The translations under genes and the position numbers were made by a program. Positions 1 through 64,000 of a DNA stretch of 64,000 bases are shown here, piece after piece. Position 1 is the first letter of the stretch. Each line of letters starts with the position of its first letter. The notes below the pieces were generated by a model that worked only from the letters and a program-made list of their open reading frames with translations, was not told the DNA's origin and did no database searches. The DNA comes from Candidatus Bathyarchaeota archaeon. GTDB lineage: Archaea; Thermoproteota; Bathyarchaeia; TCS64. The stretch is taken from positions 416,001 through 480,000 of the forward strand of contig CAVYVF010000023.1 of the NCBI GenBank assembly GCA_963771885.1, read 5' to 3'.

Positions 1-949
1 CTCATACAGACGGGGGTCGTCATCATACTCTGCGTTGGCTTCACCTTCACGTATATGGTTGAAAAGTTCCCCAATTTTGCGCACACGGCCCTCGCCACCT
101 TCGGGACAGTGCTGAGTTACACCCTCGTGAGGATACTTGGCTTCGACCCATACGTTGCTCTGCCTTTCTCCGTGTTGTTCTGCGGGCTGCTAAGTATGGG
201 GCTTTACTTGCTCATTGTGCGCCCGATAAAGGCAACTGGGGCGAGGGAGATCACGATGACCTTTGCTTTCTTCGCACTGGCTCAGGTCATGTCCTCCAGT
301 GGTCAACGTCTACAGTTACTGGTTCATGCTCAGTCAGGGGCACCCCACTCAGGGATTCAGTCTCGTCTCCTGGGACTTCAAGTACCAGGGCTACCCTGGC
401 GTGCTCCTAATCATACTTCCCTTATGCGCGGTCCTTGTTTTCTCGCTCTGGGTCTTCCTCACCAGAGTCAAGCAGGGCATCGCCTTCCGCGCCGTTGCTG
501 AGGACGAGGCGCTCGCAGCGAGCCTCGGCATAAACACCCCAAACGTTCACCTCCTAACATGGCTGCTCACCGGCGCGCTCGCCGGCCTCGCAGGCGGGCT
601 GATACCCCTCTGGAGGTACACGGGCCTCGGATATAACGACGAGTTTCTCATGCTCGTTATGGCTGGAAGCGTAGTGGGTGGAATAAACAGCGTAACAGGC
701 GCCGTCGTTGGCGGGCTACTCGCCGCCACCTCGCAGAAGGTGCTCGGTGCCCTCGCCATCGCCATCTACGGCGTCGACGCCTCCGCATACGAGTCCATCT
801 ACCCGACCATACTCATCGCAACCATACTCATGCTGCAGCCCGAGGGTATAATGGGCTTCTTCGGCCACTCCAACAACATCCTCGCCACGCTCAAGCGCAG
901 GTATGAACGTATCCGCGCTTCACCTACGAGAGTGACCCACGCCACTTAA
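1..949 (+). CDS. Branched-chain amino acid ABC transporter permease (LivH-like), 5'-truncated by window, one frameshift near 298
   Basis: Frame 1 gives LIQTGVVIILCVGFTFTYMVEKFPNFAH (NFAH motif); after TCC-A-GTG at 295-301 the next frame gives G.AFRAVAEDEALAASLGIN and LAGLAGGL, typical of LivH/LivM permeases. Confidence 0.85.
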
Positions 950-974
950 ATCCGGGGCCGAAACCTAGAAGGCG

Positions 975-2810
975 ATGCCCGAGCCGAGCGCAGGGTGGAG
1001 GAGCCTATTCCCCTACGATCCCTACCCCCAGCAGGTCGACTTCATGGGGGACACCGAGTCGACCCTCGGCTCAGGTGGCACACTAATCGCCGAGGCATGC
1101 AACGGCTTCGGAAAGACCGTCTCCGCCCTCAGCGCCCTCCTCCCCCTCGGAAAGCCCATCACATACGCTACACGCACCCACGACCAGGTGAGGCAGGTCC
1201 TCGCCGAGGTCGAGAAGATAAACACCCACGCCGGTACAGCTTACACCGCCGTCAACCTCGCGAGCAGGGACCACCTCTGCCTAAATCCAGACTGCCGAGG
1301 CAGGCCAAGCAGGGAGGCGCAGGAGCTCTGCGGGGTACTCCGGAAGGAGGAACGATGTCCATACCGATCCGAGTTCAATGACGCGCCAACCGGGTTACCG
1401 CGAGTCCTCTCAGTTGACACCCTCGTCTCGACGGGGCGCCGCGCGAGGCTCTGCCCCTACTTCCTCGCCCGCCGCGTCGCCAAGACTCGGAGCCTCACGG
1501 TCTGCCCCTACCCCTACGTCTTCGACCACAAGATCAGAATGATGACCGGACTCGACCTAGAGGGTCGTCTGCTCGTCCTCGACGAGGGACACAACGCCGA
1601 TCAGGTGGGGCAGGAGACGCTTAGTGACACCCTCAGCGACAGGAGCCTCGCAGCCGCCTCGGACGAACTCAAGTCCATTGGCATGAACAGGGCTCCTCTG
1701 AGGCGGCTGGAGGACCACCTCGCCGAGGTCATCGGGGACGAGCCTACACTTGTCAAGGCGGAGGATGCATACGACAATGTGGCCCACGCCCTAGGCGGAG
1801 ATCTCATCGCCTTCACCGAGAACCACGCACCCGCCGTCGAGGCGATAAGGGGTAGGAAGGAGAAGGCCGGAGAGCCACCCCTCAGCTACCTGAATGGCGT
1901 CCTCGGCTTCCTCGAGCTGCTGATGGAGAGCAGGAAGGACAAGTACGTCGCCATCTATCAGAAGGCTAGCTACGGGTCGAACATGCTCGAGTACAGGTGT
2001 CTAGACCCAAGCCTAGCAATACGCCCAATCGTCGACTCCGCCGCGGGCACACTGATAATGTCTGGCACACTCAGCCCCCTGCCTCTCTTCGCCGAGGTCA
2101 TCGGGCTCAACAGGGCCCAGCTGCGCAGCTACCCCGCAATACAGACGAGTGACAAGATCAAGATGACGATAGACCCCAGCGTCACAACTACATACCGCGA
2201 TAGAGGGCCTGAGATGCAAAAAAAGATAGGGTCAGCAGTCGCCGCCGCCCTCAAGGGAGTCCCGAACGGGGCACTCGTCTTCTTCCCACAACGCACACTC
2301 ATGGAGAACAGCCTCGAGGCGTGGACGCAGGCGGGACTCATACAAGTCAGCGGTGGCAGGCCCTACCTTGCCGGTAAGCTACTTTTCAGGGAGGGGCGTG
2401 ATGCTAAGGCGAATCAGGACACTGTCGCACGCTACAAGGCAGCGGCGGTGACACCTCAGGGCGCTGTTCTAACATGCGTCTTCCGCGGCAGGAACTCGGA
2501 GGGGAGCAACTTCCCCGACGACCAGTGCCGCGGCATAGCTCTCGTTGGCGTCCCATACGCCAACTACGGGGATCCCCTAGTCCGCGCTCAGATTGCCTAC
2601 TATGACAGGAGGAGCATGGGCCTCGGCCACAGGTGGTACACGATGGACGCCTTCCGGGCCGCAAACCAAGCCCTCGGCAGGGGCATCAGGAGCCGCGAGG
2701 ACTGGTGCCACTACTGGCTCCTCGACCAGCGGTACGCCCAGCACAGCGACCTAATAAGCGCGTGGGCGAAAGGTGCGGGGCCCACTATAGTCGAACCCGA
2801 GACGCTATAA
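975..2810 (+). CDS. xpd: XPD/Rad3/DinG-family Fe-S DNA helicase
   Basis: Walker A EACNGFGKT, Fe-S cysteines (CLNP..C, LC, CPY), DEGHN, MSGTLSP, QALGRGIR motif VI. Confidence 0.9.
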   Translation: MPEPSAGWRSLFPYDPYPQQVDFMGDTESTLGSGGTLIAEACNGFGKTVSALSALLPLGKPITYATRTHDQVRQVLAEVEKINTHAGTAYTAVNLASRDHLCLNPDCRGRPSREAQELCGVLRKEERCPYRSEFNDAPTGLPRVLSVDTLVSTGRRARLCPYFLARRVAKTRSLTVCPYPYVFDHKIRMMTGLDLEGRLLVLDEGHNADQVGQETLSDTLSDRSLAAASDELKSIGMNRAPLRRLEDHLAEVIGDEPTLVKAEDAYDNVAHALGGDLIAFTENHAPAVEAIRGRKEKAGEPPLSYLNGVLGFLELLMESRKDKYVAIYQKASYGSNMLEYRCLDPSLAIRPIVDSAAGTLIMSGTLSPLPLFAEVIGLNRAQLRSYPAIQTSDKIKMTIDPSVTTTYRDRGPEMQKKIGSAVAAALKGVPNGALVFFPQRTLMENSLEAWTQAGLIQVSGGRPYLAGKLLFREGRDAKANQDTVARYKAAAVTPQGAVLTCVFRGRNSEGSNFPDDQCRGIALVGVPYANYGDPLVRAQIAYYDRRSMGLGHRWYTMDAFRAANQALGRGIRSREDWCHYWLLDQRYAQHSDLISAWAKGAGPTIVEPETL

Positions 2811-2840
2811 ACGCCGCCGGGCACCATAACTCGAAGTATT

Positions 2841-4028
2841 ATGCCCACACTGGACGAGGCACTCGGGATGATAAGCCGCGAAGAGGTCGTCGAGACGGCG
2901 AAGAGGCTCATACGTGTCCCCAGCATCACGGGGGACGAGAGGAAGGTCGTGCTCCTAGCCCGCGATATAATCGAGAGCTTAGGGATCGAGACGCGCCTTT
3001 ATGGAACCGAGGAGCGTCCAATACTCACAGCGACTCTAAATCCCGAGGCGAAGCGCCTCGTTGCTTTCAACGGTCACCTCGACGTGGTCCCCCCCGCCAG
3101 CCTCGACGCCTGGAGTGGTGACCCTTGGAATCCACAGCTCATCGGCAACAATCTCACCGGGAGGGGGAGCTGCGACATGAAGTCCGCCTGTGCTGTGATG
3201 ATACACGTGGCGGGCATAATCAATGAGCAAAAGCTACCCCTCGGCGTGGCGCTGCACCTCGTGCCCGATGAGGAGAAGGGGGCGGCGCACGGCACCAAGG
3301 TGCTGATCGAGGAGATGAAGAGGGGGAATCTGCGTCGCCCAGACTACGTCGTCATAGGGGAGAAGAGCAACCTCAAGCTTCGTGTCGCCGAGCGAGGTGG
3401 TTGGAGCTTCAAGATCAAGTTCAAAGGAAGGGCGTCTCACACAGCCTTCGCGCGGGTTGACGGGATAAACGCCATAGCAAAGGCGTCGAAAGGTGTGCTA
3501 GCGTTGGAGAAGCACATCGATAAATGGCACCCGTGGATCGGCGCCCCTGTTCTCAGCGTCAACTCGGTACAGGCTGGCACAGCGGGCAACCAGGTCCCAG
3601 ACGAGTGCACTATAAGTATCGACCGTCGCCTCATCCCCGGTGAGACTCCCGACACAGTAGCCGCAGAGGTAAAGCAGATCCTCGACGAGGCGGGTAGAGG
3701 AGACTCCGACTGGCGCTGGGAGATAGACGCGCCTAAGGACGGCCACGGCAATTGGATCTTCAACCCTGCCAACTTCACCGACCCAGACACCGAGCTCGGA
3801 ACAGCCTTCAAAGCGGCGGTGAAGGCAGCCCTAGGAAAGGAGGCCGAGCTCTTCGTCGAGTGGGCGGGCGGGACGGACGGCGCATACTACCGCGAAGCCG
3901 GAATACCCACGATAGGCTTTGGCCCCACCGGCGAGCACATGCATGGGCCAAACGAGCTCGTCTATGTAGACACACTCATCGACCAGGCGCGCGTCTATGT
4001 CGCCCTCGCCCTCCAGCTCTCCAAGTAA
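2841..4028 (+). CDS. M20 family metallopeptidase (ArgE/DapE-like)
   Basis: NGHLDVVP, GRGSCDMK, DEE, GGTD, HGPNE motifs. Confidence 0.9.
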   Translation: MPTLDEALGMISREEVVETAKRLIRVPSITGDERKVVLLARDIIESLGIETRLYGTEERPILTATLNPEAKRLVAFNGHLDVVPPASLDAWSGDPWNPQLIGNNLTGRGSCDMKSACAVMIHVAGIINEQKLPLGVALHLVPDEEKGAAHGTKVLIEEMKRGNLRRPDYVVIGEKSNLKLRVAERGGWSFKIKFKGRASHTAFARVDGINAIAKASKGVLALEKHIDKWHPWIGAPVLSVNSVQAGTAGNQVPDECTISIDRRLIPGETPDTVAAEVKQILDEAGRGDSDWRWEIDAPKDGHGNWIFNPANFTDPDTELGTAFKAAVKAALGKEAELFVEWAGGTDGAYYREAGIPTIGFGPTGEHMHGPNELVYVDTLIDQARVYVALALQLSK

Positions 4029-4136
4029 GATCGACCATGGGAAAGTATCACACCGTGCGCGCTCTACACACTGGAAGCGCGTCCCGGAGTGACCCCATCG
4101 CTTTTAGGCTCATACCCCTATATGTTATCGAGAACG

Positions 4137-5027
4137 ATGCCCAAGCCAGCCATACCCGAAGCACCTGAGGCGTTTAGTCTATTTGGAGAACCTCTTAATC
4201 AGCAACCCCCTCGCCCTGAGGTCGTGGAGATGCAGAAAACCCTCTACGAGAAGGCGCTAAGAGACTGGGAGAAGAACCCAAACGATGCCGAAGCCATTAT
4301 TTGGCTTGGGAGGCGCACAGCCTACCTCGGACGCATAAGGGAGGCGGCTGCTATCTTCAGCAAGGGGATAGAAGTGCACCCCGAGGACTCGCGGATGTAC
4401 CGCCACAGGGGCCACCGATTCCTCAGTCTCCGCCTATTCGACCAGGCGATCGACGACCTCGAGAAGGCGGCGGAGCTCATCGAGGGGAAGCCGGACGAGG
4501 TCGAGCCTGACGGCATCCCGAACGAGCGGGGCATCCCCGTAAGCAGCCTCCAATTCAACATCTGGTACCATCTGGGTCTCGCGTACTACCTTATAGGCGA
4601 CTACGAGTCCGCCCTCAGCTGTTACGAGGACTGTCTCAAGGTGAGTGAGATACCCGACAAGCTCGTCGCTACGGTGCACTGGACATATATGACCCTCCGC
4701 CTCCTCGAGCGCAAGGAGGAAGCCGATGAGCTGATCAACCCGATCACCGCGGATATGGATATCATCGAGAATCAGCACTACCACCGGCTCCTCCTCATGT
4801 ACAAGGGGGATACGACACCCGATGAGGTCATGAAGGAGGCGAGAAAGCAGGGACCTCTCGCCGTGGCGACGGTCGGCTATGGCGTCGGCAACTGGTACCT
4901 CTATAACGCGAAAGAGGAAAAGGCAGTCGAGGTCTACAATGAGATACTCGACACCCGCGGCTGGTCGGGCTTCGGATACATCGCCGCCGAGGCTGACCTC
5001 AAGTGGCTCAGCCTACCGAAGGAGTAA
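4137..5027 (+). CDS. Tetratricopeptide-repeat protein
   Basis: Repeated TPR helices (IWLGRRTAYLG, YRHRGHRF, WYHLGLAYYLIGDY); ATG at 4137 preferred over upstream GTG. Confidence 0.8.
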   Translation: MPKPAIPEAPEAFSLFGEPLNQQPPRPEVVEMQKTLYEKALRDWEKNPNDAEAIIWLGRRTAYLGRIREAAAIFSKGIEVHPEDSRMYRHRGHRFLSLRLFDQAIDDLEKAAELIEGKPDEVEPDGIPNERGIPVSSLQFNIWYHLGLAYYLIGDYESALSCYEDCLKVSEIPDKLVATVHWTYMTLRLLERKEEADELINPITADMDIIENQHYHRLLLMYKGDTTPDEVMKEARKQGPLAVATVGYGVGNWYLYNAKEEKAVEVYNEILDTRGWSGFGYIAAEADLKWLSLPKE

Positions 5028-6201
5028 CCCTATTTCTCAGGAAGAGTGACATCGAGACGACCGCAGCGCTCGCTGTCACCATACTGTACAATGAGGCAGC
5101 CGACGATCCATAACTGTTCCACAGCCACCCAGTAGCAGCGTTGCTGATGAAGAACGACACTCCAACGACCAAATAGTAAACACCATAAGCTGTACCCCTC
5201 AACCCCGTCTTAGCGTAGTGAGGCACCATCGCTCTCTGCACCGTCTCGACGACGCCTTGATACAGGCCATAGACGGCCGCGATGACGTAGGCGAGGAATA
5301 GACTCCTCGAGCCAAGAAAGATCAGGGTGGTGGAGGTGAGGAATAAGATATAGCCGCCTGCGAGCACTTTCTCCTTGCCTATTCTATCTGACAGCCTCCC
5401 TGCTGGTATGGCTATGAGCGTATGCGCTACGTTAACTAAGGCGTAGACGACGGGGATTAGATCCGCCCCAACTCCGAGGTCTTGGGCGTTAAGAAGGATG
5501 AAGCTGAAGTTGAAGGCACCCACGCTGAACAAGGCGACGACGATGAGCAGCCTCCTATAGTCGGCTGTAAGTGTGTCCCTTATCCCCTTCAGTAGCTCGA
5601 ATTTGGCGCTAGCCTTCGGGATCGTCTCCTTCACGAAGAAAACGAGGATGATGAGGGCGATCGCCCCCGGGATGAAGCTGATCCAGAATATGTCCCTCAC
5701 AGTGTAGCCGAGGAAGATGAGCAACCCTGAGGCGAGGAGGGGGCCTACGATGGCGCCGGACTGGTCGAGGGTGCGGTGCAGCCCAAAGGCGGCGCCGCTC
5801 CTCTCACTCGAAACAGATTCGCTGATCAATGCGTCCCGAGGGGCGGTCCTTATCCCCTTCCCAACCCTGTCCCCGACCCTTACCCACAGCGTATCCCACG
5901 CCGTCGAGGCGACCGCGAAGAAAGGCTTCACGACGTTGCTGAACCCGTACCCAATAAGTACGAGGAGCTTTCTCCTCCTGAACTTGTCGCTCCAGAACCC
6001 TGAGACGGAGCGGAGGCTGTAGCTGAGAGCCTCCGCGACGCCTTCGATGAGACCGAGGAATGCGGGGCTCGACCCTGGCAGGCTCAGGATGAAGACGGGG
6101 AGGACGCTAAAGACCATCTCGCTAGAGATGTCCGTGAAAAAGCTGACGAGCCCGAGGGCGTAGATGTTACGCATCCCACCCTTCTCTTTCTCTGAGGACA
6201 C
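5008..6201 (-). CDS. MFS transporter
   Basis: About 12 TM segments, motif A (GFWSDKFRRRK; GRLSDRIGKEK), RVGKGIRTAPRDALI. Confidence 0.9.
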   Translation of the reverse strand: MSSEKEKGGMRNIYALGLVSFFTDISSEMVFSVLPVFILSLPGSSPAFLGLIEGVAEALSYSLRSVSGFWSDKFRRRKLLVLIGYGFSNVVKPFFAVASTAWDTLWVRVGDRVGKGIRTAPRDALISESVSSERSGAAFGLHRTLDQSGAIVGPLLASGLLIFLGYTVRDIFWISFIPGAIALIILVFFVKETIPKASAKFELLKGIRDTLTADYRRLLIVVALFSVGAFNFSFILLNAQDLGVGADLIPVVYALVNVAHTLIAIPAGRLSDRIGKEKVLAGGYILFLTSTTLIFLGSRSLFLAYVIAAVYGLYQGVVETVQRAMVPHYAKTGLRGTAYGVYYLVVGVSFFISNAATGWLWNSYGSSAASLYSMVTASAAVVSMSLFLRNRVTPSVG

Positions 6202-6289
6202 ACCAGACTCGATGCCTTGGGTCTATTTACGCCTGTGGACCAAATTCGATAAGTAACCTATGAGCCCTGTATGGTCTTGGGGACGCACC

Positions 6290-6466
6290 GTGAAGAGCAG
6301 GGAGACCTATTCGAGAGACTACATAGACTCGGCGAAAAGACTGGGGATCGACCTAGAGATTCCGACGCAGCATATTACGAAGACGGCGGAAGCTGCATGG
6401 GCGGTCGATAATTTTCCGATCGAACCCGGAGACGAGCCAGCCAAGGAAAGTCCCACGAGGAGGTAA
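6290..6466 (+). CDS. Small protein upstream of amidase, possible AtzG/GatC-like accessory subunit
   Basis: 58-aa ORF ending 1 nt before the amidase start; A..LGIDL and C-terminal FPIEPGDEPA resemble AtzG-like proteins (inference). Confidence 0.5.
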   Translation: MKSRETYSRDYIDSAKRLGIDLEIPTQHITKTAEAAWAVDNFPIEPGDEPAKESPTRR

Positions 6467-6467
6467 A

Positions 6468-7772
6468 GTGATGACGGAGCCCCACCAGCTAACTGTCGCT
6501 CAGGCCGCCAAGAAGATTAGGCTCGACCAGTTGACTCCTCTTGAACTCGTGGATTCCCTCCTCGCGAGAATCGAGGAGTTGGAGCCCAAACTCGATGCAT
6601 GGGTTACAGTTGACGCTGAAGGCGCCCGAAAGACAGCGAAGACATTGACCGCAGAGGCTAAGAGAGGAAAACTTAGAGGGCCTCTCCACGGTATCCCCGT
6701 CGGCATCAAAGACATCTACGACACAAAGGGGCTCAAGACCACGATGGGGTCCCCCCTCTTCGCCAACAACGTCCCGAATACGGACTCAGCAGTCGTGGCG
6801 CGCCTCAGGGAGGCCGGCGCCATTATACTCGGGAAGACCGAGACCACCGAGTTCGCCTACCTCGACCCAGCCCCAACAAGGAACCCCTGGAACACTGAGC
6901 ACACCCCCGGGGGCTCGAGCAGCGGCTCCGCTGCGGCGGTCTCGGCACAGATGTGCGCCCTCGCCTTTGGCACACAGACCGGAGGCTCGGTCATGCGCCC
7001 CGCCTCCTTTTGCGGCATCACCGCAATCAAGCCAACCCACGACTTGCTGAGCAGGGAGGGGATCTACCCCCAGTCCTGGAGCCTCGACCACGCTGGCTTC
7101 ATGGCGAGGAGCGTCGAGGACCTGAGGCTAACCCTCGGGGCGCTCACAGGCGCCGAGTTCAAAACGAAGGTGCGGAAGCCCAGATTAGGTATCCCCACCA
7201 CGTACTTCAAAGAGGCGGGAACCAAAGAGGTCACGGTGAACTACGAGGACGCCGTGGCGAAGCTCAGGGGCGCTGGAGCCGAGGTAATCGACTTCAAGCT
7301 TCCCGAGTCGTTCAATGTGATCCACTCCGCCCATAGGATAATCATGTTCGCCGAGGCCGCTGCGGTCCACGAGGCGAAGTTCAGGGAGAACCCGCGACTC
7401 TACCGCCCCCATATGCAAGGCGAGGTCTACTCGGGGCTCATTATCCCCTCCTCTACATACCTGCATGCCCAGAGAATACGAGGCAAGTTCAGAAGCGAGC
7501 TAACTGTCTCCATGGAAGATGTAGACGCGCTGCTCATACCCTCGGCGCCAACACCGGCGTTAAAGGGGCTCGCGTCGACAGGGGATGCTGCGTTCAACGC
7601 CCCGTGGAGCCTCGCCGGGTTCCCAACAGTGACAATACCCTCAGGCTTAACCGGAGACTGCCTACCTCTAGGGGTTCAGCTAATAGCGAAGCCGTACGAG
7701 GAGGCGAAACTACTCGGGGACGCAGCCTGGTGCGAATCTGCTCTGTCCTTCAAAGCGGAGCCGCCGCTCTAG
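6468..7772 (+). CDS. Amidase signature family enzyme
   Basis: GPLHGIPVGIKD, GGSSSGSAAAV, GTQTGGSV (Ser-cisSer-Lys triad). Confidence 0.93.
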   Translation: MMTEPHQLTVAQAAKKIRLDQLTPLELVDSLLARIEELEPKLDAWVTVDAEGARKTAKTLTAEAKRGKLRGPLHGIPVGIKDIYDTKGLKTTMGSPLFANNVPNTDSAVVARLREAGAIILGKTETTEFAYLDPAPTRNPWNTEHTPGGSSSGSAAAVSAQMCALAFGTQTGGSVMRPASFCGITAIKPTHDLLSREGIYPQSWSLDHAGFMARSVEDLRLTLGALTGAEFKTKVRKPRLGIPTTYFKEAGTKEVTVNYEDAVAKLRGAGAEVIDFKLPESFNVIHSAHRIIMFAEAAAVHEAKFRENPRLYRPHMQGEVYSGLIIPSSTYLHAQRIRGKFRSELTVSMEDVDALLIPSAPTPALKGLASTGDAAFNAPWSLAGFPTVTIPSGLTGDCLPLGVQLIAKPYEEAKLLGDAAWCESALSFKAEPPL

Positions 7773-8614
7773 CCGACTGTCTTTATCTCTCTGCCGTTCT
7801 CGATGGCGACGAGTTCGACGTACTTCGACAGTCCCGATGTCTCAACCTTTTTCCCTATGACCTCCTCGATCTGGAAGACACCCGCGGGGTTATCCATATA
7901 GATCCTTATTGAGACTGGCTTGTCGTCACCAACTGCGATATCAACCCTCTTTATCGAGATTGCGGAGAGGCTGTGCATGTCCACCTTCCCACCCTTGTAG
8001 GGTATACGGGCGCGCCCCTCCGCCATGTCCGTGCCGTCCGCCACCTTAGCGCAACCCGCCTCGATGCTCAACGCCTTGATCGGGTCCTCGTGTGCATATA
8101 TCGCGTGAAGAGTCTCGCACTTCAACTTCATGACGAGCTCTGGAGACTCTGCATAAACTGTGGAATAGATCCTATCGAGGATCGGGGCTGCTAGGTAACA
8201 GCTATGCATGATGTGTTCAGTTCTGTGGACGCTGTTGCCGATGTCGTGGAGGTAGCTACCCACCATGGCAACTAGTTTCGCCCCCTCAATGTCGCAGATG
8301 CCGTTAGCGACCGTCGTCGGCTCCACCACGCGGGAGATATGGTCTAAGATCTCAAGACTGCTCCCCGCCGCGATACGCGCGTGAACAGGGCCGTGGTCGT
8401 TGTAGTTTAGACGCTTCACCACCATCTCGTTAGACATACGTAGGTGGGCCTGGACCTCAGCATCGCCCTCGAGGATGTCGAAGACACGGCGCACACGCGG
8501 CTCCGCGAGGTGGCTGAATATGAGCCTGTTTGAGACAGTAACCATTTGGCATCCGATGTGAATAGGCGCGTCGAGCCATAAACATCTATCTGGGTCACGC
8601 GACGAGGGGTACAA
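7769..8614 (-). CDS. HD-domain metal-dependent phosphohydrolase
   Basis: YNDHGPVH, YLHDIGN, H..H, KVADGTDM; true start may be downstream of the ORF start. Confidence 0.85.
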   Translation of the reverse strand: MYPSSRDPDRCLWLDAPIHIGCQMVTVSNRLIFSHLAEPRVRRVFDILEGDAEVQAHLRMSNEMVVKRLNYNDHGPVHARIAAGSSLEILDHISRVVEPTTVANGICDIEGAKLVAMVGSYLHDIGNSVHRTEHIMHSCYLAAPILDRIYSTVYAESPELVMKLKCETLHAIYAHEDPIKALSIEAGCAKVADGTDMAEGRARIPYKGGKVDMHSLSAISIKRVDIAVGDDKPVSIRIYMDNPAGVFQIEEVIGKKVETSGLSKYVELVAIENGREIKTVG

Positions 8615-9647
8615 GCAGAACCGCTGAGACGAAGGCTAACAGTCCCGCCGTCACTGCGATTGTCGCAGCTAGGATAATCGGCTTAGGCCCCAGCTTGAGT
8701 ATGCTACTGAAGCTCACCTTCGACCCCACGCCGGCGAACGCCGTCGCGAAAGTGAATGGGAGGATCGTGCTTGAGAAGTAAGCCTTAATGGCGACCCAGT
8801 CGACTCCCGCTCCGAGAAGCTGCGCCACGTTGAGGTCAAGGAAAGCGCACACTATTGAGCCGATTGTAAAGGCAACCGCAAAGAGAGGCACTGTGAATTT
8901 CGCCTTTCCGCTCCCTCCCTCACAGCGCTGGCAGTACCATGACATGGCGAAGACGACTGGCCCAATCATGAATATCCTCACCGACTTGATCAACATCGCT
9001 GTCTGGACCACTGAGGCGTCCACGGCCCCCGCAGCAGCTATCACCTGCGCAGTCTCGTGTATGCCCGCCCCTACCCACACACCGTAGGCGTCCAGACTAC
9101 CTCCTAACAACCCGTTAACTGGCGTACTCAGGAAGAGGAACGGGTACAGGAGCATCGAGATGAGTCCAAATAGTGTAATTCCGGACACAGCCAGCCCAGC
9201 CTCCTCCTCCTTAGCGTTGACCGCGGGGGTGAGCGCAGCGATCGCAGAGGCCCCGCAGATCGCTGTCCCGGCGCCGATGAGTGCAGCCAACCGTCTGTCG
9301 AGCCCAAGTCTCCCCCCGAGCCATAGGCTCAAGCCTAGAGCAGCAAAGATGACGGCGAATGCCGCGACGACGCCGACGCCCACACGCGTCCAGATGAGTG
9401 CACTCGTTACGAAGCCGAGCACCGCCACTCCCAAGCGAAGCAGTTGCCCAGAGCAGAAGCCAACACCGCTCTTGAACGCACTGCGAAGACCCATTGTGTT
9501 CGCAACAAGTATCCCGAAAATGAAAGCCCAGAGCATCGGGCTTACGGGCTTATAGTATCCCCATATCAGGAAGGAGATTGAGGCGATGCCTATACAGTAG
9601 ACGAATCCGGGTAAAGCAGCTGTTACTCCCCTAGACGATGCGACCAA
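8595..9647 (-). CDS. YeiH/putative sulfate exporter family membrane protein
   Basis: LLRLGVAVLG, GTAICGASAI, GIHETAQV, K..R motifs. Confidence 0.9.
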   Translation of the reverse strand: MVASSRGVTAALPGFVYCIGIASISFLIWGYYKPVSPMLWAFIFGILVANTMGLRSAFKSGVGFCSGQLLRLGVAVLGFVTSALIWTRVGVGVVAAFAVIFAALGLSLWLGGRLGLDRRLAALIGAGTAICGASAIAALTPAVNAKEEEAGLAVSGITLFGLISMLLYPFLFLSTPVNGLLGGSLDAYGVWVGAGIHETAQVIAAAGAVDASVVQTAMLIKSVRIFMIGPVVFAMSWYCQRCEGGSGKAKFTVPLFAVAFTIGSIVCAFLDLNVAQLLGAGVDWVAIKAYFSSTILPFTFATAFAGVGSKVSFSSILKLGPKPIILAATIAVTAGLLAFVSAVLLVPLVA

Positions 9648-9689
9648 TAGGCACCTCCACTTCCGTTCGGACTTCTAAAGATTTCTCAG

Positions 9690-10454
9690 CTACTTAATGG
9701 GCAAGTATATCGTGAAGGTCGTTCCCTTTCCCGTCTCGGTTTCGAACGAGATCGACCCGCCCATCGCCTCAAGGTTCCTCTTGGCCGCGGCGAGAGCTAG
9801 ACCATAGCCGCCCCTCTTCTTCGCGCCGAAGGCGATGAAAACCTTGCTGCGGATCGCCTCAGGGATGCCCGAGCCGGTGTCGCTTATGCGAACCAAAATG
9901 TTCCCTCCGTCAACATATGAAGAGACCGTTAAATTACCACCGTTCGGCATAGCCTCAACGGCGTTTTTAATTAGGACAGCGAAGTCCCGCTTAATTTTTC
10001 CTAGGTCAAGCATTGTGTCAGGTATTGCGGGGTCGAGGCTCTTCGAGACGACTATGCCCCCGGGCACCATGACGTCCTCAAAGCTCTTCTCGATGATCTT
10101 GTTGACGTTTCCCTTCATCAACATTATCTCGTGGCCGCGATAGTATTCCCTGAAGGCGTCGAGAATCCCGGTTGCCTGCTTGAGGGCATCTCCAATCTTC
10201 GGGTAGTAAGTCGTGTCCCCGGGCTTTCGCTCCATCAGAAACAGACTATTAGTTATAATTTGGAGGGGTCCCCTTAGGTCGTGGGCGAGTTCCGATGAGA
10301 CGCGGGTCATCTCCGCTTGGAATTCCGCCTTCGCGACCTCACGCACCCGTTCGTCTATCGAGTCCTTTAGCTCAGCGTACCTCTTCTCGCTCTCAGCAAG
10401 GGCACACCGAAGTTCCTCAATCGACTGTGCCTCCGTCATGCCCATTCCCAGCAT
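9690..10454 (-). CDS. Cytoplasmic histidine kinase (HisKA + HATPase_c), no evident sensor domain
   Basis: LAHDLRGPL H-box, KNAVEAM N-box, DTGSGI, GYGLAL, GKGTTF. Confidence 0.9.
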   Translation of the reverse strand: MLGMGMTEAQSIEELRCALAESEKRYAELKDSIDERVREVAKAEFQAEMTRVSSELAHDLRGPLQIITNSLFLMERKPGDTTYYPKIGDALKQATGILDAFREYYRGHEIMLMKGNVNKIIEKSFEDVMVPGGIVVSKSLDPAIPDTMLDLGKIKRDFAVLIKNAVEAMPNGGNLTVSSYVDGGNILVRISDTGSGIPEAIRSKVFIAFGAKKRGGYGLALAAAKRNLEAMGGSISFETETGKGTTFTIYLPIK

Positions 10455-10590
10455 TCTATAGGCGCGAGAAAGGGTATATCCCTCTTTTGGATTTGAAGCA
10501 CGATAACCCTTAAACCGGAGCTCTAGGTGATTCTAACCCACCCATCGGGGGTCGGAACTCCTGAGTAAGAAACAGTCGGCGTCTGCATCA

Positions 10591-11430
10591 GTGATAGGCG
10601 GCTTCCTAGTCTTTTGCCTAAAGCTCGCCGCATTCTTCATCTCGGGTTCCGTTGCCCTCCTCTCCGACGCGCTTGAATCCATCGTGAACATAGTCGCCTC
10701 TCTTATGATGTTCATATCGGTCAAGGTATCGGGTGAGCCGGCCGATGTCGACCACCCATACGGGCATGAGAAGGTTGAGAACATCTCTGCCTTCGTCGAA
10801 GGCGCTCTCATTTTGGTGGCGGGACTCCTAATCGCCTATACCGCCATTGGGAGACTCTTTAACCCCGTCGAACTCGGCAGCCTCGATCTCGCCCTCATAG
10901 TATCGTTAGTCGCCACGGGGATAAACGGGGGGCTATCTCTTTACCTTGCCAGATCCGCGAAGGCACATGGTTCCTTAGCTCTCGAAGGCGACGCTAAGCA
11001 CCTACTCTCCGACGTTCTATCTTCTGTGGGCGTAGTCGTAGGGTTATTCATCGCCAAGCTAACAGGGTGGACTATACTTGATCCGCTCATCGCACTCCTC
11101 ATGGCCCTCATAGTCTTCCGCATGGGCACCGAACTCGTCACAAAGGCGGGAAACGGGCTGCTCGATCAAGCCGCTGACGACGAGCAGAAACAGATCGAGG
11201 CGCTCCTAAACGCACATCAACCCCAATTCATCGACTACCACAACGTCAAGACACGCCGAAGCGGGAACAAGGTATTCGCAGAGCTACACTTGACCGTCGA
11301 CCCCAACCTCACCGTCCAGAAGGCGCACGACTTGACGAAGCATCTCGAGGAGAGGCTGAATATGGAGATGCCTAAGGTCAGCCTAACCATCCACGTCGAG
11401 CCGCCGAAGGCGCACGGCGACGCCGACTGA
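10591..11430 (+). CDS. Cation diffusion facilitator (FieF/CzcD-like)
   Basis: SVALLSDALES, HPYGHEK, HLLSD, C-terminal H.EP; start may be about 10 codons upstream. Confidence 0.92.
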   Translation: MIGGFLVFCLKLAAFFISGSVALLSDALESIVNIVASLMMFISVKVSGEPADVDHPYGHEKVENISAFVEGALILVAGLLIAYTAIGRLFNPVELGSLDLALIVSLVATGINGGLSLYLARSAKAHGSLALEGDAKHLLSDVLSSVGVVVGLFIAKLTGWTILDPLIALLMALIVFRMGTELVTKAGNGLLDQAADDEQKQIEALLNAHQPQFIDYHNVKTRRSGNKVFAELHLTVDPNLTVQKAHDLTKHLEERLNMEMPKVSLTIHVEPPKAHGDAD

Positions 11431-11471
11431 CTTTTTCAACCCGAAGCCACACAGAGTAGGCGGGTGTAACA

Positions 11472-12248
11472 GTGGGCAACATCATCGACAAATTCTCATT
11501 AAAGAACCAGGTGGGCATCGTCACTGGCGGAGGACAGGGGCTGGGCAAGGTCTTCAGCCTTGCATTTGCCGAAGCCGGGGCCGACGTCGTCATAGCTGAA
11601 CTCAACCACAAAACCGGACCTGAGACCGCCAAGGAGGTAGAGGCCCTTGGACGCAAATCACTTTTTATCGAAACAGACGTTACAAACCGCCTAAACCTCG
11701 AAACCCTAGTATCGAAAACCGTCGAACACTTCGGACGCCTCGACTTCATCATGAATAATGCAGGCATAGTCAAGTGGTGCCCTGCCGAGGACGTCACTGA
11801 GAAAGACTGGCGCGCCGTCATCGACGTCAACCTTAACGGCCTCTTTTATTGTTGCCAGGCGGCGGCGAGGCAAATGATCAAGCAGAAGAGCGGACGCATA
11901 ATCAACATAGCTTCCATGTCCGGTTATATTGTCAACCGTCCGCAGCCGCAGGCTAGCTATAACGCCTCAAAGGCAGCTGTCATACACCTCACGCGGAGCC
12001 TCGCCGCGGAGTGGGCGCAGCATAACATACGCGTAAACGCGATCGCTCCCGGCTACATGGACACTGCTATGACCCACAAGGCCTTCGAGGACCCCGCATA
12101 CGGCCCCATCTGGACAGACGGTATACCCATGCACCGGCCTGGACGCCCTGAGGAACTTGCCCCGCTCGCTGTCTTCCTTGCGAGCGAGGCTTCGAGCTAC
12201 GTCACGGGCTCCACGATCCTTATAGACGGCGGATACACGGCCTGGTAG
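11472..12248 (+). CDS. SDR family oxidoreductase
   Basis: TGGGQGLG, NNAG, YNASK, IDGG. Confidence 0.93.
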   Translation: MGNIIDKFSLKNQVGIVTGGGQGLGKVFSLAFAEAGADVVIAELNHKTGPETAKEVEALGRKSLFIETDVTNRLNLETLVSKTVEHFGRLDFIMNNAGIVKWCPAEDVTEKDWRAVIDVNLNGLFYCCQAAARQMIKQKSGRIINIASMSGYIVNRPQPQASYNASKAAVIHLTRSLAAEWAQHNIRVNAIAPGYMDTAMTHKAFEDPAYGPIWTDGIPMHRPGRPEELAPLAVFLASEASSYVTGSTILIDGGYTAW

Positions 12249-12370
12249 ACTCAGCTATGATAATTCCCCATCTCTACACCTTAACGAGCTAAAGGCGCGC
12301 GCTAACAGGAACTCGACGAGGGGTAACCATTTTTATTCAAGAGATCGGCTACAAGCGCGTGCCCGCCACC

Positions 12371-13558
12371 TTAGGGCTGGTTCCGCTCTTTCAGCTGCAG
12401 CACGAGGAGCAAGTTGATCACTAGCATCGCGGCGCCGACATAGAAGGAGGCGACGTAGCCGAAGGGCACACCAGCGAATGTGAGCACGCCGCTGAAGAAT
12501 AGGGGGCCGACGACACCGCCGAAGTCGAAAAAGGTCCTGTAGGTCCCGATCGCCATACCTCGGCTCTCCCCCGGTACCGAGTCTGCGATGAAAGCCGGCG
12601 TCACCCCGTAGACTATGCCCCAGAAGAAGCCGTTGAGGAACATGAGTGGCAGCATTAACTCGAACAACCCCGTGAGGCTGAGCCCGATGAGACTCACGAC
12701 ACCCACTATAAAGCCTAGGGCTAGCACCCTCTTCCTACCCAGCCTATCAGAGAGTGTCCCACCAAGGAGATTTCCTGTGATGTTGCCAGCAGTGCTCAGC
12801 GAGACGAGTAACCCATATCCTGCGAGGGTGAAGGCGAGCTCCTCTGTCACGTAGAGGGGCATCAGTGTCCCCATCAGACCGTTGTTCATCATCATGCAGA
12901 CGAAGTTGATGAGGCAGCACGCGATTAGTGTCCTATTCATAAGCCCATTGAGCACTAAGCGGCTCGGGAGGATCGACGAGAGCTTCACGGGCCCCGCTTG
13001 CTTTCCACCGCCCTTAACTAGTAATACAACACCGAGTGCAGCGAAACCGACAGCTGCGCAGAGCAGGAAGATCGAGCGAAGTCCCAGTCCCACGGCGAGA
13101 AAGCCGCTCACGGTCTGACCGAGAAAGCTCCCCGTAAGCTCCACCGCTTGGAAAAGTCCAAGGTAGCGCCCCCTAGTTTTATTCGGGAAGAGGCTGCTAA
13201 CGTAGGTCATACCAATGCAAAAGAAGCTCGCGTCTCCCACCCCCCAGAGTGCGCGGGCGACGATTAACACCCAGATGTCGTTCGTTAAGTAGCAGGCGAG
13301 AGCACCGAAGATGCCGAAGAACCGCCCCGCGATGAGGAGTCTACGAATCGCCACCTTGTCGCTGAGTACGCCTATCGGGAACTCGGCGAGCATCCTGACG
13401 ACGAAGTAGCCGGAGACGGCGAGACCGACGAGGAATATGGGTGCCGTGAAGCTCTGCCTGACGAATGGGGCGAATATGGGGTAGATGAGCCCGCCGGCGA
13501 ACATCGTCAGCGTGCCGCCGACGACCATGAGAAGGTACTCGCGGCTCTCCGGCTTCAA
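12371..13558 (-). CDS. MFS transporter
   Basis: About 12 TM segments, GTLSDRLGRKR motif A. Confidence 0.9.
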   Translation of the reverse strand: MKPESREYLLMVVGGTLTMFAGGLIYPIFAPFVRQSFTAPIFLVGLAVSGYFVVRMLAEFPIGVLSDKVAIRRLLIAGRFFGIFGALACYLTNDIWVLIVARALWGVGDASFFCIGMTYVSSLFPNKTRGRYLGLFQAVELTGSFLGQTVSGFLAVGLGLRSIFLLCAAVGFAALGVVLLVKGGGKQAGPVKLSSILPSRLVLNGLMNRTLIACCLINFVCMMMNNGLMGTLMPLYVTEELAFTLAGYGLLVSLSTAGNITGNLLGGTLSDRLGRKRVLALGFIVGVVSLIGLSLTGLFELMLPLMFLNGFFWGIVYGVTPAFIADSVPGESRGMAIGTYRTFFDFGGVVGPLFFSGVLTFAGVPFGYVASFYVGAAMLVINLLLVLQLKERNQP

Positions 13559-13653
13559 TCTGGGTCCGCCCGATACCCACGCACCGCGGGGATTTAAACA
13601 CCGACCCCGCCCTCAGATAAGTTTTTCAGCCCACGCCCCCCGGGTTCAAGGCG

Positions 13654-14890
13654 GTGGGGTTCTACGAGCAAAAGGGAGCTTCTCGTCAGTAAGATAGAGA
13701 ACGGAATAGTCATAGACCACATCCCCTCGGGGAAGGCTTTCCAAGTCCTCCGACTCCTAAAGGTGGAGCCGGATGCCCAGGCGCTCATCGCCCAGAACGT
13801 GGAAAGCAAGACGATGGGGCGGAAGGATCTCATAAAGATCGAGGGAACCTATCTCACGAGCAAACAGATAGACCTCATAGCCTTCCTCGCACCCGACGCC
13901 ACCCTCAACATTATACAGGACTGGGACGTGAAGGAAAAGAGGCGGATACAGCTCCCGAAACAGGTCGAGGGTATATTCAGGTGCCCTAACCCCCTCTGCC
14001 AAACGAACGCCCCCTTCAGTACATTCAAGACAAACTTCAAGGTCGAGAAGGGGGAGCGCATCGAGGCGACCAAGCTCAATTGCACCTACTGCTCAAGCGT
14101 AAGCTACTACGGCCCCGTGCTAGAGCAGCTCACGCGTGACGACTTCACTATCGAGGGTAGCGGGCTCGTCAGCCAGGAGAAGATAGAGCGTGTCCTCCTA
14201 GACGCCCTCATCAAGGGCGGAGCCCTGCGCTTCCCTACAAGCTCCAAGGAGCTCTTCCTGCTTAAGAGCGGGCGCAAGAGCCCCTACTTCGTCAACCTCG
14301 GCGCCCTCACAGATGGCGAGAGCCTCGGCAAGCTCAAGTGGGCCTTCGCCAGCTACATCGCCCTCCAGATGGAGAAGGGAGAGTTACCAGACTTCGACTA
14401 CGTTTTCGGCCCGAGCTACAAGGGCATCAGTCTCGCTGCTCTCACCTGCGAGGGACTCCGCGAACTATACGGCATGAAGAAGCGCTTCATGTACGACAGG
14501 AAGGAGGAGAAGAGCTACGGCGACATGACCGCCGACAAGGTAATCGTCGGCGCTGGCTACTACAAGCCGGGTCAGCGTATACTCGTTGTCGATGACACTA
14601 TTACTACGGGCGCCACGAAGGTGGACACTTTCGAGAAGCTCCACTTACTTGAGGACCACAAGGTAGTCGGACTCGTAATTGCAGTCGACAGGCAGGAGAA
14701 GATGGGCGACGCCGAGCACATAGAGGCGAAGACCCCCACTGAAAACATACAGGACGAGCTAGGCATTAGGGTCTTCAGTATTCAGAATATCAAGAGCATC
14801 TACGGACTCATCAAGGATGGGCTCGACCCCGAGATGAAGAAGCTCTGGCTCGACTACTACAACAAATTCGGGATAGTCAAACTGGAGTAG
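13654..14890 (+). CDS. pyrI-pyrE: Fusion of aspartate carbamoyltransferase regulatory subunit (PyrI) and orotate phosphoribosyltransferase (PyrE)
   Basis: ELLVSKIENGIVIDHIP, CPNPLC and CTYC Zn ligands, then in frame LKSGRKSPYFVN, DRKEEK, VVDDTITTG. GTG at 13654 needs one extra base in GTGGGGTTCT removed. Confidence 0.85.
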
Positions 14891-14923
14891 CCGTTTTTAT
14901 TCCGCAACTCCGCTTCCCCATCC

Positions 14924-16306
14924 ATGGAGCGGTTTGATGTACTCGTCGTCGGCTCGGGTTCGGGTATGACGATAGTCGAGGGTGCCCTCAACAAGGGGTT
15001 GAGGGTTGCACTCGTCGAGAAGGATGAGCTAGGAGGAACCTGCCTCAACAGGGGGTGTATACCGAGCAAGATGGTAATATACCCCGCAGACGTCGTCGAG
15101 GAAATTAAGCGCGCCGCCGCCCTCGGGGTCAAGGTGACCATAGACAGGATCGACTTCCAGACGATAATGGCGCGTATGAGGCGTAGCGTTGAGGAGGACC
15201 GTCGCCACATGGAGGAGAGCGTGGCGCGCATCAATACTCTCCGTTATTACCACGCGGTTGGCGAGTTCACGGGCGACTACAGGATGACGGTCGCCGGCGA
15301 TGAGATCGAGGCGAAGAACGTTTTCCTAGTCTCGGGTGCGCGTCCCGACATTCCAGCCATCAATGGCCTCGACAAGGTACCCTACCACACAAGCAGGGAC
15401 ATTTGGGAACTAAATAGCCCCCCCGAGAGCCTGATAATCATAGGTGGAGGCTATATCGCAGCAGAAATGGCTCACTTCTTCAGCGGCATCGGCGTCGATG
15501 TTAAGGTACTTAGCCGGAGTCCCCGACTTCTTAGACGTGTCGAGCCCGAGATCGGTGAGACTCTTACGCAGGCTCTTAGGGCGAGGATGACTGTTAAAAC
15601 CGGAGTCGAGTTCCTTGGCGTGACTGAGTCGGGCGGTATCAAGGAGGTCACGGTCAAGGAAGGTAGCGAGGAGCAAGTCTATCGGGCTGACAATATACTC
15701 GTCGCTACCGGGGAGAGGGGAAACGCTGACCTGCTCAGGGTTGAGAAGACCGGCGTTGCCGCCGATGAGAGGGGCTACATAAAGGTGAATGAGTTCTATG
15801 AGACTGGCAAGCCCCGCATCTGGGCCTTCGGCGATGCCATCGGCAGGGCGATGTTCAAGCACGTCGCCAACAGAGAAGCTGAGATTGTCTGGCACATCTT
15901 CGACCATGGCCACAAGCAAGTTCTCGACTACGACAAGGTCCCCTACGCTGTTTTCACCTCACCGCAGGTAGCTGGCGTCGGCATTACTGAGGATGAGGCC
16001 AAACGCCGCGGGCTCGGCTACCTCGTGGGCAGCTACGCCTACGCGGATACCGCATATGGCGCCGCGATGGGTGAGAAGGTTGGCTTCGTCAAGCTCATCG
16101 CAGAGGAGAAGAAACACTTCATACTCGGCTGCCATATAGTTGGGCCTCAAGCGGCGACGCTGATACACGAGGTCATCATCGCCATGAACGCCGGAGACGG
16201 ATCAGTCTACCCATTGCTTGACTCCATGCATATCCACCCCGCCCTCAGCGAGGTCGTCCAGCGCGCTGTCTGGCGCCTTCAGAAGCCTATCCACAACAAC
16301 GAATAG
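14924..16306 (+). CDS. Dihydrolipoamide dehydrogenase/mycothione reductase-like pyridine nucleotide-disulfide oxidoreductase
   Basis: GGTCLNRGCIPSK, GGGYIAAE, IHPALSE. Confidence 0.9.
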   Translation: MERFDVLVVGSGSGMTIVEGALNKGLRVALVEKDELGGTCLNRGCIPSKMVIYPADVVEEIKRAAALGVKVTIDRIDFQTIMARMRRSVEEDRRHMEESVARINTLRYYHAVGEFTGDYRMTVAGDEIEAKNVFLVSGARPDIPAINGLDKVPYHTSRDIWELNSPPESLIIIGGGYIAAEMAHFFSGIGVDVKVLSRSPRLLRRVEPEIGETLTQALRARMTVKTGVEFLGVTESGGIKEVTVKEGSEEQVYRADNILVATGERGNADLLRVEKTGVAADERGYIKVNEFYETGKPRIWAFGDAIGRAMFKHVANREAEIVWHIFDHGHKQVLDYDKVPYAVFTSPQVAGVGITEDEAKRRGLGYLVGSYAYADTAYGAAMGEKVGFVKLIAEEKKHFILGCHIVGPQAATLIHEVIIAMNAGDGSVYPLLDSMHIHPALSEVVQRAVWRLQKPIHNNE

Positions 16307-16359
16307 CCGAGACCGTTTATATCCAGAGCCACCCAAACCCAACGTGGAGATGCATCGCG

Positions 16360-16938
16360 GTGAACGTCGTCGACGCTATTGAGAAACGCAGGGCATACCG
16401 ATCACTGGATCCAGTTGAGATAACAGACGAGGTTGTACGGGACCTCGCGATCCACGCCGACCTCGCTCCAAGCTGCAACAACAACCAACCCTGGAGATTC
16501 ATTTTTGTCAGGGACCCCGCGCAGCTGGCGAAGATACATCTCGGCTTGTCGAAGAGTAATAAGTGGATCCAACTGGCGAGCATGATAGTCGCCGTGTTCA
16601 GTCGTGTCGAGGACGACTGCACCGACAGGGGTAGGGTATACCATCAATTTGACACAGGTATGGGTGTCGCATTCCTCATTCTGCGCGCAACCGAGCTGGG
16701 TCTAGTGGCTCACCCTGTCTCCGGATACGACGAGACGATAGTGAAACAGGCACTCGACGTCCCCGAGAACTACCAGTTGATAACACTTGTCAACATTGGC
16801 AAGCACTCGGAAAAGATCCACCCCTTCCTCACCGAAAAGCAGGCCCTGAGAGAGGTCGAGCGTCCCGCTAGGTTTCCCTTCGAGAGATACGCTTTCTTCG
16901 ACAGATACACGTCTCCCGAGCCCCCGCAGTCAATATGA
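16360..16938 (+). CDS. Nitroreductase family protein
   Basis: RRAYR, APSCNNNQPWRF, LRATELGL. Confidence 0.9.
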   Translation: MNVVDAIEKRRAYRSLDPVEITDEVVRDLAIHADLAPSCNNNQPWRFIFVRDPAQLAKIHLGLSKSNKWIQLASMIVAVFSRVEDDCTDRGRVYHQFDTGMGVAFLILRATELGLVAHPVSGYDETIVKQALDVPENYQLITLVNIGKHSEKIHPFLTEKQALREVERPARFPFERYAFFDRYTSPEPPQSI

Positions 16939-16982
16939 GTATCACCTAGGAGTTGAGTGGAAAAAAACGCGCGTGGAAGCAG

Positions 16983-17333
16983 TTACTTCGTCGTTATGGT
17001 GTACTGAACGCCGAGAGGCGCAAGGATCTCATCGATCTGCTCGATGAGCATGTTGATCTGCTCCATCTTCGGCTCCTTGAACCACTCGAAGATAAAGTCA
17101 TAGTCACCCAACTTAGTGCTGCTCTTACTAATGATCGTTCCACAACGCTTCTCTGGGATTCCACCCATCGTGGAGAAGTAGTTCATAACGCCCTCTTGGG
17201 CATTAAACTGGGGCATAGCCGACTCGATCATGGTATCCATGATGCAGACCTCGGGCATGTTGACGGCGAGCTTCTCGAGTGCCTTGATCGCCTTGAGGAG
17301 CGGTGGGCCGTAGATCCTAACATAGCTCTTCAT
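16983..17333 (-). CDS. Hypothetical protein
   Basis: 116-aa ORF with host-like codon usage, GAGG upstream, AT-rich promoter-like segment at 17367-17380. Confidence 0.7.
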   Translation of the reverse strand: MKSYVRIYGPPLLKAIKALEKLAVNMPEVCIMDTMIESAMPQFNAQEGVMNYFSTMGGIPEKRCGTIISKSSTKLGDYDFIFEWFKEPKMEQINMLIEQIDEILAPLGVQYTITTK

Positions 17334-17391
17334 TAACAGACCTCACATAGGTTGATGAAAGCGTAGTTTATTAAAATTTAGCATTCCGACC

Positions 17392-17859
17392 TCAGATTGT
17401 CGCCAGCTGTCGCTCAATATCAGCATATTTAGGCTCCACGCCGGGGTCGTCGGACACCCACTTCCACTTGAGAACGCCGTCCGCGTCAGCTATGAAGACG
17501 CTTCTTTTGGCCACATTGTAGCCCTTAAGACCGGCGAAGTTCCTAAGTTCGACACCGTACTCCTTCACGGTGTCACGTGTGTAGTCGCTGAGTAGGGGGA
17601 AGTTCAGGGCATTATCGTCGTGAAAACCCTTGAGGCTGAAGGGGTCGTTCACGCTGATGCCCACAATTTGGGCTTCTAGCTTCTCGAGCTTTGCTAGGTC
17701 GTCGCGGAGAGTGCACATCTCCTTCTTGCAGGTACCTGTAAAGGCACCGGGGAAGAAGGCAAGCACGAGTTTTCGCCCCTTCCACTCCTTGAGGCTGCGC
17801 TTCCTGAAGTTCATGTCAACGAGCGTGAAGTCGGGTAGCTTTTCCCCTATCTCAACCAT
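17392..17859 (-). CDS. Peroxiredoxin (AhpC/TSA, BCP-like)
   Basis: FFPGAFTGTCKKEMC, FPLLSD, R.VFI. Confidence 0.92.
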   Translation of the reverse strand: MVEIGEKLPDFTLVDMNFRKRSLKEWKGRKLVLAFFPGAFTGTCKKEMCTLRDDLAKLEKLEAQIVGISVNDPFSLKGFHDDNALNFPLLSDYTRDTVKEYGVELRNFAGLKGYNVAKRSVFIADADGVLKWKWVSDDPGVEPKYADIERQLATI

Positions 17860-18117
17860 TATTCATCGTCTGATTATTGGGAGAAACCGGTTTTTAAACT
17901 GACTGGGGAGACGCATCTGACGCTCTTCACCCTCAGCGAGTCGATGTTTATTATCTCCTTTCTGGTCAGATTGTAGCCAACGAATTTTTGGGGGGCTGTT
18001 ATTTTTAAGGCAGATCTCGGTGCCGGCCTCTTCCGTCAGTGCCAGCGCGCGCAGTCAATGAGGGGTGGCACGTCAAGTCTCATTAACCCGCAGACGCATA
18101 CCTCCCCGGTGCATGTT

Positions 18118-18483
18118 ATGCCGAAGATTGACGGGCTTGTTACCTTCCTTTACTATGACGACCTCGCCAAAGCAGCGAAGTTCTACACCGAGGTTATGGG
18201 TCTAAAAGTGATAGTGGATCAGGGCTGGGCGAAGATACTGCGGCTCACCGATACGGCGAACGTGGGCCTTGTTGACGGTAAAAAAGGGAGTCTCCGCCCC
18301 AGTAAAGATAAACCGGTGATGTTAACTATCCTCGTCCCCGACGTCGACGCGTGGTACACTCACTTCAAAAAGCTCGGCGTTCCTACTATGAGCGAGCCCC
18401 ACGACGAGCCTGGAATGAACCTACGCCAGTTCATGCTCAAAGACCCTGAAGGCTACGTCATCGAGATGCAGCACTTCTACTAA
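18118..18483 (+). CDS. VOC/glyoxalase family protein
   Basis: DLAKAAKFY..VMGL, DVDAWY, DPEGYVIE. Confidence 0.88.
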   Translation: MPKIDGLVTFLYYDDLAKAAKFYTEVMGLKVIVDQGWAKILRLTDTANVGLVDGKKGSLRPSKDKPVMLTILVPDVDAWYTHFKKLGVPTMSEPHDEPGMNLRQFMLKDPEGYVIEMQHFY

Positions 18484-18545
18484 GCCTACCCACCTTGTTT
18501 TGGTAAAGCATAAATCCCCGTCTTCATGGCTCATCAGGATACGCG

Positions 18546-19868
18546 ATGAGCGCAAAGACGCCGCGACAGTACTATGATGAGGTCCTCACCGCCCTGCAGG
18601 ACCATCACAGGGCGTTCAACCGGTACATTCCCCTCATAGCGAGTGAGAACGTGCCGAGCCCCGCTGTGCGAGAGGCGATGACCACCGACTTCGGTAACCG
18701 CTACGCGGAGGGCTGGGTCGGGGAGCGCGTCTATGCTGGCTGCGAGTGGATAGACAAAGTCGAGTACGCCTGCATAGAGCTTGAGAAGAAGCTGTTTAAG
18801 GCGGAGTTCGTCGATCCTCGCCCAATCTCAGGCGTTGTCTCAAACCTCGTAGTCTACACCGCCTTCACGGAGCCCGGGGACACCATAATGGCGCTCCCCA
18901 TCACCTGCGGCGGGCACATCACATATGGACGAAAAAACCTCGGAGGTACAGCCGGCGCGGTCACCGGTCTCGAGGTTGAGTACCTTCCCCTCGACTATGA
19001 GGAGCTGAACATTGATGTTGATAAGACGGCGCAGAGGCTCATGAAGCTTGTCGAGGAGGGCAAAGCGCCGAAACTCGTAATCTTCGGCGGTAGCGTCTTC
19101 CCGTTCCCGCACCCCGTCGAGGAGCTCGCGGGAGTCTTTCATGACGCAGGCGCATTGATCCACTACGATAGCGCGCACGTCAGTGGCCTCATCGCAGGGG
19201 GCAAGTTCCAGGACCCGCTACGGGAAGGCGTCGACACAGTTACCGTAAGCACGCACAAGACGTTCTTCGGCCCCCAACACGGCACTGTACTCAGCTGGGA
19301 CAAGTACGCCGAGCCAATCAAGAAGGCGACACTACCCGGCCTAGTCAGCAACCACCACCTACACGCGCTCGCCGGCGTCGCAATCGCCTGCGCTGAGATG
19401 CTCCAGTTCGGAGAGGCTTATGCCGAGCAGGTCATCAGGAACAGTAAGGCGCTAGGACAGGCACTCTATGAGCGGGGCTTCAAGGTCCTCGCCGAGCACA
19501 AAGGATTCACCGAGAGCCACATTCTTCTCATCGACATAACCAAGTTCGGCCTCGGCGGCGACATCGAGAAGAAGCTTGAGAAGGCGGGCATCATCATAAA
19601 CCGCAATCTCCTCCCCTGGGACGTAAAGGAGGGGCGCCACTACATGAATCCCGGTGGCATACGCCTAGGCACCTCGGAACTCACACGCCTTGGCATGAAG
19701 GAGGGCGAGATGGTCGAGGTCGCCGAGCTCATGAAGCGCGTAGTCGTCGACGGTGAGGACCCTGCGAAGGTCGGCGCCGACGCTGCCGAGCTCCGCAGCG
19801 ACTACGAGAAGGTCCAGTACTGCTTCGAGAACTCTACCAAGGCCTACGAGTATGTCAAAATCAGGTAG
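18546..19868 (+). CDS. glyA: Serine hydroxymethyltransferase (archaeal type)
   Basis: LIASEN, RYAEG, GGHI, YDSAH, STHKTFFGPQ, GIRLGT. Confidence 0.97.
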   Translation: MSAKTPRQYYDEVLTALQDHHRAFNRYIPLIASENVPSPAVREAMTTDFGNRYAEGWVGERVYAGCEWIDKVEYACIELEKKLFKAEFVDPRPISGVVSNLVVYTAFTEPGDTIMALPITCGGHITYGRKNLGGTAGAVTGLEVEYLPLDYEELNIDVDKTAQRLMKLVEEGKAPKLVIFGGSVFPFPHPVEELAGVFHDAGALIHYDSAHVSGLIAGGKFQDPLREGVDTVTVSTHKTFFGPQHGTVLSWDKYAEPIKKATLPGLVSNHHLHALAGVAIACAEMLQFGEAYAEQVIRNSKALGQALYERGFKVLAEHKGFTESHILLIDITKFGLGGDIEKKLEKAGIIINRNLLPWDVKEGRHYMNPGGIRLGTSELTRLGMKEGEMVEVAELMKRVVVDGEDPAKVGADAAELRSDYEKVQYCFENSTKAYEYVKIR

Positions 19869-19895
19869 CCGGGCATAGTTTCTTAACACCCGGTC

Positions 19896-21080
19896 ATGAC
19901 TAATTCTACAGTTCTAGGGAGAGATGCATCCATGGATGAGACACAAATCAGGAGGCTCGTCGAGGCGAGCGGCTGCGCCGCCTTTGTCGTCTTCGGGGCC
20001 GACAACTTCCGTTACGTAACCGGCGCGACACTGCCCTTCGCGGAGAACTACCCGGAGAGGCAGGCCGCGGCTGTGATCCCCGCCGATGGGAACACATGCG
20101 CCGTAGTCACCCCAGTAGACTGGATCCAGGCTGTGAAAGACCAAGGCTGGAAGGAGGCGGCGGTCGCCTATGACGAGAACGAGGGACCTCACCCTGCAGC
20201 ATTCGCAAAGACCCTCGCGAAGACGTTGGCGGGCATGGGATTAACAAAGGGCAATATCGGGTACGACTCTGAGCGCGCCTCCGCCGGCCTCGTCGAGGCG
20301 GTGAAGGCGGTGTCGAAGGCGAAGCTCGTCGCCATCGACTCTACCCTCGCGGGGGCACGTGCCGTAAAGACTCCCGCCGAGGTCGCCCTCATCGAGCAGA
20401 GCTGCGAGTTCGCTGACAGGGGCATCATACACGCCCTCAACCACCTAGAGGGCACACTCTGGGGGCCAGGCTACACAGTGCCCGAGTTCGCGGAGAGGGT
20501 GAGAGTGCACGCCTTCGAGAGCGGCGCTAGCGGCATCGGCCACATGGCGGTCACGATGGGCGACGACACGCGCCTCGCCTACACGCCCCACCGCGGCGAC
20601 GTCGACGAGGGCCTCGTCATAAGGAGCGACATCACGTGCCACACGATGGGTTACTGGTGCAGCATAAGCCGTATGGCGTACACCGGCTACGCGCCTCCCG
20701 AGGTTGAGGATGCCTACGCCGACAACCAGTACCTTAAACGCGTCGCCGAGGACATGCTCAAGCCCGGCGCCCGCTGCGACAAGATCCATGTCAAGGTTGC
20801 CTCCGAGGCTGAGAAGGCCGGCATTAAGCTACACAGCCCCCTCATAGGGGTGGGTGTCGGCTGTAGCCACTTCGAGGCGCCATACATCGTAGCCGGCAAC
20901 CCCGCCGAGCTAAAGACGGGCAACGTCGTCGCCCTCGGCGTCGAGACGCTCGGTCCACGCAGGGAGATAATCGTCGACCGAGACGTCTACGAGATCACGC
21001 ATGAAGGTGCGCGCAAGCTCAGTTGGTACAGGTGCTGGGATAGCATATACGAGGTGACGGGCTTCAGGGCCGTCCACTAG
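19896..21080 (+). CDS. M24 (Xaa-Pro/creatinase-like) family protein with degenerate metal site
   Basis: Creatinase-N like DNFRYVTG, ARAVKTPAE, pita-bread motifs GYWCSISR and GVGVG..FEAP. Confidence 0.8.
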   Translation: MTNSTVLGRDASMDETQIRRLVEASGCAAFVVFGADNFRYVTGATLPFAENYPERQAAAVIPADGNTCAVVTPVDWIQAVKDQGWKEAAVAYDENEGPHPAAFAKTLAKTLAGMGLTKGNIGYDSERASAGLVEAVKAVSKAKLVAIDSTLAGARAVKTPAEVALIEQSCEFADRGIIHALNHLEGTLWGPGYTVPEFAERVRVHAFESGASGIGHMAVTMGDDTRLAYTPHRGDVDEGLVIRSDITCHTMGYWCSISRMAYTGYAPPEVEDAYADNQYLKRVAEDMLKPGARCDKIHVKVASEAEKAGIKLHSPLIGVGVGCSHFEAPYIVAGNPAELKTGNVVALGVETLGPRREIIVDRDVYEITHEGARKLSWYRCWDSIYEVTGFRAVH

Positions 21081-21092
21081 GAGGAATATGGA

Positions 21093-22241
21093 ATGGAACT
21101 GTACGACAGGATCGAAGCAGCGGTCAAGGGAGGCACGTTCGACTACGTACTCGTGACGGGGGCGGACAACTTCGCCTACATGGCTGGGGCGGCTGTGCCG
21201 TTCCTCGCCCTCTACCCGAAGAGCCCCGTAGCGGTATTATGGCCGAAAAGGGGCGACCCGACGATAATAGTCCCCGAGGAGTGGGAGGAGACCATAGTCA
21301 CGCTCAGCAGCGTCAAGAAAGCAGTCACGTACAGCGGAGGCGTCGACGCCTTCACTGCGGCTGCCACAAGTCTGCTCAAGCATAAGAAGGAAGCACGAGT
21401 GGGCGTCGACCTCCTACGCATCTCCGACGCGACGCTCCAGAAGCTAAGGAAGCTTCTTCCCGACGCCGTGTGGGCGCCGGCGGACGGACTCATCCGAGAG
21501 CTACGCGCCGTTAAGACCGACGAGGAGCTAGAACTCCTCGAGGACGTCGCATACAGGGTCGACCACGGTATCTTCGGCACACAGCACCACGTACTCATCA
21601 CGAGTACACGCAGTGAGATGAGCCTCGGCGAGGAGGTACGCGTACACTGCCTTGAAAGGGGTCTCGATGTGGTCGCGGGGCACAGCGTCAGCCAAGGCGC
21701 GAGCGGAGTAAACGCTACCAAGTTCTGGCCAAGGGCTCCCTACTATGGCATCGGCCACGAGAAGAAACTCGCAGCGGGCGAATACGTCCGTATGGAAGCC
21801 CGGTACAGCATAGACGGTTACTGGGGCACAGGGAGCCGCCTGATGACTCAGGGCTACCCGACCGCTGAGCAGAGGGAGGCCTATAACACCTTGGTCGCCC
21901 TTAGGGAAGCAGCCCTCGCGGCGATAAAGCCCGGCGCCAAGTGCAGCTCCGTCTACAAGGAGATGAAGGCAGAGGCGAAAAGGCGTAGCGCCAAGCTCGT
22001 CGAGGGACTAGCACTCGGACACGGTATAGGAGTCGCCGACGTCGAGGCGCCGTACCTCTCCGCCAAGGACGACACTGTGCTCTGTCCAGGGATGGCCATC
22101 GTCATCCGCCCCGTCATCGAGGGGCCGAAGGGAGAGCTGCTGTGGAGCAGTGACACCGTCGTCGTCGAGGAGGATGGTCCACGCGTCGTGGGCTGGTACA
22201 AGGATTGGCGCGCCCCCTACGTAGCCAACTACACCCTATAG
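21093..22241 (+). CDS. Second M24 family paralogue with degenerate metal site
   Basis: DNFAYMAG, LRAVKTDEE, GYWGTGSR, GHGIGV..EAP; GGAGG RBS upstream. Confidence 0.8.
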   Translation: MELYDRIEAAVKGGTFDYVLVTGADNFAYMAGAAVPFLALYPKSPVAVLWPKRGDPTIIVPEEWEETIVTLSSVKKAVTYSGGVDAFTAAATSLLKHKKEARVGVDLLRISDATLQKLRKLLPDAVWAPADGLIRELRAVKTDEELELLEDVAYRVDHGIFGTQHHVLITSTRSEMSLGEEVRVHCLERGLDVVAGHSVSQGASGVNATKFWPRAPYYGIGHEKKLAAGEYVRMEARYSIDGYWGTGSRLMTQGYPTAEQREAYNTLVALREAALAAIKPGAKCSSVYKEMKAEAKRRSAKLVEGLALGHGIGVADVEAPYLSAKDDTVLCPGMAIVIRPVIEGPKGELLWSSDTVVVEEDGPRVVGWYKDWRAPYVANYTL

Positions 22242-22251
22242 GTGCTACGGC

Positions 22252-23202
22252 GTGTCACTGAACGTAGCCGGCGCGGAAGTTCAGCCGGGAACCAGGGCTA
22301 GGGGATACCTCCGCGTCTCGGAGGCATCCACACACGAGGTCACGGTTCCATGGGTCGCCTTCAACGGCCTCTTCCCGGGGCCAACCCTCTGCGTCATTGG
22401 AGGCGTCCATAGCCTCGAATCCACCCCCATTGAGGGGCTCTTCAGGATAATCGACGAGCTTGACCCGTCGAATATGATGGGGAGGCTCTTAATCGTCCCA
22501 TTCGTCAACTCCACTGGGTTCAACGCCCGCACGCCATACGATAACCCGTGGGACCACCTCAACCAGAACAGGGTCTGGCCCGGCGACGCAGAGGGACCGT
22601 TGACAAAGCGGGTGGCGCACGCCGTCTGGAGCGAGTTCCTCGCGAAGGCTGATGCGGTTGTCGACGCCCACTCCGCCGACCTCGGCGAGGATGCAACACG
22701 CAGTGTCTTCATCTTCAAAACGGGGGATGAGGCGCTGAGGGGCAGGATGCTGGACATGGCGGGGTGCTGGGATGTCGACTACATCGAGACCGCGGCGGTG
22801 GCGGGCAACACGGGCGAAGTCGTGCCCCGCCTAGGCGTCCCATGCGTCATGACAGAGTCCGGCGCCCCATACCCTCTCAGGGAGAAGGACGCCTGGTGGT
22901 TCGCCAAGGGCATCTACAACCTCATGCGCCACCTCGGCATAACCCCCGGCGACCCGGTCGTCAGGAAGGTGCCCGTCGACCCAGAGTCCCGCCGACTCTA
23001 TGCCACTCGGGGAGGGGCCTGGAGAAAGCTAGTCGAGGCTGGCACAAAGGTGAAGGAGGGACAGCGCCTAGGCACCGTCTATAGCCTCGTAGGGGAGAAC
23101 CTGCAGGAGGTCCACGCCCCATTCGACGGCACCGTGACTTTCCTACGCACCCACTTCAGTGTCAACGAGGGCGACACTCTCCTCTGGCTGACCCGAGTGT
23201 GA
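22252..23202 (+). CDS. Succinylglutamate desuccinylase/aspartoacylase (M14-like) family protein
   Basis: GGVHSLE, NQNRVWPG, DAHS, TESG, C-terminal barrel-sandwich hybrid domain. Confidence 0.88.
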   Translation: MSLNVAGAEVQPGTRARGYLRVSEASTHEVTVPWVAFNGLFPGPTLCVIGGVHSLESTPIEGLFRIIDELDPSNMMGRLLIVPFVNSTGFNARTPYDNPWDHLNQNRVWPGDAEGPLTKRVAHAVWSEFLAKADAVVDAHSADLGEDATRSVFIFKTGDEALRGRMLDMAGCWDVDYIETAAVAGNTGEVVPRLGVPCVMTESGAPYPLREKDAWWFAKGIYNLMRHLGITPGDPVVRKVPVDPESRRLYATRGGAWRKLVEAGTKVKEGQRLGTVYSLVGENLQEVHAPFDGTVTFLRTHFSVNEGDTLLWLTRV

Positions 23203-23394
23203 GCAGGTTGGCAGCCCACCTGCGGCTATAGCGTCATGGAATGTGTAACAAGGGCTCTTGGATTGGAGCTTCCGCTCCTGATGTGCCCAGTATCGAAGCG
23301 TGTAAAATAGCCTGGAGTTAACAGAACTCGGCGACAGTTCTTTAATACACCAAACGTAGGTTTCTGTGAGGCAACCCTACGAGGAGTGCCCATA

Positions 23395-24609
23395 ATGTAC
23401 GACTTTCTAACTTTAGACGACGTAGAGGTGAAGGGGAAGAGAGTCTTCCTCCGCGTAGATATCAACAGCCCCCTCGACCCGGCGTCGAAGAGGATACTAG
23501 ACGATGCAAGGATAAGGGCGACGGAGGCAACCCTCAGAGGATCTCAAGGAGGCGAAGGTTGTAATAGGCGCGCACCAGAGCCGCCCCGGCAAGTACGACT
23601 TCACCAACCTCGAGGCCCACACCCGTGTGATTCAGATGTACCACGGGAACAAGGTAAAGTTCGTTGAGGACATCGACGGTCCCAAGGCGCAGGACGCCAT
23701 AAAGGCGTTAAAGGTCGGAGAGGTCCTCGTCTTAAACAACATGCGTATGCACAAGGACGAGAATCTCGACGCGCCTCCGGAGAATCTCGCCGAGACGGGG
23801 CTCGTCAAGACACTCGCTCCCCTCTTCGACCTCTGCGTAAACGATGCCTTCGCCGCGGCACACAGGGGTTCGGCGAGCCTCACGGCCTTCGGCGAGGTCA
23901 TGCCGATGGCGGCTGGCAGGCTCATGGAGAAGGAGCTTACGGCCCTCAACAAGGTCATCTACAACCCATCGCGCCCCACTGTCTACCTCCTCGGAGGCGC
24001 CAAGGTCGACGACCGCATCCCCGTAATCAATAGGGTCCTCAAGGACAAGATAGCCGACCATATACTCATCGGCGGCCTCATCAGGGACAGCTTCCACATG
24101 GCAAGTGGCGCTATGCCCGAGCGTTATCGCCAAGCTCAAGGAGGAGGATAAAAAGCTCGTCGCCGAGGCAGGCGTGATTCTAAAGAAGTACAAGAAAAAC
24201 ATCGAGCTCCCCGTTGGACGTCGCCCTCGATACGAAGGGCGGACGCATCGAGGTCCTCACAAGCCAGATCACGGACGAGACCAACATCTACGATGTAGGC
24301 CTGAACACGGTGGCGAAGTTCAGCAAGTTCATCCGCGAGGCGGGCACAGTCGTCGCCGAGGGCCCACTCGGCATGTTCGAGCGCCGCGGCTTCGACGTCG
24401 GCACGAAGGAGCTGCTGCGCGTCATGGCTGAGGCTCCCGGCTACACCGTCGTAGGGGGAGGCCATATGGGCGGGCTCGCCAGCATGCTCGGCATCGACGT
24501 CAAGATGAAGCACGTCAGCACCGGCGGCGGAGCCATGCTGAGCCTCCTCGCGGGTGAGGAGCTGCCAGTCATCGAGGCGATGGCTAAGGCGAAGAAGCGC
24601 TGGGGCTAG
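23395..24609 (+). CDS. pgk: Phosphoglycerate kinase (three single-base frameshifts at ~23536, ~24128, ~24216, probably artefacts)
   Basis: LRVDINSP, AHQSRPG, NDAFAAAHR, LGGAKVDD, GPLGMFE, GGGH, HVSTGGGA across four successive segments. Confidence 0.92.
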
Positions 24610-25115
24610 ATGCGGCGAAGGACCTGCAACTGCATCTGGGCGTAGATGGGTTGTTCGTTGTACTTTATGAGAGGCACATAGTTCCATGGCAGCTTGTCGT
24701 AGCTTCCGAACAGCCTATCCATCTTCAGGGCTAGGTAGCTCTCACCGAGGTCCTCGATGGCGTATGTCAGGTCAGTGAGTGCCTCGTTGAGCCAGCCCGT
24801 CCTCGGAGGCGCCGCGAGTCGTTGGTACTGTATCCCGTACTTGATTAGATCGGGTTCCTTGAACTTGGTGAAGACCTGGTCCCTGCCTGTTGACCATGCA
24901 GTCGAGGATAGGCTCGCCTGCTTCTCGGAGAGTCCCGCTTGTCTGGCTATCTTCTTGACGCTGAGCGGCTCGATGACGGGCTTAGTCGTAACCTCGTAGA
25001 GGATCTTCCTCGAGTGGCGACCGAACTGCATATCCTCGAGCTCGTCCTTCGTCTTGAGCTTGAATGTGCCCTCGTTGAGCATCCTTATCGCTTCAACGCC
25101 AATTATCGGAGCCAA
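24606..25115 (-). CDS. Hypothetical protein
   Basis: 169-aa ORF convergent with pgk, host-like codon usage; possible HTH-like SVKKIARQAGLSEKQA. Confidence 0.6.
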   Translation of the reverse strand: MAPIIGVEAIRMLNEGTFKLKTKDELEDMQFGRHSRKILYEVTTKPVIEPLSVKKIARQAGLSEKQASLSSTAWSTGRDQVFTKFKEPDLIKYGIQYQRLAAPPRTGWLNEALTDLTYAIEDLGESYLALKMDRLFGSYDKLPWNYVPLIKYNEQPIYAQMQLQVLRRI

Positions 25116-25297
25116 CTAGCCGTCTTCACCGTTATGGGCGGACGCCAAGGCGTCCCAATAGACACTTCTACACCGTTCCTTTTAGCTTCACCGCCTAGCA
25201 AACCGTAGGTAAAACGTCGTAATCGGTCTTTTTCATGCGTTTTTTATTCGCCCTTGGGGGATAAAGATAAAACGAAGCCCCGCGATTAACCGGGTGC

Positions 25298-25375
25298 GGG
25301 ATCGTAGTCTAGCTTGGTTAGGATACGCGGCTTGGGCCCGCGTGGTCCCCGGTTCAAGTCCGGGCGATCCCACCA
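25298..25375 (+). tRNA. tRNA-Pro(TGG), CCA encoded, no intron
   Basis: Acceptor GGGATCG/CGATCCC, anticodon arm CGCGG-CTTGGGC-CCGCG, T arm CCCGG-TTCAAGT-CCGGG. Confidence 0.97.
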
Positions 25376-25451
25376 CCTTCACCTACCGGGGTACTTCGGG
25401 GCTTCGAACCATTTTTAAGGACTCTCGGCGACGTGGCGATCGGTGTGAGCT

Positions 25452-25787
25452 ATGGTGAAGACGATGATGAGTCCCTGCGGGCTGGACTGCGGCGGATGCG
25501 AGTGGTATACCGGTGGGAAGCAGCCGAAATGCGCCGGCTGCTTAGCGATAGAGGGTAAGCCCTTCTGGGGCACGTGTCCGACCTACACCTGTGTTCAGGA
25601 TCATAAGGCTAAGCATTGCGGCGCATGCGCCGAGTTTCCTTGCGAGAAATTCGTGAACGCTTTCGACCCGAACGACGCCGAGGGTAAAAGGAGCGCCGTC
25701 TACCGCGCCGGCGTCGAGGCATACCGTGCCCGCCACGGCGACGAGAAGGCTACTGAACTGGTCAAGGCTACCTCGAAGTCTCACTGA
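25452..25787 (+). CDS. DUF3795-like Cys-rich protein
   Basis: CGLDCGGC, CAGC, CPTYTC, HCGACAEFPC. Confidence 0.85.
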   Translation: MVKTMMSPCGLDCGGCEWYTGGKQPKCAGCLAIEGKPFWGTCPTYTCVQDHKAKHCGACAEFPCEKFVNAFDPNDAEGKRSAVYRAGVEAYRARHGDEKATELVKATSKSH

Positions 25788-25811
25788 GCCGACCGCGCGC
25801 CGCCGTGAAGA

Positions 25812-25817
25812 TTTAAA
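25812..25817 (+). promoter_or_regulatory. TATA box of tRNA-Cys
   Basis: TTTAAA ending 28 nt before the tRNA start. Confidence 0.6.
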
Positions 25818-25844
25818 TCCATCTCCCCCGCTAAGTTGTTGCGC

Positions 25845-25917
25845 GCCGGGTTGGCTGAGCGGTTTAGGCGGCTGCCTGCAGAGCAGCTCTACGGGGGTTC
25901 GAATCCCTCGCCCGGCT
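25845..25917 (+). tRNA. tRNA-Cys(GCA)
   Basis: Acceptor GCCGGGT/GCCCGGC plus discriminator T, anticodon arm GCTGC-CTGCAGA-GCAGC, T arm GGGGG-TTCGAAT-CCCTC. Confidence 0.96.
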
Positions 25918-26124
25918 CTTTTACTTATTTGTGAAAGATTTGATTTTATAGCATTGTTTATCCGAATAATCGTTTTTGCAGCAGCGCGGGTGGGTGGCTT
26001 CGTAGGCCAGCTGCTTCGGAACAAGAAGATAATCGAGGAGCTGGATAGGGGAGGCTGGTCTAAGAAAGACCTCCCCTCATGGGTGGGCTCCAGAGATCGC
26101 TGAGGCTGAGAAGGCAGGGGCAGA

Positions 26125-26187
26125 GACCGCTGGAGGTGGCTCAAAGACCGCTGGAGGTGGCTCAGCAACCGCTGGAGGGGGCTCAGC
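26125..26187 (+). repeat. Three tandem 21-bp repeats
   Basis: GACCGCTGGAGGTGGCTCAAA / GACCGCTGGAGGTGGCTCAGC / AACCGCTGGAGGGGGCTCAGC. Confidence 0.9.
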
Positions 26188-26281
26188 ACCCCTGAAGACC
26201 CTCGAAACGCTGGCTGAGGGCGCTGGCTCGGAGCGACAGCCCCTGGAACTGCTCCCTACGCCTAAGCCGGCCCAGGGAGAA

Positions 26282-26376
26282 AGCTCAGCGCAGCGCAGCG
26301 GAGCTCAGCCAGCTCAGCGCAGCGCAGCGGAGCGCAGCGCAGCGGCTCAGCCAGCCTCAGCCAGCTCAGCGCAGCC
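26282..26376 (+). repeat. Degenerate CAGCG/CAGCT pentamer array
   Basis: AGCTCAGCGCAGCGCAGCGGAGC occurs twice, with further CAGCG/CAGCC units. Confidence 0.85.
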
Positions 26377-26444
26377 CAGGCCCTCTCAGCCGCCTCCAGG
26401 GGAGCTGAGCCAGATGCCTGCCGAGGGTGAGGCCCCCCTAGGGG

Positions 26445-26858
26445 GTGACCCCAGGGGTGACTGAGCCCGCCGCGAGGGGCCTCCTCATTTCAGGTGGCAG
26501 GTACTACAAGCAGGTGCAGGCGGCCGACGGCGGCACCGCCTTCCGCGAAGTGAAGGTCCCCACGGAGGTTCTTCTCGCGGAGAAGATGGCCGCCCCCGGG
26601 AACGCGGCTGAGATGGTTATGAAGACGATGGAGGCGGAGAGCCAGGCCCTCATCAGGAAGGTGGCCCTCAACCCCAACGTCTACACCAGCTTCAACTGGA
26701 TGAGGGCCAAGGGGTACCTCGAGGAGAAGGCTTACATGGGCGACTTCATCAACGACGCGGTGATCTTCTATATGGACAAGGGCTTCGGCATGAGGGTCGC
26801 CGTCATCACGGACCCCCGCAGAAGCATCATGGGCCTCCTCAACGAGGCGCGCGCATAG
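26445..26858 (+). CDS. Hypothetical protein with possible C-terminal ribbon-helix-helix domain; may extend upstream to ~25990 through two G-run frameshifts
   Basis: IRKVALNPNVYTSFNWMRAKG...MGDFINDAVIFYM strand-helix-helix pattern (inference). Confidence 0.55.
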   Translation: MTPGVTEPAARGLLISGGRYYKQVQAADGGTAFREVKVPTEVLLAEKMAAPGNAAEMVMKTMEAESQALIRKVALNPNVYTSFNWMRAKGYLEEKAYMGDFINDAVIFYMDKGFGMRVAVITDPRRSIMGLLNEARA

Positions 26859-26873
26859 CTGTGTCCAACGATT

Positions 26874-27830
26874 TTATAGCCAGCCCATACGCTCCCGGAG
26901 ACCTAGAATGTGAGCCATATGGTGCCGACCATGCCATGCATATGCCCCAATATTCAAACCCTTGCTCCAGAAGTAGTAGTTCCGCCGAGTCGTGAAGCCG
27001 GTGGCCTCGTAGAGCCGGTTTGCCGCTGGGGTATCCGCAGCACCGCCTATGTAGAGGAGAGTTGGTTCGTACACGTTGAGGCGCTTGAAGCCTTCGCAGA
27101 GGAGCGCCTTAGCGAGCCCGAGGTCCTGATACCTTGGCAGCGTGCCCATCGGCTCAAGCTCCGCTATACCGCTCGGCTCGTCCAGCCTGAATGTGCAGAA
27201 GGCTGCTATCTCGTCACGACTATCCACCGCGACGAGGTCTAGATTATCGTGGTAGAATGACGCGCTTGAAATTTCCTTAATCATGTCTCCGTTGAACCAC
27301 TCGCCATGGCCAAAGACAATTCTAACGGCGCGCGCTAGTTCATCAAAATCCCCGGGGTCGACTGAGCGGATCGTGAAGCCATCCGGGAGTCGATACACCG
27401 GTATTGGTGCATTAACGTCTCGGAGGCGAAGTACACCGTAGACCTTGCCCTTCTCGAATCCATGTCGGCGCAGAGTGTTCTCCCTCTCCGGATCCCCTTC
27501 GAGTGTAATGATCGATAGCCTCTCCTCCTCGGCGTAGTGTCCATCGATCCAGCCAATGATCTCGGTGTAGAGGTGGGTGTGATTAGGATGAACTTGTATG
27601 AAGAAGCGAAGCTTCTCCTCCGGCGTCACAGCGGCGACTATCCGGCCACTTCGGGTCTTCCAGATGCGTGTGTCCGCCTCATTTCCTTTAGCGCTGTTCT
27701 CAAATCGGGGTGGCAGCCAGTTCTGCAGGCTCCCGTCTCAACGTATGTCTCGCGGAGGAACCCCATAACTGCCTCAAAGTCCTCTGAGTGCCTGTATGGT
27801 CGCGAGTTATACTCGGAGGCTAAATGGCGC
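26874..27830 (-). CDS. GNAT family N-acetyltransferase (frameshift near 27730; C-terminal tail may also be frameshifted)
   Basis: Joining frames gives ETG-SLQNWLPPRFEN...IVAAVTPE; EPMGTLPRYQDLGLAKALL and ANRLYEATGF. Confidence 0.82.
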
Positions 27831-27863
27831 ATCTCAACCACCTAAATATGCCCTCTTAGAGGG

Positions 27864-28301
27864 ATGAAACTTATGTGGATCGCTTACGTCTCAATGAACA
27901 CCATGACGATAAAGATCACGCGGATAAAAGGTCTTAAACTGAAGGCTGAGATTGACGGCTTCGAGATAATCGCCGGAAGGATTGATGATAACACGCCTCC
28001 GGAGGGTCCCTCCCCTTCGAAGTTGATGATTGCCTCGCTAGGCCTCTGCGTAGGGCTTTACGCGGCGCACTACTTGAAGAGGCATAACATCAGTGACGAT
28101 GGCCTCACCGTTGACGTTGATACAGAGGACGCGAACGACCCAAGCCGGGTGGTCAAATTCGATGTAAGAGTCAACCTCAAGGCGGAACTCACTGAGCAGG
28201 AGAAGGCGGGGCTCCTCGCCTCGGTCAGTAGGTGCTACGTTGGCAACACCCTGAAGGCGACGCCCGATATCAACTACTCTCTCAACTTGATGACGCCGTG
28301 A
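27864..28301 (+). CDS. OsmC/Ohr family protein
   Basis: GPSP..L..ASLGLC and C.VGNTL; start may be ~27894-27903. Confidence 0.88.
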   Translation: MKLMWIAYVSMNTMTIKITRIKGLKLKAEIDGFEIIAGRIDDNTPPEGPSPSKLMIASLGLCVGLYAAHYLKRHNISDDGLTVDVDTEDANDPSRVVKFDVRVNLKAELTEQEKAGLLASVSRCYVGNTLKATPDINYSLNLMTP

Positions 28302-28359
28302 TGCGGATCGATTTCCCCGTCTCTTAAATAACCTGAGACGCTTTTTTTACCCGTTACAA

Positions 28360-29718
28360 ATGTCAGGAGCCTCCAACCGCATAGTCATCATCGGTCTCGG
28401 CACAGGTGGCCTCCACGCGATAAGGTCGGCCCAGAAGCAGGACCGGAACGTCGATATTTCCGTTGTTGAGCGGCGGAGCTACGACATGTTCAGTCCCTGC
28501 GGCCTCCCTTACGCGGTAGGCAAGATGGTCGAGAGCTTCGAGGCCCTCAAGCACACGATACCCACGACGAGGAGGATGAAGAAGCTTCTACGCCACGAGG
28601 CACGCCGAATCGACTTGAAGGGCCGCTATGTGGAGGTAGCCGACCTCGAAGGCGGCGAGGCGAAGAGACTGGACTACGACCACCTCATCATAGCCACTGG
28701 GAGTAGACCAATTCTACTTGAGGTTCCAGGGACACGCGAGTTATGGGGTAAGGGTGTCCACGTCGTTTCGAACCCTGAGAATGCCCGAGTTCTCCAAGAG
28801 CACGCCCTGAGGAGCAAACGAGCAGTCATCATCGGCGGAGGCGCAATAGGGCTTGAGATAGCTGCTGCCCTCAAATCCCTTGGCCTCGACGTAATAGTCA
28901 CGAAGAGGAGCCTCCCACCATTTCCGCGCAACCTCGACCCAGATATGGGGGAGGTCGTCGGAGAGCACCTCGGAGCGCACGGATGCCGACTCCTCTTCGG
29001 TCAGGACGTCGACAGTATAAACGGCGTCGAGTATGTAGAGAGCGTCACCATTGGCGGTGAGGACATCCCGACAGACATCGTCGTACTCGCCTTAGGCGTT
29101 GAGCCCGAGTCGACGCTTGCAGCTGAAGCGGGACTGCGTATAGTCGACGGCGCCGTCTGGACGAATGAGAAGATGGAGACGAGTGCCCCCGGCGTCTACG
29201 CCGTCGGTGAGTGCGCTCAGACCTTCAGTGGCATCGACGGCTCTAAAATCAAGATAGACCTCGCAACCACCGCGTTTAAGCAGGCCGTGGTAGCGGGTGC
29301 GAACGCAGCGGGAGGAAGCCAGGTCTTCCCTGGCGCCTTCGGCACATTCGTATCACACATCGGCACTCTCGAGGTCGCCTCAACGGGCCTAAACACACCC
29401 GCAGCTGAGGCGAAGGGGTTCAAAGTCGTCTCTGGGAGGGCACGCCTAAGCAGCAAGCCTAAGTGGATGCCCGACTCCAAGGAGGTGACAATAAAAGTCA
29501 TCGCCGAAGCGAGGACGGGGAGGATAATTGGGGGGCAGGCGATAGGTGGGGAAGGCGCAGCGTGGAGGGTCAACATGATAGCTGAGGCACTCAGGATGCG
29601 TATGACGCTTCAGGAGTTCGCCTCGCTTGAACTCGCGTACTGCCCTGCAGTTTCGGAGCTGTACGACCCGCTGCTAGCGGCGGTCGACGTCGCTTTGCAG
29701 AGGGTGGGGGCTACTTGA
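28360..29718 (+). CDS. CoA-disulfide reductase/NADH oxidase family flavoprotein
   Basis: SPCGLPY, IATGSRP, GGGAIGLE, YAVGEC, LAYCPAVS. Confidence 0.9.
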   Translation: MSGASNRIVIIGLGTGGLHAIRSAQKQDRNVDISVVERRSYDMFSPCGLPYAVGKMVESFEALKHTIPTTRRMKKLLRHEARRIDLKGRYVEVADLEGGEAKRLDYDHLIIATGSRPILLEVPGTRELWGKGVHVVSNPENARVLQEHALRSKRAVIIGGGAIGLEIAAALKSLGLDVIVTKRSLPPFPRNLDPDMGEVVGEHLGAHGCRLLFGQDVDSINGVEYVESVTIGGEDIPTDIVVLALGVEPESTLAAEAGLRIVDGAVWTNEKMETSAPGVYAVGECAQTFSGIDGSKIKIDLATTAFKQAVVAGANAAGGSQVFPGAFGTFVSHIGTLEVASTGLNTPAAEAKGFKVVSGRARLSSKPKWMPDSKEVTIKVIAEARTGRIIGGQAIGGEGAAWRVNMIAEALRMRMTLQEFASLELAYCPAVSELYDPLLAAVDVALQRVGAT

Positions 29719-30088
29719 CGACCTTGCCGTCCTCGAGGTAGACGATGTCCTCCTCAGGGGGTGCCCAGATCTCTATCATCTTGAAGCCCTTTGGGCCCGA
29801 TCCGATGACACCATGAATGTCCTTCGGGGACAGGTAGGCGATGTCACCCGCGTGGAGAAGGTGCTCCTCACTGTTCAAGTGGATGCGCGCCTCCCCCTCG
29901 AGGACGATGTAGGCGCTCTCCCTCTTCTCATGATAATGTACACGCTTCGTAGAGAAGCCGGGGTGGTACTCGTACTCGAGGGCCACCAGCTTCGACGCGC
30001 CTAGGTCCTTGTTCACGAGGACGTAGGTATCGCTGACGCCGGGACGCGACGTCTTCTTCGCTTCCTTAATGTTGAAAATCTTCGACAT
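29711..30088 (-). CDS. Cupin domain protein
   Basis: HYHEKRESAYIVLEG, GDIAY..P...H. Confidence 0.88.
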   Translation of the reverse strand: MSKIFNIKEAKKTSRPGVSDTYVLVNKDLGASKLVALEYEYHPGFSTKRVHYHEKRESAYIVLEGEARIHLNSEEHLLHAGDIAYLSPKDIHGVIGSGPKGFKMIEIWAPPEEDIVYLEDGKVVK

Positions 30089-30176
30089 GGGCTTCTAATA
30101 GTGCCTATTCGTGTTTAAGGCTGCGCCTAAGCCCATTTAAGTCGGATCCGACTGGAAATTATTCCGTGGACCGGCG

Positions 30177-30779
30177 ATGAGGTCGGGTGTAATTCTGGCG
30201 GGAGGTAGGTCTAGCCGCATGGGCGCGGACAAGGGCCTCATCCCTCTGTCAGGTAAACCCATAGTCTCTCATGTCGCCGAGCGCCTGGCACAGGCTGTCG
30301 ATGAGGTCATAATCGTCGTCTGCACGGTCTCACAGGCGGAGGCATACCGCGCCCTCGGGTTACACGTCTTAACCGACATCACCCCCAGCAACACGCCCCT
30401 CGTCGGCGCCTACACAGGGCTAGCAACAGCCAAGGGTAGCTACACATTTCTTGCCGCCGGTGACCAGCCGCTCCTCGATCCACGCGTCGTCGAGCTACTC
30501 TTCGCAGAGGCCGAGGGGTACGACGCGGCAACGCCAATATGGCCAAACGGTTGGGTCGAGCCGCTCCATAGTGTCTACGCGACTGAGCCTACCGCTGATC
30601 TCGCACGGCGCCTAATTGACGCGGACGAGAAGAGGCTCCGACTCCTCATAGACGGACTCAGAAATGTCAATAGGGTGCCAATCGAAGCCGTGAAGGCGAT
30701 TGACCCGGAGCTGCGCACGCTAATGGATGTAGACACGGCTGAAGAACTTGAGCGGATCAAGTGCCTTATAGAAAACTAG
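30177..30779 (+). CDS. mobA: Molybdenum cofactor guanylyltransferase
   Basis: ILAGGRSSRMGADKG, PLVG, D.P, EPLHSVY, DT.EEL. Confidence 0.92.
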   Translation: MRSGVILAGGRSSRMGADKGLIPLSGKPIVSHVAERLAQAVDEVIIVVCTVSQAEAYRALGLHVLTDITPSNTPLVGAYTGLATAKGSYTFLAAGDQPLLDPRVVELLFAEAEGYDAATPIWPNGWVEPLHSVYATEPTADLARRLIDADEKRLRLLIDGLRNVNRVPIEAVKAIDPELRTLMDVDTAEELERIKCLIEN

Positions 30780-31016
30780 CAAAATGTGGCGGAAGTCAAT
30801 AAGCTTAGAATATGACCCTTTCGTGGAAAGAAGCCCGTTTACTTGTCTGTTCGCAGATTACTATATACTAGGCGGGTACTTTACACCCTGCTTTAATTGG
30901 CCGTCCCCTACTCCCTTGAAGCCAACTTCCACTTAACAAGATTGTGTCAACATATAGTGATCAACGAAACCAAAAGTATATAAGACGCGTAAGGTGAGAT
31001 GGCTTTTAAAATGTAG

Positions 31017-32477
31017 GTGTCAGTGATGGTTTTCCGTGACAAGTTCAAGAACGCGGACACCGCCTTCACCTTCAACGACGTGATTCTCCTCCCCGGCTGG
31101 ACGACCCTCGAGCCCAACGAGGCGACAACGAAGACCCAGCTTACGAGTAAGATCACGCTAAATATGCCGTTCCTGAGCAGTCCGATGGACACAGTCACCG
31201 AGTCCGACATGGCGATCGCCATGGCGCGTAACGGTGCACTCGGCGTCCTCCACAGGAACTGCAGCGCGGAGGAGGAGGTGGACATGGCGCGCCGCGTGAA
31301 ACGCGCCGAGGCAGTCATAATCAGGGACGTGGTGACGGTCACCCCCGACACCACGGTAGGTGAGCTCCTCAAGCTTATGGAGGAACATCACATCAAAGGC
31401 TTCCCCGTCGTCGGTAGGGGCAGCAAGCTCGTGGGTATCGCAACTTGGCGCGACGTGCGCCTCGCCGAGCAGACCCTCAAGGTCAGGGACATAATGACTA
31501 AGAAGGTCGTCACAGGCGCGGAGGATATAACCCTCGACGAGGCGAAGCAGGTCCTCCACAAGCACAAAATTGAGAAGCTCCCCATCGTCGACGCGGAGAA
31601 GCACGTCAAGGGGCTGATAACGATGAAGGACATCACCCTCAAGGGCGACTTCCCCGACGCGATACGCGACGAGGAGGGACGCCTAATCTGCGCCGCCGCA
31701 GTGAGCCCCTTCGACCTCGAACGCGCCAAGGTTCTCGACAAGTATGTCGATATAATCTTCACCGACGTCGCCCACTTCCACAACAAAAACTGCTTCGACG
31801 CTGCCAAGAAACTCATCAAGGAGGTAAACGCCGAGGTCATCGTAGGCAACATTGGTACATACGAAGCCGCGGTGGACTGTATCACTAAACTCGATGGTTT
31901 AGCGGGCGTCAAGTGTGGCATCGGCTCCGGCTCCATATGCTCTACCAGCGTCGTGACCCGCGCAGGTGCGCCTACGCTTTTCGCCACGAGCAACGCCGCG
32001 GACGCGGTGCGGGACCACAAGTCGAAGATTAGCATCATCGCAGACGGCGGGCTCCGCAACCCCGGAGACATCGCCGTCGCCTTAAGCGTCGGCGCGAACG
32101 CAGCTATGATGGGCAACGTCTTTGCCGGCTGTAGCGAGTCCCCTGGACGCCTCGTCGCCATGGAGGGACGCTACTATAAGGAGTACTATGGGATGGGTAG
32201 CGCACGTGCACGCAAGAAGCGGTTCGCACAGGACCGCTATAGCCAGCCCAGTAAGGCAATAAATGAGGGCGTCGAGGGCTGGGTCCCTTACAGGGGCCCT
32301 GTAGCCGACATCATTCACGAGTACGTTGGCGGGCTCAAGGCGGCGATGGGCTACATTGGGGCAGCGGACCTCCCCCAGATGTGGGAGAAGGCTCGCCTCG
32401 CACTCGTCACCGAGCGCGGAGCACAGGAGATCGCTCCACATGATGTTATGACCCCCGGCCCCAATCGCCTCCTCTAG
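31017..32477 (+). CDS. guaB: IMP dehydrogenase with CBS pair
   Basis: TFNDVILLP, SSPMDTVTE, GIGSGSICST, ADGG, YYGMGS, EGVEG. Confidence 0.96.
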   Translation: MSVMVFRDKFKNADTAFTFNDVILLPGWTTLEPNEATTKTQLTSKITLNMPFLSSPMDTVTESDMAIAMARNGALGVLHRNCSAEEEVDMARRVKRAEAVIIRDVVTVTPDTTVGELLKLMEEHHIKGFPVVGRGSKLVGIATWRDVRLAEQTLKVRDIMTKKVVTGAEDITLDEAKQVLHKHKIEKLPIVDAEKHVKGLITMKDITLKGDFPDAIRDEEGRLICAAAVSPFDLERAKVLDKYVDIIFTDVAHFHNKNCFDAAKKLIKEVNAEVIVGNIGTYEAAVDCITKLDGLAGVKCGIGSGSICSTSVVTRAGAPTLFATSNAADAVRDHKSKISIIADGGLRNPGDIAVALSVGANAAMMGNVFAGCSESPGRLVAMEGRYYKEYYGMGSARARKKRFAQDRYSQPSKAINEGVEGWVPYRGPVADIIHEYVGGLKAAMGYIGAADLPQMWEKARLALVTERGAQEIAPHDVMTPGPNRLL

Positions 32478-32568
32478 TGTTTCTTTAAACGTGTAAATCC
32501 TACCCCCAGTTTGGGGGCAAGTTCTAATACCGAGACACGGAGCCAATCCCAGCAAGGGAGTCATAGGC

Positions 32569-33174
32569 ATGATCAAGCGCGCCCTCATCAGTGTCTCCGA
32601 CAAATCAGGCCTCGAGGAACTAGTCAAGGCTCTCGGCGCCATTGGCGCAGAGATCGTTAGCAGCGGTGGGACCGCTAAGAAGATCAAGGAACTCGGCCAC
32701 GGGAAGCTCACAGAGGTAGGCGACTACACAGGCCACCCCGAGAGCCCCGGGGGGCTCCTCAAGACGCTCCACCCACGCGTCCACGGAGGACTCCTCCTCA
32801 GCAGAGACGTCACCGAGCATAGAGAGTTCATGGATAAGCACGGCATCAAGCCCTTCGAGATGGTCGTCGTCAACCTCTACCCATTCGAGGCTACGGTTGC
32901 TAAAGGAGCAGGTTTCCTCGAAGCGGCGGAGAACATCGACATCGGGGGCCCCACCATGATACGAAGCGCGGCGAAGGCGGCGCTCCTCTACGGGAAGGTC
33001 GCCGTCGTCACCGACCCAAAGCAGTATCCACAGATCATCAAGGCACTTAATGATAACAAGGGCGAGATAGGGAAAGCGCTTATTAGAGAATTGGCTGAGG
33101 CTGCCTTCCGCAGAACAGCAGCCTACGACTCAGCTATCACAGCATACCTGGAGAAGGAGGGTAAGATGAAGTGA
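32569..33174 (+). CDS. purH: PurH N-terminal IMP cyclohydrolase (MGS-like) domain as a separate gene
   Basis: RALISVSDK, KTLHPRVHGGLL, VVNLYPF, NIDIGGPTMIRSAAK, TAAYDSAI. Confidence 0.92.
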   Translation: MIKRALISVSDKSGLEELVKALGAIGAEIVSSGGTAKKIKELGHGKLTEVGDYTGHPESPGGLLKTLHPRVHGGLLLSRDVTEHREFMDKHGIKPFEMVVVNLYPFEATVAKGAGFLEAAENIDIGGPTMIRSAAKAALLYGKVAVVTDPKQYPQIIKALNDNKGEIGKALIRELAEAAFRRTAAYDSAITAYLEKEGKMK

Positions 33175-34235
33175 GCATAAAGAAGCTATATCGGACGAAA
33201 GTTGAGGAGACATTCCCCGAGAAGATCAAGATCACAATCGGTGATAGGGAGATGGAGTACCACAAGGCGCAGAGCCTCAGGTACGGCGAGAACCCGCACC
33301 AGCCGGCAGCCTACTACGCCCCCGTCGAGGGAAAACTGACTGTTGGCGCCATGAAGATACTCAAGACGGGCAAGGGCGGGCTCAGCAGGACGAACATCGA
33401 GGACATGAACAACGCGATGAACATCGTCCGCTACTTCGACGACGCCGCGTGTGCCATCATGAAGCACGTCAATCCAAGCGGCGTAGCTGCCGCCCGCAAA
33501 GGCGACAGCCTCAAGAATGTCTTTAAGCGAGCTTGGGACAGCGACCCTGTCGCCGCATTCGGTTGTGTTGCAGGCTTCAACAAACCCGTAGACGTCGAGA
33601 CAGCCACCGAGATCATGAATAACTACTGCGAGGCAGTCGTCGCCCCCGGCTTTGCCCCCGAGACGATGCCCATCTTCGAGCAGAAGAAGGATATACGAAT
33701 CATCCAGATCGACAACATCTACGCTGGGAGCAGATTTGTCGGAGAGCCCCCCGAACCTCTAGTCATCAGTACCATGGCTGACGGTAGCTTCGTCCTCAGC
33801 ACCCCCATGCTTACAAGGATCAAGAGCGTCAACGACCTCCGCTGGGTCACCGAGAGGAAGGGAACTGAGAAGGAGACGAAGGACCTAATCTTCTCATGGT
33901 ATGTGAACCTCAACGTCAGGAGCAACGGCGTCGTCCTCGCAGATGACCGCCAGACGCTCGGAGTCGGCACGGGGCAGCAGGACCGCGTCATCGCTGTTAG
34001 GCAGGCGCTGCAGAAGGCGGAGGAGCGCGGACACAAGGACAGACTCAAGGACGCCGTCCTAGCCAGCGACGGCTTCTTCCCATTCCGCGACAGCATCGAC
34101 GCCCTAGCCAAGCACGGCATCAAAGCATGCTGCCAACCCGGGGGAAGTGTAAAAGACGATGAGGTCATAGCCGCCTGCAACGAGCACGGCATCGCCATGG
34201 CATTCACCGACGAGCGGTGCTTCCGCCACTTTTAG
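33171..34235 (+). CDS. purH: PurH C-terminal AICAR transformylase domain as a separate gene
   Basis: LRYGENPHQ, KHVNPSG, RSNG, G.GQQDRV, ASDGFFPF.D, QPGGS, RHF; GTGA overlap with upstream stop. Confidence 0.92.
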   Translation: MSIKKLYRTKVEETFPEKIKITIGDREMEYHKAQSLRYGENPHQPAAYYAPVEGKLTVGAMKILKTGKGGLSRTNIEDMNNAMNIVRYFDDAACAIMKHVNPSGVAAARKGDSLKNVFKRAWDSDPVAAFGCVAGFNKPVDVETATEIMNNYCEAVVAPGFAPETMPIFEQKKDIRIIQIDNIYAGSRFVGEPPEPLVISTMADGSFVLSTPMLTRIKSVNDLRWVTERKGTEKETKDLIFSWYVNLNVRSNGVVLADDRQTLGVGTGQQDRVIAVRQALQKAEERGHKDRLKDAVLASDGFFPFRDSIDALAKHGIKACCQPGGSVKDDEVIAACNEHGIAMAFTDERCFRHF

Positions 34236-34273
34236 CCCCCATTTTAAAATACTTCCCCTAGCACCCGCTAGCT

Positions 34274-35059
34274 ATGAAGAGCGAATCCATCAAAGCAGGT
34301 CAATACAATCTCTCATACACCTACCATCAGGGCAAGAAGCCACTCACGATCCTGCCCATCCACGGGCTCGGCGGCTCCAAGGATTACTGGCAGCTCATCC
34401 ACAACTACTCCGAGCTGACACAGTACAACATACTAGTCCCCGACCTCGTCGGCTACGGCGACTCCCAGCCTCCGCCGAAAGGTTTCAATTACACGATGAG
34501 GGAGCAGGCTGCCGCTATCAAGGCTCTCATTGACGTACTCGCCGTCAAGGGTGACCTCCTCCTCATCCCCCATAGCATGGGTGGGCCCATAGGCATCTAC
34601 ACCGCGGAGCTGCTCGGCTCACGCGTCAAGGGCATCGTCTACTGTGAGGGCAACATCGACTTCGATGACTGCTTCGGAAGCAACCTCGTCATAACCAAGT
34701 ACACCTTTGAAGAGTACATAGCGACGGGCTTCGAGAAAGGTCTGAACGCGATGAGGAAAAGGGGTGAGCACCCTGGTATAATCCAGAGCCAGGCTAAAGC
34801 GGGAGCCGTTACAATTTACCGCAGCAGCGAGGACCTAGTTAAAGTGTCTAAAGAGGACAAGCTCGCGGGCGAGCTAAAAGCGCTCAACGTTCCGACGCTC
34901 GTTGTCTACGGAGAGAAGAACAAAGGACTCTGGACGAGCGAGGCTAAGATGGCAGCCCTCTTCCCTCTCGTCTACACACCGGGGGCAGCCCACGTGATGA
35001 TGGTGGACAACCCCGACCACTTCTATAGCGAGGTCGCTAGGTTCGCCAAGGGACTCTAA
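34274..35059 (+). CDS. Alpha/beta hydrolase
   Basis: IHGLG, PDLVGYGDS, HSMGG, C-terminal His (GAAH). Confidence 0.88.
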   Translation: MKSESIKAGQYNLSYTYHQGKKPLTILPIHGLGGSKDYWQLIHNYSELTQYNILVPDLVGYGDSQPPPKGFNYTMREQAAAIKALIDVLAVKGDLLLIPHSMGGPIGIYTAELLGSRVKGIVYCEGNIDFDDCFGSNLVITKYTFEEYIATGFEKGLNAMRKRGEHPGIIQSQAKAGAVTIYRSSEDLVKVSKEDKLAGELKALNVPTLVVYGEKNKGLWTSEAKMAALFPLVYTPGAAHVMMVDNPDHFYSEVARFAKGL

Positions 35060-36399
35060 GCCCTCGAAAGCGGGCTCGTGCTACAGTGTGGCCCACCAAG
35101 TAGGTCGAGGTAACTGTCCTCCCACTCACGCACCTTTATCCCATTCTCTCGGAGAATGGCGATGGTCTTTCTATTCCTCTCGTAGGCGATGACCGTCTTC
35201 GGGCGTGTTGCGACGATGTTACCCGCTCCGCGTGCCTGCTCAAGGAATGCGGAGTAGAGGTGATTCACGTCGTTCTCCTTCTCAGGCAACCCGCCGACGT
35301 ACATCAACCCGTCAGCGTCGAGCTTTCCCTCCTTGACGAGGAAGTCTATTAGGCTCACCTCGGTGCGCAGTGATTCGGGCTTACCACCCTTGTTGACATA
35401 TATGGTGGTCCTGCCGCTGTGCCTGAAGCCGTCGGGGTGGATCAACGGTCCCATGGGGCGGTAGTCAGCGTCGCTCTGTGCTCGTAGCGCCTCTAGCGTC
35501 TTGAGCAGCAGCCTCTTAGGCGGCATCCCCTTGACGACATCAGTGTCCCAGACGTAGGGCATCACAAGCGCGCGCCTCTCATCGGGGTAGTTGATGGTGA
35601 CGTCGAGGTGCATGTAGTCGAGGGCGGGGTAGTCGGGGAGCTGAACTGCGCAGACGTATCTTATCTTTCCCTCGCGGTCGTGCCTGAACAGTTCCTCGGC
35701 GCAGCGCTTGATTCCGGTGAGGGTGCTTCTCTGCCCCATGCCGATTGCCACAGTCTCATGGTCAACGATGTGGGTATCCCCGCCCTCCACGTTCGGCGGC
35801 TCAGTTGAGACGCTCTCCGCCTCATTCGCATCCCATACTATCTCCACGTGCTTGGAGAGTGTCGGGTCGAGTTCATAGGCGAGCTTTACGACCTTGACCT
35901 CGTGGCGCCTGCTGTATCGACGCATGTTGCAGATGACTGTCCCAACCTGTGTTGTGAAGCTGGTGTCCCTGCTGTAGGGCCAGGCAACTCGGCGGAAGTC
36001 AGGGAGGACGACCCTGTCGCCTTTCGCGTCGTAGTAGGGTGCCTCGGGGTAGCCGTAGATTAGGTGCTCGAGTTTCAGCTCTTCGGGCTTAGGCTCGGAG
36101 GGGAAGCCCTCCCATATCTCGTTGATTATCTCCTTCTTCTCCTTGAGCGTCGCCTTCCCCAGCGCCTTGGCGAGGATATCCTTAACCTCGAAGACCTTTA
36201 CACCCTCCTCCCCTAGAATCTTCGGCAACTGAAGCCATTGTTCGTGCCCGCCCTCCATCTGGGGGTGCACGCACCGCGGGAGGTACTGCAGATTAGACTC
36301 TATGCCCTCGAAGGGGAGCCTCTTCTCCCAGAAGGACTCGACACTATCCTGGATGAGCACCGCGTCGAGCTTTCCGCACTCGGAGTTGACCGTCCACAT
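35056..36399 (-). CDS. Arginine deiminase/amidinotransferase family protein
   Basis: VNSECGKL, YSRD, VEGGD, MHLD, GGPHCSTSPL.R. Confidence 0.88.
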   Translation of the reverse strand: MWTVNSECGKLDAVLIQDSVESFWEKRLPFEGIESNLQYLPRCVHPQMEGGHEQWLQLPKILGEEGVKVFEVKDILAKALGKATLKEKKEIINEIWEGFPSEPKPEELKLEHLIYGYPEAPYYDAKGDRVVLPDFRRVAWPYSRDTSFTTQVGTVICNMRRYSRRHEVKVVKLAYELDPTLSKHVEIVWDANEAESVSTEPPNVEGGDTHIVDHETVAIGMGQRSTLTGIKRCAEELFRHDREGKIRYVCAVQLPDYPALDYMHLDVTINYPDERRALVMPYVWDTDVVKGMPPKRLLLKTLEALRAQSDADYRPMGPLIHPDGFRHSGRTTIYVNKGGKPESLRTEVSLIDFLVKEGKLDADGLMYVGGLPEKENDVNHLYSAFLEQARGAGNIVATRPKTVIAYERNRKTIAILRENGIKVREWEDSYLDLLGGPHCSTSPLSRA

Positions 36400-36439
36400 G
36401 CACTAGAATCGGGTGACTCCCGGTAAAACGGTTTGCAGC

Positions 36440-37651
36440 CTAGTCTATCACGACGTTGCCATAGGTCTCCCTCGTGTAGCGGAGGAGGACGACGAACGTC
36501 ACCGAGGCTATGGCTATGCTGAGGAGACCAGGTATGAAGAAGCTACCAGTTACGTCGACGAGGCTCCCGTAGAGGGGCGTCATTATGCTGCTGAATATGA
36601 TGCTTAAGCCGTTGAGGAGGCCGAGTCCTATGGTCGCCTTCTTCGAGGGCAGAACCTCGCCCACCATCGTGAAGTAGAGTACCCAGATGCTGTTGCCGAC
36701 GCCCATTAGGAACCAGACCGCAGCGTAAACGGCGAATGGGTACCCTGCAGGGACGAGGACTATCGAGACGAGTGCGAGCACGAATAGGCCAAAGAAGACG
36801 ACGAGGGGTGTCTTCCTCTTCCTGAGCCTGTCACTTACAAAGCCCATAACGAGGCAGCCAATGAATCCGGCGACTGTGCCTAAGCTAGATATGAAGCCCG
36901 CCTCGACATATGTCAGTCCCTTCGCCTCAATGAGGAACTGCGTGCCCCATGATAGTATGACGTAGTTAAACGCAAGCAGAGTGTAGGCGACGAGCATCGG
37001 CTGGAACCGCCGGTCAGATAGTGTTTCCTTGAAGGAGGCGATGACGTCCCTAATGGTCCTCTTAACCAATGTCACGGGAACGGGGCTGTCCTTGAGGACG
37101 AATATGTTGAGGATCCAGTTGATGACGAGCACTGCGAGCATGACCAGGTATAAGTCTCTCCAGTTGCCCCAGATGGAGGCGGCGAGTGGAAAGCCCATGT
37201 AACTTGTGAAGGCTCCTATGCCGCTCGCGGCACTGAGGACGCTTATCGCAGTCGCCTTCTTCTCTGGTGGGAACCAGCGTGCTACAATTGTGACGGCGTT
37301 TATGTAAAAGACGCTCGTGCCGACCCCCATTATCATCTGAGCCGCTAGGAGCAGCTCGTACCGGTAGCTCATCCAGAAGAGGCCTCCACCGATGCAGGTT
37401 AGAGCGGTGAACCAGAGTATCGCCTTGCGTGGTCCCAGAACGTCGGCTAGGACTCCCGATGGGAACTGCATGATGCCGTAGATTAGGAAGTAACCTGTGA
37501 TTAGGAGCCCCATCGAGCCGCGGCTGATCCCGAGCTCGGTGATGAGCACTGGGGTGAGCGCCGAGGCGGCACTTCGCAGGAAGTTCTCCACGTAGTATGT
37601 GAGGCACACTGCCGCGAGTATGGTGAGCGCTAGACGCCTATTCAGCTCCAA
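36440..37651 (-). CDS. MFS transporter
   Basis: About 12 TM segments, GVLADVLGPRK, RWFPPE, GFVSDRLRKRK. Confidence 0.9.
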   Translation of the reverse strand: MELNRRLALTILAAVCLTYYVENFLRSAASALTPVLITELGISRGSMGLLITGYFLIYGIMQFPSGVLADVLGPRKAILWFTALTCIGGGLFWMSYRYELLLAAQMIMGVGTSVFYINAVTIVARWFPPEKKATAISVLSAASGIGAFTSYMGFPLAASIWGNWRDLYLVMLAVLVINWILNIFVLKDSPVPVTLVKRTIRDVIASFKETLSDRRFQPMLVAYTLLAFNYVILSWGTQFLIEAKGLTYVEAGFISSLGTVAGFIGCLVMGFVSDRLRKRKTPLVVFFGLFVLALVSIVLVPAGYPFAVYAAVWFLMGVGNSIWVLYFTMVGEVLPSKKATIGLGLLNGLSIIFSSIMTPLYGSLVDVTGSFFIPGLLSIAIASVTFVVLLRYTRETYGNVVID

Positions 37652-37760
37652 GGTCTCAAGTAGGTATCAGCCACTCCGATAAATACGGATCGAAAAAAGT
37701 AATTGTCAACCTTACCCGTGAGGTCGAACCTTCTTATCTTCCGATCAAGTAGAATCAATT

Positions 37761-38486
37761 ATGGAGGATCTATCCTACACCCGGGTCCTCGCGGATGACG
37801 CGGCGGAGCACGAGGCGTGTCCCCTTAAGTGGGACTGCGAGAACTGCACGAAGACACTCTGCGTCCACCTAGTCTCGGTCGCTGACTTCCCCAGCCTCTT
37901 TGGCCACTTCAGGATCCTCGGTTTCACAAACAACAAGGACGGCAGGGACCACACGATGGTCGTCAAGGGCGATGTCTCAGGTAAGGAGAATGTGCTGACG
38001 CGTGTGCATAGCAGCTGCCTCACCGGTGACGCCCTCGGTAGCTTGCGCTGCGACTGCGGTCCACAGCTCCGGCGGAGCCTCGCCATGATCGAGGAGGAGG
38101 GCCTCGGCGCGGTCGTCTATATGCAGCAGGAGGGGCGTGGAATAGGGTTGACGAACAAACTGCGCGCCTACATGCTGCAGGACGGGGGTCTCGACACGTA
38201 CGATGCGAATATTGCCCTCGGCTTCCCCGCCGACGAGAGGGACTACGAGGTCACCGCCGCGATGCTGGCGAAGGTGGGCGTCGGCGACATACGCCTTATA
38301 ACAAACAATCCAACCAAGGTCGACTCCCTCCGCAGGTACGGCGTCAGAATAAGAGACATCGTGCCAATCCAGGTTGAGTTAAACAAGTACAATGAGCGCT
38401 ACTTCGACACGAAGAGGGAGCGCTTTGGGCACAGCCTCGACCTTGACGGTAAGCGTGTCCGTGACCCATGCGGCTGCAATCAATAG
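37761..38486 (+). CDS. ribA: GTP cyclohydrolase II
   Basis: RVHSSCLTGD..GSLRCDCGPQL, QEGRGIGL.NK, DERDY, LITNNP.K. Confidence 0.95.
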   Translation: MEDLSYTRVLADDAAEHEACPLKWDCENCTKTLCVHLVSVADFPSLFGHFRILGFTNNKDGRDHTMVVKGDVSGKENVLTRVHSSCLTGDALGSLRCDCGPQLRRSLAMIEEEGLGAVVYMQQEGRGIGLTNKLRAYMLQDGGLDTYDANIALGFPADERDYEVTAAMLAKVGVGDIRLITNNPTKVDSLRRYGVRIRDIVPIQVELNKYNERYFDTKRERFGHSLDLDGKRVRDPCGCNQ

Positions 38487-38538
38487 CCAGCCACACCTAC
38501 CCGCAGACGTTAAACCCCGAAACCGTCCCGTCTAAGCC

Positions 38539-39614
38539 ATGAGTCAGGGCAGGAGGAGTGCCATCAGGGTCAGGAGGGTGGACAAGCCCCCTTATACTAT
38601 CGATCCGGAGAAGGTCAGGAGGTACGACCAGAGGAACCTGATTTTCAACCGCGTTGGCAAGGACTCGAGTTGGGGCGGGTATATGAGGAGCGAGGAGGAG
38701 GTGGGGCTCCGCAACATAGCCAAAGGAAAGCCCGGCTACACCCGTGTCGACTACGCCCTCGCTGAGGCAGCTTGGACTGTCCACGAGTGCTTCCAGGAGG
38801 CGTGGAGCTGGGAGAGGATGGCGCGCCCGCTCGGTCCCAGTCTCATGGGGGATAAGTGGTATGGTAAAAAGTACCGCGTCAGGGATCCCGCTGAGATGGC
38901 GTCGAAGGTAAAGAAGGCTGCTAAGCTCTACGGCGCTAGCCTCGTCGGGGTGGCGGCGTATAACCCGCTTTGGATGCAGGTGAATAATAGGTTTGACCTA
39001 TCCCCTCTGGATATGCCCCAAGAGGTGAAGTGGGTCATCGTGGGCGCCATAGAGATGGATGAGTTAGGGATAGCCACGAGCCCCGAGTCACCCGCTGGTG
39101 CGGCGACCGGTACCGGTTACTCACGTATGGCATTTGTAGCTGCGACGCTTGCGGAGTTCATAAGAAATCTCGGCTATACGGCGGTACCCGCGGGGAACAA
39201 CGTGGGGCTCAGCGTGCCGATGGCGATAGATGCAGGGTTGGGGCAGCTTGGGCGCCACGGGCTCCTCATTACCCCCGAGTATGGGCCGAGAGTACGCCTC
39301 TTCAAGGTCTTCACGGACCTGCCACTCGTCACCTGACAAGCCCGATCGACTTCGGCGTAACCCAGTTCTGCAGGAGCTGCAAGCGCTGCGCCGAGGTATG
39401 CGAGGTCGACGCCATCAGCTTCAAGGACGACCCCGATTGGGAGCCGGCGACGAAGAGTAGCAGTCCCGGGGCGCTCAAGTGGTACATGGATGCGGAGAAG
39501 TGCTTCGAGTACTGGTGCGATAACGGGATGGACTGCAGCACCTGCATAAGCGTCTGCCCCTACACAAAGGGTAGGAGCGAGGCGCACGCCAAGGATTTCT
39601 GGGGCTCCCAGTAG
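38539..39614 (+). CDS. Reductive dehalogenase-like (RdhA/QueG superfamily) cobalamin and 2x[4Fe-4S] protein; two single-base insertions at ~39331 and ~39344
   Basis: AGLGQLGRHGLLITPEYGPRVRL, restored TDLPLVPDKPIDFG, FCRSCKRCAEVC, KC..YW...G.DCSTCISVCPY. Confidence 0.85.
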
Positions 39615-39616
39615 CC

Positions 39617-39621
39617 TTATA
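39617..39621 (+). promoter_or_regulatory. TATA box of rnpB
   Basis: TTATA ending 25 nt before the RNase P RNA 5' end. Confidence 0.5.
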
Positions 39622-39645
39622 GACCTCCCTTCTCTCTACCCTCTT

Positions 39646-39950
39646 GGTCGGTGAGCCGGTGGGCGGCTGCCGGGCCCGTGAGGGTCTGAGGAAACTCCAT
39701 CCACCGAGCAGGGCTGCGACGCTGAAAGGCGTGGCGCGAGAGCGTCGGCTCCGGACAGAAACGACACCTCCCCCGGCAAATGCCGTGAGCCCCGGTCAGG
39801 GGTGAGGACGCCGTGGGGCAGGGGTGAGACGGCCGACCCGCAGGGTGAAAGGGCGAATAGGCGCCGGGTCCCTCCTGCAGGGGGCGCGGGTAGCCCGTAT
39901 AGCTGAATGCTGCCTAGAACAGAAGGTGGGTTACGACCGGCACACCGACC
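39646..39950 (+). ncRNA. rnpB: Archaeal RNase P RNA
   Basis: P1 GGTCGGTG...CACCGACC; conserved GAGGAAACTCC, ACAGAAA, GGGTGAGAC, GAACAGAAGGTGGGTTA. Confidence 0.95.
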
Positions 39951-39980
39951 ACATCATACTGAATACCACTAAAACGTGTT
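39933..39980 (+). repeat. Direct repeat copy 1 (3' end of rnpB plus flank), putative attL
   Basis: ACGACCGGCACACCGACCACATCATACTGAATACCACTAAAACGTGTT; 44/48 identical to 42779-42826. Confidence 0.9.
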
Positions 39981-40018
39981 TGGAGAATCAAGCGCGCGAC
40001 AACTTCACGAGTACGCTT

Positions 40019-40582
40019 CTACCCCTTGTTCGGAACTCGCCTCAGCCGCAAAGCAACGAGATAAAAAATGATTGGAGCCACAACCCAAACAAGCTGCGGT
40101 AAAAGCGTGATATCCGCATCGTTGAAACGGAAGATCACCGGGTTCCACCAATGTGGGACAAATACCCAGCCTGAGTTGCCGACCGCTAGGAGTTCCAAGA
40201 CCAGTTCCTGCAGTCCCCCCCAGATCAGTAACACGACTATTTCTGAAATGCGAAAATGGACGAAATGCGGTGGCCGACAGAGCTTCTTAACTAGGAAGTA
40301 GCCCGCGATGAACAGGCCACCATCCCAGAAACAATGCACTACATGGAGGAGTAAGAGGGGATATGGTATCGGCGTCTTAAGCACATACAAAGGAGTGGTA
40401 GAGAAATTCGGGCCGATGAAGTAGAATGGTATCTCCCAAAGTGAACCAATTATGCATCCAGCCCAATACAGCGTATAGCTGTAAGAGTCTATCTTACCCA
40501 TTTGGCGCAGAAACACTATTAGTAACGGTATGAAGAGGGCGATCGTAATATCAATCCAATAGAAAGTTTGGTCTGCCATCAT
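40019..40582 (-). CDS. Hypothetical integral membrane protein (about 5 TM)
   Basis: Hydrophobic helices with intramembrane polar motifs (LWE, HCFWDGG, QE..LE). Confidence 0.75.
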   Translation of the reverse strand: MMADQTFYWIDITIALFIPLLIVFLRQMGKIDSYSYTLYWAGCIIGSLWEIPFYFIGPNFSTTPLYVLKTPIPYPLLLLHVVHCFWDGGLFIAGYFLVKKLCRPPHFVHFRISEIVVLLIWGGLQELVLELLAVGNSGWVFVPHWWNPVIFRFNDADITLLPQLVWVVAPIIFYLVALRLRRVPNKG

Positions 40583-41279
40583 TGACCAATGTTCATATGC
40601 GGATTAAAGTCTGTCATGTTGAACCCGCGCGCGCGTCGTCGACAAGTAGAACTATGATTGAAGAGCCAATCCAAGGTACAAGTTAACCTTCGAATGTGAT
40701 TCATCTGGCTTTATGAGCCTCCGCCTTTCCGTGGAGAGGTGTCTAGTGAATGGATGATTAACAATTATGCGTTATAGCGTGGATCTCGCTTTCCTTTCTT
40801 TCATAACACGTGCTTATATTAGCTCTGAGGGTCTTGCACGTATGCTCGGGTTCGGTTCATTAACTGCGCTTCCCTGAGTTGATTTAGAGTGTAGATAATT
40901 ATGAAGGATAAAACGGAGAAGAAGGGCCGCCGATTACCAACCGAATCGGAGAAACAGGACGACAAACTACGCGATGGGTTGAAGGCGGTTCGTGGGACAA
41001 AGAAGCATTCCCTATCACGGTCTAACTATTAACATGCACACGCCACTCCTATAGGATGAAGAAGACGTGCAGGTTGTAGGCCCGAAGAGTCCGCGATCCT
41101 CTACGACAACTACGCGAGTAACTATGCTAGATTGAGAACGGGTAAGGAGCGGATTTATCCTAGAATATTGCGTTCACCCAGCGTGCTGCGTCGACTCTGA
41201 TCTGCCCCTGGCCTTCACCGTCGCGCCCCTGAAGCATCCCTCAGGTCTATAAGTCTCCGCGAAAAGGATTACTGATTAA

Positions 41280-42611
41280 ATGCGTTCAGCTTGGATTACT
41301 ACCTTGAAGGCATTATGCTGTGCAGAGTTAAACGGTATGAGCGAAGAAGCCGCTATTAGAAAGACCTGCAAGCAGATCGGAATTAAGGACCATATAAATA
41401 TACAAAAAGCTAGCGAATTATTATACGCTGTATCGAAGAGGAGAAATGCACTCGATTATCGTATCAACCAAGCACTATTACCAGGCGACGTCGAAGCACT
41501 TGATGTCGGTGTAAGAAGCTTCCTCCGTATCTACACATACCTAGTACACTATGGTGGCTGTTCTCTCGCGGAGGCCCACAAATTTGTCGAGCACTCAAGA
41601 GAGATCCTTGGTAAAAAGACTCTCAGAGCCGTTGAGGAAGTGATTGACATAATTCCCCATCAGAAGATCCCGTGGGAGAATCTCAGTAGAGTTGAGGCGC
41701 TGGCATTTGAGAATTTTTTACCCCCTTGGTATGTCGAGTACATCAGCGACAACTTCGAGAAGGAGTTAGCGGCTGATCTCATGTCCCCCGTTGAGATCCC
41801 CAAGTATATTCGGATCAACTCTCTTCGTGGGGGTGAGTCAGTGATCCCCAAGTTAAGTGCTGATGGCTACCAACTCGAAGCTGTACCTGGAGTCCCCTAC
41901 GCTTACAAGGTTCAAGGATACTCAGTAGGGTTGACCGACACCGCCTCATACCGAGAAGGTGATTTCATGATGCAGGACAAGGCGAGTATGCTTGTCAGCG
42001 AGGTGGCGGCGCCGATGGCGGGAAATGTTGTGCTGGATGTATGTGCTGCGCCAGGGGCGAAGACAAGTCACCTCGCTCAGATCATGGGTAACCGAGGGAG
42101 AATAGTATCGGTAGATATCAACGTAGCCAGATTGGCGTCCTGGAAAGGGATAATGGAGAGACTTGGTGTTTCGATCGGAGAGGCAGTGATTGGTGACGCG
42201 TCTAAAGCTGATGGGCTCCCTGATGTTATCGCCGACTTGGTTTTGCTGGATCCCCCCTGCTCGGGTACGGGCACCTTCAATAAAATTCCGTCCCTGAAAT
42301 GGAGGGTAACTCACTCTTCAATCCTCGATTTTGCATCTCTCCAGAGTAGACTCTTGGAGAATGTGGCGGCGCATGTGAGGAGCGGAGGGTGGCTTGTTTA
42401 CAGCACATGCAGTGTATCTGTGGAAGAGAATGAGTTTGTTGTCAAGGGTTTTCTTGAGGGGCACCCGGAATTCAAGATTGTGGAGGCAAGTCCGAGATTG
42501 GGTTCACCGGGGTTACTTGGGCTGGTAGAGGCTCAGAGGCTATTCCCTAAAAGGCATGAGTGTGAGGGTTTCTTCATAGCTAAACTACGGAACAGTCCGG
42601 CTTTTGATTAA
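41280..42611 (+). CDS. RsmB/NOL1/NOP2/Sun family RNA m5C methyltransferase with NusB-like N-terminus
   Basis: MQDKAS, LDVCAAPGAKT, DPPCSGTG, YSTCS..EENE, GFFIAKL. Confidence 0.92.
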   Translation: MRSAWITTLKALCCAELNGMSEEAAIRKTCKQIGIKDHINIQKASELLYAVSKRRNALDYRINQALLPGDVEALDVGVRSFLRIYTYLVHYGGCSLAEAHKFVEHSREILGKKTLRAVEEVIDIIPHQKIPWENLSRVEALAFENFLPPWYVEYISDNFEKELAADLMSPVEIPKYIRINSLRGGESVIPKLSADGYQLEAVPGVPYAYKVQGYSVGLTDTASYREGDFMMQDKASMLVSEVAAPMAGNVVLDVCAAPGAKTSHLAQIMGNRGRIVSVDINVARLASWKGIMERLGVSIGEAVIGDASKADGLPDVIADLVLLDPPCSGTGTFNKIPSLKWRVTHSSILDFASLQSRLLENVAAHVRSGGWLVYSTCSVSVEENEFVVKGFLEGHPEFKIVEASPRLGSPGLLGLVEAQRLFPKRHECEGFFIAKLRNSPAFD

Positions 42612-42778
42612 TTTGCGCACACGTTGCCTTGTCCCTAAATTCAGAACAAGCTTATTTTGACAGTTAGAGTCTCGTCATCCCATGGCGCCAACCAGAGGAG
42701 GTCCGATCTATAAGACAGGACGAACACGAGACCCTTGAGACACACGCGCGCCAAGTAACCTACCTCTAGAAGTCGGTA

Positions 42779-42826
42779 ACGACCGGCACACCGACCACCT
42801 CAGACTGAAAGCCACTAAAACGTGTT
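42779..42826 (+). repeat. Direct repeat copy 2, putative attR
   Basis: ACGACCGGCACACCGACCACCTCAGACTGAAAGCCACTAAAACGTGTT. Confidence 0.9.
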
Positions 42827-42873
42827 CGATGGTCTTTTCTGAAAGCTTCTTTATGAAGAACTAAAGTAATCTA

Positions 42874-43623
42874 GTGATCCAGAGCTTGAGTCCTCAGGAT
42901 AAAATATCTGTAATCATGGCCATCCATAACGAGGAGACATATCTCCCAAAATCTCTAACTTGTTTGAAAAATGAGGACATAAAACTAATTGTTATATTAG
43001 ATCGTTGCACCGATAATTCAAAAAAAATTGTTGAAAACCTTTTTCCAGAAGCAATAATCGTGGAAAAAAAAGCAACAAGGTGGGTGAATAGCTACGCTGA
43101 GAATCTTCAAATTGGGTATGAAAAAACCACGGGAAAATACGTAGGGATACTCGACGCTGATATTTGTTGTCCTCCTGACACATTCGCATGTTTACAAAAG
43201 GAGTTGAACTTGCAGACAGCTTCGATTAGTGCAAATATTGTAACGGATAAGACAGCGTCTTTTATGAATCATCTTTATTATTTTTGGGAGAAAACCCACG
43301 ATTGGGGAGTTAAGGAAAGAGAACCTAGAGGCGCTATTCGAGTTATTCTAAGAGAGGCGTTAAATAATGTTGGGGGTTTTAAAGACACTCCTACTCCTGA
43401 TACCCAACTTGATTTAGATCTTAGAAAAGCCGGGTACATGTCAAATTTATCAAGAGATGTAGTATGTCTACACCTTAGGAAATTCTCCTTTAAAAAATCT
43501 ATTCAAACGCAAATTATCTCTGGTAGAACGAGGAGAAAGATGAAGATGCCTTTAATTAAGGTACTCGGCCACTCAATAGTCCGACTTAGACCTTTTGTTT
43601 TTTATGGATATTTAATTTCATAA
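42874..43623 (+). CDS. Glycosyltransferase family 2
   Basis: ISVIMAIHNEE, LDRCTD, LDAD (DxD), VGGF. Confidence 0.9.
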   Translation: MIQSLSPQDKISVIMAIHNEETYLPKSLTCLKNEDIKLIVILDRCTDNSKKIVENLFPEAIIVEKKATRWVNSYAENLQIGYEKTTGKYVGILDADICCPPDTFACLQKELNLQTASISANIVTDKTASFMNHLYYFWEKTHDWGVKEREPRGAIRVILREALNNVGGFKDTPTPDTQLDLDLRKAGYMSNLSRDVVCLHLRKFSFKKSIQTQIISGRTRRKMKMPLIKVLGHSIVRLRPFVFYGYLIS

Positions 43624-43632
43624 TTGAGTTTT

Positions 43633-44790
43633 TTAGAATCGTTTTTTACTCTTCCCTTCCTTAATTTCTTCTAATGTTTTTTCCCACTTTAATGATGTTT
43701 CTTCTACAGAGAATTTTTTTACCCACAATCTACCTTGTTCAGATATTTGTTGATAGTATTTTTCGTCTGTAATTAATTGTTTTACATATTTTGCGAATTC
43801 ATTTGGGCCGTTTATTCTAAAGCCCGTTTCATTATGAATAACAGTTTCTTGTTGACCCCCGCCGTCAGCAACTATCGGAATACAACCTGCAGCTTGTGCT
43901 TCAATTGGGACAATACCAAAATGCTCCTCAGGGTTATAAGATAACAAAAATTTTGAATAGACTAACGTATCAATTATTTCATCGTAGGTAACATTCGTTT
44001 TTAACTCAATTGGATAAGACTTATTTTTTAATTCGTCAACTTTTTTAGTTATTTTTTCTGCATATAAAATACTCTCCGTTTTTTTAGACACTCCGCCTAC
44101 AATTTTTAAACTGCATTTATAATCGTCATATAAATCAAGATAAGCGTCGATAACATGATCAATTCCTTTAAAAGCATCTATTCTTCCAACATAGCATAAC
44201 TGGTTAATTTTTTCTTTTTTAATATTAAATTTGTTTATATCGACTGTTGGATATATCATTTTAAACGAAGATAAATTTACGTAATTACCCCATAATATTT
44301 TACAAATTTTCTCTGTATAATGAGAATTACATATAATGCAATCTAATCTAGATAATTGTTTATAATGCTGATACCAGTATGGTACTCTGTAAACCAGATA
44401 AGGTAAAGTATTTTTTCTTATTTTTAGCTCTGTCGGAAAATGACAATAATGAATTTTAATTATGTTATTAGGAACAGAATAAAAAACTCCTGGTTCAAGA
44501 TCAGCGGAAATTATTACATTAGGGTTAAACTCTTTAATGCATTTATTAATTGATGAACCAGAAGTCAGTAATGTTTTCCAAACAGTACCTTTAATATGAT
44601 TCCCAACCCATGAGGGTAAAAAAATATTTTCGATTCCATGAAATCCTTCAAAACTCTGTTCCTCTGGCCTTTCCCATGAACATAATGCAATTTTATGGTC
44701 AAATTTACTTAGCATCTGACATAGATCGGAAGCAAATTTATTTCCACCGCCTAGAATATTTGGATTTGTCACGGCAATAGCAATTTTCAT
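43633..44790 (-). CDS. Glycosyltransferase family 4 (GT-B)
   Basis: YVGRIDAFKG, EHFGIVPIEAQAAG, ETVIHNETG. Confidence 0.92.
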   Translation of the reverse strand: MKIAIAVTNPNILGGGNKFASDLCQMLSKFDHKIALCSWERPEEQSFEGFHGIENIFLPSWVGNHIKGTVWKTLLTSGSSINKCIKEFNPNVIISADLEPGVFYSVPNNIIKIHYCHFPTELKIRKNTLPYLVYRVPYWYQHYKQLSRLDCIICNSHYTEKICKILWGNYVNLSSFKMIYPTVDINKFNIKKEKINQLCYVGRIDAFKGIDHVIDAYLDLYDDYKCSLKIVGGVSKKTESILYAEKITKKVDELKNKSYPIELKTNVTYDEIIDTLVYSKFLLSYNPEEHFGIVPIEAQAAGCIPIVADGGGQQETVIHNETGFRINGPNEFAKYVKQLITDEKYYQQISEQGRLWVKKFSVEETSLKWEKTLEEIKEGKSKKRF

Positions 44791-44952
44791 TATAATTAAT
44801 TCATACTAAGATCCATTTAAAGATAATATTGAATCATGTAAAGTTAGTAATTCAAATCACCTGTGTATAGTGGCCTATCTTTTATCTCTGTAAATAGTCC
44901 CTATTTTTATAATTTACATGAATTAACCTAAAACGCGTACATTAAAAGGAAT

Positions 44953-46293
44953 TTACCGTTTACGTAACTCGTCGAGGGAGACTATCGGGCAATCATTATA
45001 CTTGAAGCCCCCCGGAGGCATCCATCCCCCGAAGCGCTTCATCGCCTCTCCCAACTGCTTACCCGCAGGGTTCTCGGGCTTAAGCAGGGGATGGGTGAAG
45101 GCTGCCTCATCCCCTGATACCTCCGGGATGACCAGCTCATAGTCCTTAGAGCCCGCGCCGAGCAGGCTGCACGCGTTCGGGCTAATCCACTGACTCATCC
45201 CGTTTATCACAGTGAACTTTTCCTGGCCGGGCTCCATAACGTGCTTCTCTTCCGCGACGGAGCCGTGGATGCCATGTGCCTGAACAGACATATCGAGGGC
45301 CGCCACGTCGATAGCGACCATGTCTCGGGAAGCGAAGACGCCGAGGTTCGGCAGCACCGCCCTATCGGTGCCGGGGACGCAGTCACAGGCGGGGGTCAGA
45401 TCGAGGGCGTAGGTTAGGTATCCGATGCGCTCCTTACCGATGTGGCGCACGTAGCCCGCAGCGGCGTCTGCCATCGCAACGAGGAACCAGTTACTCCAGT
45501 CATCATACTTCTCCCTACCCCAGAGCCCACACCTGAAGAGCGGCCTCTGATGGCCGAAGCACCCTATGCACTTGGAGCCATCATAGGTCGCCCCGTCCTT
45601 CCCGATCTTGAGCGCGCCGGCTGGGCAGAGGTTATTGCAGACCACGTGGTTGGGGCACTCTTCCCCCTTGCACTTCTTGCCGTCGAAGCTCCAGCCGTTC
45701 CAGCCCACCTTCTGGTGGGTGCAGAGGTGCACGTTGAACTTTCCCCTCTTCGAGCTGCAGCCTATGGCGACGTTCTTTATGCTGCCCCCGTAGACGCCGT
45801 TGCCGTGCCCCTTGAAGTGGCTGACAACAATCACCGAGTCCGCGTCGGCGATCCCCCTCGCCAGGTACCCCTCCTTGAGCAGGAGACCATCGGGCAGGTC
45901 GACCCTGACGTCGTCCGTCCCGTACATGCCGTCGCTTATGATGATGGGGCACCCCATCGTCTCCGCCGTGAAGCCGTTGCGCGCTGCGTTCTCGAGGTAA
46001 AAGGACGCCGTGCAGCGGGCTCCATAGAAGTAGTAGGGCGCCGTCGTCGTGTCGGTCACGAAGGGCCTGCCCCCGAGCTCCTTCACCTTGTCGACTATCA
46101 CCCTGATAAGTATTGGGCGAAGGTATCCCGTGTTGAACCACTCACCCATGTGGCACTTTATAGCGACTGAGTCGCCGGGCTTGAAGCAGTCACCGAGGCC
46201 CGCGTGGTCAAACAGCTGCATCGCCTTCGCGGGTATGCTGGAGGACAGCGCCTTGTAGCGGTCATCCATGAAGTAGACTTTGCTCTTCATCAT
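44953..46293 (-). CDS. DUF362 Fe-S domain protein
   Basis: VAIKCHMGE, SHFKGH..YGGSIKN, Cys cluster, CDC, ASRDMVAID. Confidence 0.88.
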   Translation of the reverse strand: MMKSKVYFMDDRYKALSSSIPAKAMQLFDHAGLGDCFKPGDSVAIKCHMGEWFNTGYLRPILIRVIVDKVKELGGRPFVTDTTTAPYYFYGARCTASFYLENAARNGFTAETMGCPIIISDGMYGTDDVRVDLPDGLLLKEGYLARGIADADSVIVVSHFKGHGNGVYGGSIKNVAIGCSSKRGKFNVHLCTHQKVGWNGWSFDGKKCKGEECPNHVVCNNLCPAGALKIGKDGATYDGSKCIGCFGHQRPLFRCGLWGREKYDDWSNWFLVAMADAAAGYVRHIGKERIGYLTYALDLTPACDCVPGTDRAVLPNLGVFASRDMVAIDVAALDMSVQAHGIHGSVAEEKHVMEPGQEKFTVINGMSQWISPNACSLLGAGSKDYELVIPEVSGDEAAFTHPLLKPENPAGKQLGEAMKRFGGWMPPGGFKYNDCPIVSLDELRKR

Positions 46294-46372
46294 CAGCCAC
46301 CAGATAATCGAGTATGAGTTGGCTCACGCTATTTAAAACAGGGCTGCGCTTAGACGGGACGGGTATCAGGCA

Positions 46373-46771
46373 TCAATCCAATGGCTTGGAGGGGGCCTGC
46401 GAGGCACTTCCCTTGTCGAATAGCACGCGCCATCGTCCCGGCGCCTCGAGCCGCCATATCGAGTTGAACCTACCTGTGACGTTCCCCGCCGGGTCACGTA
46501 CAGGACCCGTACTAAGAGCCAGGGTCCCCGAGGCGATGACCTCCACCTGATCCGGTTCCCAAGAGAACGGCGCCTCCTTCGAGGCGAAGTACCGAGACCA
46601 CCAGCTCAGCACAGCGGCTTTCCCCCGCAGCGGCGTCGGCCCGGTGAAGAATATGGCCTCCTCCGAAAGCCAGCTGGCGAAGGCTTCGACGTCACGGTCC
46701 GCCATCGACTTGGCGAACGCCCGCTCCGCGGCGATCACCGCTCTGCGTGCTTCCTCCAGTGCGCTACCCAT
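46373..46771 (-). CDS. NTF2-like/DUF4440 protein
   Basis: AERAFA..MA..D, FSWEP, ALSTGP, FNSIWR...G.WRVLFD.G. Confidence 0.85.
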   Translation of the reverse strand: MGSALEEARRAVIAAERAFAKSMADRDVEAFASWLSEEAIFFTGPTPLRGKAAVLSWWSRYFASKEAPFSWEPDQVEVIASGTLALSTGPVRDPAGNVTGRFNSIWRLEAPGRWRVLFDKGSASQAPSKPLD

Positions 46772-46864
46772 CTCGGTCTGTTGGCATGTTTTGCGTTTGG
46801 TTGCCTCGATTATTTAGCCTTGTCACTCTGTCGTCCACTTATCTTGGTGAGCCTATACGAAGAA

Positions 46865-47075
46865 TCAGCCGCCGCTTATCATGTGGATGACTGATACGGC
46901 TGCGTCTTCAGGGATATGGGTATCGCCGTACCTCTCCCTGGGTACGAGTTCCCCGTTTATAGCTACGTGGACGAGTGGGAACTTGTACCTCAGGCGGGCC
47001 AGCAGCTCGGTAACCGTCTCGTCCTCGACGTAGTCGATCTCATTCTTGTTGACGGTTATCTCCGTGGCCCTTCAC
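46865..47075 (-). CDS. ThiS/MoaD/SAMP-like sulfur carrier (missing from ORF track)
   Basis: ITVNKNEIDYVEDETVTELLARLRYKFPLVHVAINGELVPRERYGDTHIPEDAAVSVIHMISGG-stop; start uncertain (GTG 47075 with an extra G, or ACG 47065 after GGTGA). Confidence 0.85.
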
Positions 47076-47085
47076 CTGCCTGATT

Positions 47086-49411
47086 CTACCACTTCTCCCA
47101 GTACCTTCGGTCGGCTGCGGGTGGCTTCTCGCTTCCGGCGTATTTTCCCCCCCAATTGTTCAGCCCCTTTTCCTCATCCTCGTCTATCTTCGTCTGCAGC
47201 ATCGAGAGCATCCTCTCATCGGTGCAGCCTAGGCTCCTCATCTTCTGCGGCGTCGGCACACCATTCTGCGTCCAGCCGCGTCGGTGGTAGACGGCGTCAG
47301 CGAGCCTCTGGTACTGGTCCTGTCTGTACCCATAGAGCCTACTAATCTTCTCCTCGACTGGCATAGCCTTCATCGCGTCCTTCGTTAAGCCGAGCTTCTC
47401 GATTAGCTGGGAGTCGTAGCGGTCTTTCCTAGACACGTACTCGAGGGTCGTCACTGGACCCATGGACCTGTAGGGTATCCAGTCGTCCTTCCTCCTGCCC
47501 CTACCCAGCCAGACGTTCATGGCGCGTTGCCAGTTGTAAGCTCTCTCGCTCTGATTGATCAGGTCGCTGGGACCCACTTTCATCCCGGTTACAGCAGAGA
47601 AGACTTCGGCGTAGTTCTGCACGTGCTCGGGCACCTTCGCAGGCTCGCTTGTCTTCGCGTTGTCGACTGGCTCGATGTCATTCCACGGCAGCTTGCAGAG
47701 GCCATTGAGACCGAACCACGTCCTCCACATCGGGAAGTAGTGAAGGGCCTCCGCCTTGTCCTTGAAGGTGGGGATCTGGTTGTTGACCATATCCATGAAG
47801 ATGAGCCAAGCCTCGTCGTGCTGCGGTCCTTTAAGCGTCAGCCCGTAGCCGCCTTGCATGGCGAGTGACTCCTTCGTCACGTACTGACTGTACTCGAGGC
47901 CCTTGCTCTCCATGCCGCACTCCTCAATGAGGTAGGGGTCTCCCCAGCCCTTCGTCTTGAGCCAGTCCTTTACGCGGCGTGCGCCTTTTGCGGCGACGCG
48001 TATGAACTCGCCCTCGTCCCCAGCGGCGATGCGGTGGAGTAGTTGGAGCGCCGCCTCGCCGTTGCCGAAGCATAGCTCGAGCCCGTCGCACCGCTCCTTG
48101 TTTAGGATGCCGTACTCGTACATCTCCATGTAGAAGGCGGTGGCCGTCCCCGCTGAGATAGTGTCCAGCCCATAGGTGTCACAGTAGAAGTTGAACTCGA
48201 GAATCCACAGCGGGTCCCAGAGGCTCATGTTTGATCCGGAGCCAAGGGTCTCGTACTCGGGGCCATCCACCGTGACTCGCTGCCCCTTGTATGGCCCCGT
48301 CATGACGGTGTAGTTGTCGACTGTCTTGGCGCACGCCATCGTGCAGCCGTGCCAGCAGCCGTCGGGGATGATCTTTGTGAATAACTTGTAGAGTTCGGGT
48401 GAGTAGAGGTTGGGTGCCTTTGGGAAGCTGCCGAAGCGATAGTTCTCCGTGGGGAGGAGGTCGTAGGCGTCCATGATCTCGACGAGGTGGGCGGTGCCGA
48501 CTGTCCTCATGTTGCACTGGAACTTATCCTGGTCCCTGATCTCCCTGTGTATCTTCACGCCTACCTCCGCAAGGGCATCTGGGTCGGCCGGGTGGTTGCT
48601 GACACCGTCGACCTTCTCGACTTTGACAACGATTGCCTTGACGCCCTTATCGCGCAGGACGGTGCCGAGTCCACCGCGCCCCGCCTGCTTAAGTCTAGGG
48701 GTCTTCCGGCGTATGTCGTAGAAGGAGAAGTTCATGCAGCCCCAGTAACTGTGCTCAGCGCCCTTCCCCGAGGAGACCGTTGACACCTTCTGGCGTGAGA
48801 GGTCTGTGTCCTCGGAGGCAGTACATGTGTGTGAGCTGCTCCGCGAGGAGGTGTGTGTTCGTCTCCTCGAGGGGCGCTGTCTCAATCGACACCGTGCCCT
48901 TCTCGCCGTCGATGACGATGAGTACATCCTCCTTTGACTTGCCCTGTATTTCGAGGGCGTCGAATCCGGCGAATTTTAGGTAAGGTCCGAAGAAGCCGCC
49001 GACGTTGCTGTCGCAGATGATATTCGTCGCTGGGGACACGGTGAGGCAGAGGCTCTTGCCTGAGCCTGGGTACTGCGTGGTACCGCAGAGAGGCCCGGTG
49101 GTTATGACGAGCTCGTTCTCTGGGCTGTCCCAGCGTGTATCTGGTTTAACGGCGTCCCAGAGGAGCTTGAGGCCGAAGCCCCTGCCACCAGTGAAGTACG
49201 CCTTCATCTCCTCGGGGACCCTCTTCTCACTGATCTCGCGAGTCGTGAGGTTGACGTAGAGTGTCCTGTTTGCGTAACCCTTTTCGACCATCCCCTTGGC
49301 ATAACTATACTGTACTAGCTCCCGGTGGGCAGAGCGAATCTTCGCGTAGTCCCATGAGTGCTTCGTGTTCTTTGCGTCGTATTCCTTGACGGGTACCTGT
49401 CCAACTGTCAT
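47086..49411 (-). CDS. aor: Aldehyde:ferredoxin oxidoreductase family (W/Mo-pterin) protein, frameshift at ~48820
   Basis: GGRGFG, DSNVGG.FG..LKFAGFDA, GRGGLGTVL..K, C..CT..C, GPEYET, YGLDTIS, YY/YH..RGW. Confidence 0.9.
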
Positions 49412-49413
49412 CT

Positions 49414-49852
49414 TTAGACCCCCAACTTGTGGTAGACAACTTTCTTTTGGTCGTCCACGCTCTTGTCGGCGAGCTCCAACGCGTTCTCCGGGCAGGCGCG
49501 GACACATGAGCCGCATGATATGCACTTGAACGGCTCTATCCTCGCAGGCGCCTTCCTCATGGCGGCGCTGGGACAGAATGCGACGCATGCCTGGCACCCG
49601 ACGCAGAGCTTCGCGTCCAGCGTGACGACACCCTTCGCGTTGCGCGACAGTGCACCCACGGAGCACATGTCGATGCAGAGGCCGCACTGGTTGCAGACGT
49701 TTGCACTTACGAACCCCCTTCTTCTCTGTTATCCGTATTGCTGACCTTTCCCCACCGCCCCCGGTGTTGAAGTGCACACTGGAGCAAGCTCCCTCACATG
49801 TGAGGCAGCCGGTACACTTCTCGGGGTGGAACTCGACGACCTTGACGCTCAT
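49414..49852 (-). CDS. Poly-[4Fe-4S] ferredoxin-like AOR partner, frameshift near 49710
   Basis: CTGCLTCEGAC, CNQCGLCIDMC, CVGCQACVAFCP, CISCGSCVRACP. Confidence 0.88.
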
Positions 49853-49903
49853 TTCGAAGACTATTGTCGGAACTCCTGAATAAAGTTTAACAACTGGGGC
49901 TTT

Positions 49904-50686
49904 CTAGCCGTAGAAGCCAGCGGTTAGACCACCGTCTACGAAGAGTATGTGGCCGTTGACGTAGCTGGACTCGTCGGAGGCGAGGAAGAGCGCCCCCTTG
50001 GCGATGTCCTCTGGCTGGGCGAAGCGCCCCATGGGTATTTTCTTGATTAGGAAGCTCTTAGTCTCCTCCGGGTTTGGCGCCGCCTCTATGGAGGCCGTCC
50101 ACTGCGGCGTTACTGTCTCACCGGGGACGAGGCCGTTGACCCTGATGCCATACTTACCGTAGTCGAGGCACATGCTACGCGTCAGCTCGCGCAGGCCTCC
50201 CTTAGAGGTACCGTAGGCGTGGTTGCCCATGTAGTTCATGTAGGCGTTGGTCGTGATGGTGTTGATTATCGAGCCGCCGCCCCTCTTGATCATAGCCGGT
50301 ACGACCTCCTTGCTTACGAGGAAGGTGCCGCGGAGGTTGAGGTTGATGAGCCTGTCCCACTCCTGCTCAGAGTCGTTGACGACGGTGTCGTTGTTCTCCT
50401 TCTGCCAGCCGCCGACGTTGTTGTGGAGGACGTCAACGCCGCCGTAGCGGTCGAGTACCTGCGCAACCATAGCCTTGACCTCGGCGTGCTTCGTGACATC
50501 TGCCCTGTAGAATGTGGCTTCTCCATTTTCCTTCTTGATGAGGCGCACAGTCTCTTCGCCGCCCCTCTCGCTGACGTCGTTTACAGCGACCTTAGCACCC
50601 TCCGAGGCGAAGAGTATGGCCACCGCCCTGCCTATTCCCGACCCCGCCCCCGTGATGAGGGCGGTCTTCCCCTGTAATCTGTTCAT
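49904..50686 (-). CDS. SDR family oxidoreductase
   Basis: TGAGSGIG, YGTSK, VDGG; ATG 50686. Confidence 0.92.
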   Translation of the reverse strand: MNRLQGKTALITGAGSGIGRAVAILFASEGAKVAVNDVSERGGEETVRLIKKENGEATFYRADVTKHAEVKAMVAQVLDRYGGVDVLHNNVGGWQKENNDTVVNDSEQEWDRLINLNLRGTFLVSKEVVPAMIKRGGGSIINTITTNAYMNYMGNHAYGTSKGGLRELTRSMCLDYGKYGIRVNGLVPGETVTPQWTASIEAAPNPEETKSFLIKKIPMGRFAQPEDIAKGALFLASDESSYVNGHILFVDGGLTAGFYG

Positions 50687-50792
50687 GACGGTTCTTCTTC
50701 CGCTGCGACGGTTAATATGTTTAAGGAGTCGCTTGCCCCCCGTGGGTCGCACTCATTAAATCACCGACGGCACTCATACACCTCGATCGTCC

Positions 50793-51668
50793 ATGGTGAA
50801 GCCGTCTAGATTCAGCGAAATCGTCCCTGAACCGAGGGTCGAGAAGATCATCGGTGGGTTCCAATTCACCGAGGGGCCACTCTGGGCAGGTGGTAGGCTG
50901 CTCTTCTCCGACATCCCCGCGAGCACAATCTACAGTTGGACCCCCAGCGCCGATCACGCCGAGGTCTACAGGAGGCCTAGCGGGCGTAGCAACGGGCTCA
51001 CCCTCGACGGTAGCGGCCGCCTCATAGCCTGCGAGCACGACAGGCGACTCACCCGAACCGAGCCCGACGGCACCGTTGAGGTGCTCGCCGAGAGCTACAG
51101 GGGAAAGAAACTCAACAGCCCAAACGACGCCGTCGTAGCGAGGAGTGGAGCCATCTACTTCACCGACCCACCCTACGGCCTCGGCGACAAATGTGAGGGG
51201 AAGGAGCTACCCTACCAGGGCGTCTTCAGACTCGGCACCCGAGGGAAGCTCACCCTGCTAGACGATTCTTTCGAGCGCCCAAACGGCCTCGCTTTCAGCC
51301 CCGACGAGTCAAGGCTCTACATCGACGACACGGCGAAGCGCCACATCAGGGTCTTCGACGTGAGAAAAGACGGGTCGATTAGCGGAGGCGAGGTCTTCGC
51401 CGAGCTGAAGGGACCTAAGCGTGGTAACCCCGATGGCATGAAAGTCGACACTCATGGCAACGTCTTCTGCACAGGCTCGGGCGGCGTCTGGGTCATCGCA
51501 CCCTCCGGGGAACCGCTCGGCGTCATCGAGAGCCCCGAGGTCACAACAAACGTTGCGTGGGGCGACGCAGACCTCAAGACCCTATACATAACCGCGCAGA
51601 CGAGTGTATACAGAGTGAGGACGACAACAGGCGGTATTCATTCGCCTAATCTTATGCGTGCATCTTAG
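50793..51668 (+). CDS. SMP-30/gluconolactonase family protein
   Basis: FTEGPLW, SNGL, LNSPND, YFTDPPYG, PNGLAFSPDE, PDGMKVD. Confidence 0.93.
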   Translation: MVKPSRFSEIVPEPRVEKIIGGFQFTEGPLWAGGRLLFSDIPASTIYSWTPSADHAEVYRRPSGRSNGLTLDGSGRLIACEHDRRLTRTEPDGTVEVLAESYRGKKLNSPNDAVVARSGAIYFTDPPYGLGDKCEGKELPYQGVFRLGTRGKLTLLDDSFERPNGLAFSPDESRLYIDDTAKRHIRVFDVRKDGSISGGEVFAELKGPKRGNPDGMKVDTHGNVFCTGSGGVWVIAPSGEPLGVIESPEVTTNVAWGDADLKTLYITAQTSVYRVRTTTGGIHSPNLMRAS

Positions 51669-51721
51669 AAAATTAGTAAAACTCAGGTATCGATCGCTTC
51701 ATTAACCCTCTGCTCTGTTGC

Positions 51722-52492
51722 TCAGATTAGTGTAATGAGCCGCCCGAACCCGACATTTAGCTGCTTGATTCCGCCGTAGGAGTTTATGTAGCCCTTCTCA
51801 ACCCTGAGGCGCGCTCCAACCTTTACAACCTCGAACTGCTTGTCCCAGAGGACCATGACCACCCTACCTGTGGCGTCCTCGAGCGCGGCGTTGGCGACAG
51901 TGAGTTCTCCACCCGTCTTCTTCGACCGTACGGAGCGGGGGTACGACTTCTCCGTCACCTTGCCCTCGACTGTGACATTGCTCTGCCCGTCCCTTAGAGA
52001 GCCGATCGGCGCGATAGCCTCGTCGCCTGTGCGCTTCTCGAACCACCTAGTCTTGATCTTTGGGTCGCCATGCTCCCACCCGATCTGCCTGAAGCCCAAC
52101 GACTCTACGAAGGGCGGCACGCGTGTGTTCCACTCGGGAGTACCTAACGTCCAGATCGTCGCCTCAGGGTACCTCTCTCCGAGGAGTCCCACAACTTCGG
52201 AACCTATTCCCTCTCGTTGGTGATCAGGGTCGACGAAGAGTCTCTCGATGGTCGCGAGTGCCCCGCCTGCGCTTACCATGGCACCGCCGACGACCTCCTC
52301 CCCCTGAAGGACCGTGTAGCAGCCTAGGTACTTCAGTGAGCGCGTATAGAACGCGGGGGAGTCATATCCCTGTGGACCGCCAGGAGTTGGCGCACCATAT
52401 TCATCATCTGATCCGAAAGCCCTCTTCGCGATCTCGGCAAGGCGCTCTGAGTCTATCTCGGATGCCTCGACTAAGGTAACATCTGCGACCAT
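51722..52492 (-). CDS. GNAT acetyltransferase fused to an SSB/RPA-like OB fold
   Basis: LFVDPDHQREGIG and FVESLGF, then IGSLRDGQSNVTVEGKV...LEDATGRV.MVLWD...GYINSYGG..QLNVG. Confidence 0.85.
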   Translation of the reverse strand: MVADVTLVEASEIDSERLAEIAKRAFGSDDEYGAPTPGGPQGYDSPAFYTRSLKYLGCYTVLQGEEVVGGAMVSAGGALATIERLFVDPDHQREGIGSEVVGLLGERYPEATIWTLGTPEWNTRVPPFVESLGFRQIGWEHGDPKIKTRWFEKRTGDEAIAPIGSLRDGQSNVTVEGKVTEKSYPRSVRSKKTGGELTVANAALEDATGRVVMVLWDKQFEVVKVGARLRVEKGYINSYGGIKQLNVGFGRLITLI

Positions 52493-52716
52493 ACGCTCAC
52501 ACGACTATTACTTTTCTGCCTCTATATCTCGTGTCTGGTAGGAGAACGTTATGTCCCTTTTCATGTCCTATAAGGGCTAGGTCGCTGGTCGCTATGTCAC
52601 TTAGTAGCGCTTGGATGGTGGGCATATGAACGTGCAGTTCACGCGCGCGACAATGCATATAGTGATCTCTACCGCCAACGCTAAAGCCAGATCGCGACAA
52701 GATTGAAACGGTAATC

Positions 52717-53472
52717 ATGTCGGGAAGACTTGCCGATAGGACAGCCCTCGTCACGGGCGCTAGCAGGGGAATAGGGGAGGCCATAGCACTCGCACTGGGA
52801 GAGGCAGGTGCGGTGATCGCCCTTGTAGCGCGTGAACCTATACAGCTTAGGCATGTCGCAGAGAAGGCGGAGAAGATGGGGATACGGGCCGAGACATTTG
52901 TAGCCGACGTCTCAAACGAGGATGACGTAGAACGCCTTAGGGGCGAGGTCCTCGGTAGCCTCGGAACCGTTGACATTGTAGTCAACAACGCTGGCATCAA
53001 CATACGAAAGCCAATCACCGACTTCCCTGTCGAGGAGTGGCGTCGAGTCATAGACACTAACCTAGTCGGACCCTTCCTCGTCTGCAGAGCCTTCGTGCCT
53101 CAAATGAAGGGCCGGGGCTACGGGCGCGTAATAAACACGACATCGACCATGAGCCACGTCGCCACCGCTAATCGTACAGCCTACGCAGCGAGCAAGGCTG
53201 GGCTCCTTGGCTTCACACGAGCACTCGCCATTGAGCTTGCTCCCGAGAAGATCACTGTCAACGGAATCAGCCCCGGTTGGTTCGAGACAGAGCTAACCAA
53301 GCCCATCTGGAGCGACCCTGCAAAGAACGACGACCTCATCTCTAAGATACCCCTTGGACGCTGGGGTGACGTCGCCGATGTCGCGAAGCTCGCCGTCTAT
53401 CTATGCACAGAGGAGGCTGGCTACATAACCGGCACCGACGTAAGGATCGACGGCGGATACACGGCGCAGTAG
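52717..53472 (+). CDS. SDR family oxidoreductase (KduD/IdnO-like)
   Basis: TGASRGIG, NNAGINIR, YAASK, IDGG. Confidence 0.92.
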   Translation: MSGRLADRTALVTGASRGIGEAIALALGEAGAVIALVAREPIQLRHVAEKAEKMGIRAETFVADVSNEDDVERLRGEVLGSLGTVDIVVNNAGINIRKPITDFPVEEWRRVIDTNLVGPFLVCRAFVPQMKGRGYGRVINTTSTMSHVATANRTAYAASKAGLLGFTRALAIELAPEKITVNGISPGWFETELTKPIWSDPAKNDDLISKIPLGRWGDVADVAKLAVYLCTEEAGYITGTDVRIDGGYTAQ

Positions 53473-54024
53473 CTATCCAATGTACCTGTCGTAGAGCGCC
53501 TTGACGTTCTCGGAGGTGAGTTCCAGCCTCATCTCCACCCCGATACTCGGATCTCTGTTCGTGACGCGGAAACCGAACTTACCCCAATACTCTACGAGCC
53601 TCCGCCCCGACTCGTCCTCGTCCTCCGTGATGCATTTTACCGCCTTGTACCCCGCCTCGTAGCTGTAGAGCGCGTCAAGCGCGGTCAGCACGGCTCCAAC
53701 GCCCTTTCTCTCGATTAGGGTCGCGGCGCTGTCTCCGAAGTACGCGTCCTCCGCGGAGTCTGTATAGCCAAGGTCGAAGGCGAAAGGTTTGCCGTCGAGT
53801 GTGAAGAGTATTACCGTGAAACCCTTTTTCTTTGACCTCTCGACGAGTTCATTTACGTTGTATTGCAGCTCCTGGCGGAATTTCCTGTTCTCTATCTCTT
53901 CGACTATGCGAGCTAGCCCCGAGGGAAACTCGTGATGGACAGTTATCCTGCACTCTCCTCCGAGAACCCCGCTAAGCTTCGCCTCAGCCCTTGCCAGCGC
54001 GTCTCGTAGATTTGGAACACTCAT
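53473..54024 (-). CDS. GNAT-like hypothetical protein, paralogue A
   Basis: ERKGVG, LVEYWGKFGF; closely similar to 54798-55370. Confidence 0.75.
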   Translation of the reverse strand: MSVPNLRDALARAEAKLSGVLGGECRITVHHEFPSGLARIVEEIENRKFRQELQYNVNELVERSKKKGFTVILFTLDGKPFAFDLGYTDSAEDAYFGDSAATLIERKGVGAVLTALDALYSYEAGYKAVKCITEDEDESGRRLVEYWGKFGFRVTNRDPSIGVEMRLELTSENVKALYDRYIG

Positions 54025-54074
54025 TAAATCTGGAACTGTCGATGGTGTTTTTATAATGTCGTACTCCCCGGGGT

Positions 54075-54755
54075 CTAGATTCTATCTGGGTAGTCGGAGA
54101 TGATGCCATCCACATCGAGCTTTGATAATCTCTGGATATCCGCAGGAATGTTCACGGTCCACGGATAAACCCGGAGACCAGCTTCGTGTGCGCGATTCAT
54201 ATATGCAGTGTTGATTCTGCTGTGATGAGGATTGACACAAAAAGCATCGAGCTCAGCTGCGGTGGTTAGTGCTCCCTCCATGTCCTCGTAAGTGAGTGGA
54301 CCGAGACGTGTCTCCTCCGACAGCTCACGCATCCTCCCGAGCATCCTCCAATCGAAGGATGTAATGAGCACGTCGTCTAGGCGCCATTCCCCCCTCTTGA
54401 ACGCACGGGTTATGAAGTCGTGGACAGAGTCGGAAGTTCCTTTCCCCTTCAGTTCAATGTTGATGCCTACACTCCCCCTCATCGTGGAGAACACCTCCGC
54501 GAGTGTTGGTATCTTCTCGCCGATCCCCGCGTCGAGAGCCTTCAGTTCGTTAAGGGTCAAGTTGGCTATGGTTCCTGAGCCGTTTGTCGTTCGATTTACG
54601 GTTTCGTCGTGGATGACCACGATTTCACTCGAGGCACAAACATGCACGTCCAACTCAACCATATCAGCGCCGAGGGAGACTGCCGCTTTAAAGCTACGAA
54701 GGGTGTTCTCAGGCTCGTATCCAGCAGCTCCCCTATGCCCTATCTTGAGGACCAT
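54075..54755 (-). CDS. Glycerophosphodiester phosphodiesterase
   Basis: GHRGA...PENTL, ELDV, HD, NIELK, WTVN, GIISDYP. Confidence 0.93.
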   Translation of the reverse strand: MVLKIGHRGAAGYEPENTLRSFKAAVSLGADMVELDVHVCASSEIVVIHDETVNRTTNGSGTIANLTLNELKALDAGIGEKIPTLAEVFSTMRGSVGINIELKGKGTSDSVHDFITRAFKRGEWRLDDVLITSFDWRMLGRMRELSEETRLGPLTYEDMEGALTTAAELDAFCVNPHHSRINTAYMNRAHEAGLRVYPWTVNIPADIQRLSKLDVDGIISDYPDRI

Positions 54756-54797
54756 GATGTGAACTTGACGCGAAGCCTAATGAAGGAAACGGATAAC

Positions 54798-55370
54798 CTA
54801 GGGTAAGTACTTGGCCAGAAGTCCCTGTACGACGGCGGGTGTGAGTTCTAGTCTCATCTCGACGCCTATCTTCGGGTTGCGGTTCGTGACGAGAAACCCG
54901 AAGCGCCCCCAGTATTCTACTAGCCTGCGCCCTGACTCGTCCAGGTCCTCGGTTATCATTTTTTCTGACTTGTACCCGTTCTCGATGCAGTAGAGTGTCT
55001 CGAGGGCCGTGAGAACCGAGGCTATACCCTTTCTCTCGATTAGGGTGGCGGCGCTGTCAGAGAAGTAGGCGCCACTCTCAGGGTCGTCGAATCCGAAGAC
55101 GAAGGCGATGGGCCTCTCCTCGAGGTAGACTATGAAGCAGGTGAAACCTTTCTTCTTGGAGCGATTCGTGATTTCGCGCTCGCTGTATCTGAGCTCGCTC
55201 CTGAAGCGCTCGTCCTCGATCTCGCTTATGATCTTGAGGAGATCCTTGTTGATCTCGTGGTAGACCGCTATCCTACATGTACCGCCGAGGGCGCTGCCGA
55301 GCTTTGCCTCGGCTCGCTTGACGTATTCGCTAAAAACAGGCGCCCCTGAATCCATTTCGACCCATATCAC
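54798..55370 (-). CDS. GNAT-like hypothetical protein, paralogue B
   Basis: ERKGIA, LVEYWGRFGF; closely similar to 53473-54024. Confidence 0.75.
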   Translation of the reverse strand: MIWVEMDSGAPVFSEYVKRAEAKLGSALGGTCRIAVYHEINKDLLKIISEIEDERFRSELRYSEREITNRSKKKGFTCFIVYLEERPIAFVFGFDDPESGAYFSDSAATLIERKGIASVLTALETLYCIENGYKSEKMITEDLDESGRRLVEYWGRFGFLVTNRNPKIGVEMRLELTPAVVQGLLAKYLP

Positions 55371-55482
55371 TTCCGACGGTTTTTATATCTATCTCCTCCA
55401 TAGGGGCAACTCGCAGGTTTTAAGAGGCGCCGAAGCCATGCGCCCCTGATAGGCGAGGGCGGTGAGGCTAGACAGAAGGGAC

Positions 55483-57123
55483 GCGGCGATCGCTGTGGCG
55501 ATCACGGTTATCTTCTTCGTCTCCGCCGCCTACAACGTTGGGTTCAGAGAGATACCTTCGACACCGTGGCGGGTCAGGCAGGGGGACATCATCCTAACCC
55601 TCGCCGAGCCTGCGAGTGTATCAACTATCTACATCTACGCATCCTCCGACACCGATATCACGGCGAGCTTCTCGGTGCCGATCGAGGGTATGTGGAGGGA
55701 CAGGGCGTGGATGAACAACCACACATACTACAAGTGGATACCCGTCGAATTCAACCAGACAATCACCGAAAGAATACGGATGCGCCTCTACTTCAACGCG
55801 GGGGACATCTTCGAGATCGCCGCGGTCGACACGAACTTGAACCAGATCATCTTCACCAAAGCGGAGTCCACCAACCTCGAAAATACCCCCATTGGTAATC
55901 TCATCGACGAGCAGGGACTCTTCGAAAACCCCCCGACCTACAGGTCGGAGTCTATGTTCGACGAGGAGCTATTCGTCCGAGCCTCCCAGCAGCTCCTGAA
56001 CGGCGAGGAGCCTACAGCTGAGGAGACGCATCCTCCGCTGGGCAAGCTCATCATAGCCGCGAGCATCTCGATCCTCGGCTTCAACCCATTCGCCTGGAGG
56101 ATACCCGCCGTGCTCTTCGCGTCGCTGATGATTCCGATCATCTACGCTCTCGGGCTGGGACTGTTCAAGACGCGCGCCGCGGCAACGATCGCCTCCACCC
56201 TACTAGCTCTCGACTTCATGCACTTCACCATGGGGCGTGTGGGGACCGTTGACACCTATCTAGTCTTCTTCATATTACTCTCGACTCTCCTCTTCTATCT
56301 CAACTACGAGAAGATGACACTAGGTGCAGAACCCGACTATCGACTAATCGCATTAGCCCTTGTCTCCTTCAGCCTCGCATTCTCCGTCAAATGGATTGCG
56401 ATATTCGGCTTCATAGGCGAGGCTGTGCTTTTCTTAATCGCCGGCGTCTACAGCGCGGACCGCAGGGGAAACGTAGTAGCACGGCTCAAGTCACTCGCCA
56501 AGCCGATCGCGGTTATCGCCTGCCTCACCCCCCTAATCGGCGCAGGCGTCTACTTCGCCACATGGATCCCATACGCGGGGCTTGGGCACGACCTGGGCGA
56601 TATCTGGGCGGCACAGTGGGGGATGCTCGGCTACCACTCCGAGATGGGCCAATACTCGCACCCGAACGCCTCAGGCTGGTACGAGTGGCCCCTCGCCCTC
56701 AAGTTCCTCCCATTCACATCCGATAGACTCCAAGGCGATTTATACTCAGGCATCTCCGCACTCGGGAACCCCGTCCTCTGGTGGATCGGGCTAGTCGCGA
56801 TAATACTCTCAATACTAGACGCCGCCAAGCTGAAGTGGCCCCAACTCTTCCTCGGGGCTCTCTACCTCGCCCAGCTCATCCCCTACGCCCTCATCTCCCG
56901 CTACCTATTCATCTACCACTACTACGCGGAGGTCCCCCTACTCGCTCTAGCCACAGCGGGGCTCACCCACGAGCTATGGTACGCCCCAAAACAGAGGAAA
57001 TACATCTTATTACTCGTCGCGATCGCGGCGATAGTATTCGTCGCATTCTACCCCGTCATCTCGGGGCAGATCGTCCCACGCTGGTATATCGATTACCTGC
57101 GGGTCCTCGGATGGAGGTTCTAA
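55483..57123 (+). CDS. Protein O-mannosyltransferase-like (PMT/GT39) membrane glycosyltransferase
   Basis: FDE, HPPLGKLII, AWR, VKW, HP..S.W..WP, GNP.LWW, FIYHY; N-terminal extracellular domain. Confidence 0.85.
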   Translation, partial: AAIAVAITVIFFVSAAYNVGFREIPSTPWRVRQGDIILTLAEPASVSTIYIYASSDTDITASFSVPIEGMWRDRAWMNNHTYYKWIPVEFNQTITERIRMRLYFNAGDIFEIAAVDTNLNQIIFTKAESTNLENTPIGNLIDEQGLFENPPTYRSESMFDEELFVRASQQLLNGEEPTAEETHPPLGKLIIAASISILGFNPFAWRIPAVLFASLMIPIIYALGLGLFKTRAAATIASTLLALDFMHFTMGRVGTVDTYLVFFILLSTLLFYLNYEKMTLGAEPDYRLIALALVSFSLAFSVKWIAIFGFIGEAVLFLIAGVYSADRRGNVVARLKSLAKPIAVIACLTPLIGAGVYFATWIPYAGLGHDLGDIWAAQWGMLGYHSEMGQYSHPNASGWYEWPLALKFLPFTSDRLQGDLYSGISALGNPVLWWIGLVAIILSILDAAKLKWPQLFLGALYLAQLIPYALISRYLFIYHYYAEVPLLALATAGLTHELWYAPKQRKYILLLVAIAAIVFVAFYPVISGQIVPRWYIDYLRVLGWRF

Positions 57124-57124
57124 C

Positions 57125-57838
57125 ATGAATGATATTGAGGTAAGCCTCGTGTTCCCCGCCTACAACGAGGCTGGGGACATAGAACGCTCTGTCAACGCAG
57201 CGCTTGAGGAGCTAAAGCAGATCACGCCACGCTTCGAGGTCATAGTCGCAGAGGACGGAAGTACGGACGGCACCGCCGAGATCGCTAAGCGGCTCGCCCG
57301 GGAGCACCCTGAGGTGCGACACATCCACAGCGCGGATCGCCTAGGTCGGGGTGAGGCTCTGAAAAGGGCGTTCAAGGAGGCGAGTGGGTGCATCCTCGTC
57401 TATATGGACGTCGACCTCGCCACAGACATACACAAACTCGGCGAGCTCATAGACGCGATACGCGGCGGAGCAGACATCGCGACGGGCTCACGCCTTCTCC
57501 CAGATAGCAGGGTGAAACGCTCGGCGCGCAGAAGCTTCGCATCGCAATCCTACAACACCCTCATCAAGGTGCTCTTCAACACGCCCGTGCACGACCACCA
57601 GTGCGGCTTCAAGGCCTTCAAGCGAGAGAGCCTCATGGGCTTCATCGACGATGTCGAGGACAGGCACTGGTTCTGGGACACAGAGGTGCTCATCAGAGGG
57701 GCGAGAAAGGGTCTCAAGGTCGTCGAGATACCCGTCGACTGGTCAGAGGCGAGGGGGACGAAGGTCAAGCTCCTCAGGGACTCGTGGAGGATGGGCTCTA
57801 AGGCCCTGAGCCTCTGGTGGAGCCTGCACACCTCGTAG
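57125..57838 (+). CDS. Polyprenol-phosphate glycosyltransferase (DPM1/AglD-like GT2)
   Basis: FPAYNE, EDGSTDGT, GRGEA, MDVDL, DHQCGFKAF, FWDTE. Confidence 0.9.
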   Translation: MNDIEVSLVFPAYNEAGDIERSVNAALEELKQITPRFEVIVAEDGSTDGTAEIAKRLAREHPEVRHIHSADRLGRGEALKRAFKEASGCILVYMDVDLATDIHKLGELIDAIRGGADIATGSRLLPDSRVKRSARRSFASQSYNTLIKVLFNTPVHDHQCGFKAFKRESLMGFIDDVEDRHWFWDTEVLIRGARKGLKVVEIPVDWSEARGTKVKLLRDSWRMGSKALSLWWSLHTS

Positions 57839-57886
57839 CGGGCAACGGCTGTTATTAACGCAGTGCGACAAGATAGACCGATACAC

Positions 57887-59048
57887 ATGCCTAGGAAGAA
57901 CCTCTTCAACTCCTCAACCGTGGAATCGATGCTACGCGCACCGGGATTGAAGTGGCACACGAACCCTCCCGACGTCATTCCAATGTGGATTGCCGCCCCC
58001 GACTTCCCAATCGCACCTGAAGTCAAGCAGGCTCTCCGCGACGCCGTCGAAGCGGAGGACGTATTCTACAACACCGACACAGCCGCGAAGGCGGCAATGG
58101 CTGAGAAGATCATCCGATTCAACAAGATCAGCGTCACACCAGACGATATTCAAGTCATACAGGGAGTCGATCCCAGCCTCTGGCTCGCAGCGAAATACGC
58201 ATGCAAGCCGGGCGACGAGGTCATACTCACGGACCCTATGTACACGCCCTTCAAGAATGGACTCGACGCAGCAGGCGCCAAGGCGGTCTACTGGAAGCTC
58301 GACGAAGACGATGGTTACCGCTTCGACGAGGAGACGCTGAAGAAACTCGATCACAAAGAGGACGCGCCTCATCGGCGTCTGCAACCCACACAACCCCACC
58401 GGACGCGTCATGACGAAAAAGGAGCTCAAGGCGATAGCCGACGTAGCCGCCGAGAAGAAGATCAACATCGTCTCCGACGAGCTTTGGGAGGACATCGTCT
58501 TCGACGACCACCAGCACCTCAGCATAGCGAGCCTCAGCCCCGAGGTCAGCGACCTCACACTCACAAGCTGGGGCTTCAGCAAGACGTTCGGAGTCGCAGG
58601 GCTACAGCTAGGTTACATGGCTACTACGAACAAGGCGATGATGGCTGAGATGCGTAAAGCCTCGACGGGGATACAGCGAGGCTCAAACACCCTTGCCAAA
58701 GCAATAGCACCCGTCATGCTCGGCTCAAAGACCAACTACTGGCGCCGCGACATGATGAAACACCTCACAAAGATCAGGAACCTCTGCGCCAAGAGGATGA
58801 ACGCGATGAACGGAGTCACATTCCCCGACCTCGAAGGCACATACGTCCCCTTCCCACGCTTCGACCTCGGCATCCCCAGTAAGGAACTCGCTGAGCGTCT
58901 CATCAAGGAGTACAAGGTCGGTCTCAGCGCAGGCATCGGCTTCGGACCCCTCGGCGAGAACCACCTCCGGATATGCATCGCCACGAGCGAGGCGATAATG
59001 CTGGAGGGCCTCAACAGGATCGAGTCTGCTACAAAGAAGCTCGGTTGA
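57887..59048 (+). CDS. PLP-dependent class I/II aminotransferase (MalY/PatB-like), frameshift at ~58349
   Basis: IPMWIA..DF, CNPHNPTGR (after shift), SDELW, SKTFGVAGL, LRIC.A. Confidence 0.88.
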
Positions 59049-59082
59049 TCCCTTTTTTAGCCCGTCAGTTATACTCAATCTC

Positions 59083-59779
59083 ATGATCCCCGCCGTCATT
59101 ACGAAGATCACGCAGGCGACACCCACCATAAGAGCTCTCAGGATTGAGCCACGAGGCAGCTTTTCATTCAAAGCAGGGCAGTGGATCGACTTCTACGCCG
59201 ACGTAGCCGGGGAGAGGCGCGTCGCAGGCTACTCGATGACGAGCTCCCCGCTTTCAAAGGACTTCTTCGACCTCGCCGTGAAGAACGTGGGCGAGAACCC
59301 CGTGACGAGGCACATTCACGCCGACGCCCGAGAGGGGGAGATCGTCCACGTCGACGGCGGGAACGGGGAAATATTCTACGAGGCGGGCGCCGCGAAGAAC
59401 GTAGTACTTCTCGCCGGGGGAATCGGCATCTCCCCCCACATGAGCATATTCAGGTACATCGACGAAGGCGACCCCGCCGCCCAGGCCACACTAATCTACA
59501 GCGCCGCGAGCGGAGACGAGTTAATCTTCCGTAGCGAGATCGAGGAGATCACGCGCCGCAACCCACGCATGAAGGCGCTGCTAACTGTCACCGACGACGC
59601 CTCAGGCTGGATTGGGCGTGTGGGAAAAATTGACGAGGCGACTCATACGCGAGGCTGGGGTCGACCCCGAGGCACTCTACTACATCTGCGGGCCACCCCC
59701 TATGATCCACGGGCTCGTCGACACCCTACGCGAGCTCGGCATTCGCAGGAAGCAGATGCGCTACGAGCTCTGGTGGTAG
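59083..59779 (+). CDS. FAD/NAD-binding ferredoxin reductase-like oxidoreductase, frameshift at ~59641
   Basis: FKAGQW, GYSMTS, LAGGIGISP; after shift YYICGPPPM...YELWW-stop. Confidence 0.85.
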
Positions 59780-59829
59780 GGCGGGTAACCTCTTATCCCC
59801 CCGCCACCGCCATTCAAGGCGAAGCTAAG

Positions 59830-61578
59830 TTGGACAACCGCCGTAGGCTCATGGACGTAGCCCTCGGGAAGACCCACCCCGACACCATCATAACAAATGG
59901 AGTCCTCATCGACGTCTCTACGAGGAGGCTCGTCGAAGGCGTCAACATCTCGATAAGCGGAGGAAGAATCGCATCCATATCGAAGGAGAGGCAGAGGGCG
60001 GGTCCCAGCACCAAAATCATCGACGCCGGCGGCACCTACCTCGCCCCCGGGCTCGTCGACGCCCACTACCACATCGAGAGCAGCCGCCTAACCCCCCGCC
60101 GCCACGCACAGATCACCCTCCCACACGGAACAACAACACTATTCGAGGGTAGCCACGAGATATGCAACCCCCTCGGGCTCGACGGCGTCAGGTACATCCT
60201 CGATGAGGCGGAGGGACTCCCCCAGAAGATATTCGTCGGGCTAAGCTCCGCCACGCCCCCGACCCCTTTCGAGACTGCGGGCGCATACATCGGGGGCAAG
60301 GAAGCGGAGCAGGCGCTCAAGCTACCGGGGGTAGCGGGCGTAGACGAGGTCATGGACTACACCGCCCTCTTCAACGGGGAAGCGCGCCTACACGAGGTCA
60401 TAGAAGCGGGTCTTGCCTCCGGCAAAGTTGTCGAGGGACACGGCGTCCCCCCACCGCCTCAGGCTGATGCCTTCCTCGCAACCGGAGTCTCCTCAACACA
60501 CTTCAGCGGAGACGGAGCAAAAGCAATCGCTCTACTCGAGCGCGGCTGCTTCCTCGAGCTCAAGCCACGCGACGCGCGCCAGGCTATACGGGAACTCGTC
60601 GCCGCCGGGATAGACTGGCAGATGGTCGGCATGTGCGTCGACGACCGCCCCGCCGAGAGAATAAGCCAGCTCGGTCACCTCGACTACGAGTTGAGAATAT
60701 GCATCGAAGAGGGCCTTGACCCCATCATAGCGATACAACTGGCGACGTTGAACAACGCCCGTCACTGGCGGAAAGAACACGAGGTTGGCATCATTGCACC
60801 CGGGCGACACGCCGATATCCTCTTCCTGAGGAATCTCACCGCCTTCGAGATCGATAAAGTGATGGCTGAAGGAGTGATCGTTGCTGAGGGTGGTAGGCTG
60901 ACCGCGGACATACCGATACGTCCTGCCCCCGCATACGTGCTCAACTCGATCAAGCTCACCAAGCCCATGGTAGCGAAAGACTTCGAGGTGAAGACGGCGA
61001 AAGATGTGACGAAGGTCAGCGCCGCTGTGCTCCGCCCATTCTACTATAGTGCTGACCTCCCGCCGATTACGCGTGAACTCCTCGTAAAAGACGGGCTCGT
61101 CCAACGCGACCTCGCCAACGAAGTAAACAAAGTCGCCATCGTGCGTCGCGATGGGGGAGGCGTCGGCATAAGCTTCTGGGAACTCGGCTACCAACACGGC
61201 GCAGTAGCCATGAGCGTACTCCATGACACCCACAACATAAGCGTCGTCGGCGCCACAGACTCAGACATGGCGGCCGCCGTGAACCGCGTCGCCGAAATAG
61301 GCGGTGGAATAGTCGTCGTCAGGGACGGCGTTGTAAAGGCGGAGGTGGCCCTACCCATCGCAGGGCTCATGACTGATAGACCTCTGCCCGAGGTCATCGC
61401 AGGCCTCGACAAGATTAACGAGGAGGCGGCGAAGTTGCGCCCTGGAAAACTACTCGGCTCCAACCCCGTGGACACACAGACCTTCATCTTTCTCACCTGC
61501 TTCCCCTGGGGGATAGTTCTGACCGACCGCGGGCTCGTGAATGTGAGAAGTGGCGAGGCTGTCCCCGCCGTCTGGTGA
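59830..61578 (+). CDS. ade: Adenine deaminase (Ade, amidohydrolase superfamily)
   Basis: PGLVDAHYHIESS, HEICN..G.DG, EVMD, EGH, HDTHN, LPIAGLM; TTG at 59830. Confidence 0.88.
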   Translation: MDNRRRLMDVALGKTHPDTIITNGVLIDVSTRRLVEGVNISISGGRIASISKERQRAGPSTKIIDAGGTYLAPGLVDAHYHIESSRLTPRRHAQITLPHGTTTLFEGSHEICNPLGLDGVRYILDEAEGLPQKIFVGLSSATPPTPFETAGAYIGGKEAEQALKLPGVAGVDEVMDYTALFNGEARLHEVIEAGLASGKVVEGHGVPPPPQADAFLATGVSSTHFSGDGAKAIALLERGCFLELKPRDARQAIRELVAAGIDWQMVGMCVDDRPAERISQLGHLDYELRICIEEGLDPIIAIQLATLNNARHWRKEHEVGIIAPGRHADILFLRNLTAFEIDKVMAEGVIVAEGGRLTADIPIRPAPAYVLNSIKLTKPMVAKDFEVKTAKDVTKVSAAVLRPFYYSADLPPITRELLVKDGLVQRDLANEVNKVAIVRRDGGGVGISFWELGYQHGAVAMSVLHDTHNISVVGATDSDMAAAVNRVAEIGGGIVVVRDGVVKAEVALPIAGLMTDRPLPEVIAGLDKINEEAAKLRPGKLLGSNPVDTQTFIFLTCFPWGIVLTDRGLVNVRSGEAVPAVW

Positions 61579-61617
61579 CCGCAAACTAATTCACCCGGTT
61601 ACTCCATAGACGCGTGT

Positions 61618-62074
61618 ATGTTGTCTAAGGAAGAGACCCTCAACTTAGCCCAGTCATACGCAGACCAGCACTTCCTCTGCTCCGAGTCCTGCCTTCTAGC
61701 GCTAGCTAAGGCTCAGGGTGTCGAAAGTTCACTCATTCCCCGCATCGCCACAGGCTTCGGTGCAGGAATTGGTAGAAGCGGAGAGACCTGCGGCGCCGTC
61801 ACAGGGGCTGTCCTCGGTCTCGGTATCAAATACGGGCGTGACAAGGTTGAGCCGATCCAAAGATCGGCGCCCATACTGGTATGCAACGGAGTTCCTCGAG
61901 CGATTCAAGCGGGAGCACGGGGAGCTCACCTGCCCCGCCCTGTTGGAACTCGACATAGCCAAACCTGCAGATTATGAGGAGTATAACCGGAGGAACCTCT
62001 GGGTCCACAAGTGTACGAAGTATATCCTCGGGGCTACAGGAATCGCGTGGGATATTCTGAATGAAGAGAAGTGA
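61618..62074 (+). CDS. C-GCAxxG-C-C family putative redox protein, frameshift at ~61855
   Basis: CSESCL, GFGAGIG..GETCGAVTG, G.LTC..LL, KC. Confidence 0.85.
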
Positions 62075-62077
62075 CTC

Positions 62078-63250
62078 TCAACTCTTGTAGCCGAGGAGAT
62101 CTAGCGTCGACTTCGTCAACACCCGCGTTGTAGGTAGTAGTGAATCAATGTCCACCCACTCATTCGCCTCACACGTGTTTCCCCCTGTGGGGCCGCATAT
62201 TAGAGTCGGGACGCCGCCGTGGCCGGCGATATGGTTCGTGTCCGCCACGCTCCTCGCGAGCACGTGCTTGACGCACCAGCCTGTCTCCTCGGCTAGGTTT
62301 CTCGTGACAGTTTTAACCAGTTTTGAGTCTTTTGGTACTATGAAGCTGGGAGGCGCGGGTGTCGGGCGTTCGTCCCACTTCAACTCGTAGCTCCCCTCTA
62401 TACCCGCAGCGTCTACGATTGACTTGATCTGCTCTGCAGCCCAGTTAGCGGTCTGTCCCGGGAGAACGTGTCTATCGATCCATAGCTCTGCGGTCTCTGG
62501 GACATAGATCATCGTTCCGCCGCCGCGTAGACCAATAATGCATAGGCTTCCTCCGAGGTCGAACTCCTCGTTGTGTCCTAACTCAGCCTTCCCAAGACTC
62601 GCCAGCGCAACCGCCGCCTTCGACGCGTCCACGACGGCGTTTACACCCTTGTCGTAGGCGGCGCTTACCGATTCGCCGTGGAAGGTGAGGTGGAAGACGT
62701 GTCTGCCACGCTCTCCGATTGTCAGTGTCTCAGCAGCTGAAGGCTCGGGCACTATGCAGTAGTCGCAGCCCTTCAAGTAGCCCCCGTTTATGAGGGCGTG
62801 TGCGCCGCGGCTCCAGTTCTCTTCGTCCGATGTCCCCGAAACTATTAGCTTACCCCCGAGCTTCACGCCGGACTCCACGATTGCCTCAACAGCAGCAATC
62901 AGGCAGGCACCGCCCCCCTTCATATCGTGAGCACCGAGCCCGTATATCCTCCCATTCTTGACCACCGGATTGAATGGCTCGGTGTCCCAGCCCCTGAAGG
63001 CGTCGAATGTGTCCATGTGGAAGTTCAGCATCATTGAAGAGCCAGTGCGTGGGCCGTCGAGCCACCCGACGATGGTGTCCCCCGACTCCTCGACGGGGAG
63101 CCTCTTCACATTCAGCCCTAGTAACCTGAGCTTGTCATAGGTCCAATCACTCATCGCGCCTTCCTTGTTCGTGGTCGAGGGAATAGCGACCATCTCCTTG
63201 ACAAGCTCGACGACTCTTTCCTTCCTAAGCAGACTCAGCGGATCGGTCAT
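62078..63250 (-). CDS. M20 family metallopeptidase
   Basis: HMDT, GLGAHDMKGG, DEE, EP, IDRH. Confidence 0.9.
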   Translation of the reverse strand: MTDPLSLLRKERVVELVKEMVAIPSTTNKEGAMSDWTYDKLRLLGLNVKRLPVEESGDTIVGWLDGPRTGSSMMLNFHMDTFDAFRGWDTEPFNPVVKNGRIYGLGAHDMKGGGACLIAAVEAIVESGVKLGGKLIVSGTSDEENWSRGAHALINGGYLKGCDYCIVPEPSAAETLTIGERGRHVFHLTFHGESVSAAYDKGVNAVVDASKAAVALASLGKAELGHNEEFDLGGSLCIIGLRGGGTMIYVPETAELWIDRHVLPGQTANWAAEQIKSIVDAAGIEGSYELKWDERPTPAPPSFIVPKDSKLVKTVTRNLAEETGWCVKHVLARSVADTNHIAGHGGVPTLICGPTGGNTCEANEWVDIDSLLPTTRVLTKSTLDLLGYKS

Positions 63251-63342
63251 TGGATGTACCTAGACGGATCACCCCCCTATACCAGTGAAAAGACTTGGGA
63301 ATCAGAAACCTTGAAACCCTCCTCTACCCAAGTGATAATTGC

Positions 63343-63493
63343 ATGAAGGGAGAAAGGGAGAGCCACGTTTGTCCCCGCCGTCGTCGCGGTCGCAGGCGTC
63401 GTAGCCTTCACCATCCTTGTCTACCTGCTCCTCACCGGGGCAGACTGGCTACTCAAACGTCTGCTCGGCTCGAACGTGGGTACGCCGTTCTGA
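63343..63493 (+). CDS. Small single-TM membrane protein (needs one extra G removed near 63349)
   Basis: MKEKGRATFVPAVVAVAGVVAFTILVYLLLTGADWLLKRLLGSNVGTPF-stop. Confidence 0.45.
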
Positions 63494-63527
63494 TAGCCGT
63501 TTTAAGCCCCGAGGGCAACCATCTTCC

Positions 63528-64000
63528 ATGAGACTCGAAAATCAGATCGCCCTCGTATTCGGGGGAGGCAGGGGGCTCGGCAGGGCGACGGCTCTTGTCT
63601 TCGCCGCGGAAGGTGCTGACATCGCCGTTGCAGCCCGTACAAAGAAGGAGATTGACGCTGTCGCCAAAGAAGTGCAGAAACTCGGCAGACGCGCCATAGC
63701 CATCAGAGCTGACGCAACCAAGCCACAAGAAGTTCAGAACGCTGTAGACAAGACGATAGAATCCTATGGCAAGATAGACGTACTCATCAACAGCCAGGGC
63801 GACTGGCTTATCAAGCCCACACTCAAGACCACGGAGGATGACTGGAACCACATAATCGACACCAACCTCAAGTCCGTCTACCTGACCTGCAAGGCGGTCC
63901 TTCCGCACATGATCACCCAAAAGAGTGGGCATATCTTCAACATAGGCTCCGCCTCAGGCCTTTGGTACCCCGGAGGAGGCATCATAACCATCTACAAGGC
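63528..64000 (+). CDS. SDR family oxidoreductase, truncated by window end
   Basis: MRLENQIALVFGGGRGLGRA...IDVLINS...NIGS. Confidence 0.88.
   Translation, partial: MRLENQIALVFGGGRGLGRATALVFAAEGADIAVAARTKKEIDAVAKEVQKLGRRAIAIRADATKPQEVQNAVDKTIESYGKIDVLINSQGDWLIKPTLKTTEDDWNHIIDTNLKSVYLTCKAVLPHMITQKSGHIFNIGSASGLWYPGGGIITIYK

Follow-up and report, generated by a model that had tools for sequence, protein, structure and literature searches.

The RNase P RNA gene's 3' end as a probable integration site for small elements of Bathyarchaeia

The closest described systems are the genomic islands and proviruses that tyrosine integrases have inserted into tRNA and tmRNA genes at their 3' ends (PMC8371274, PMC6563490), the SSV-type suicidal integrases (PMC7253208, PMC8371274) and phiEf11, a prophage in an RNA gene other than those of tRNA and tmRNA (PMC12540744). 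A survey of Thaumarchaeota counted 39 tRNA, 15 intergenic and 14 protein-gene targets, and RNase P is absent from its main text (PMC6563490). The introduction of the phiEf11 paper names tRNA, tmRNA and csRNA as RNA targets, and its text is without rnpB (PMC12540744). In the literature searched, whose coverage leaves out some key sources, we found no report of rnpB as attB, in line with the original prediction, which had not recognised this gene as a usual target. In the papers found for rnpB together with island or prophage terms, the gene serves only as a phylogenetic marker.

We analysed a stretch of 64,000 nt from a Candidatus Bathyarchaeota archaeon, hereafter the window. It carries an archaeal RNase P RNA gene (Rfam RF00373, 184.9 bits) at 39651-39945, with a closing P1 helix that pairs 39645-39660 with 39936-39951. 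As predicted, the end of this gene recurs downstream: positions 39933-39980 and 42779-42826, 2846 nt apart, are identical at 44 of 48 positions with the leading 20 nt perfect, and the looser similarity further upstream was also recovered (60 nt at 88%; BLAST E 9e-14 in the 2.46-Mb genome). When the 48-nt repeat was scored ungapped on both strands, keeping the best four places per contig strand, the next-best place in the genome among the matches listed reached 28/48. The same genome holds a third copy of the rnpB tail, perfect over 31 nt (G000:C23:140669-140699). Because the P1 pairing runs to 39951, about 19 nt of the repeat belong to rnpB. The direct repeat takes in the 3' end of its target gene, which itself is left intact; this target is neither a tRNA nor a tmRNA gene, and the nearest tRNA gene in the window lies 14 kb off. 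The features of the locus are as follows.

39651..39945, + strand: rnpB, archaeal RNase P RNA (RF00373, by Rfam; P1 reaches ~39645 and ~39951)
39928..39951, + strand: putative attL core, the last ~24 nt of rnpB (conserved between rnpB genes and junction copies of relatives, by columns of 47 rnpB ends plus 31 further copies)
39952..39985, + strand: first stub (element arm), the 5' remainder of an integrase gene since deleted (aligns with L117, L118, L133 and L065)
40019..40582, - strand: hydrophobic ORF of 187 aa, cargo of element 1 (no Pfam or NCBIfam match)
40634..41023, no strand: short pieces of decayed dispersed repeats (common to low-GC places of the genome and relatives)
41280..42611, + strand: RsmB/NOL1/NOP2-family RNA m5C methyltransferase gene, 443 aa (PF01189, E 3e-51)
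42622..42743, + strand: truncated left end of an insertion sequence (a DDE transposase comes next in relatives)
42753..42778, + strand: element-side arm before the junction core (common to rnpB-tail junctions of G008, G012 and G002)
42774..42797, + strand: junction core, second rnpB-tail copy, at the border of elements 1 and 2 (repeat match)
42798..42861, + strand: second stub, again the 5' remainder of an integrase gene since deleted (alignment with intact members)
42874..43623, + strand: GT2 glycosyltransferase gene, cargo of element 2 (PF00535; GC 0.37)
43633..44790, - strand: GT4 glycosyltransferase gene, cargo of element 2 (PF00534, PF13439; GC 0.30)
44944..46293, - strand: right boundary and DUF362 gene (PF04015; attR not recognisable)

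An empty site, for which a comparison of related genomes had been proposed, was found in a congener, G017. Its sequence matches the window at 38564-39952 (87%) and, 14 nt on, at 44944-46340 (91%), and its DUF362 gene comes 14 nt after rnpB. Because this congener has rnpB against the DUF362 gene, the insert measures 5.0 kb (39953-44943), with the glycosyltransferase block included, and not 2.85 kb. The 14-nt spacer of G017 begins like the element arm, and its site may therefore be a scar rather than a virgin site.

The repeat had been read as the rnpB end plus host flank. The rnpB part stands, but the remaining ~28 nt align with integrase-proximal DNA of intact members and are unlike the sequence after rnpB in G017; they are element DNA, the start of an integrase gene, and we rejected the reading as flank. 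The first stub translates as H-T-E-Y-H-stop-N-V-F-G. The second copy therefore joins two members of a tandem array internally and is not the outer attR; the inserted DNA runs on to 44943, past the point where the original prediction had ended it. No outer attR was found at that position. Two decayed elements are stacked behind rnpB, element 1 with the RsmB/NOP2 gene and element 2, of low GC, with two glycosyltransferase genes. The lower GC described for the enclosed DNA holds between the copies (0.487 vs 0.58 in the flanks), but the lowest value, 0.323, belongs to the 2.1 kb past the second copy, outside the stretch described at first.

All four cargo ORFs are open, and no Rfam family reached its cut-off within the insert. 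The RsmB/NOL1/NOP2-family protein scores under every NCBIfam cut-off; by synteny its gene occupies another locus in four congeners, and that locus is empty in the genome of the window. The repeat pieces at 40634..41023 recur in this genome at ~33.3, 169 and 171 kb of contig C2. With its core included, the arm upstream of the junction matches congener junctions at 82-95% over 41-67 nt, and a 6-bp inverted repeat, its halves 12 nt from each other, flanks the core, as read from the sequence. A full copy of the insertion sequence is present in L249 (PF01609, E 1e-18). Since the end of the window's copy lies 10 nt from the junction arm, transposition has also shaped the cargo.

An 18-nt pattern of the rnpB tail matched 36 of 401 genomes of the class, 13 of these at least twice and at most five times; the reversed pattern, used as a control, matched 6/401 and none twice. 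The tail copies track the rnpB variant of each host. As the original prediction had anticipated, the cargo varies, with relatives bearing extra tail copies and differing genes. When compared by eye, rnpB of G034 lies against a gene that in G120 comes after a 6.4-kb insert with three further tail copies. Blocks bounded by junctions but without a full integrase occur in G248 (four junctions), G032 (three) and G120 (three), and in G013, G008, G028, G012 and G248 the remnants of the integrase range from stubs of differing length to almost complete pseudogenes. ORFs behind rnpB in G003 and G007, like four cargo ORFs of L119, had no Pfam match. Some pattern matches were set aside: one in G030, in coding-like DNA without element arms, was treated as chance; in G042 and G268 the extra matches sit where a contig starts with a repeat of the rnpB end, perhaps through an assembly fork; and two loci on viral contigs, neither with rnpB nor an integrase, were judged chance.

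The proposed search for integrases beside rnpB 3' ends succeeded: they lie directly behind rnpB in four families of Bathyarchaeia and form one clade. The relatives' proteins match PF00589 with recognisable catalytic motifs. With the G009 integrase as query, the best 3 of 20 loci abut rnpB and the remaining 17 have a tRNA gene; among 80 metagenome loci rnpB was adjacent in 5, of which one duplicates G009, and among 20 further loci of the class in 7. In a tree of 79 rows, from a sequence set gathered with rnpB-linked queries, all 20 rnpB-linked rows (tyrosine integrases at rnpB or at rnpB-tail junctions in the four families) fall on one branch with support 100/99, together with 3 unlabelled rows and 0 of 40 tRNA-linked rows. 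The rnpB tail thus seems to be used throughout the class by an integrase branch of its own, much as tRNA genes are by other elements. The insert of the window does lack an integrase, as had been noted, and beyond the 5' stubs none was detected in its genome, which is 92% complete: PF00589 gave 0 matches, the G009 protein gave 0 at E<=10, and tblastn returned only a 30-residue C-terminal scrap on C2 (E 0.36). In a single-protein scan of genome contigs the sole match was the query's own contig. No integrase relatives were found among viral contigs. In four public runs we saw no free circle, attP or excision joint, so the circular junction suggested as a check was looked for in vain; nor was an empty-site joint seen in these runs.

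We consider it highly probable that the last ~24 bp of rnpB serve as attB for a family of small integrative elements in Bathyarchaeia and that the window holds two of them, decayed and stacked. The empty site, the variable cargo and the rnpB-linked clade bear out the predicted site-specific integration into a rebuilt rnpB. In the recombination that we infer, with its crossover position, a tyrosine integrase would recombine the rnpB tail with an attP that bears a copy of it (the 3' strand of P1). Because attP carries this copy, the essential gene would be rebuilt and the displaced tail would mark the far end; because the integrase gene starts in or beside attP, its body would sit directly behind rnpB once inserted. 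In some members the promoter and first codons would stay at the far end, an SSV-like splitting. A rebuilt site can be used again, hence tandem arrays. With the elements presumed to have arrived in turn, the window would have read rnpB-attL, element 1, junction, element 2; later both integrase genes would have been deleted to stubs of 30-60 bp and the outer attR lost, leaving the cargo. The findings support the view that this copy is a remnant.

That the repeat is an assembly artefact is hardly credible. The genome is a metagenome bin (2.46 Mb, 6.7% contamination) and no contig among those listed from the four runs spans the whole stretch; the bin 40005-40505 is uncovered in 3/4 runs, which is uninformative by itself. 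Misassembly, raised at the outset as a possible refutation, is nevertheless unlikely because contigs of independent runs cover most of the insert, join at the second copy (42799>42832 in run X1, at least 79 letters each side) and bridge the right boundary (X2 and X5); moreover, the copies differ at 4/48 positions and have distinct flanks, and the same layout was found again in many relatives. A further rival, very improbable too, has the rnpB end and its flank copied locally by illegitimate or IS-driven recombination, without a site-specific integrase. The IS end beside the second copy, the RsmB gene gone from its home locus 60 kb away and the genome's want of a PF00589 match fit such an event, but the extension is integrase DNA and not flank, unlike the sequence that G017, with its empty site, has after rnpB; the arm upstream does not derive from rnpB yet occurs in three congeners; and a dedicated integrase clade exists. 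A stronger competitor, still clearly the less likely account, keeps target and enzyme but has integrase-less cassettes with only the att arms kept, whose movement depends in trans on an integrase from another element, making the array a working gene-capture platform and not a graveyard. The many integrase-less blocks of relatives and the open cargo ORFs favour it, as do the two window stubs, which lose identity at the same base and share an in-frame TAA before N-V-F, as if copied from one already disabled end. The graded stubs and pseudogenes, on the other hand, resemble decay, the identical TAA is present in a decayed G009 copy, neither PF00589 nor the G009 query found a helper integrase in the genome, and element 2 cannot excise because its outer attR is missing.

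The layout of the enzyme is a separate matter. The reading frame is open through the att core in 14/14 integrases, which alone is weak because members read the core in different frames, all three being represented (8, 4 and 2 members), and none of these contains a stop; a fixed frame as proof of gene splitting was dropped, since all three occur. In-frame ATG leaders were read in L119 (53 codons), G363 (61) and G157 (16), each time at the element's far end, and at both G009 junctions. Over 12 junctions, 5 leaders are in frame, 5 are out and 2 are wanting, about chance level, and the window's own junction has none. The integrase may be an ordinary unsplit gene of pNOB8/lambda type, with apparent N-terminal leaders arising by chance, a possibility that we consider less likely than not and that is compatible with the remainder of the preferred explanation. 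Such a gene would start just after attP or at an ATG or GTG within the rnpB tail. In L117 and L118 the conserved helix opens with a GTG, in L199 an ATG precedes it, an ATG or GTG stands directly before the core in five members of the window's family that read it in frame 0, and just 5/12 leaders are in frame; the nearest solved relatives are XerA (best 4a8e and 5hxy), and the SSV1 integrase is absent from the 11 PDB matches. Splitting is favoured by the lack of ATG, GTG or TTG between the core and the first conserved helix in 11/14, by GCG as the codon before the core in other families, by the long leaders of L119 and G363 and by sister elements at other targets, 4/5 of which have in-frame leaders when read by eye; for suicidal integrases, moreover, PMC7253208 reports att frames that differ and hybrids at tandem sites with a shifted frame. 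A bolder proposal, rather improbable on present evidence, is that a self-splitting branch left tRNA genes early in Bathyarchaeia and specialised class-wide on rnpB, with, in the window's own family, a start codon (ATG or GTG) within the rnpB tail and the ribozyme gene supplying promoter read-through and start, and that its arrays act as an in-trans gene-capture platform which took the host RsmB gene.

Because island finders and surveys of archaeal proviruses anchor on tRNA and tmRNA genes, as one pipeline does (PMC11705971), rnpB elements are probably overlooked or labelled intergenic. With a hot spot that spans the class, the DNA after rnpB would be a second standard place to seek the mobilome of Bathyarchaeia, and such insertions help account for breaks in several assemblies exactly at the 3' end of rnpB. 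The clade offers a clean test case for target change by tyrosine integrases and for self-splitting genes outside the SSV family. The window contributes a decayed example of two elements for which an empty site serves as control. Since only one essential gene, whose conserved core is short, is targeted, the system is a candidate integration tool should these archaea become tractable.

Compared with known systems, housekeeping XerA/dif is not matched: the proteins score 85-95 bits against NF040815 (cut-off 220), and XerA is a single conserved chromosomal gene whereas the rnpB integrases are patchy, often decayed and bound to rnpB. Like phiEf11 in ffs, the SRP 4.5S RNA gene (PMC12540744), the elements appear to use an essential structural RNA gene other than tRNA as attB, but phiEf11 is a bacterial prophage with a separate integrase gene in another RNA gene. 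As in SSV1, pTN3 and pT26-2 (PMC7253208, PMC8371274), the att core may be translated in the integrase frame, the body would lie at one end and the leader at the other (in L119, G363, G157 and G009), and frames vary across att with frameshifted hybrids at tandem junctions. Here, in contrast, rnpB takes the place of a tRNA gene as target, leaders are short (9-61 codons) and poorly conserved, tandem arrays are common and splitting is supported in some members only. With tRNA and tmRNA islands and proviruses (PMC8371274, PMC6563490) the elements share a block of identity that starts within the gene and runs to its 3' terminus, a rebuilt gene, an integrase beside attL in relatives of the window's elements, tandem reuse of the site and decay to integrase-less islets; they differ in their target, here rnpB with the 3' strand of P1 and the conserved stretch before it.

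The 48-bp repeat predicted at the 3′ end of rnpB, which encodes RNase P RNA, is real: its copies at 39933-39980 (copy 1) and 42779-42826 (copy 2) are identical at 44 of 48 positions, with the opening 20 nt perfect, and the runner-up ungapped place in the genome, among the matches listed, reached 28/48. A looser match upstream lengthens the similarity to 60 nt (E 9e-14 in a search of the genome). GC content is 0.487 between the copies, 0.323 over the 2.1 kb past copy 2, and 0.58 in both flanks. Below, core denotes the last ~24 nt of rnpB, the proposed attB; tail copies are its copies elsewhere. Numbers with G, L and C denote related genomes (G000 being that of the window), loci from G000, relatives or metagenomes, and contigs. 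The other features are as follows.

39651-39945: archaeal RNase P RNA (rnpB), identified with Rfam; its P1 helix closes at ~39951
Element 1 (before copy 2): 187-aa ORF of no family
Element 1, 41280-42611: RsmB/NOP2-family methyltransferase gene
Element 1: truncated left end of an IS
Element 2 (after copy 2): GT2 and GT4 glycosyltransferase genes

Contigs from four public sequencing runs cover most of the insert, none of them spanning it entirely. The second copy is supported by a contig from run X1 that joins across it (42799>42832), and the right boundary is crossed by contigs from X2 and from X5.

The 30 nt by which the repeat extends past rnpB had been taken for host flank. Instead, 28 nt past rnpB align with the DNA between the core and the integrase body, the frame behind rnpB, in three intact or near-intact loci (L117, L118 and L133) and also in a decayed copy in G012. 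Past copy 2, the likeness to integrase-proximal DNA extends ~60 nt, and upstream of the second core lies DNA that does not belong to rnpB and was found again at junctions in G008, G012 and G002. Because the extension is integrase-proximal DNA and the upstream arm recurs at junctions, we conclude that copy 1 represents attL followed by an integrase stub and that copy 2 is an internal junction, element arm-core-element arm, with another integrase stub. This arrangement is characteristic of tandem integration at rnpB, with both integrase genes lost afterwards. The original prediction saw no integrase inside, and indeed none was found in the whole 92%-complete genome; a PF00589 search of it gave 0 matches, so that no XerA-like recombinase was found either. 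A 6-bp inverted repeat, read from the sequence, has 12 nt of the second core between its arms; this distance would be appropriate for a site of a tyrosine recombinase. The predicted integrase-type insertion into rnpB is upheld in a modified form, as the locus is very probably a tandem array, now decayed, whose attB lies in rnpB and is served by an integrase clade of its own, which occurs in relatives.

Contrary to what had been proposed, the enclosed DNA does not end at the second copy. The congener G017 matches window 38564-39952 (87%) and then, after 14 nt, 44944-46340 (91%), so the window has 4991 additional bases and the insert occupies 39953-44943. At 44943 there is no remaining outer core copy. 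The empty sites sought in relatives are represented by this 14-nt spacer and, compared by eye, by G034, where rnpB lies against a gene that in G120 comes after a 6.4 kb insert containing an integrase and three further tail copies. Since the G017 spacer opens like the element arm of G014, that site may be scarred by an earlier insertion and not virgin. Genes at window 44953-51700 have host-like GC yet vary among relatives, suggesting that the rnpB hot spot may include layers that are older and ameliorated; a gene near 51720-52000 is found again in several relatives, downstream of the array. Upstream of rnpB, at 38539-39615, a reductive-dehalogenase-like gene (PF13486, E 7e-07) stops at 39336, and related coding-like sequence runs on past that point in another frame; this gene is possibly frameshifted.

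In G000 the home locus of the RsmB gene (C23:397177-397229) lacks it, and the gene occurs nowhere but in the rnpB array. In G002, G013, G008 and G016 it lies beside a gene whose place in G000 is C23:395.7-397.2 kb, and in G013 and G016 the stretch containing it is bounded by homologues of C23:397229 and 397177, nearly adjacent in G000. The window gene is 68-71% identical to these four, compared with 77-85% for the neighbours, which points either to relocation of the gene or to its renewed acquisition from a relative. For the glycosyltransferase block, counterparts with 72-75% identity occur in G012, G007 and G010. A low-GC region elsewhere in G000 (C2:170901-171192; L003 ~9900-10200) contains a deleted version of element 1 pieces (window 40634-40748 and 42567-42700), from which the att core is absent.

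Reuse of the site was surveyed in relatives, rnpB being found in 43 of the 61 genomes searched. Among 401 genomes of the class (Bathyarchaeia), an 18-nt tail pattern, allowing one mismatch, matched 36, of which 13 had two to five copies, and the reversed control matched 6, none twice. The best fit of this pattern is to the window's family (26 of 70 genomes), so elsewhere it undercounts. Tandem arrays were evident on inspection in G009, G013, G008, G032, G248, G002, G025 and G146; two of the 13 multi-copy genomes (G042 and G268) may reflect assembly forks at the rnpB end. Agreement was highest over the ~24-nt core and dropped upstream (47 rnpB ends and 31 other copies, the latter including a few unrecognised rnpB genes or chance matches), with certain junctions sharing up to ~45 nt. 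Tail copies match the rnpB variant of their own host.

Some copies lie far from rnpB. A third tail copy in G000, which matches perfectly over 31 nt and bears an element arm (C23:140633-140699, L002 ~634-700), is 315 kb from rnpB and begins ~6 nt past tRNA-Leu(GAG); its arm resembles junctions in G002 and G248, and the same copy occurs in G003:C113 (L106 ~6545-6610). G146 has three junction copies ~185 kb away from rnpB. These distant copies may stem from rearrangement or from a secondary insertion. Two complete RF00373 matches lie 5.4 kb from each other in G048 (C6:92530-92850 and 97926-98204; L048). In the congeners G007 (L107 1-257) and G003 (L112 6506-6675), the same ORF, without a Pfam match, begins ~55 nt past rnpB and is truncated where the contig stops; judged by eye, it could encode a further recombinase's N-terminal domain.

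Integrases beside rnpB 3′ ends, which the original prediction proposed to look for, were found in relatives. In G009 a tyrosine recombinase frame (PF00589) lies directly 3′ of rnpB; with this query, the 3 best of 20 loci adjoin rnpB and the other 17 have a tRNA gene. A three-member alignment retrieved 301 metagenome relatives, with rnpB adjacent in 5 of the best 80 (one duplicating G009), and a six-member profile matched 112 of 401 class genomes at E<=1e-60; among 20 new profile loci scanned, the neighbour was rnpB in 7, tRNA in 6 and neither in 7. A tree of 79 rows was built from segments of at least 200 residues (17 of 30 G009-query loci, 30 of 80 metagenome loci, 30 profile loci and three further regions); the fill filter took out most att-coded columns. 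One branch (support 100/99) held every one of the 20 rows located at rnpB or an rnpB-tail junction, one of them being labelled by eye, together with two contig-edge rows, one unlabelled row and 0 of 40 tRNA-linked rows. As the set was gathered by rnpB-linked queries and the root was not inferred, the tree shows one target-specific integrase lineage among those sampled and implies no age. Members belong to families f1, f11, f27 and f29. Their closest solved structures are archaeal XerA proteins, SSV1 integrase being absent among 11 structure hits, and the clade scores far below the XerA cut-off.

A sister branch of four integrases (100/100; sister position 94/80), at L232 ~8350-8480, L233, L234 and L236 (G353, G216, G162 and G157), has as its target a non-coding motif that is conserved and hairpin-like, with no Rfam match in three loci scanned, and that may be an RNA gene not yet described; its att repeats lie 5.7-8.9 kb off and bear in-frame leaders (short ATG-started frames at the element's far end). 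Related integrases use a zinc-ribbon gene, into whose 3′ end they insert (L237 ~1600-1720 and L238 ~8100-8240; G091 and G297); from its appearance by eye, this gene is presumably similar to TFS/RNA polymerase subunit M.

The mechanism at rnpB is of a known kind. We found no report of rnpB as an integration target in the literature searched, whose coverage leaves out most subscription journals, and within it the target and its integrase clade appear unreported. The accessible portions of the main texts of PMC6563490, PMC8371274 and PMC13626063 do not mention rnpB or RNase P, nor do those of PMC11705971 mention RNase P. The data archive of PMC13626063 gave 0 matches across 4.0 million characters; the accessible text assigns 13.5% of RNA targets to non-coding RNAs without naming them there, so rnpB may be among them. 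In its accessible part, PMC12540744 puts forward ffs as a novel integration target.

The frame was open backwards through the core in all 14 rnpB-adjacent members tested (of 15), and 11 of the 14 have no ATG, GTG or TTG from the core to the first conserved helix. In two complete elements, L119 (4.1 kb) and G363 (4.9 kb), far-end ATG leaders of 53 and 61 codons are in frame with the body; in-frame leaders also occur in G157 (16 codons) and at both G009 junctions (9 codons). Across 12 junctions, leaders were in frame at five, a number near chance, out of frame at five and lacking at two. Across members, all three frames are used to read the core, and five members in the window's family have an ATG or GTG directly ahead of the core, within rnpB. 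Sister elements at other targets had in-frame leaders in 4 of 5 cases, by eye. Suicidal integrases are described, in the accessible part of PMC7253208, as having att sites in differing frames and frameshifted hybrids from tandem insertion; such frame variation and hybrids would account for the out-of-frame leaders. On balance, we favor splitting of the integrase by its own insertion for the clade. The likeness to SSV-type systems, in which the integrase gene is split in this way, concerns how some members of the rnpB clade work, and we do not assign the clade to the SSV type.
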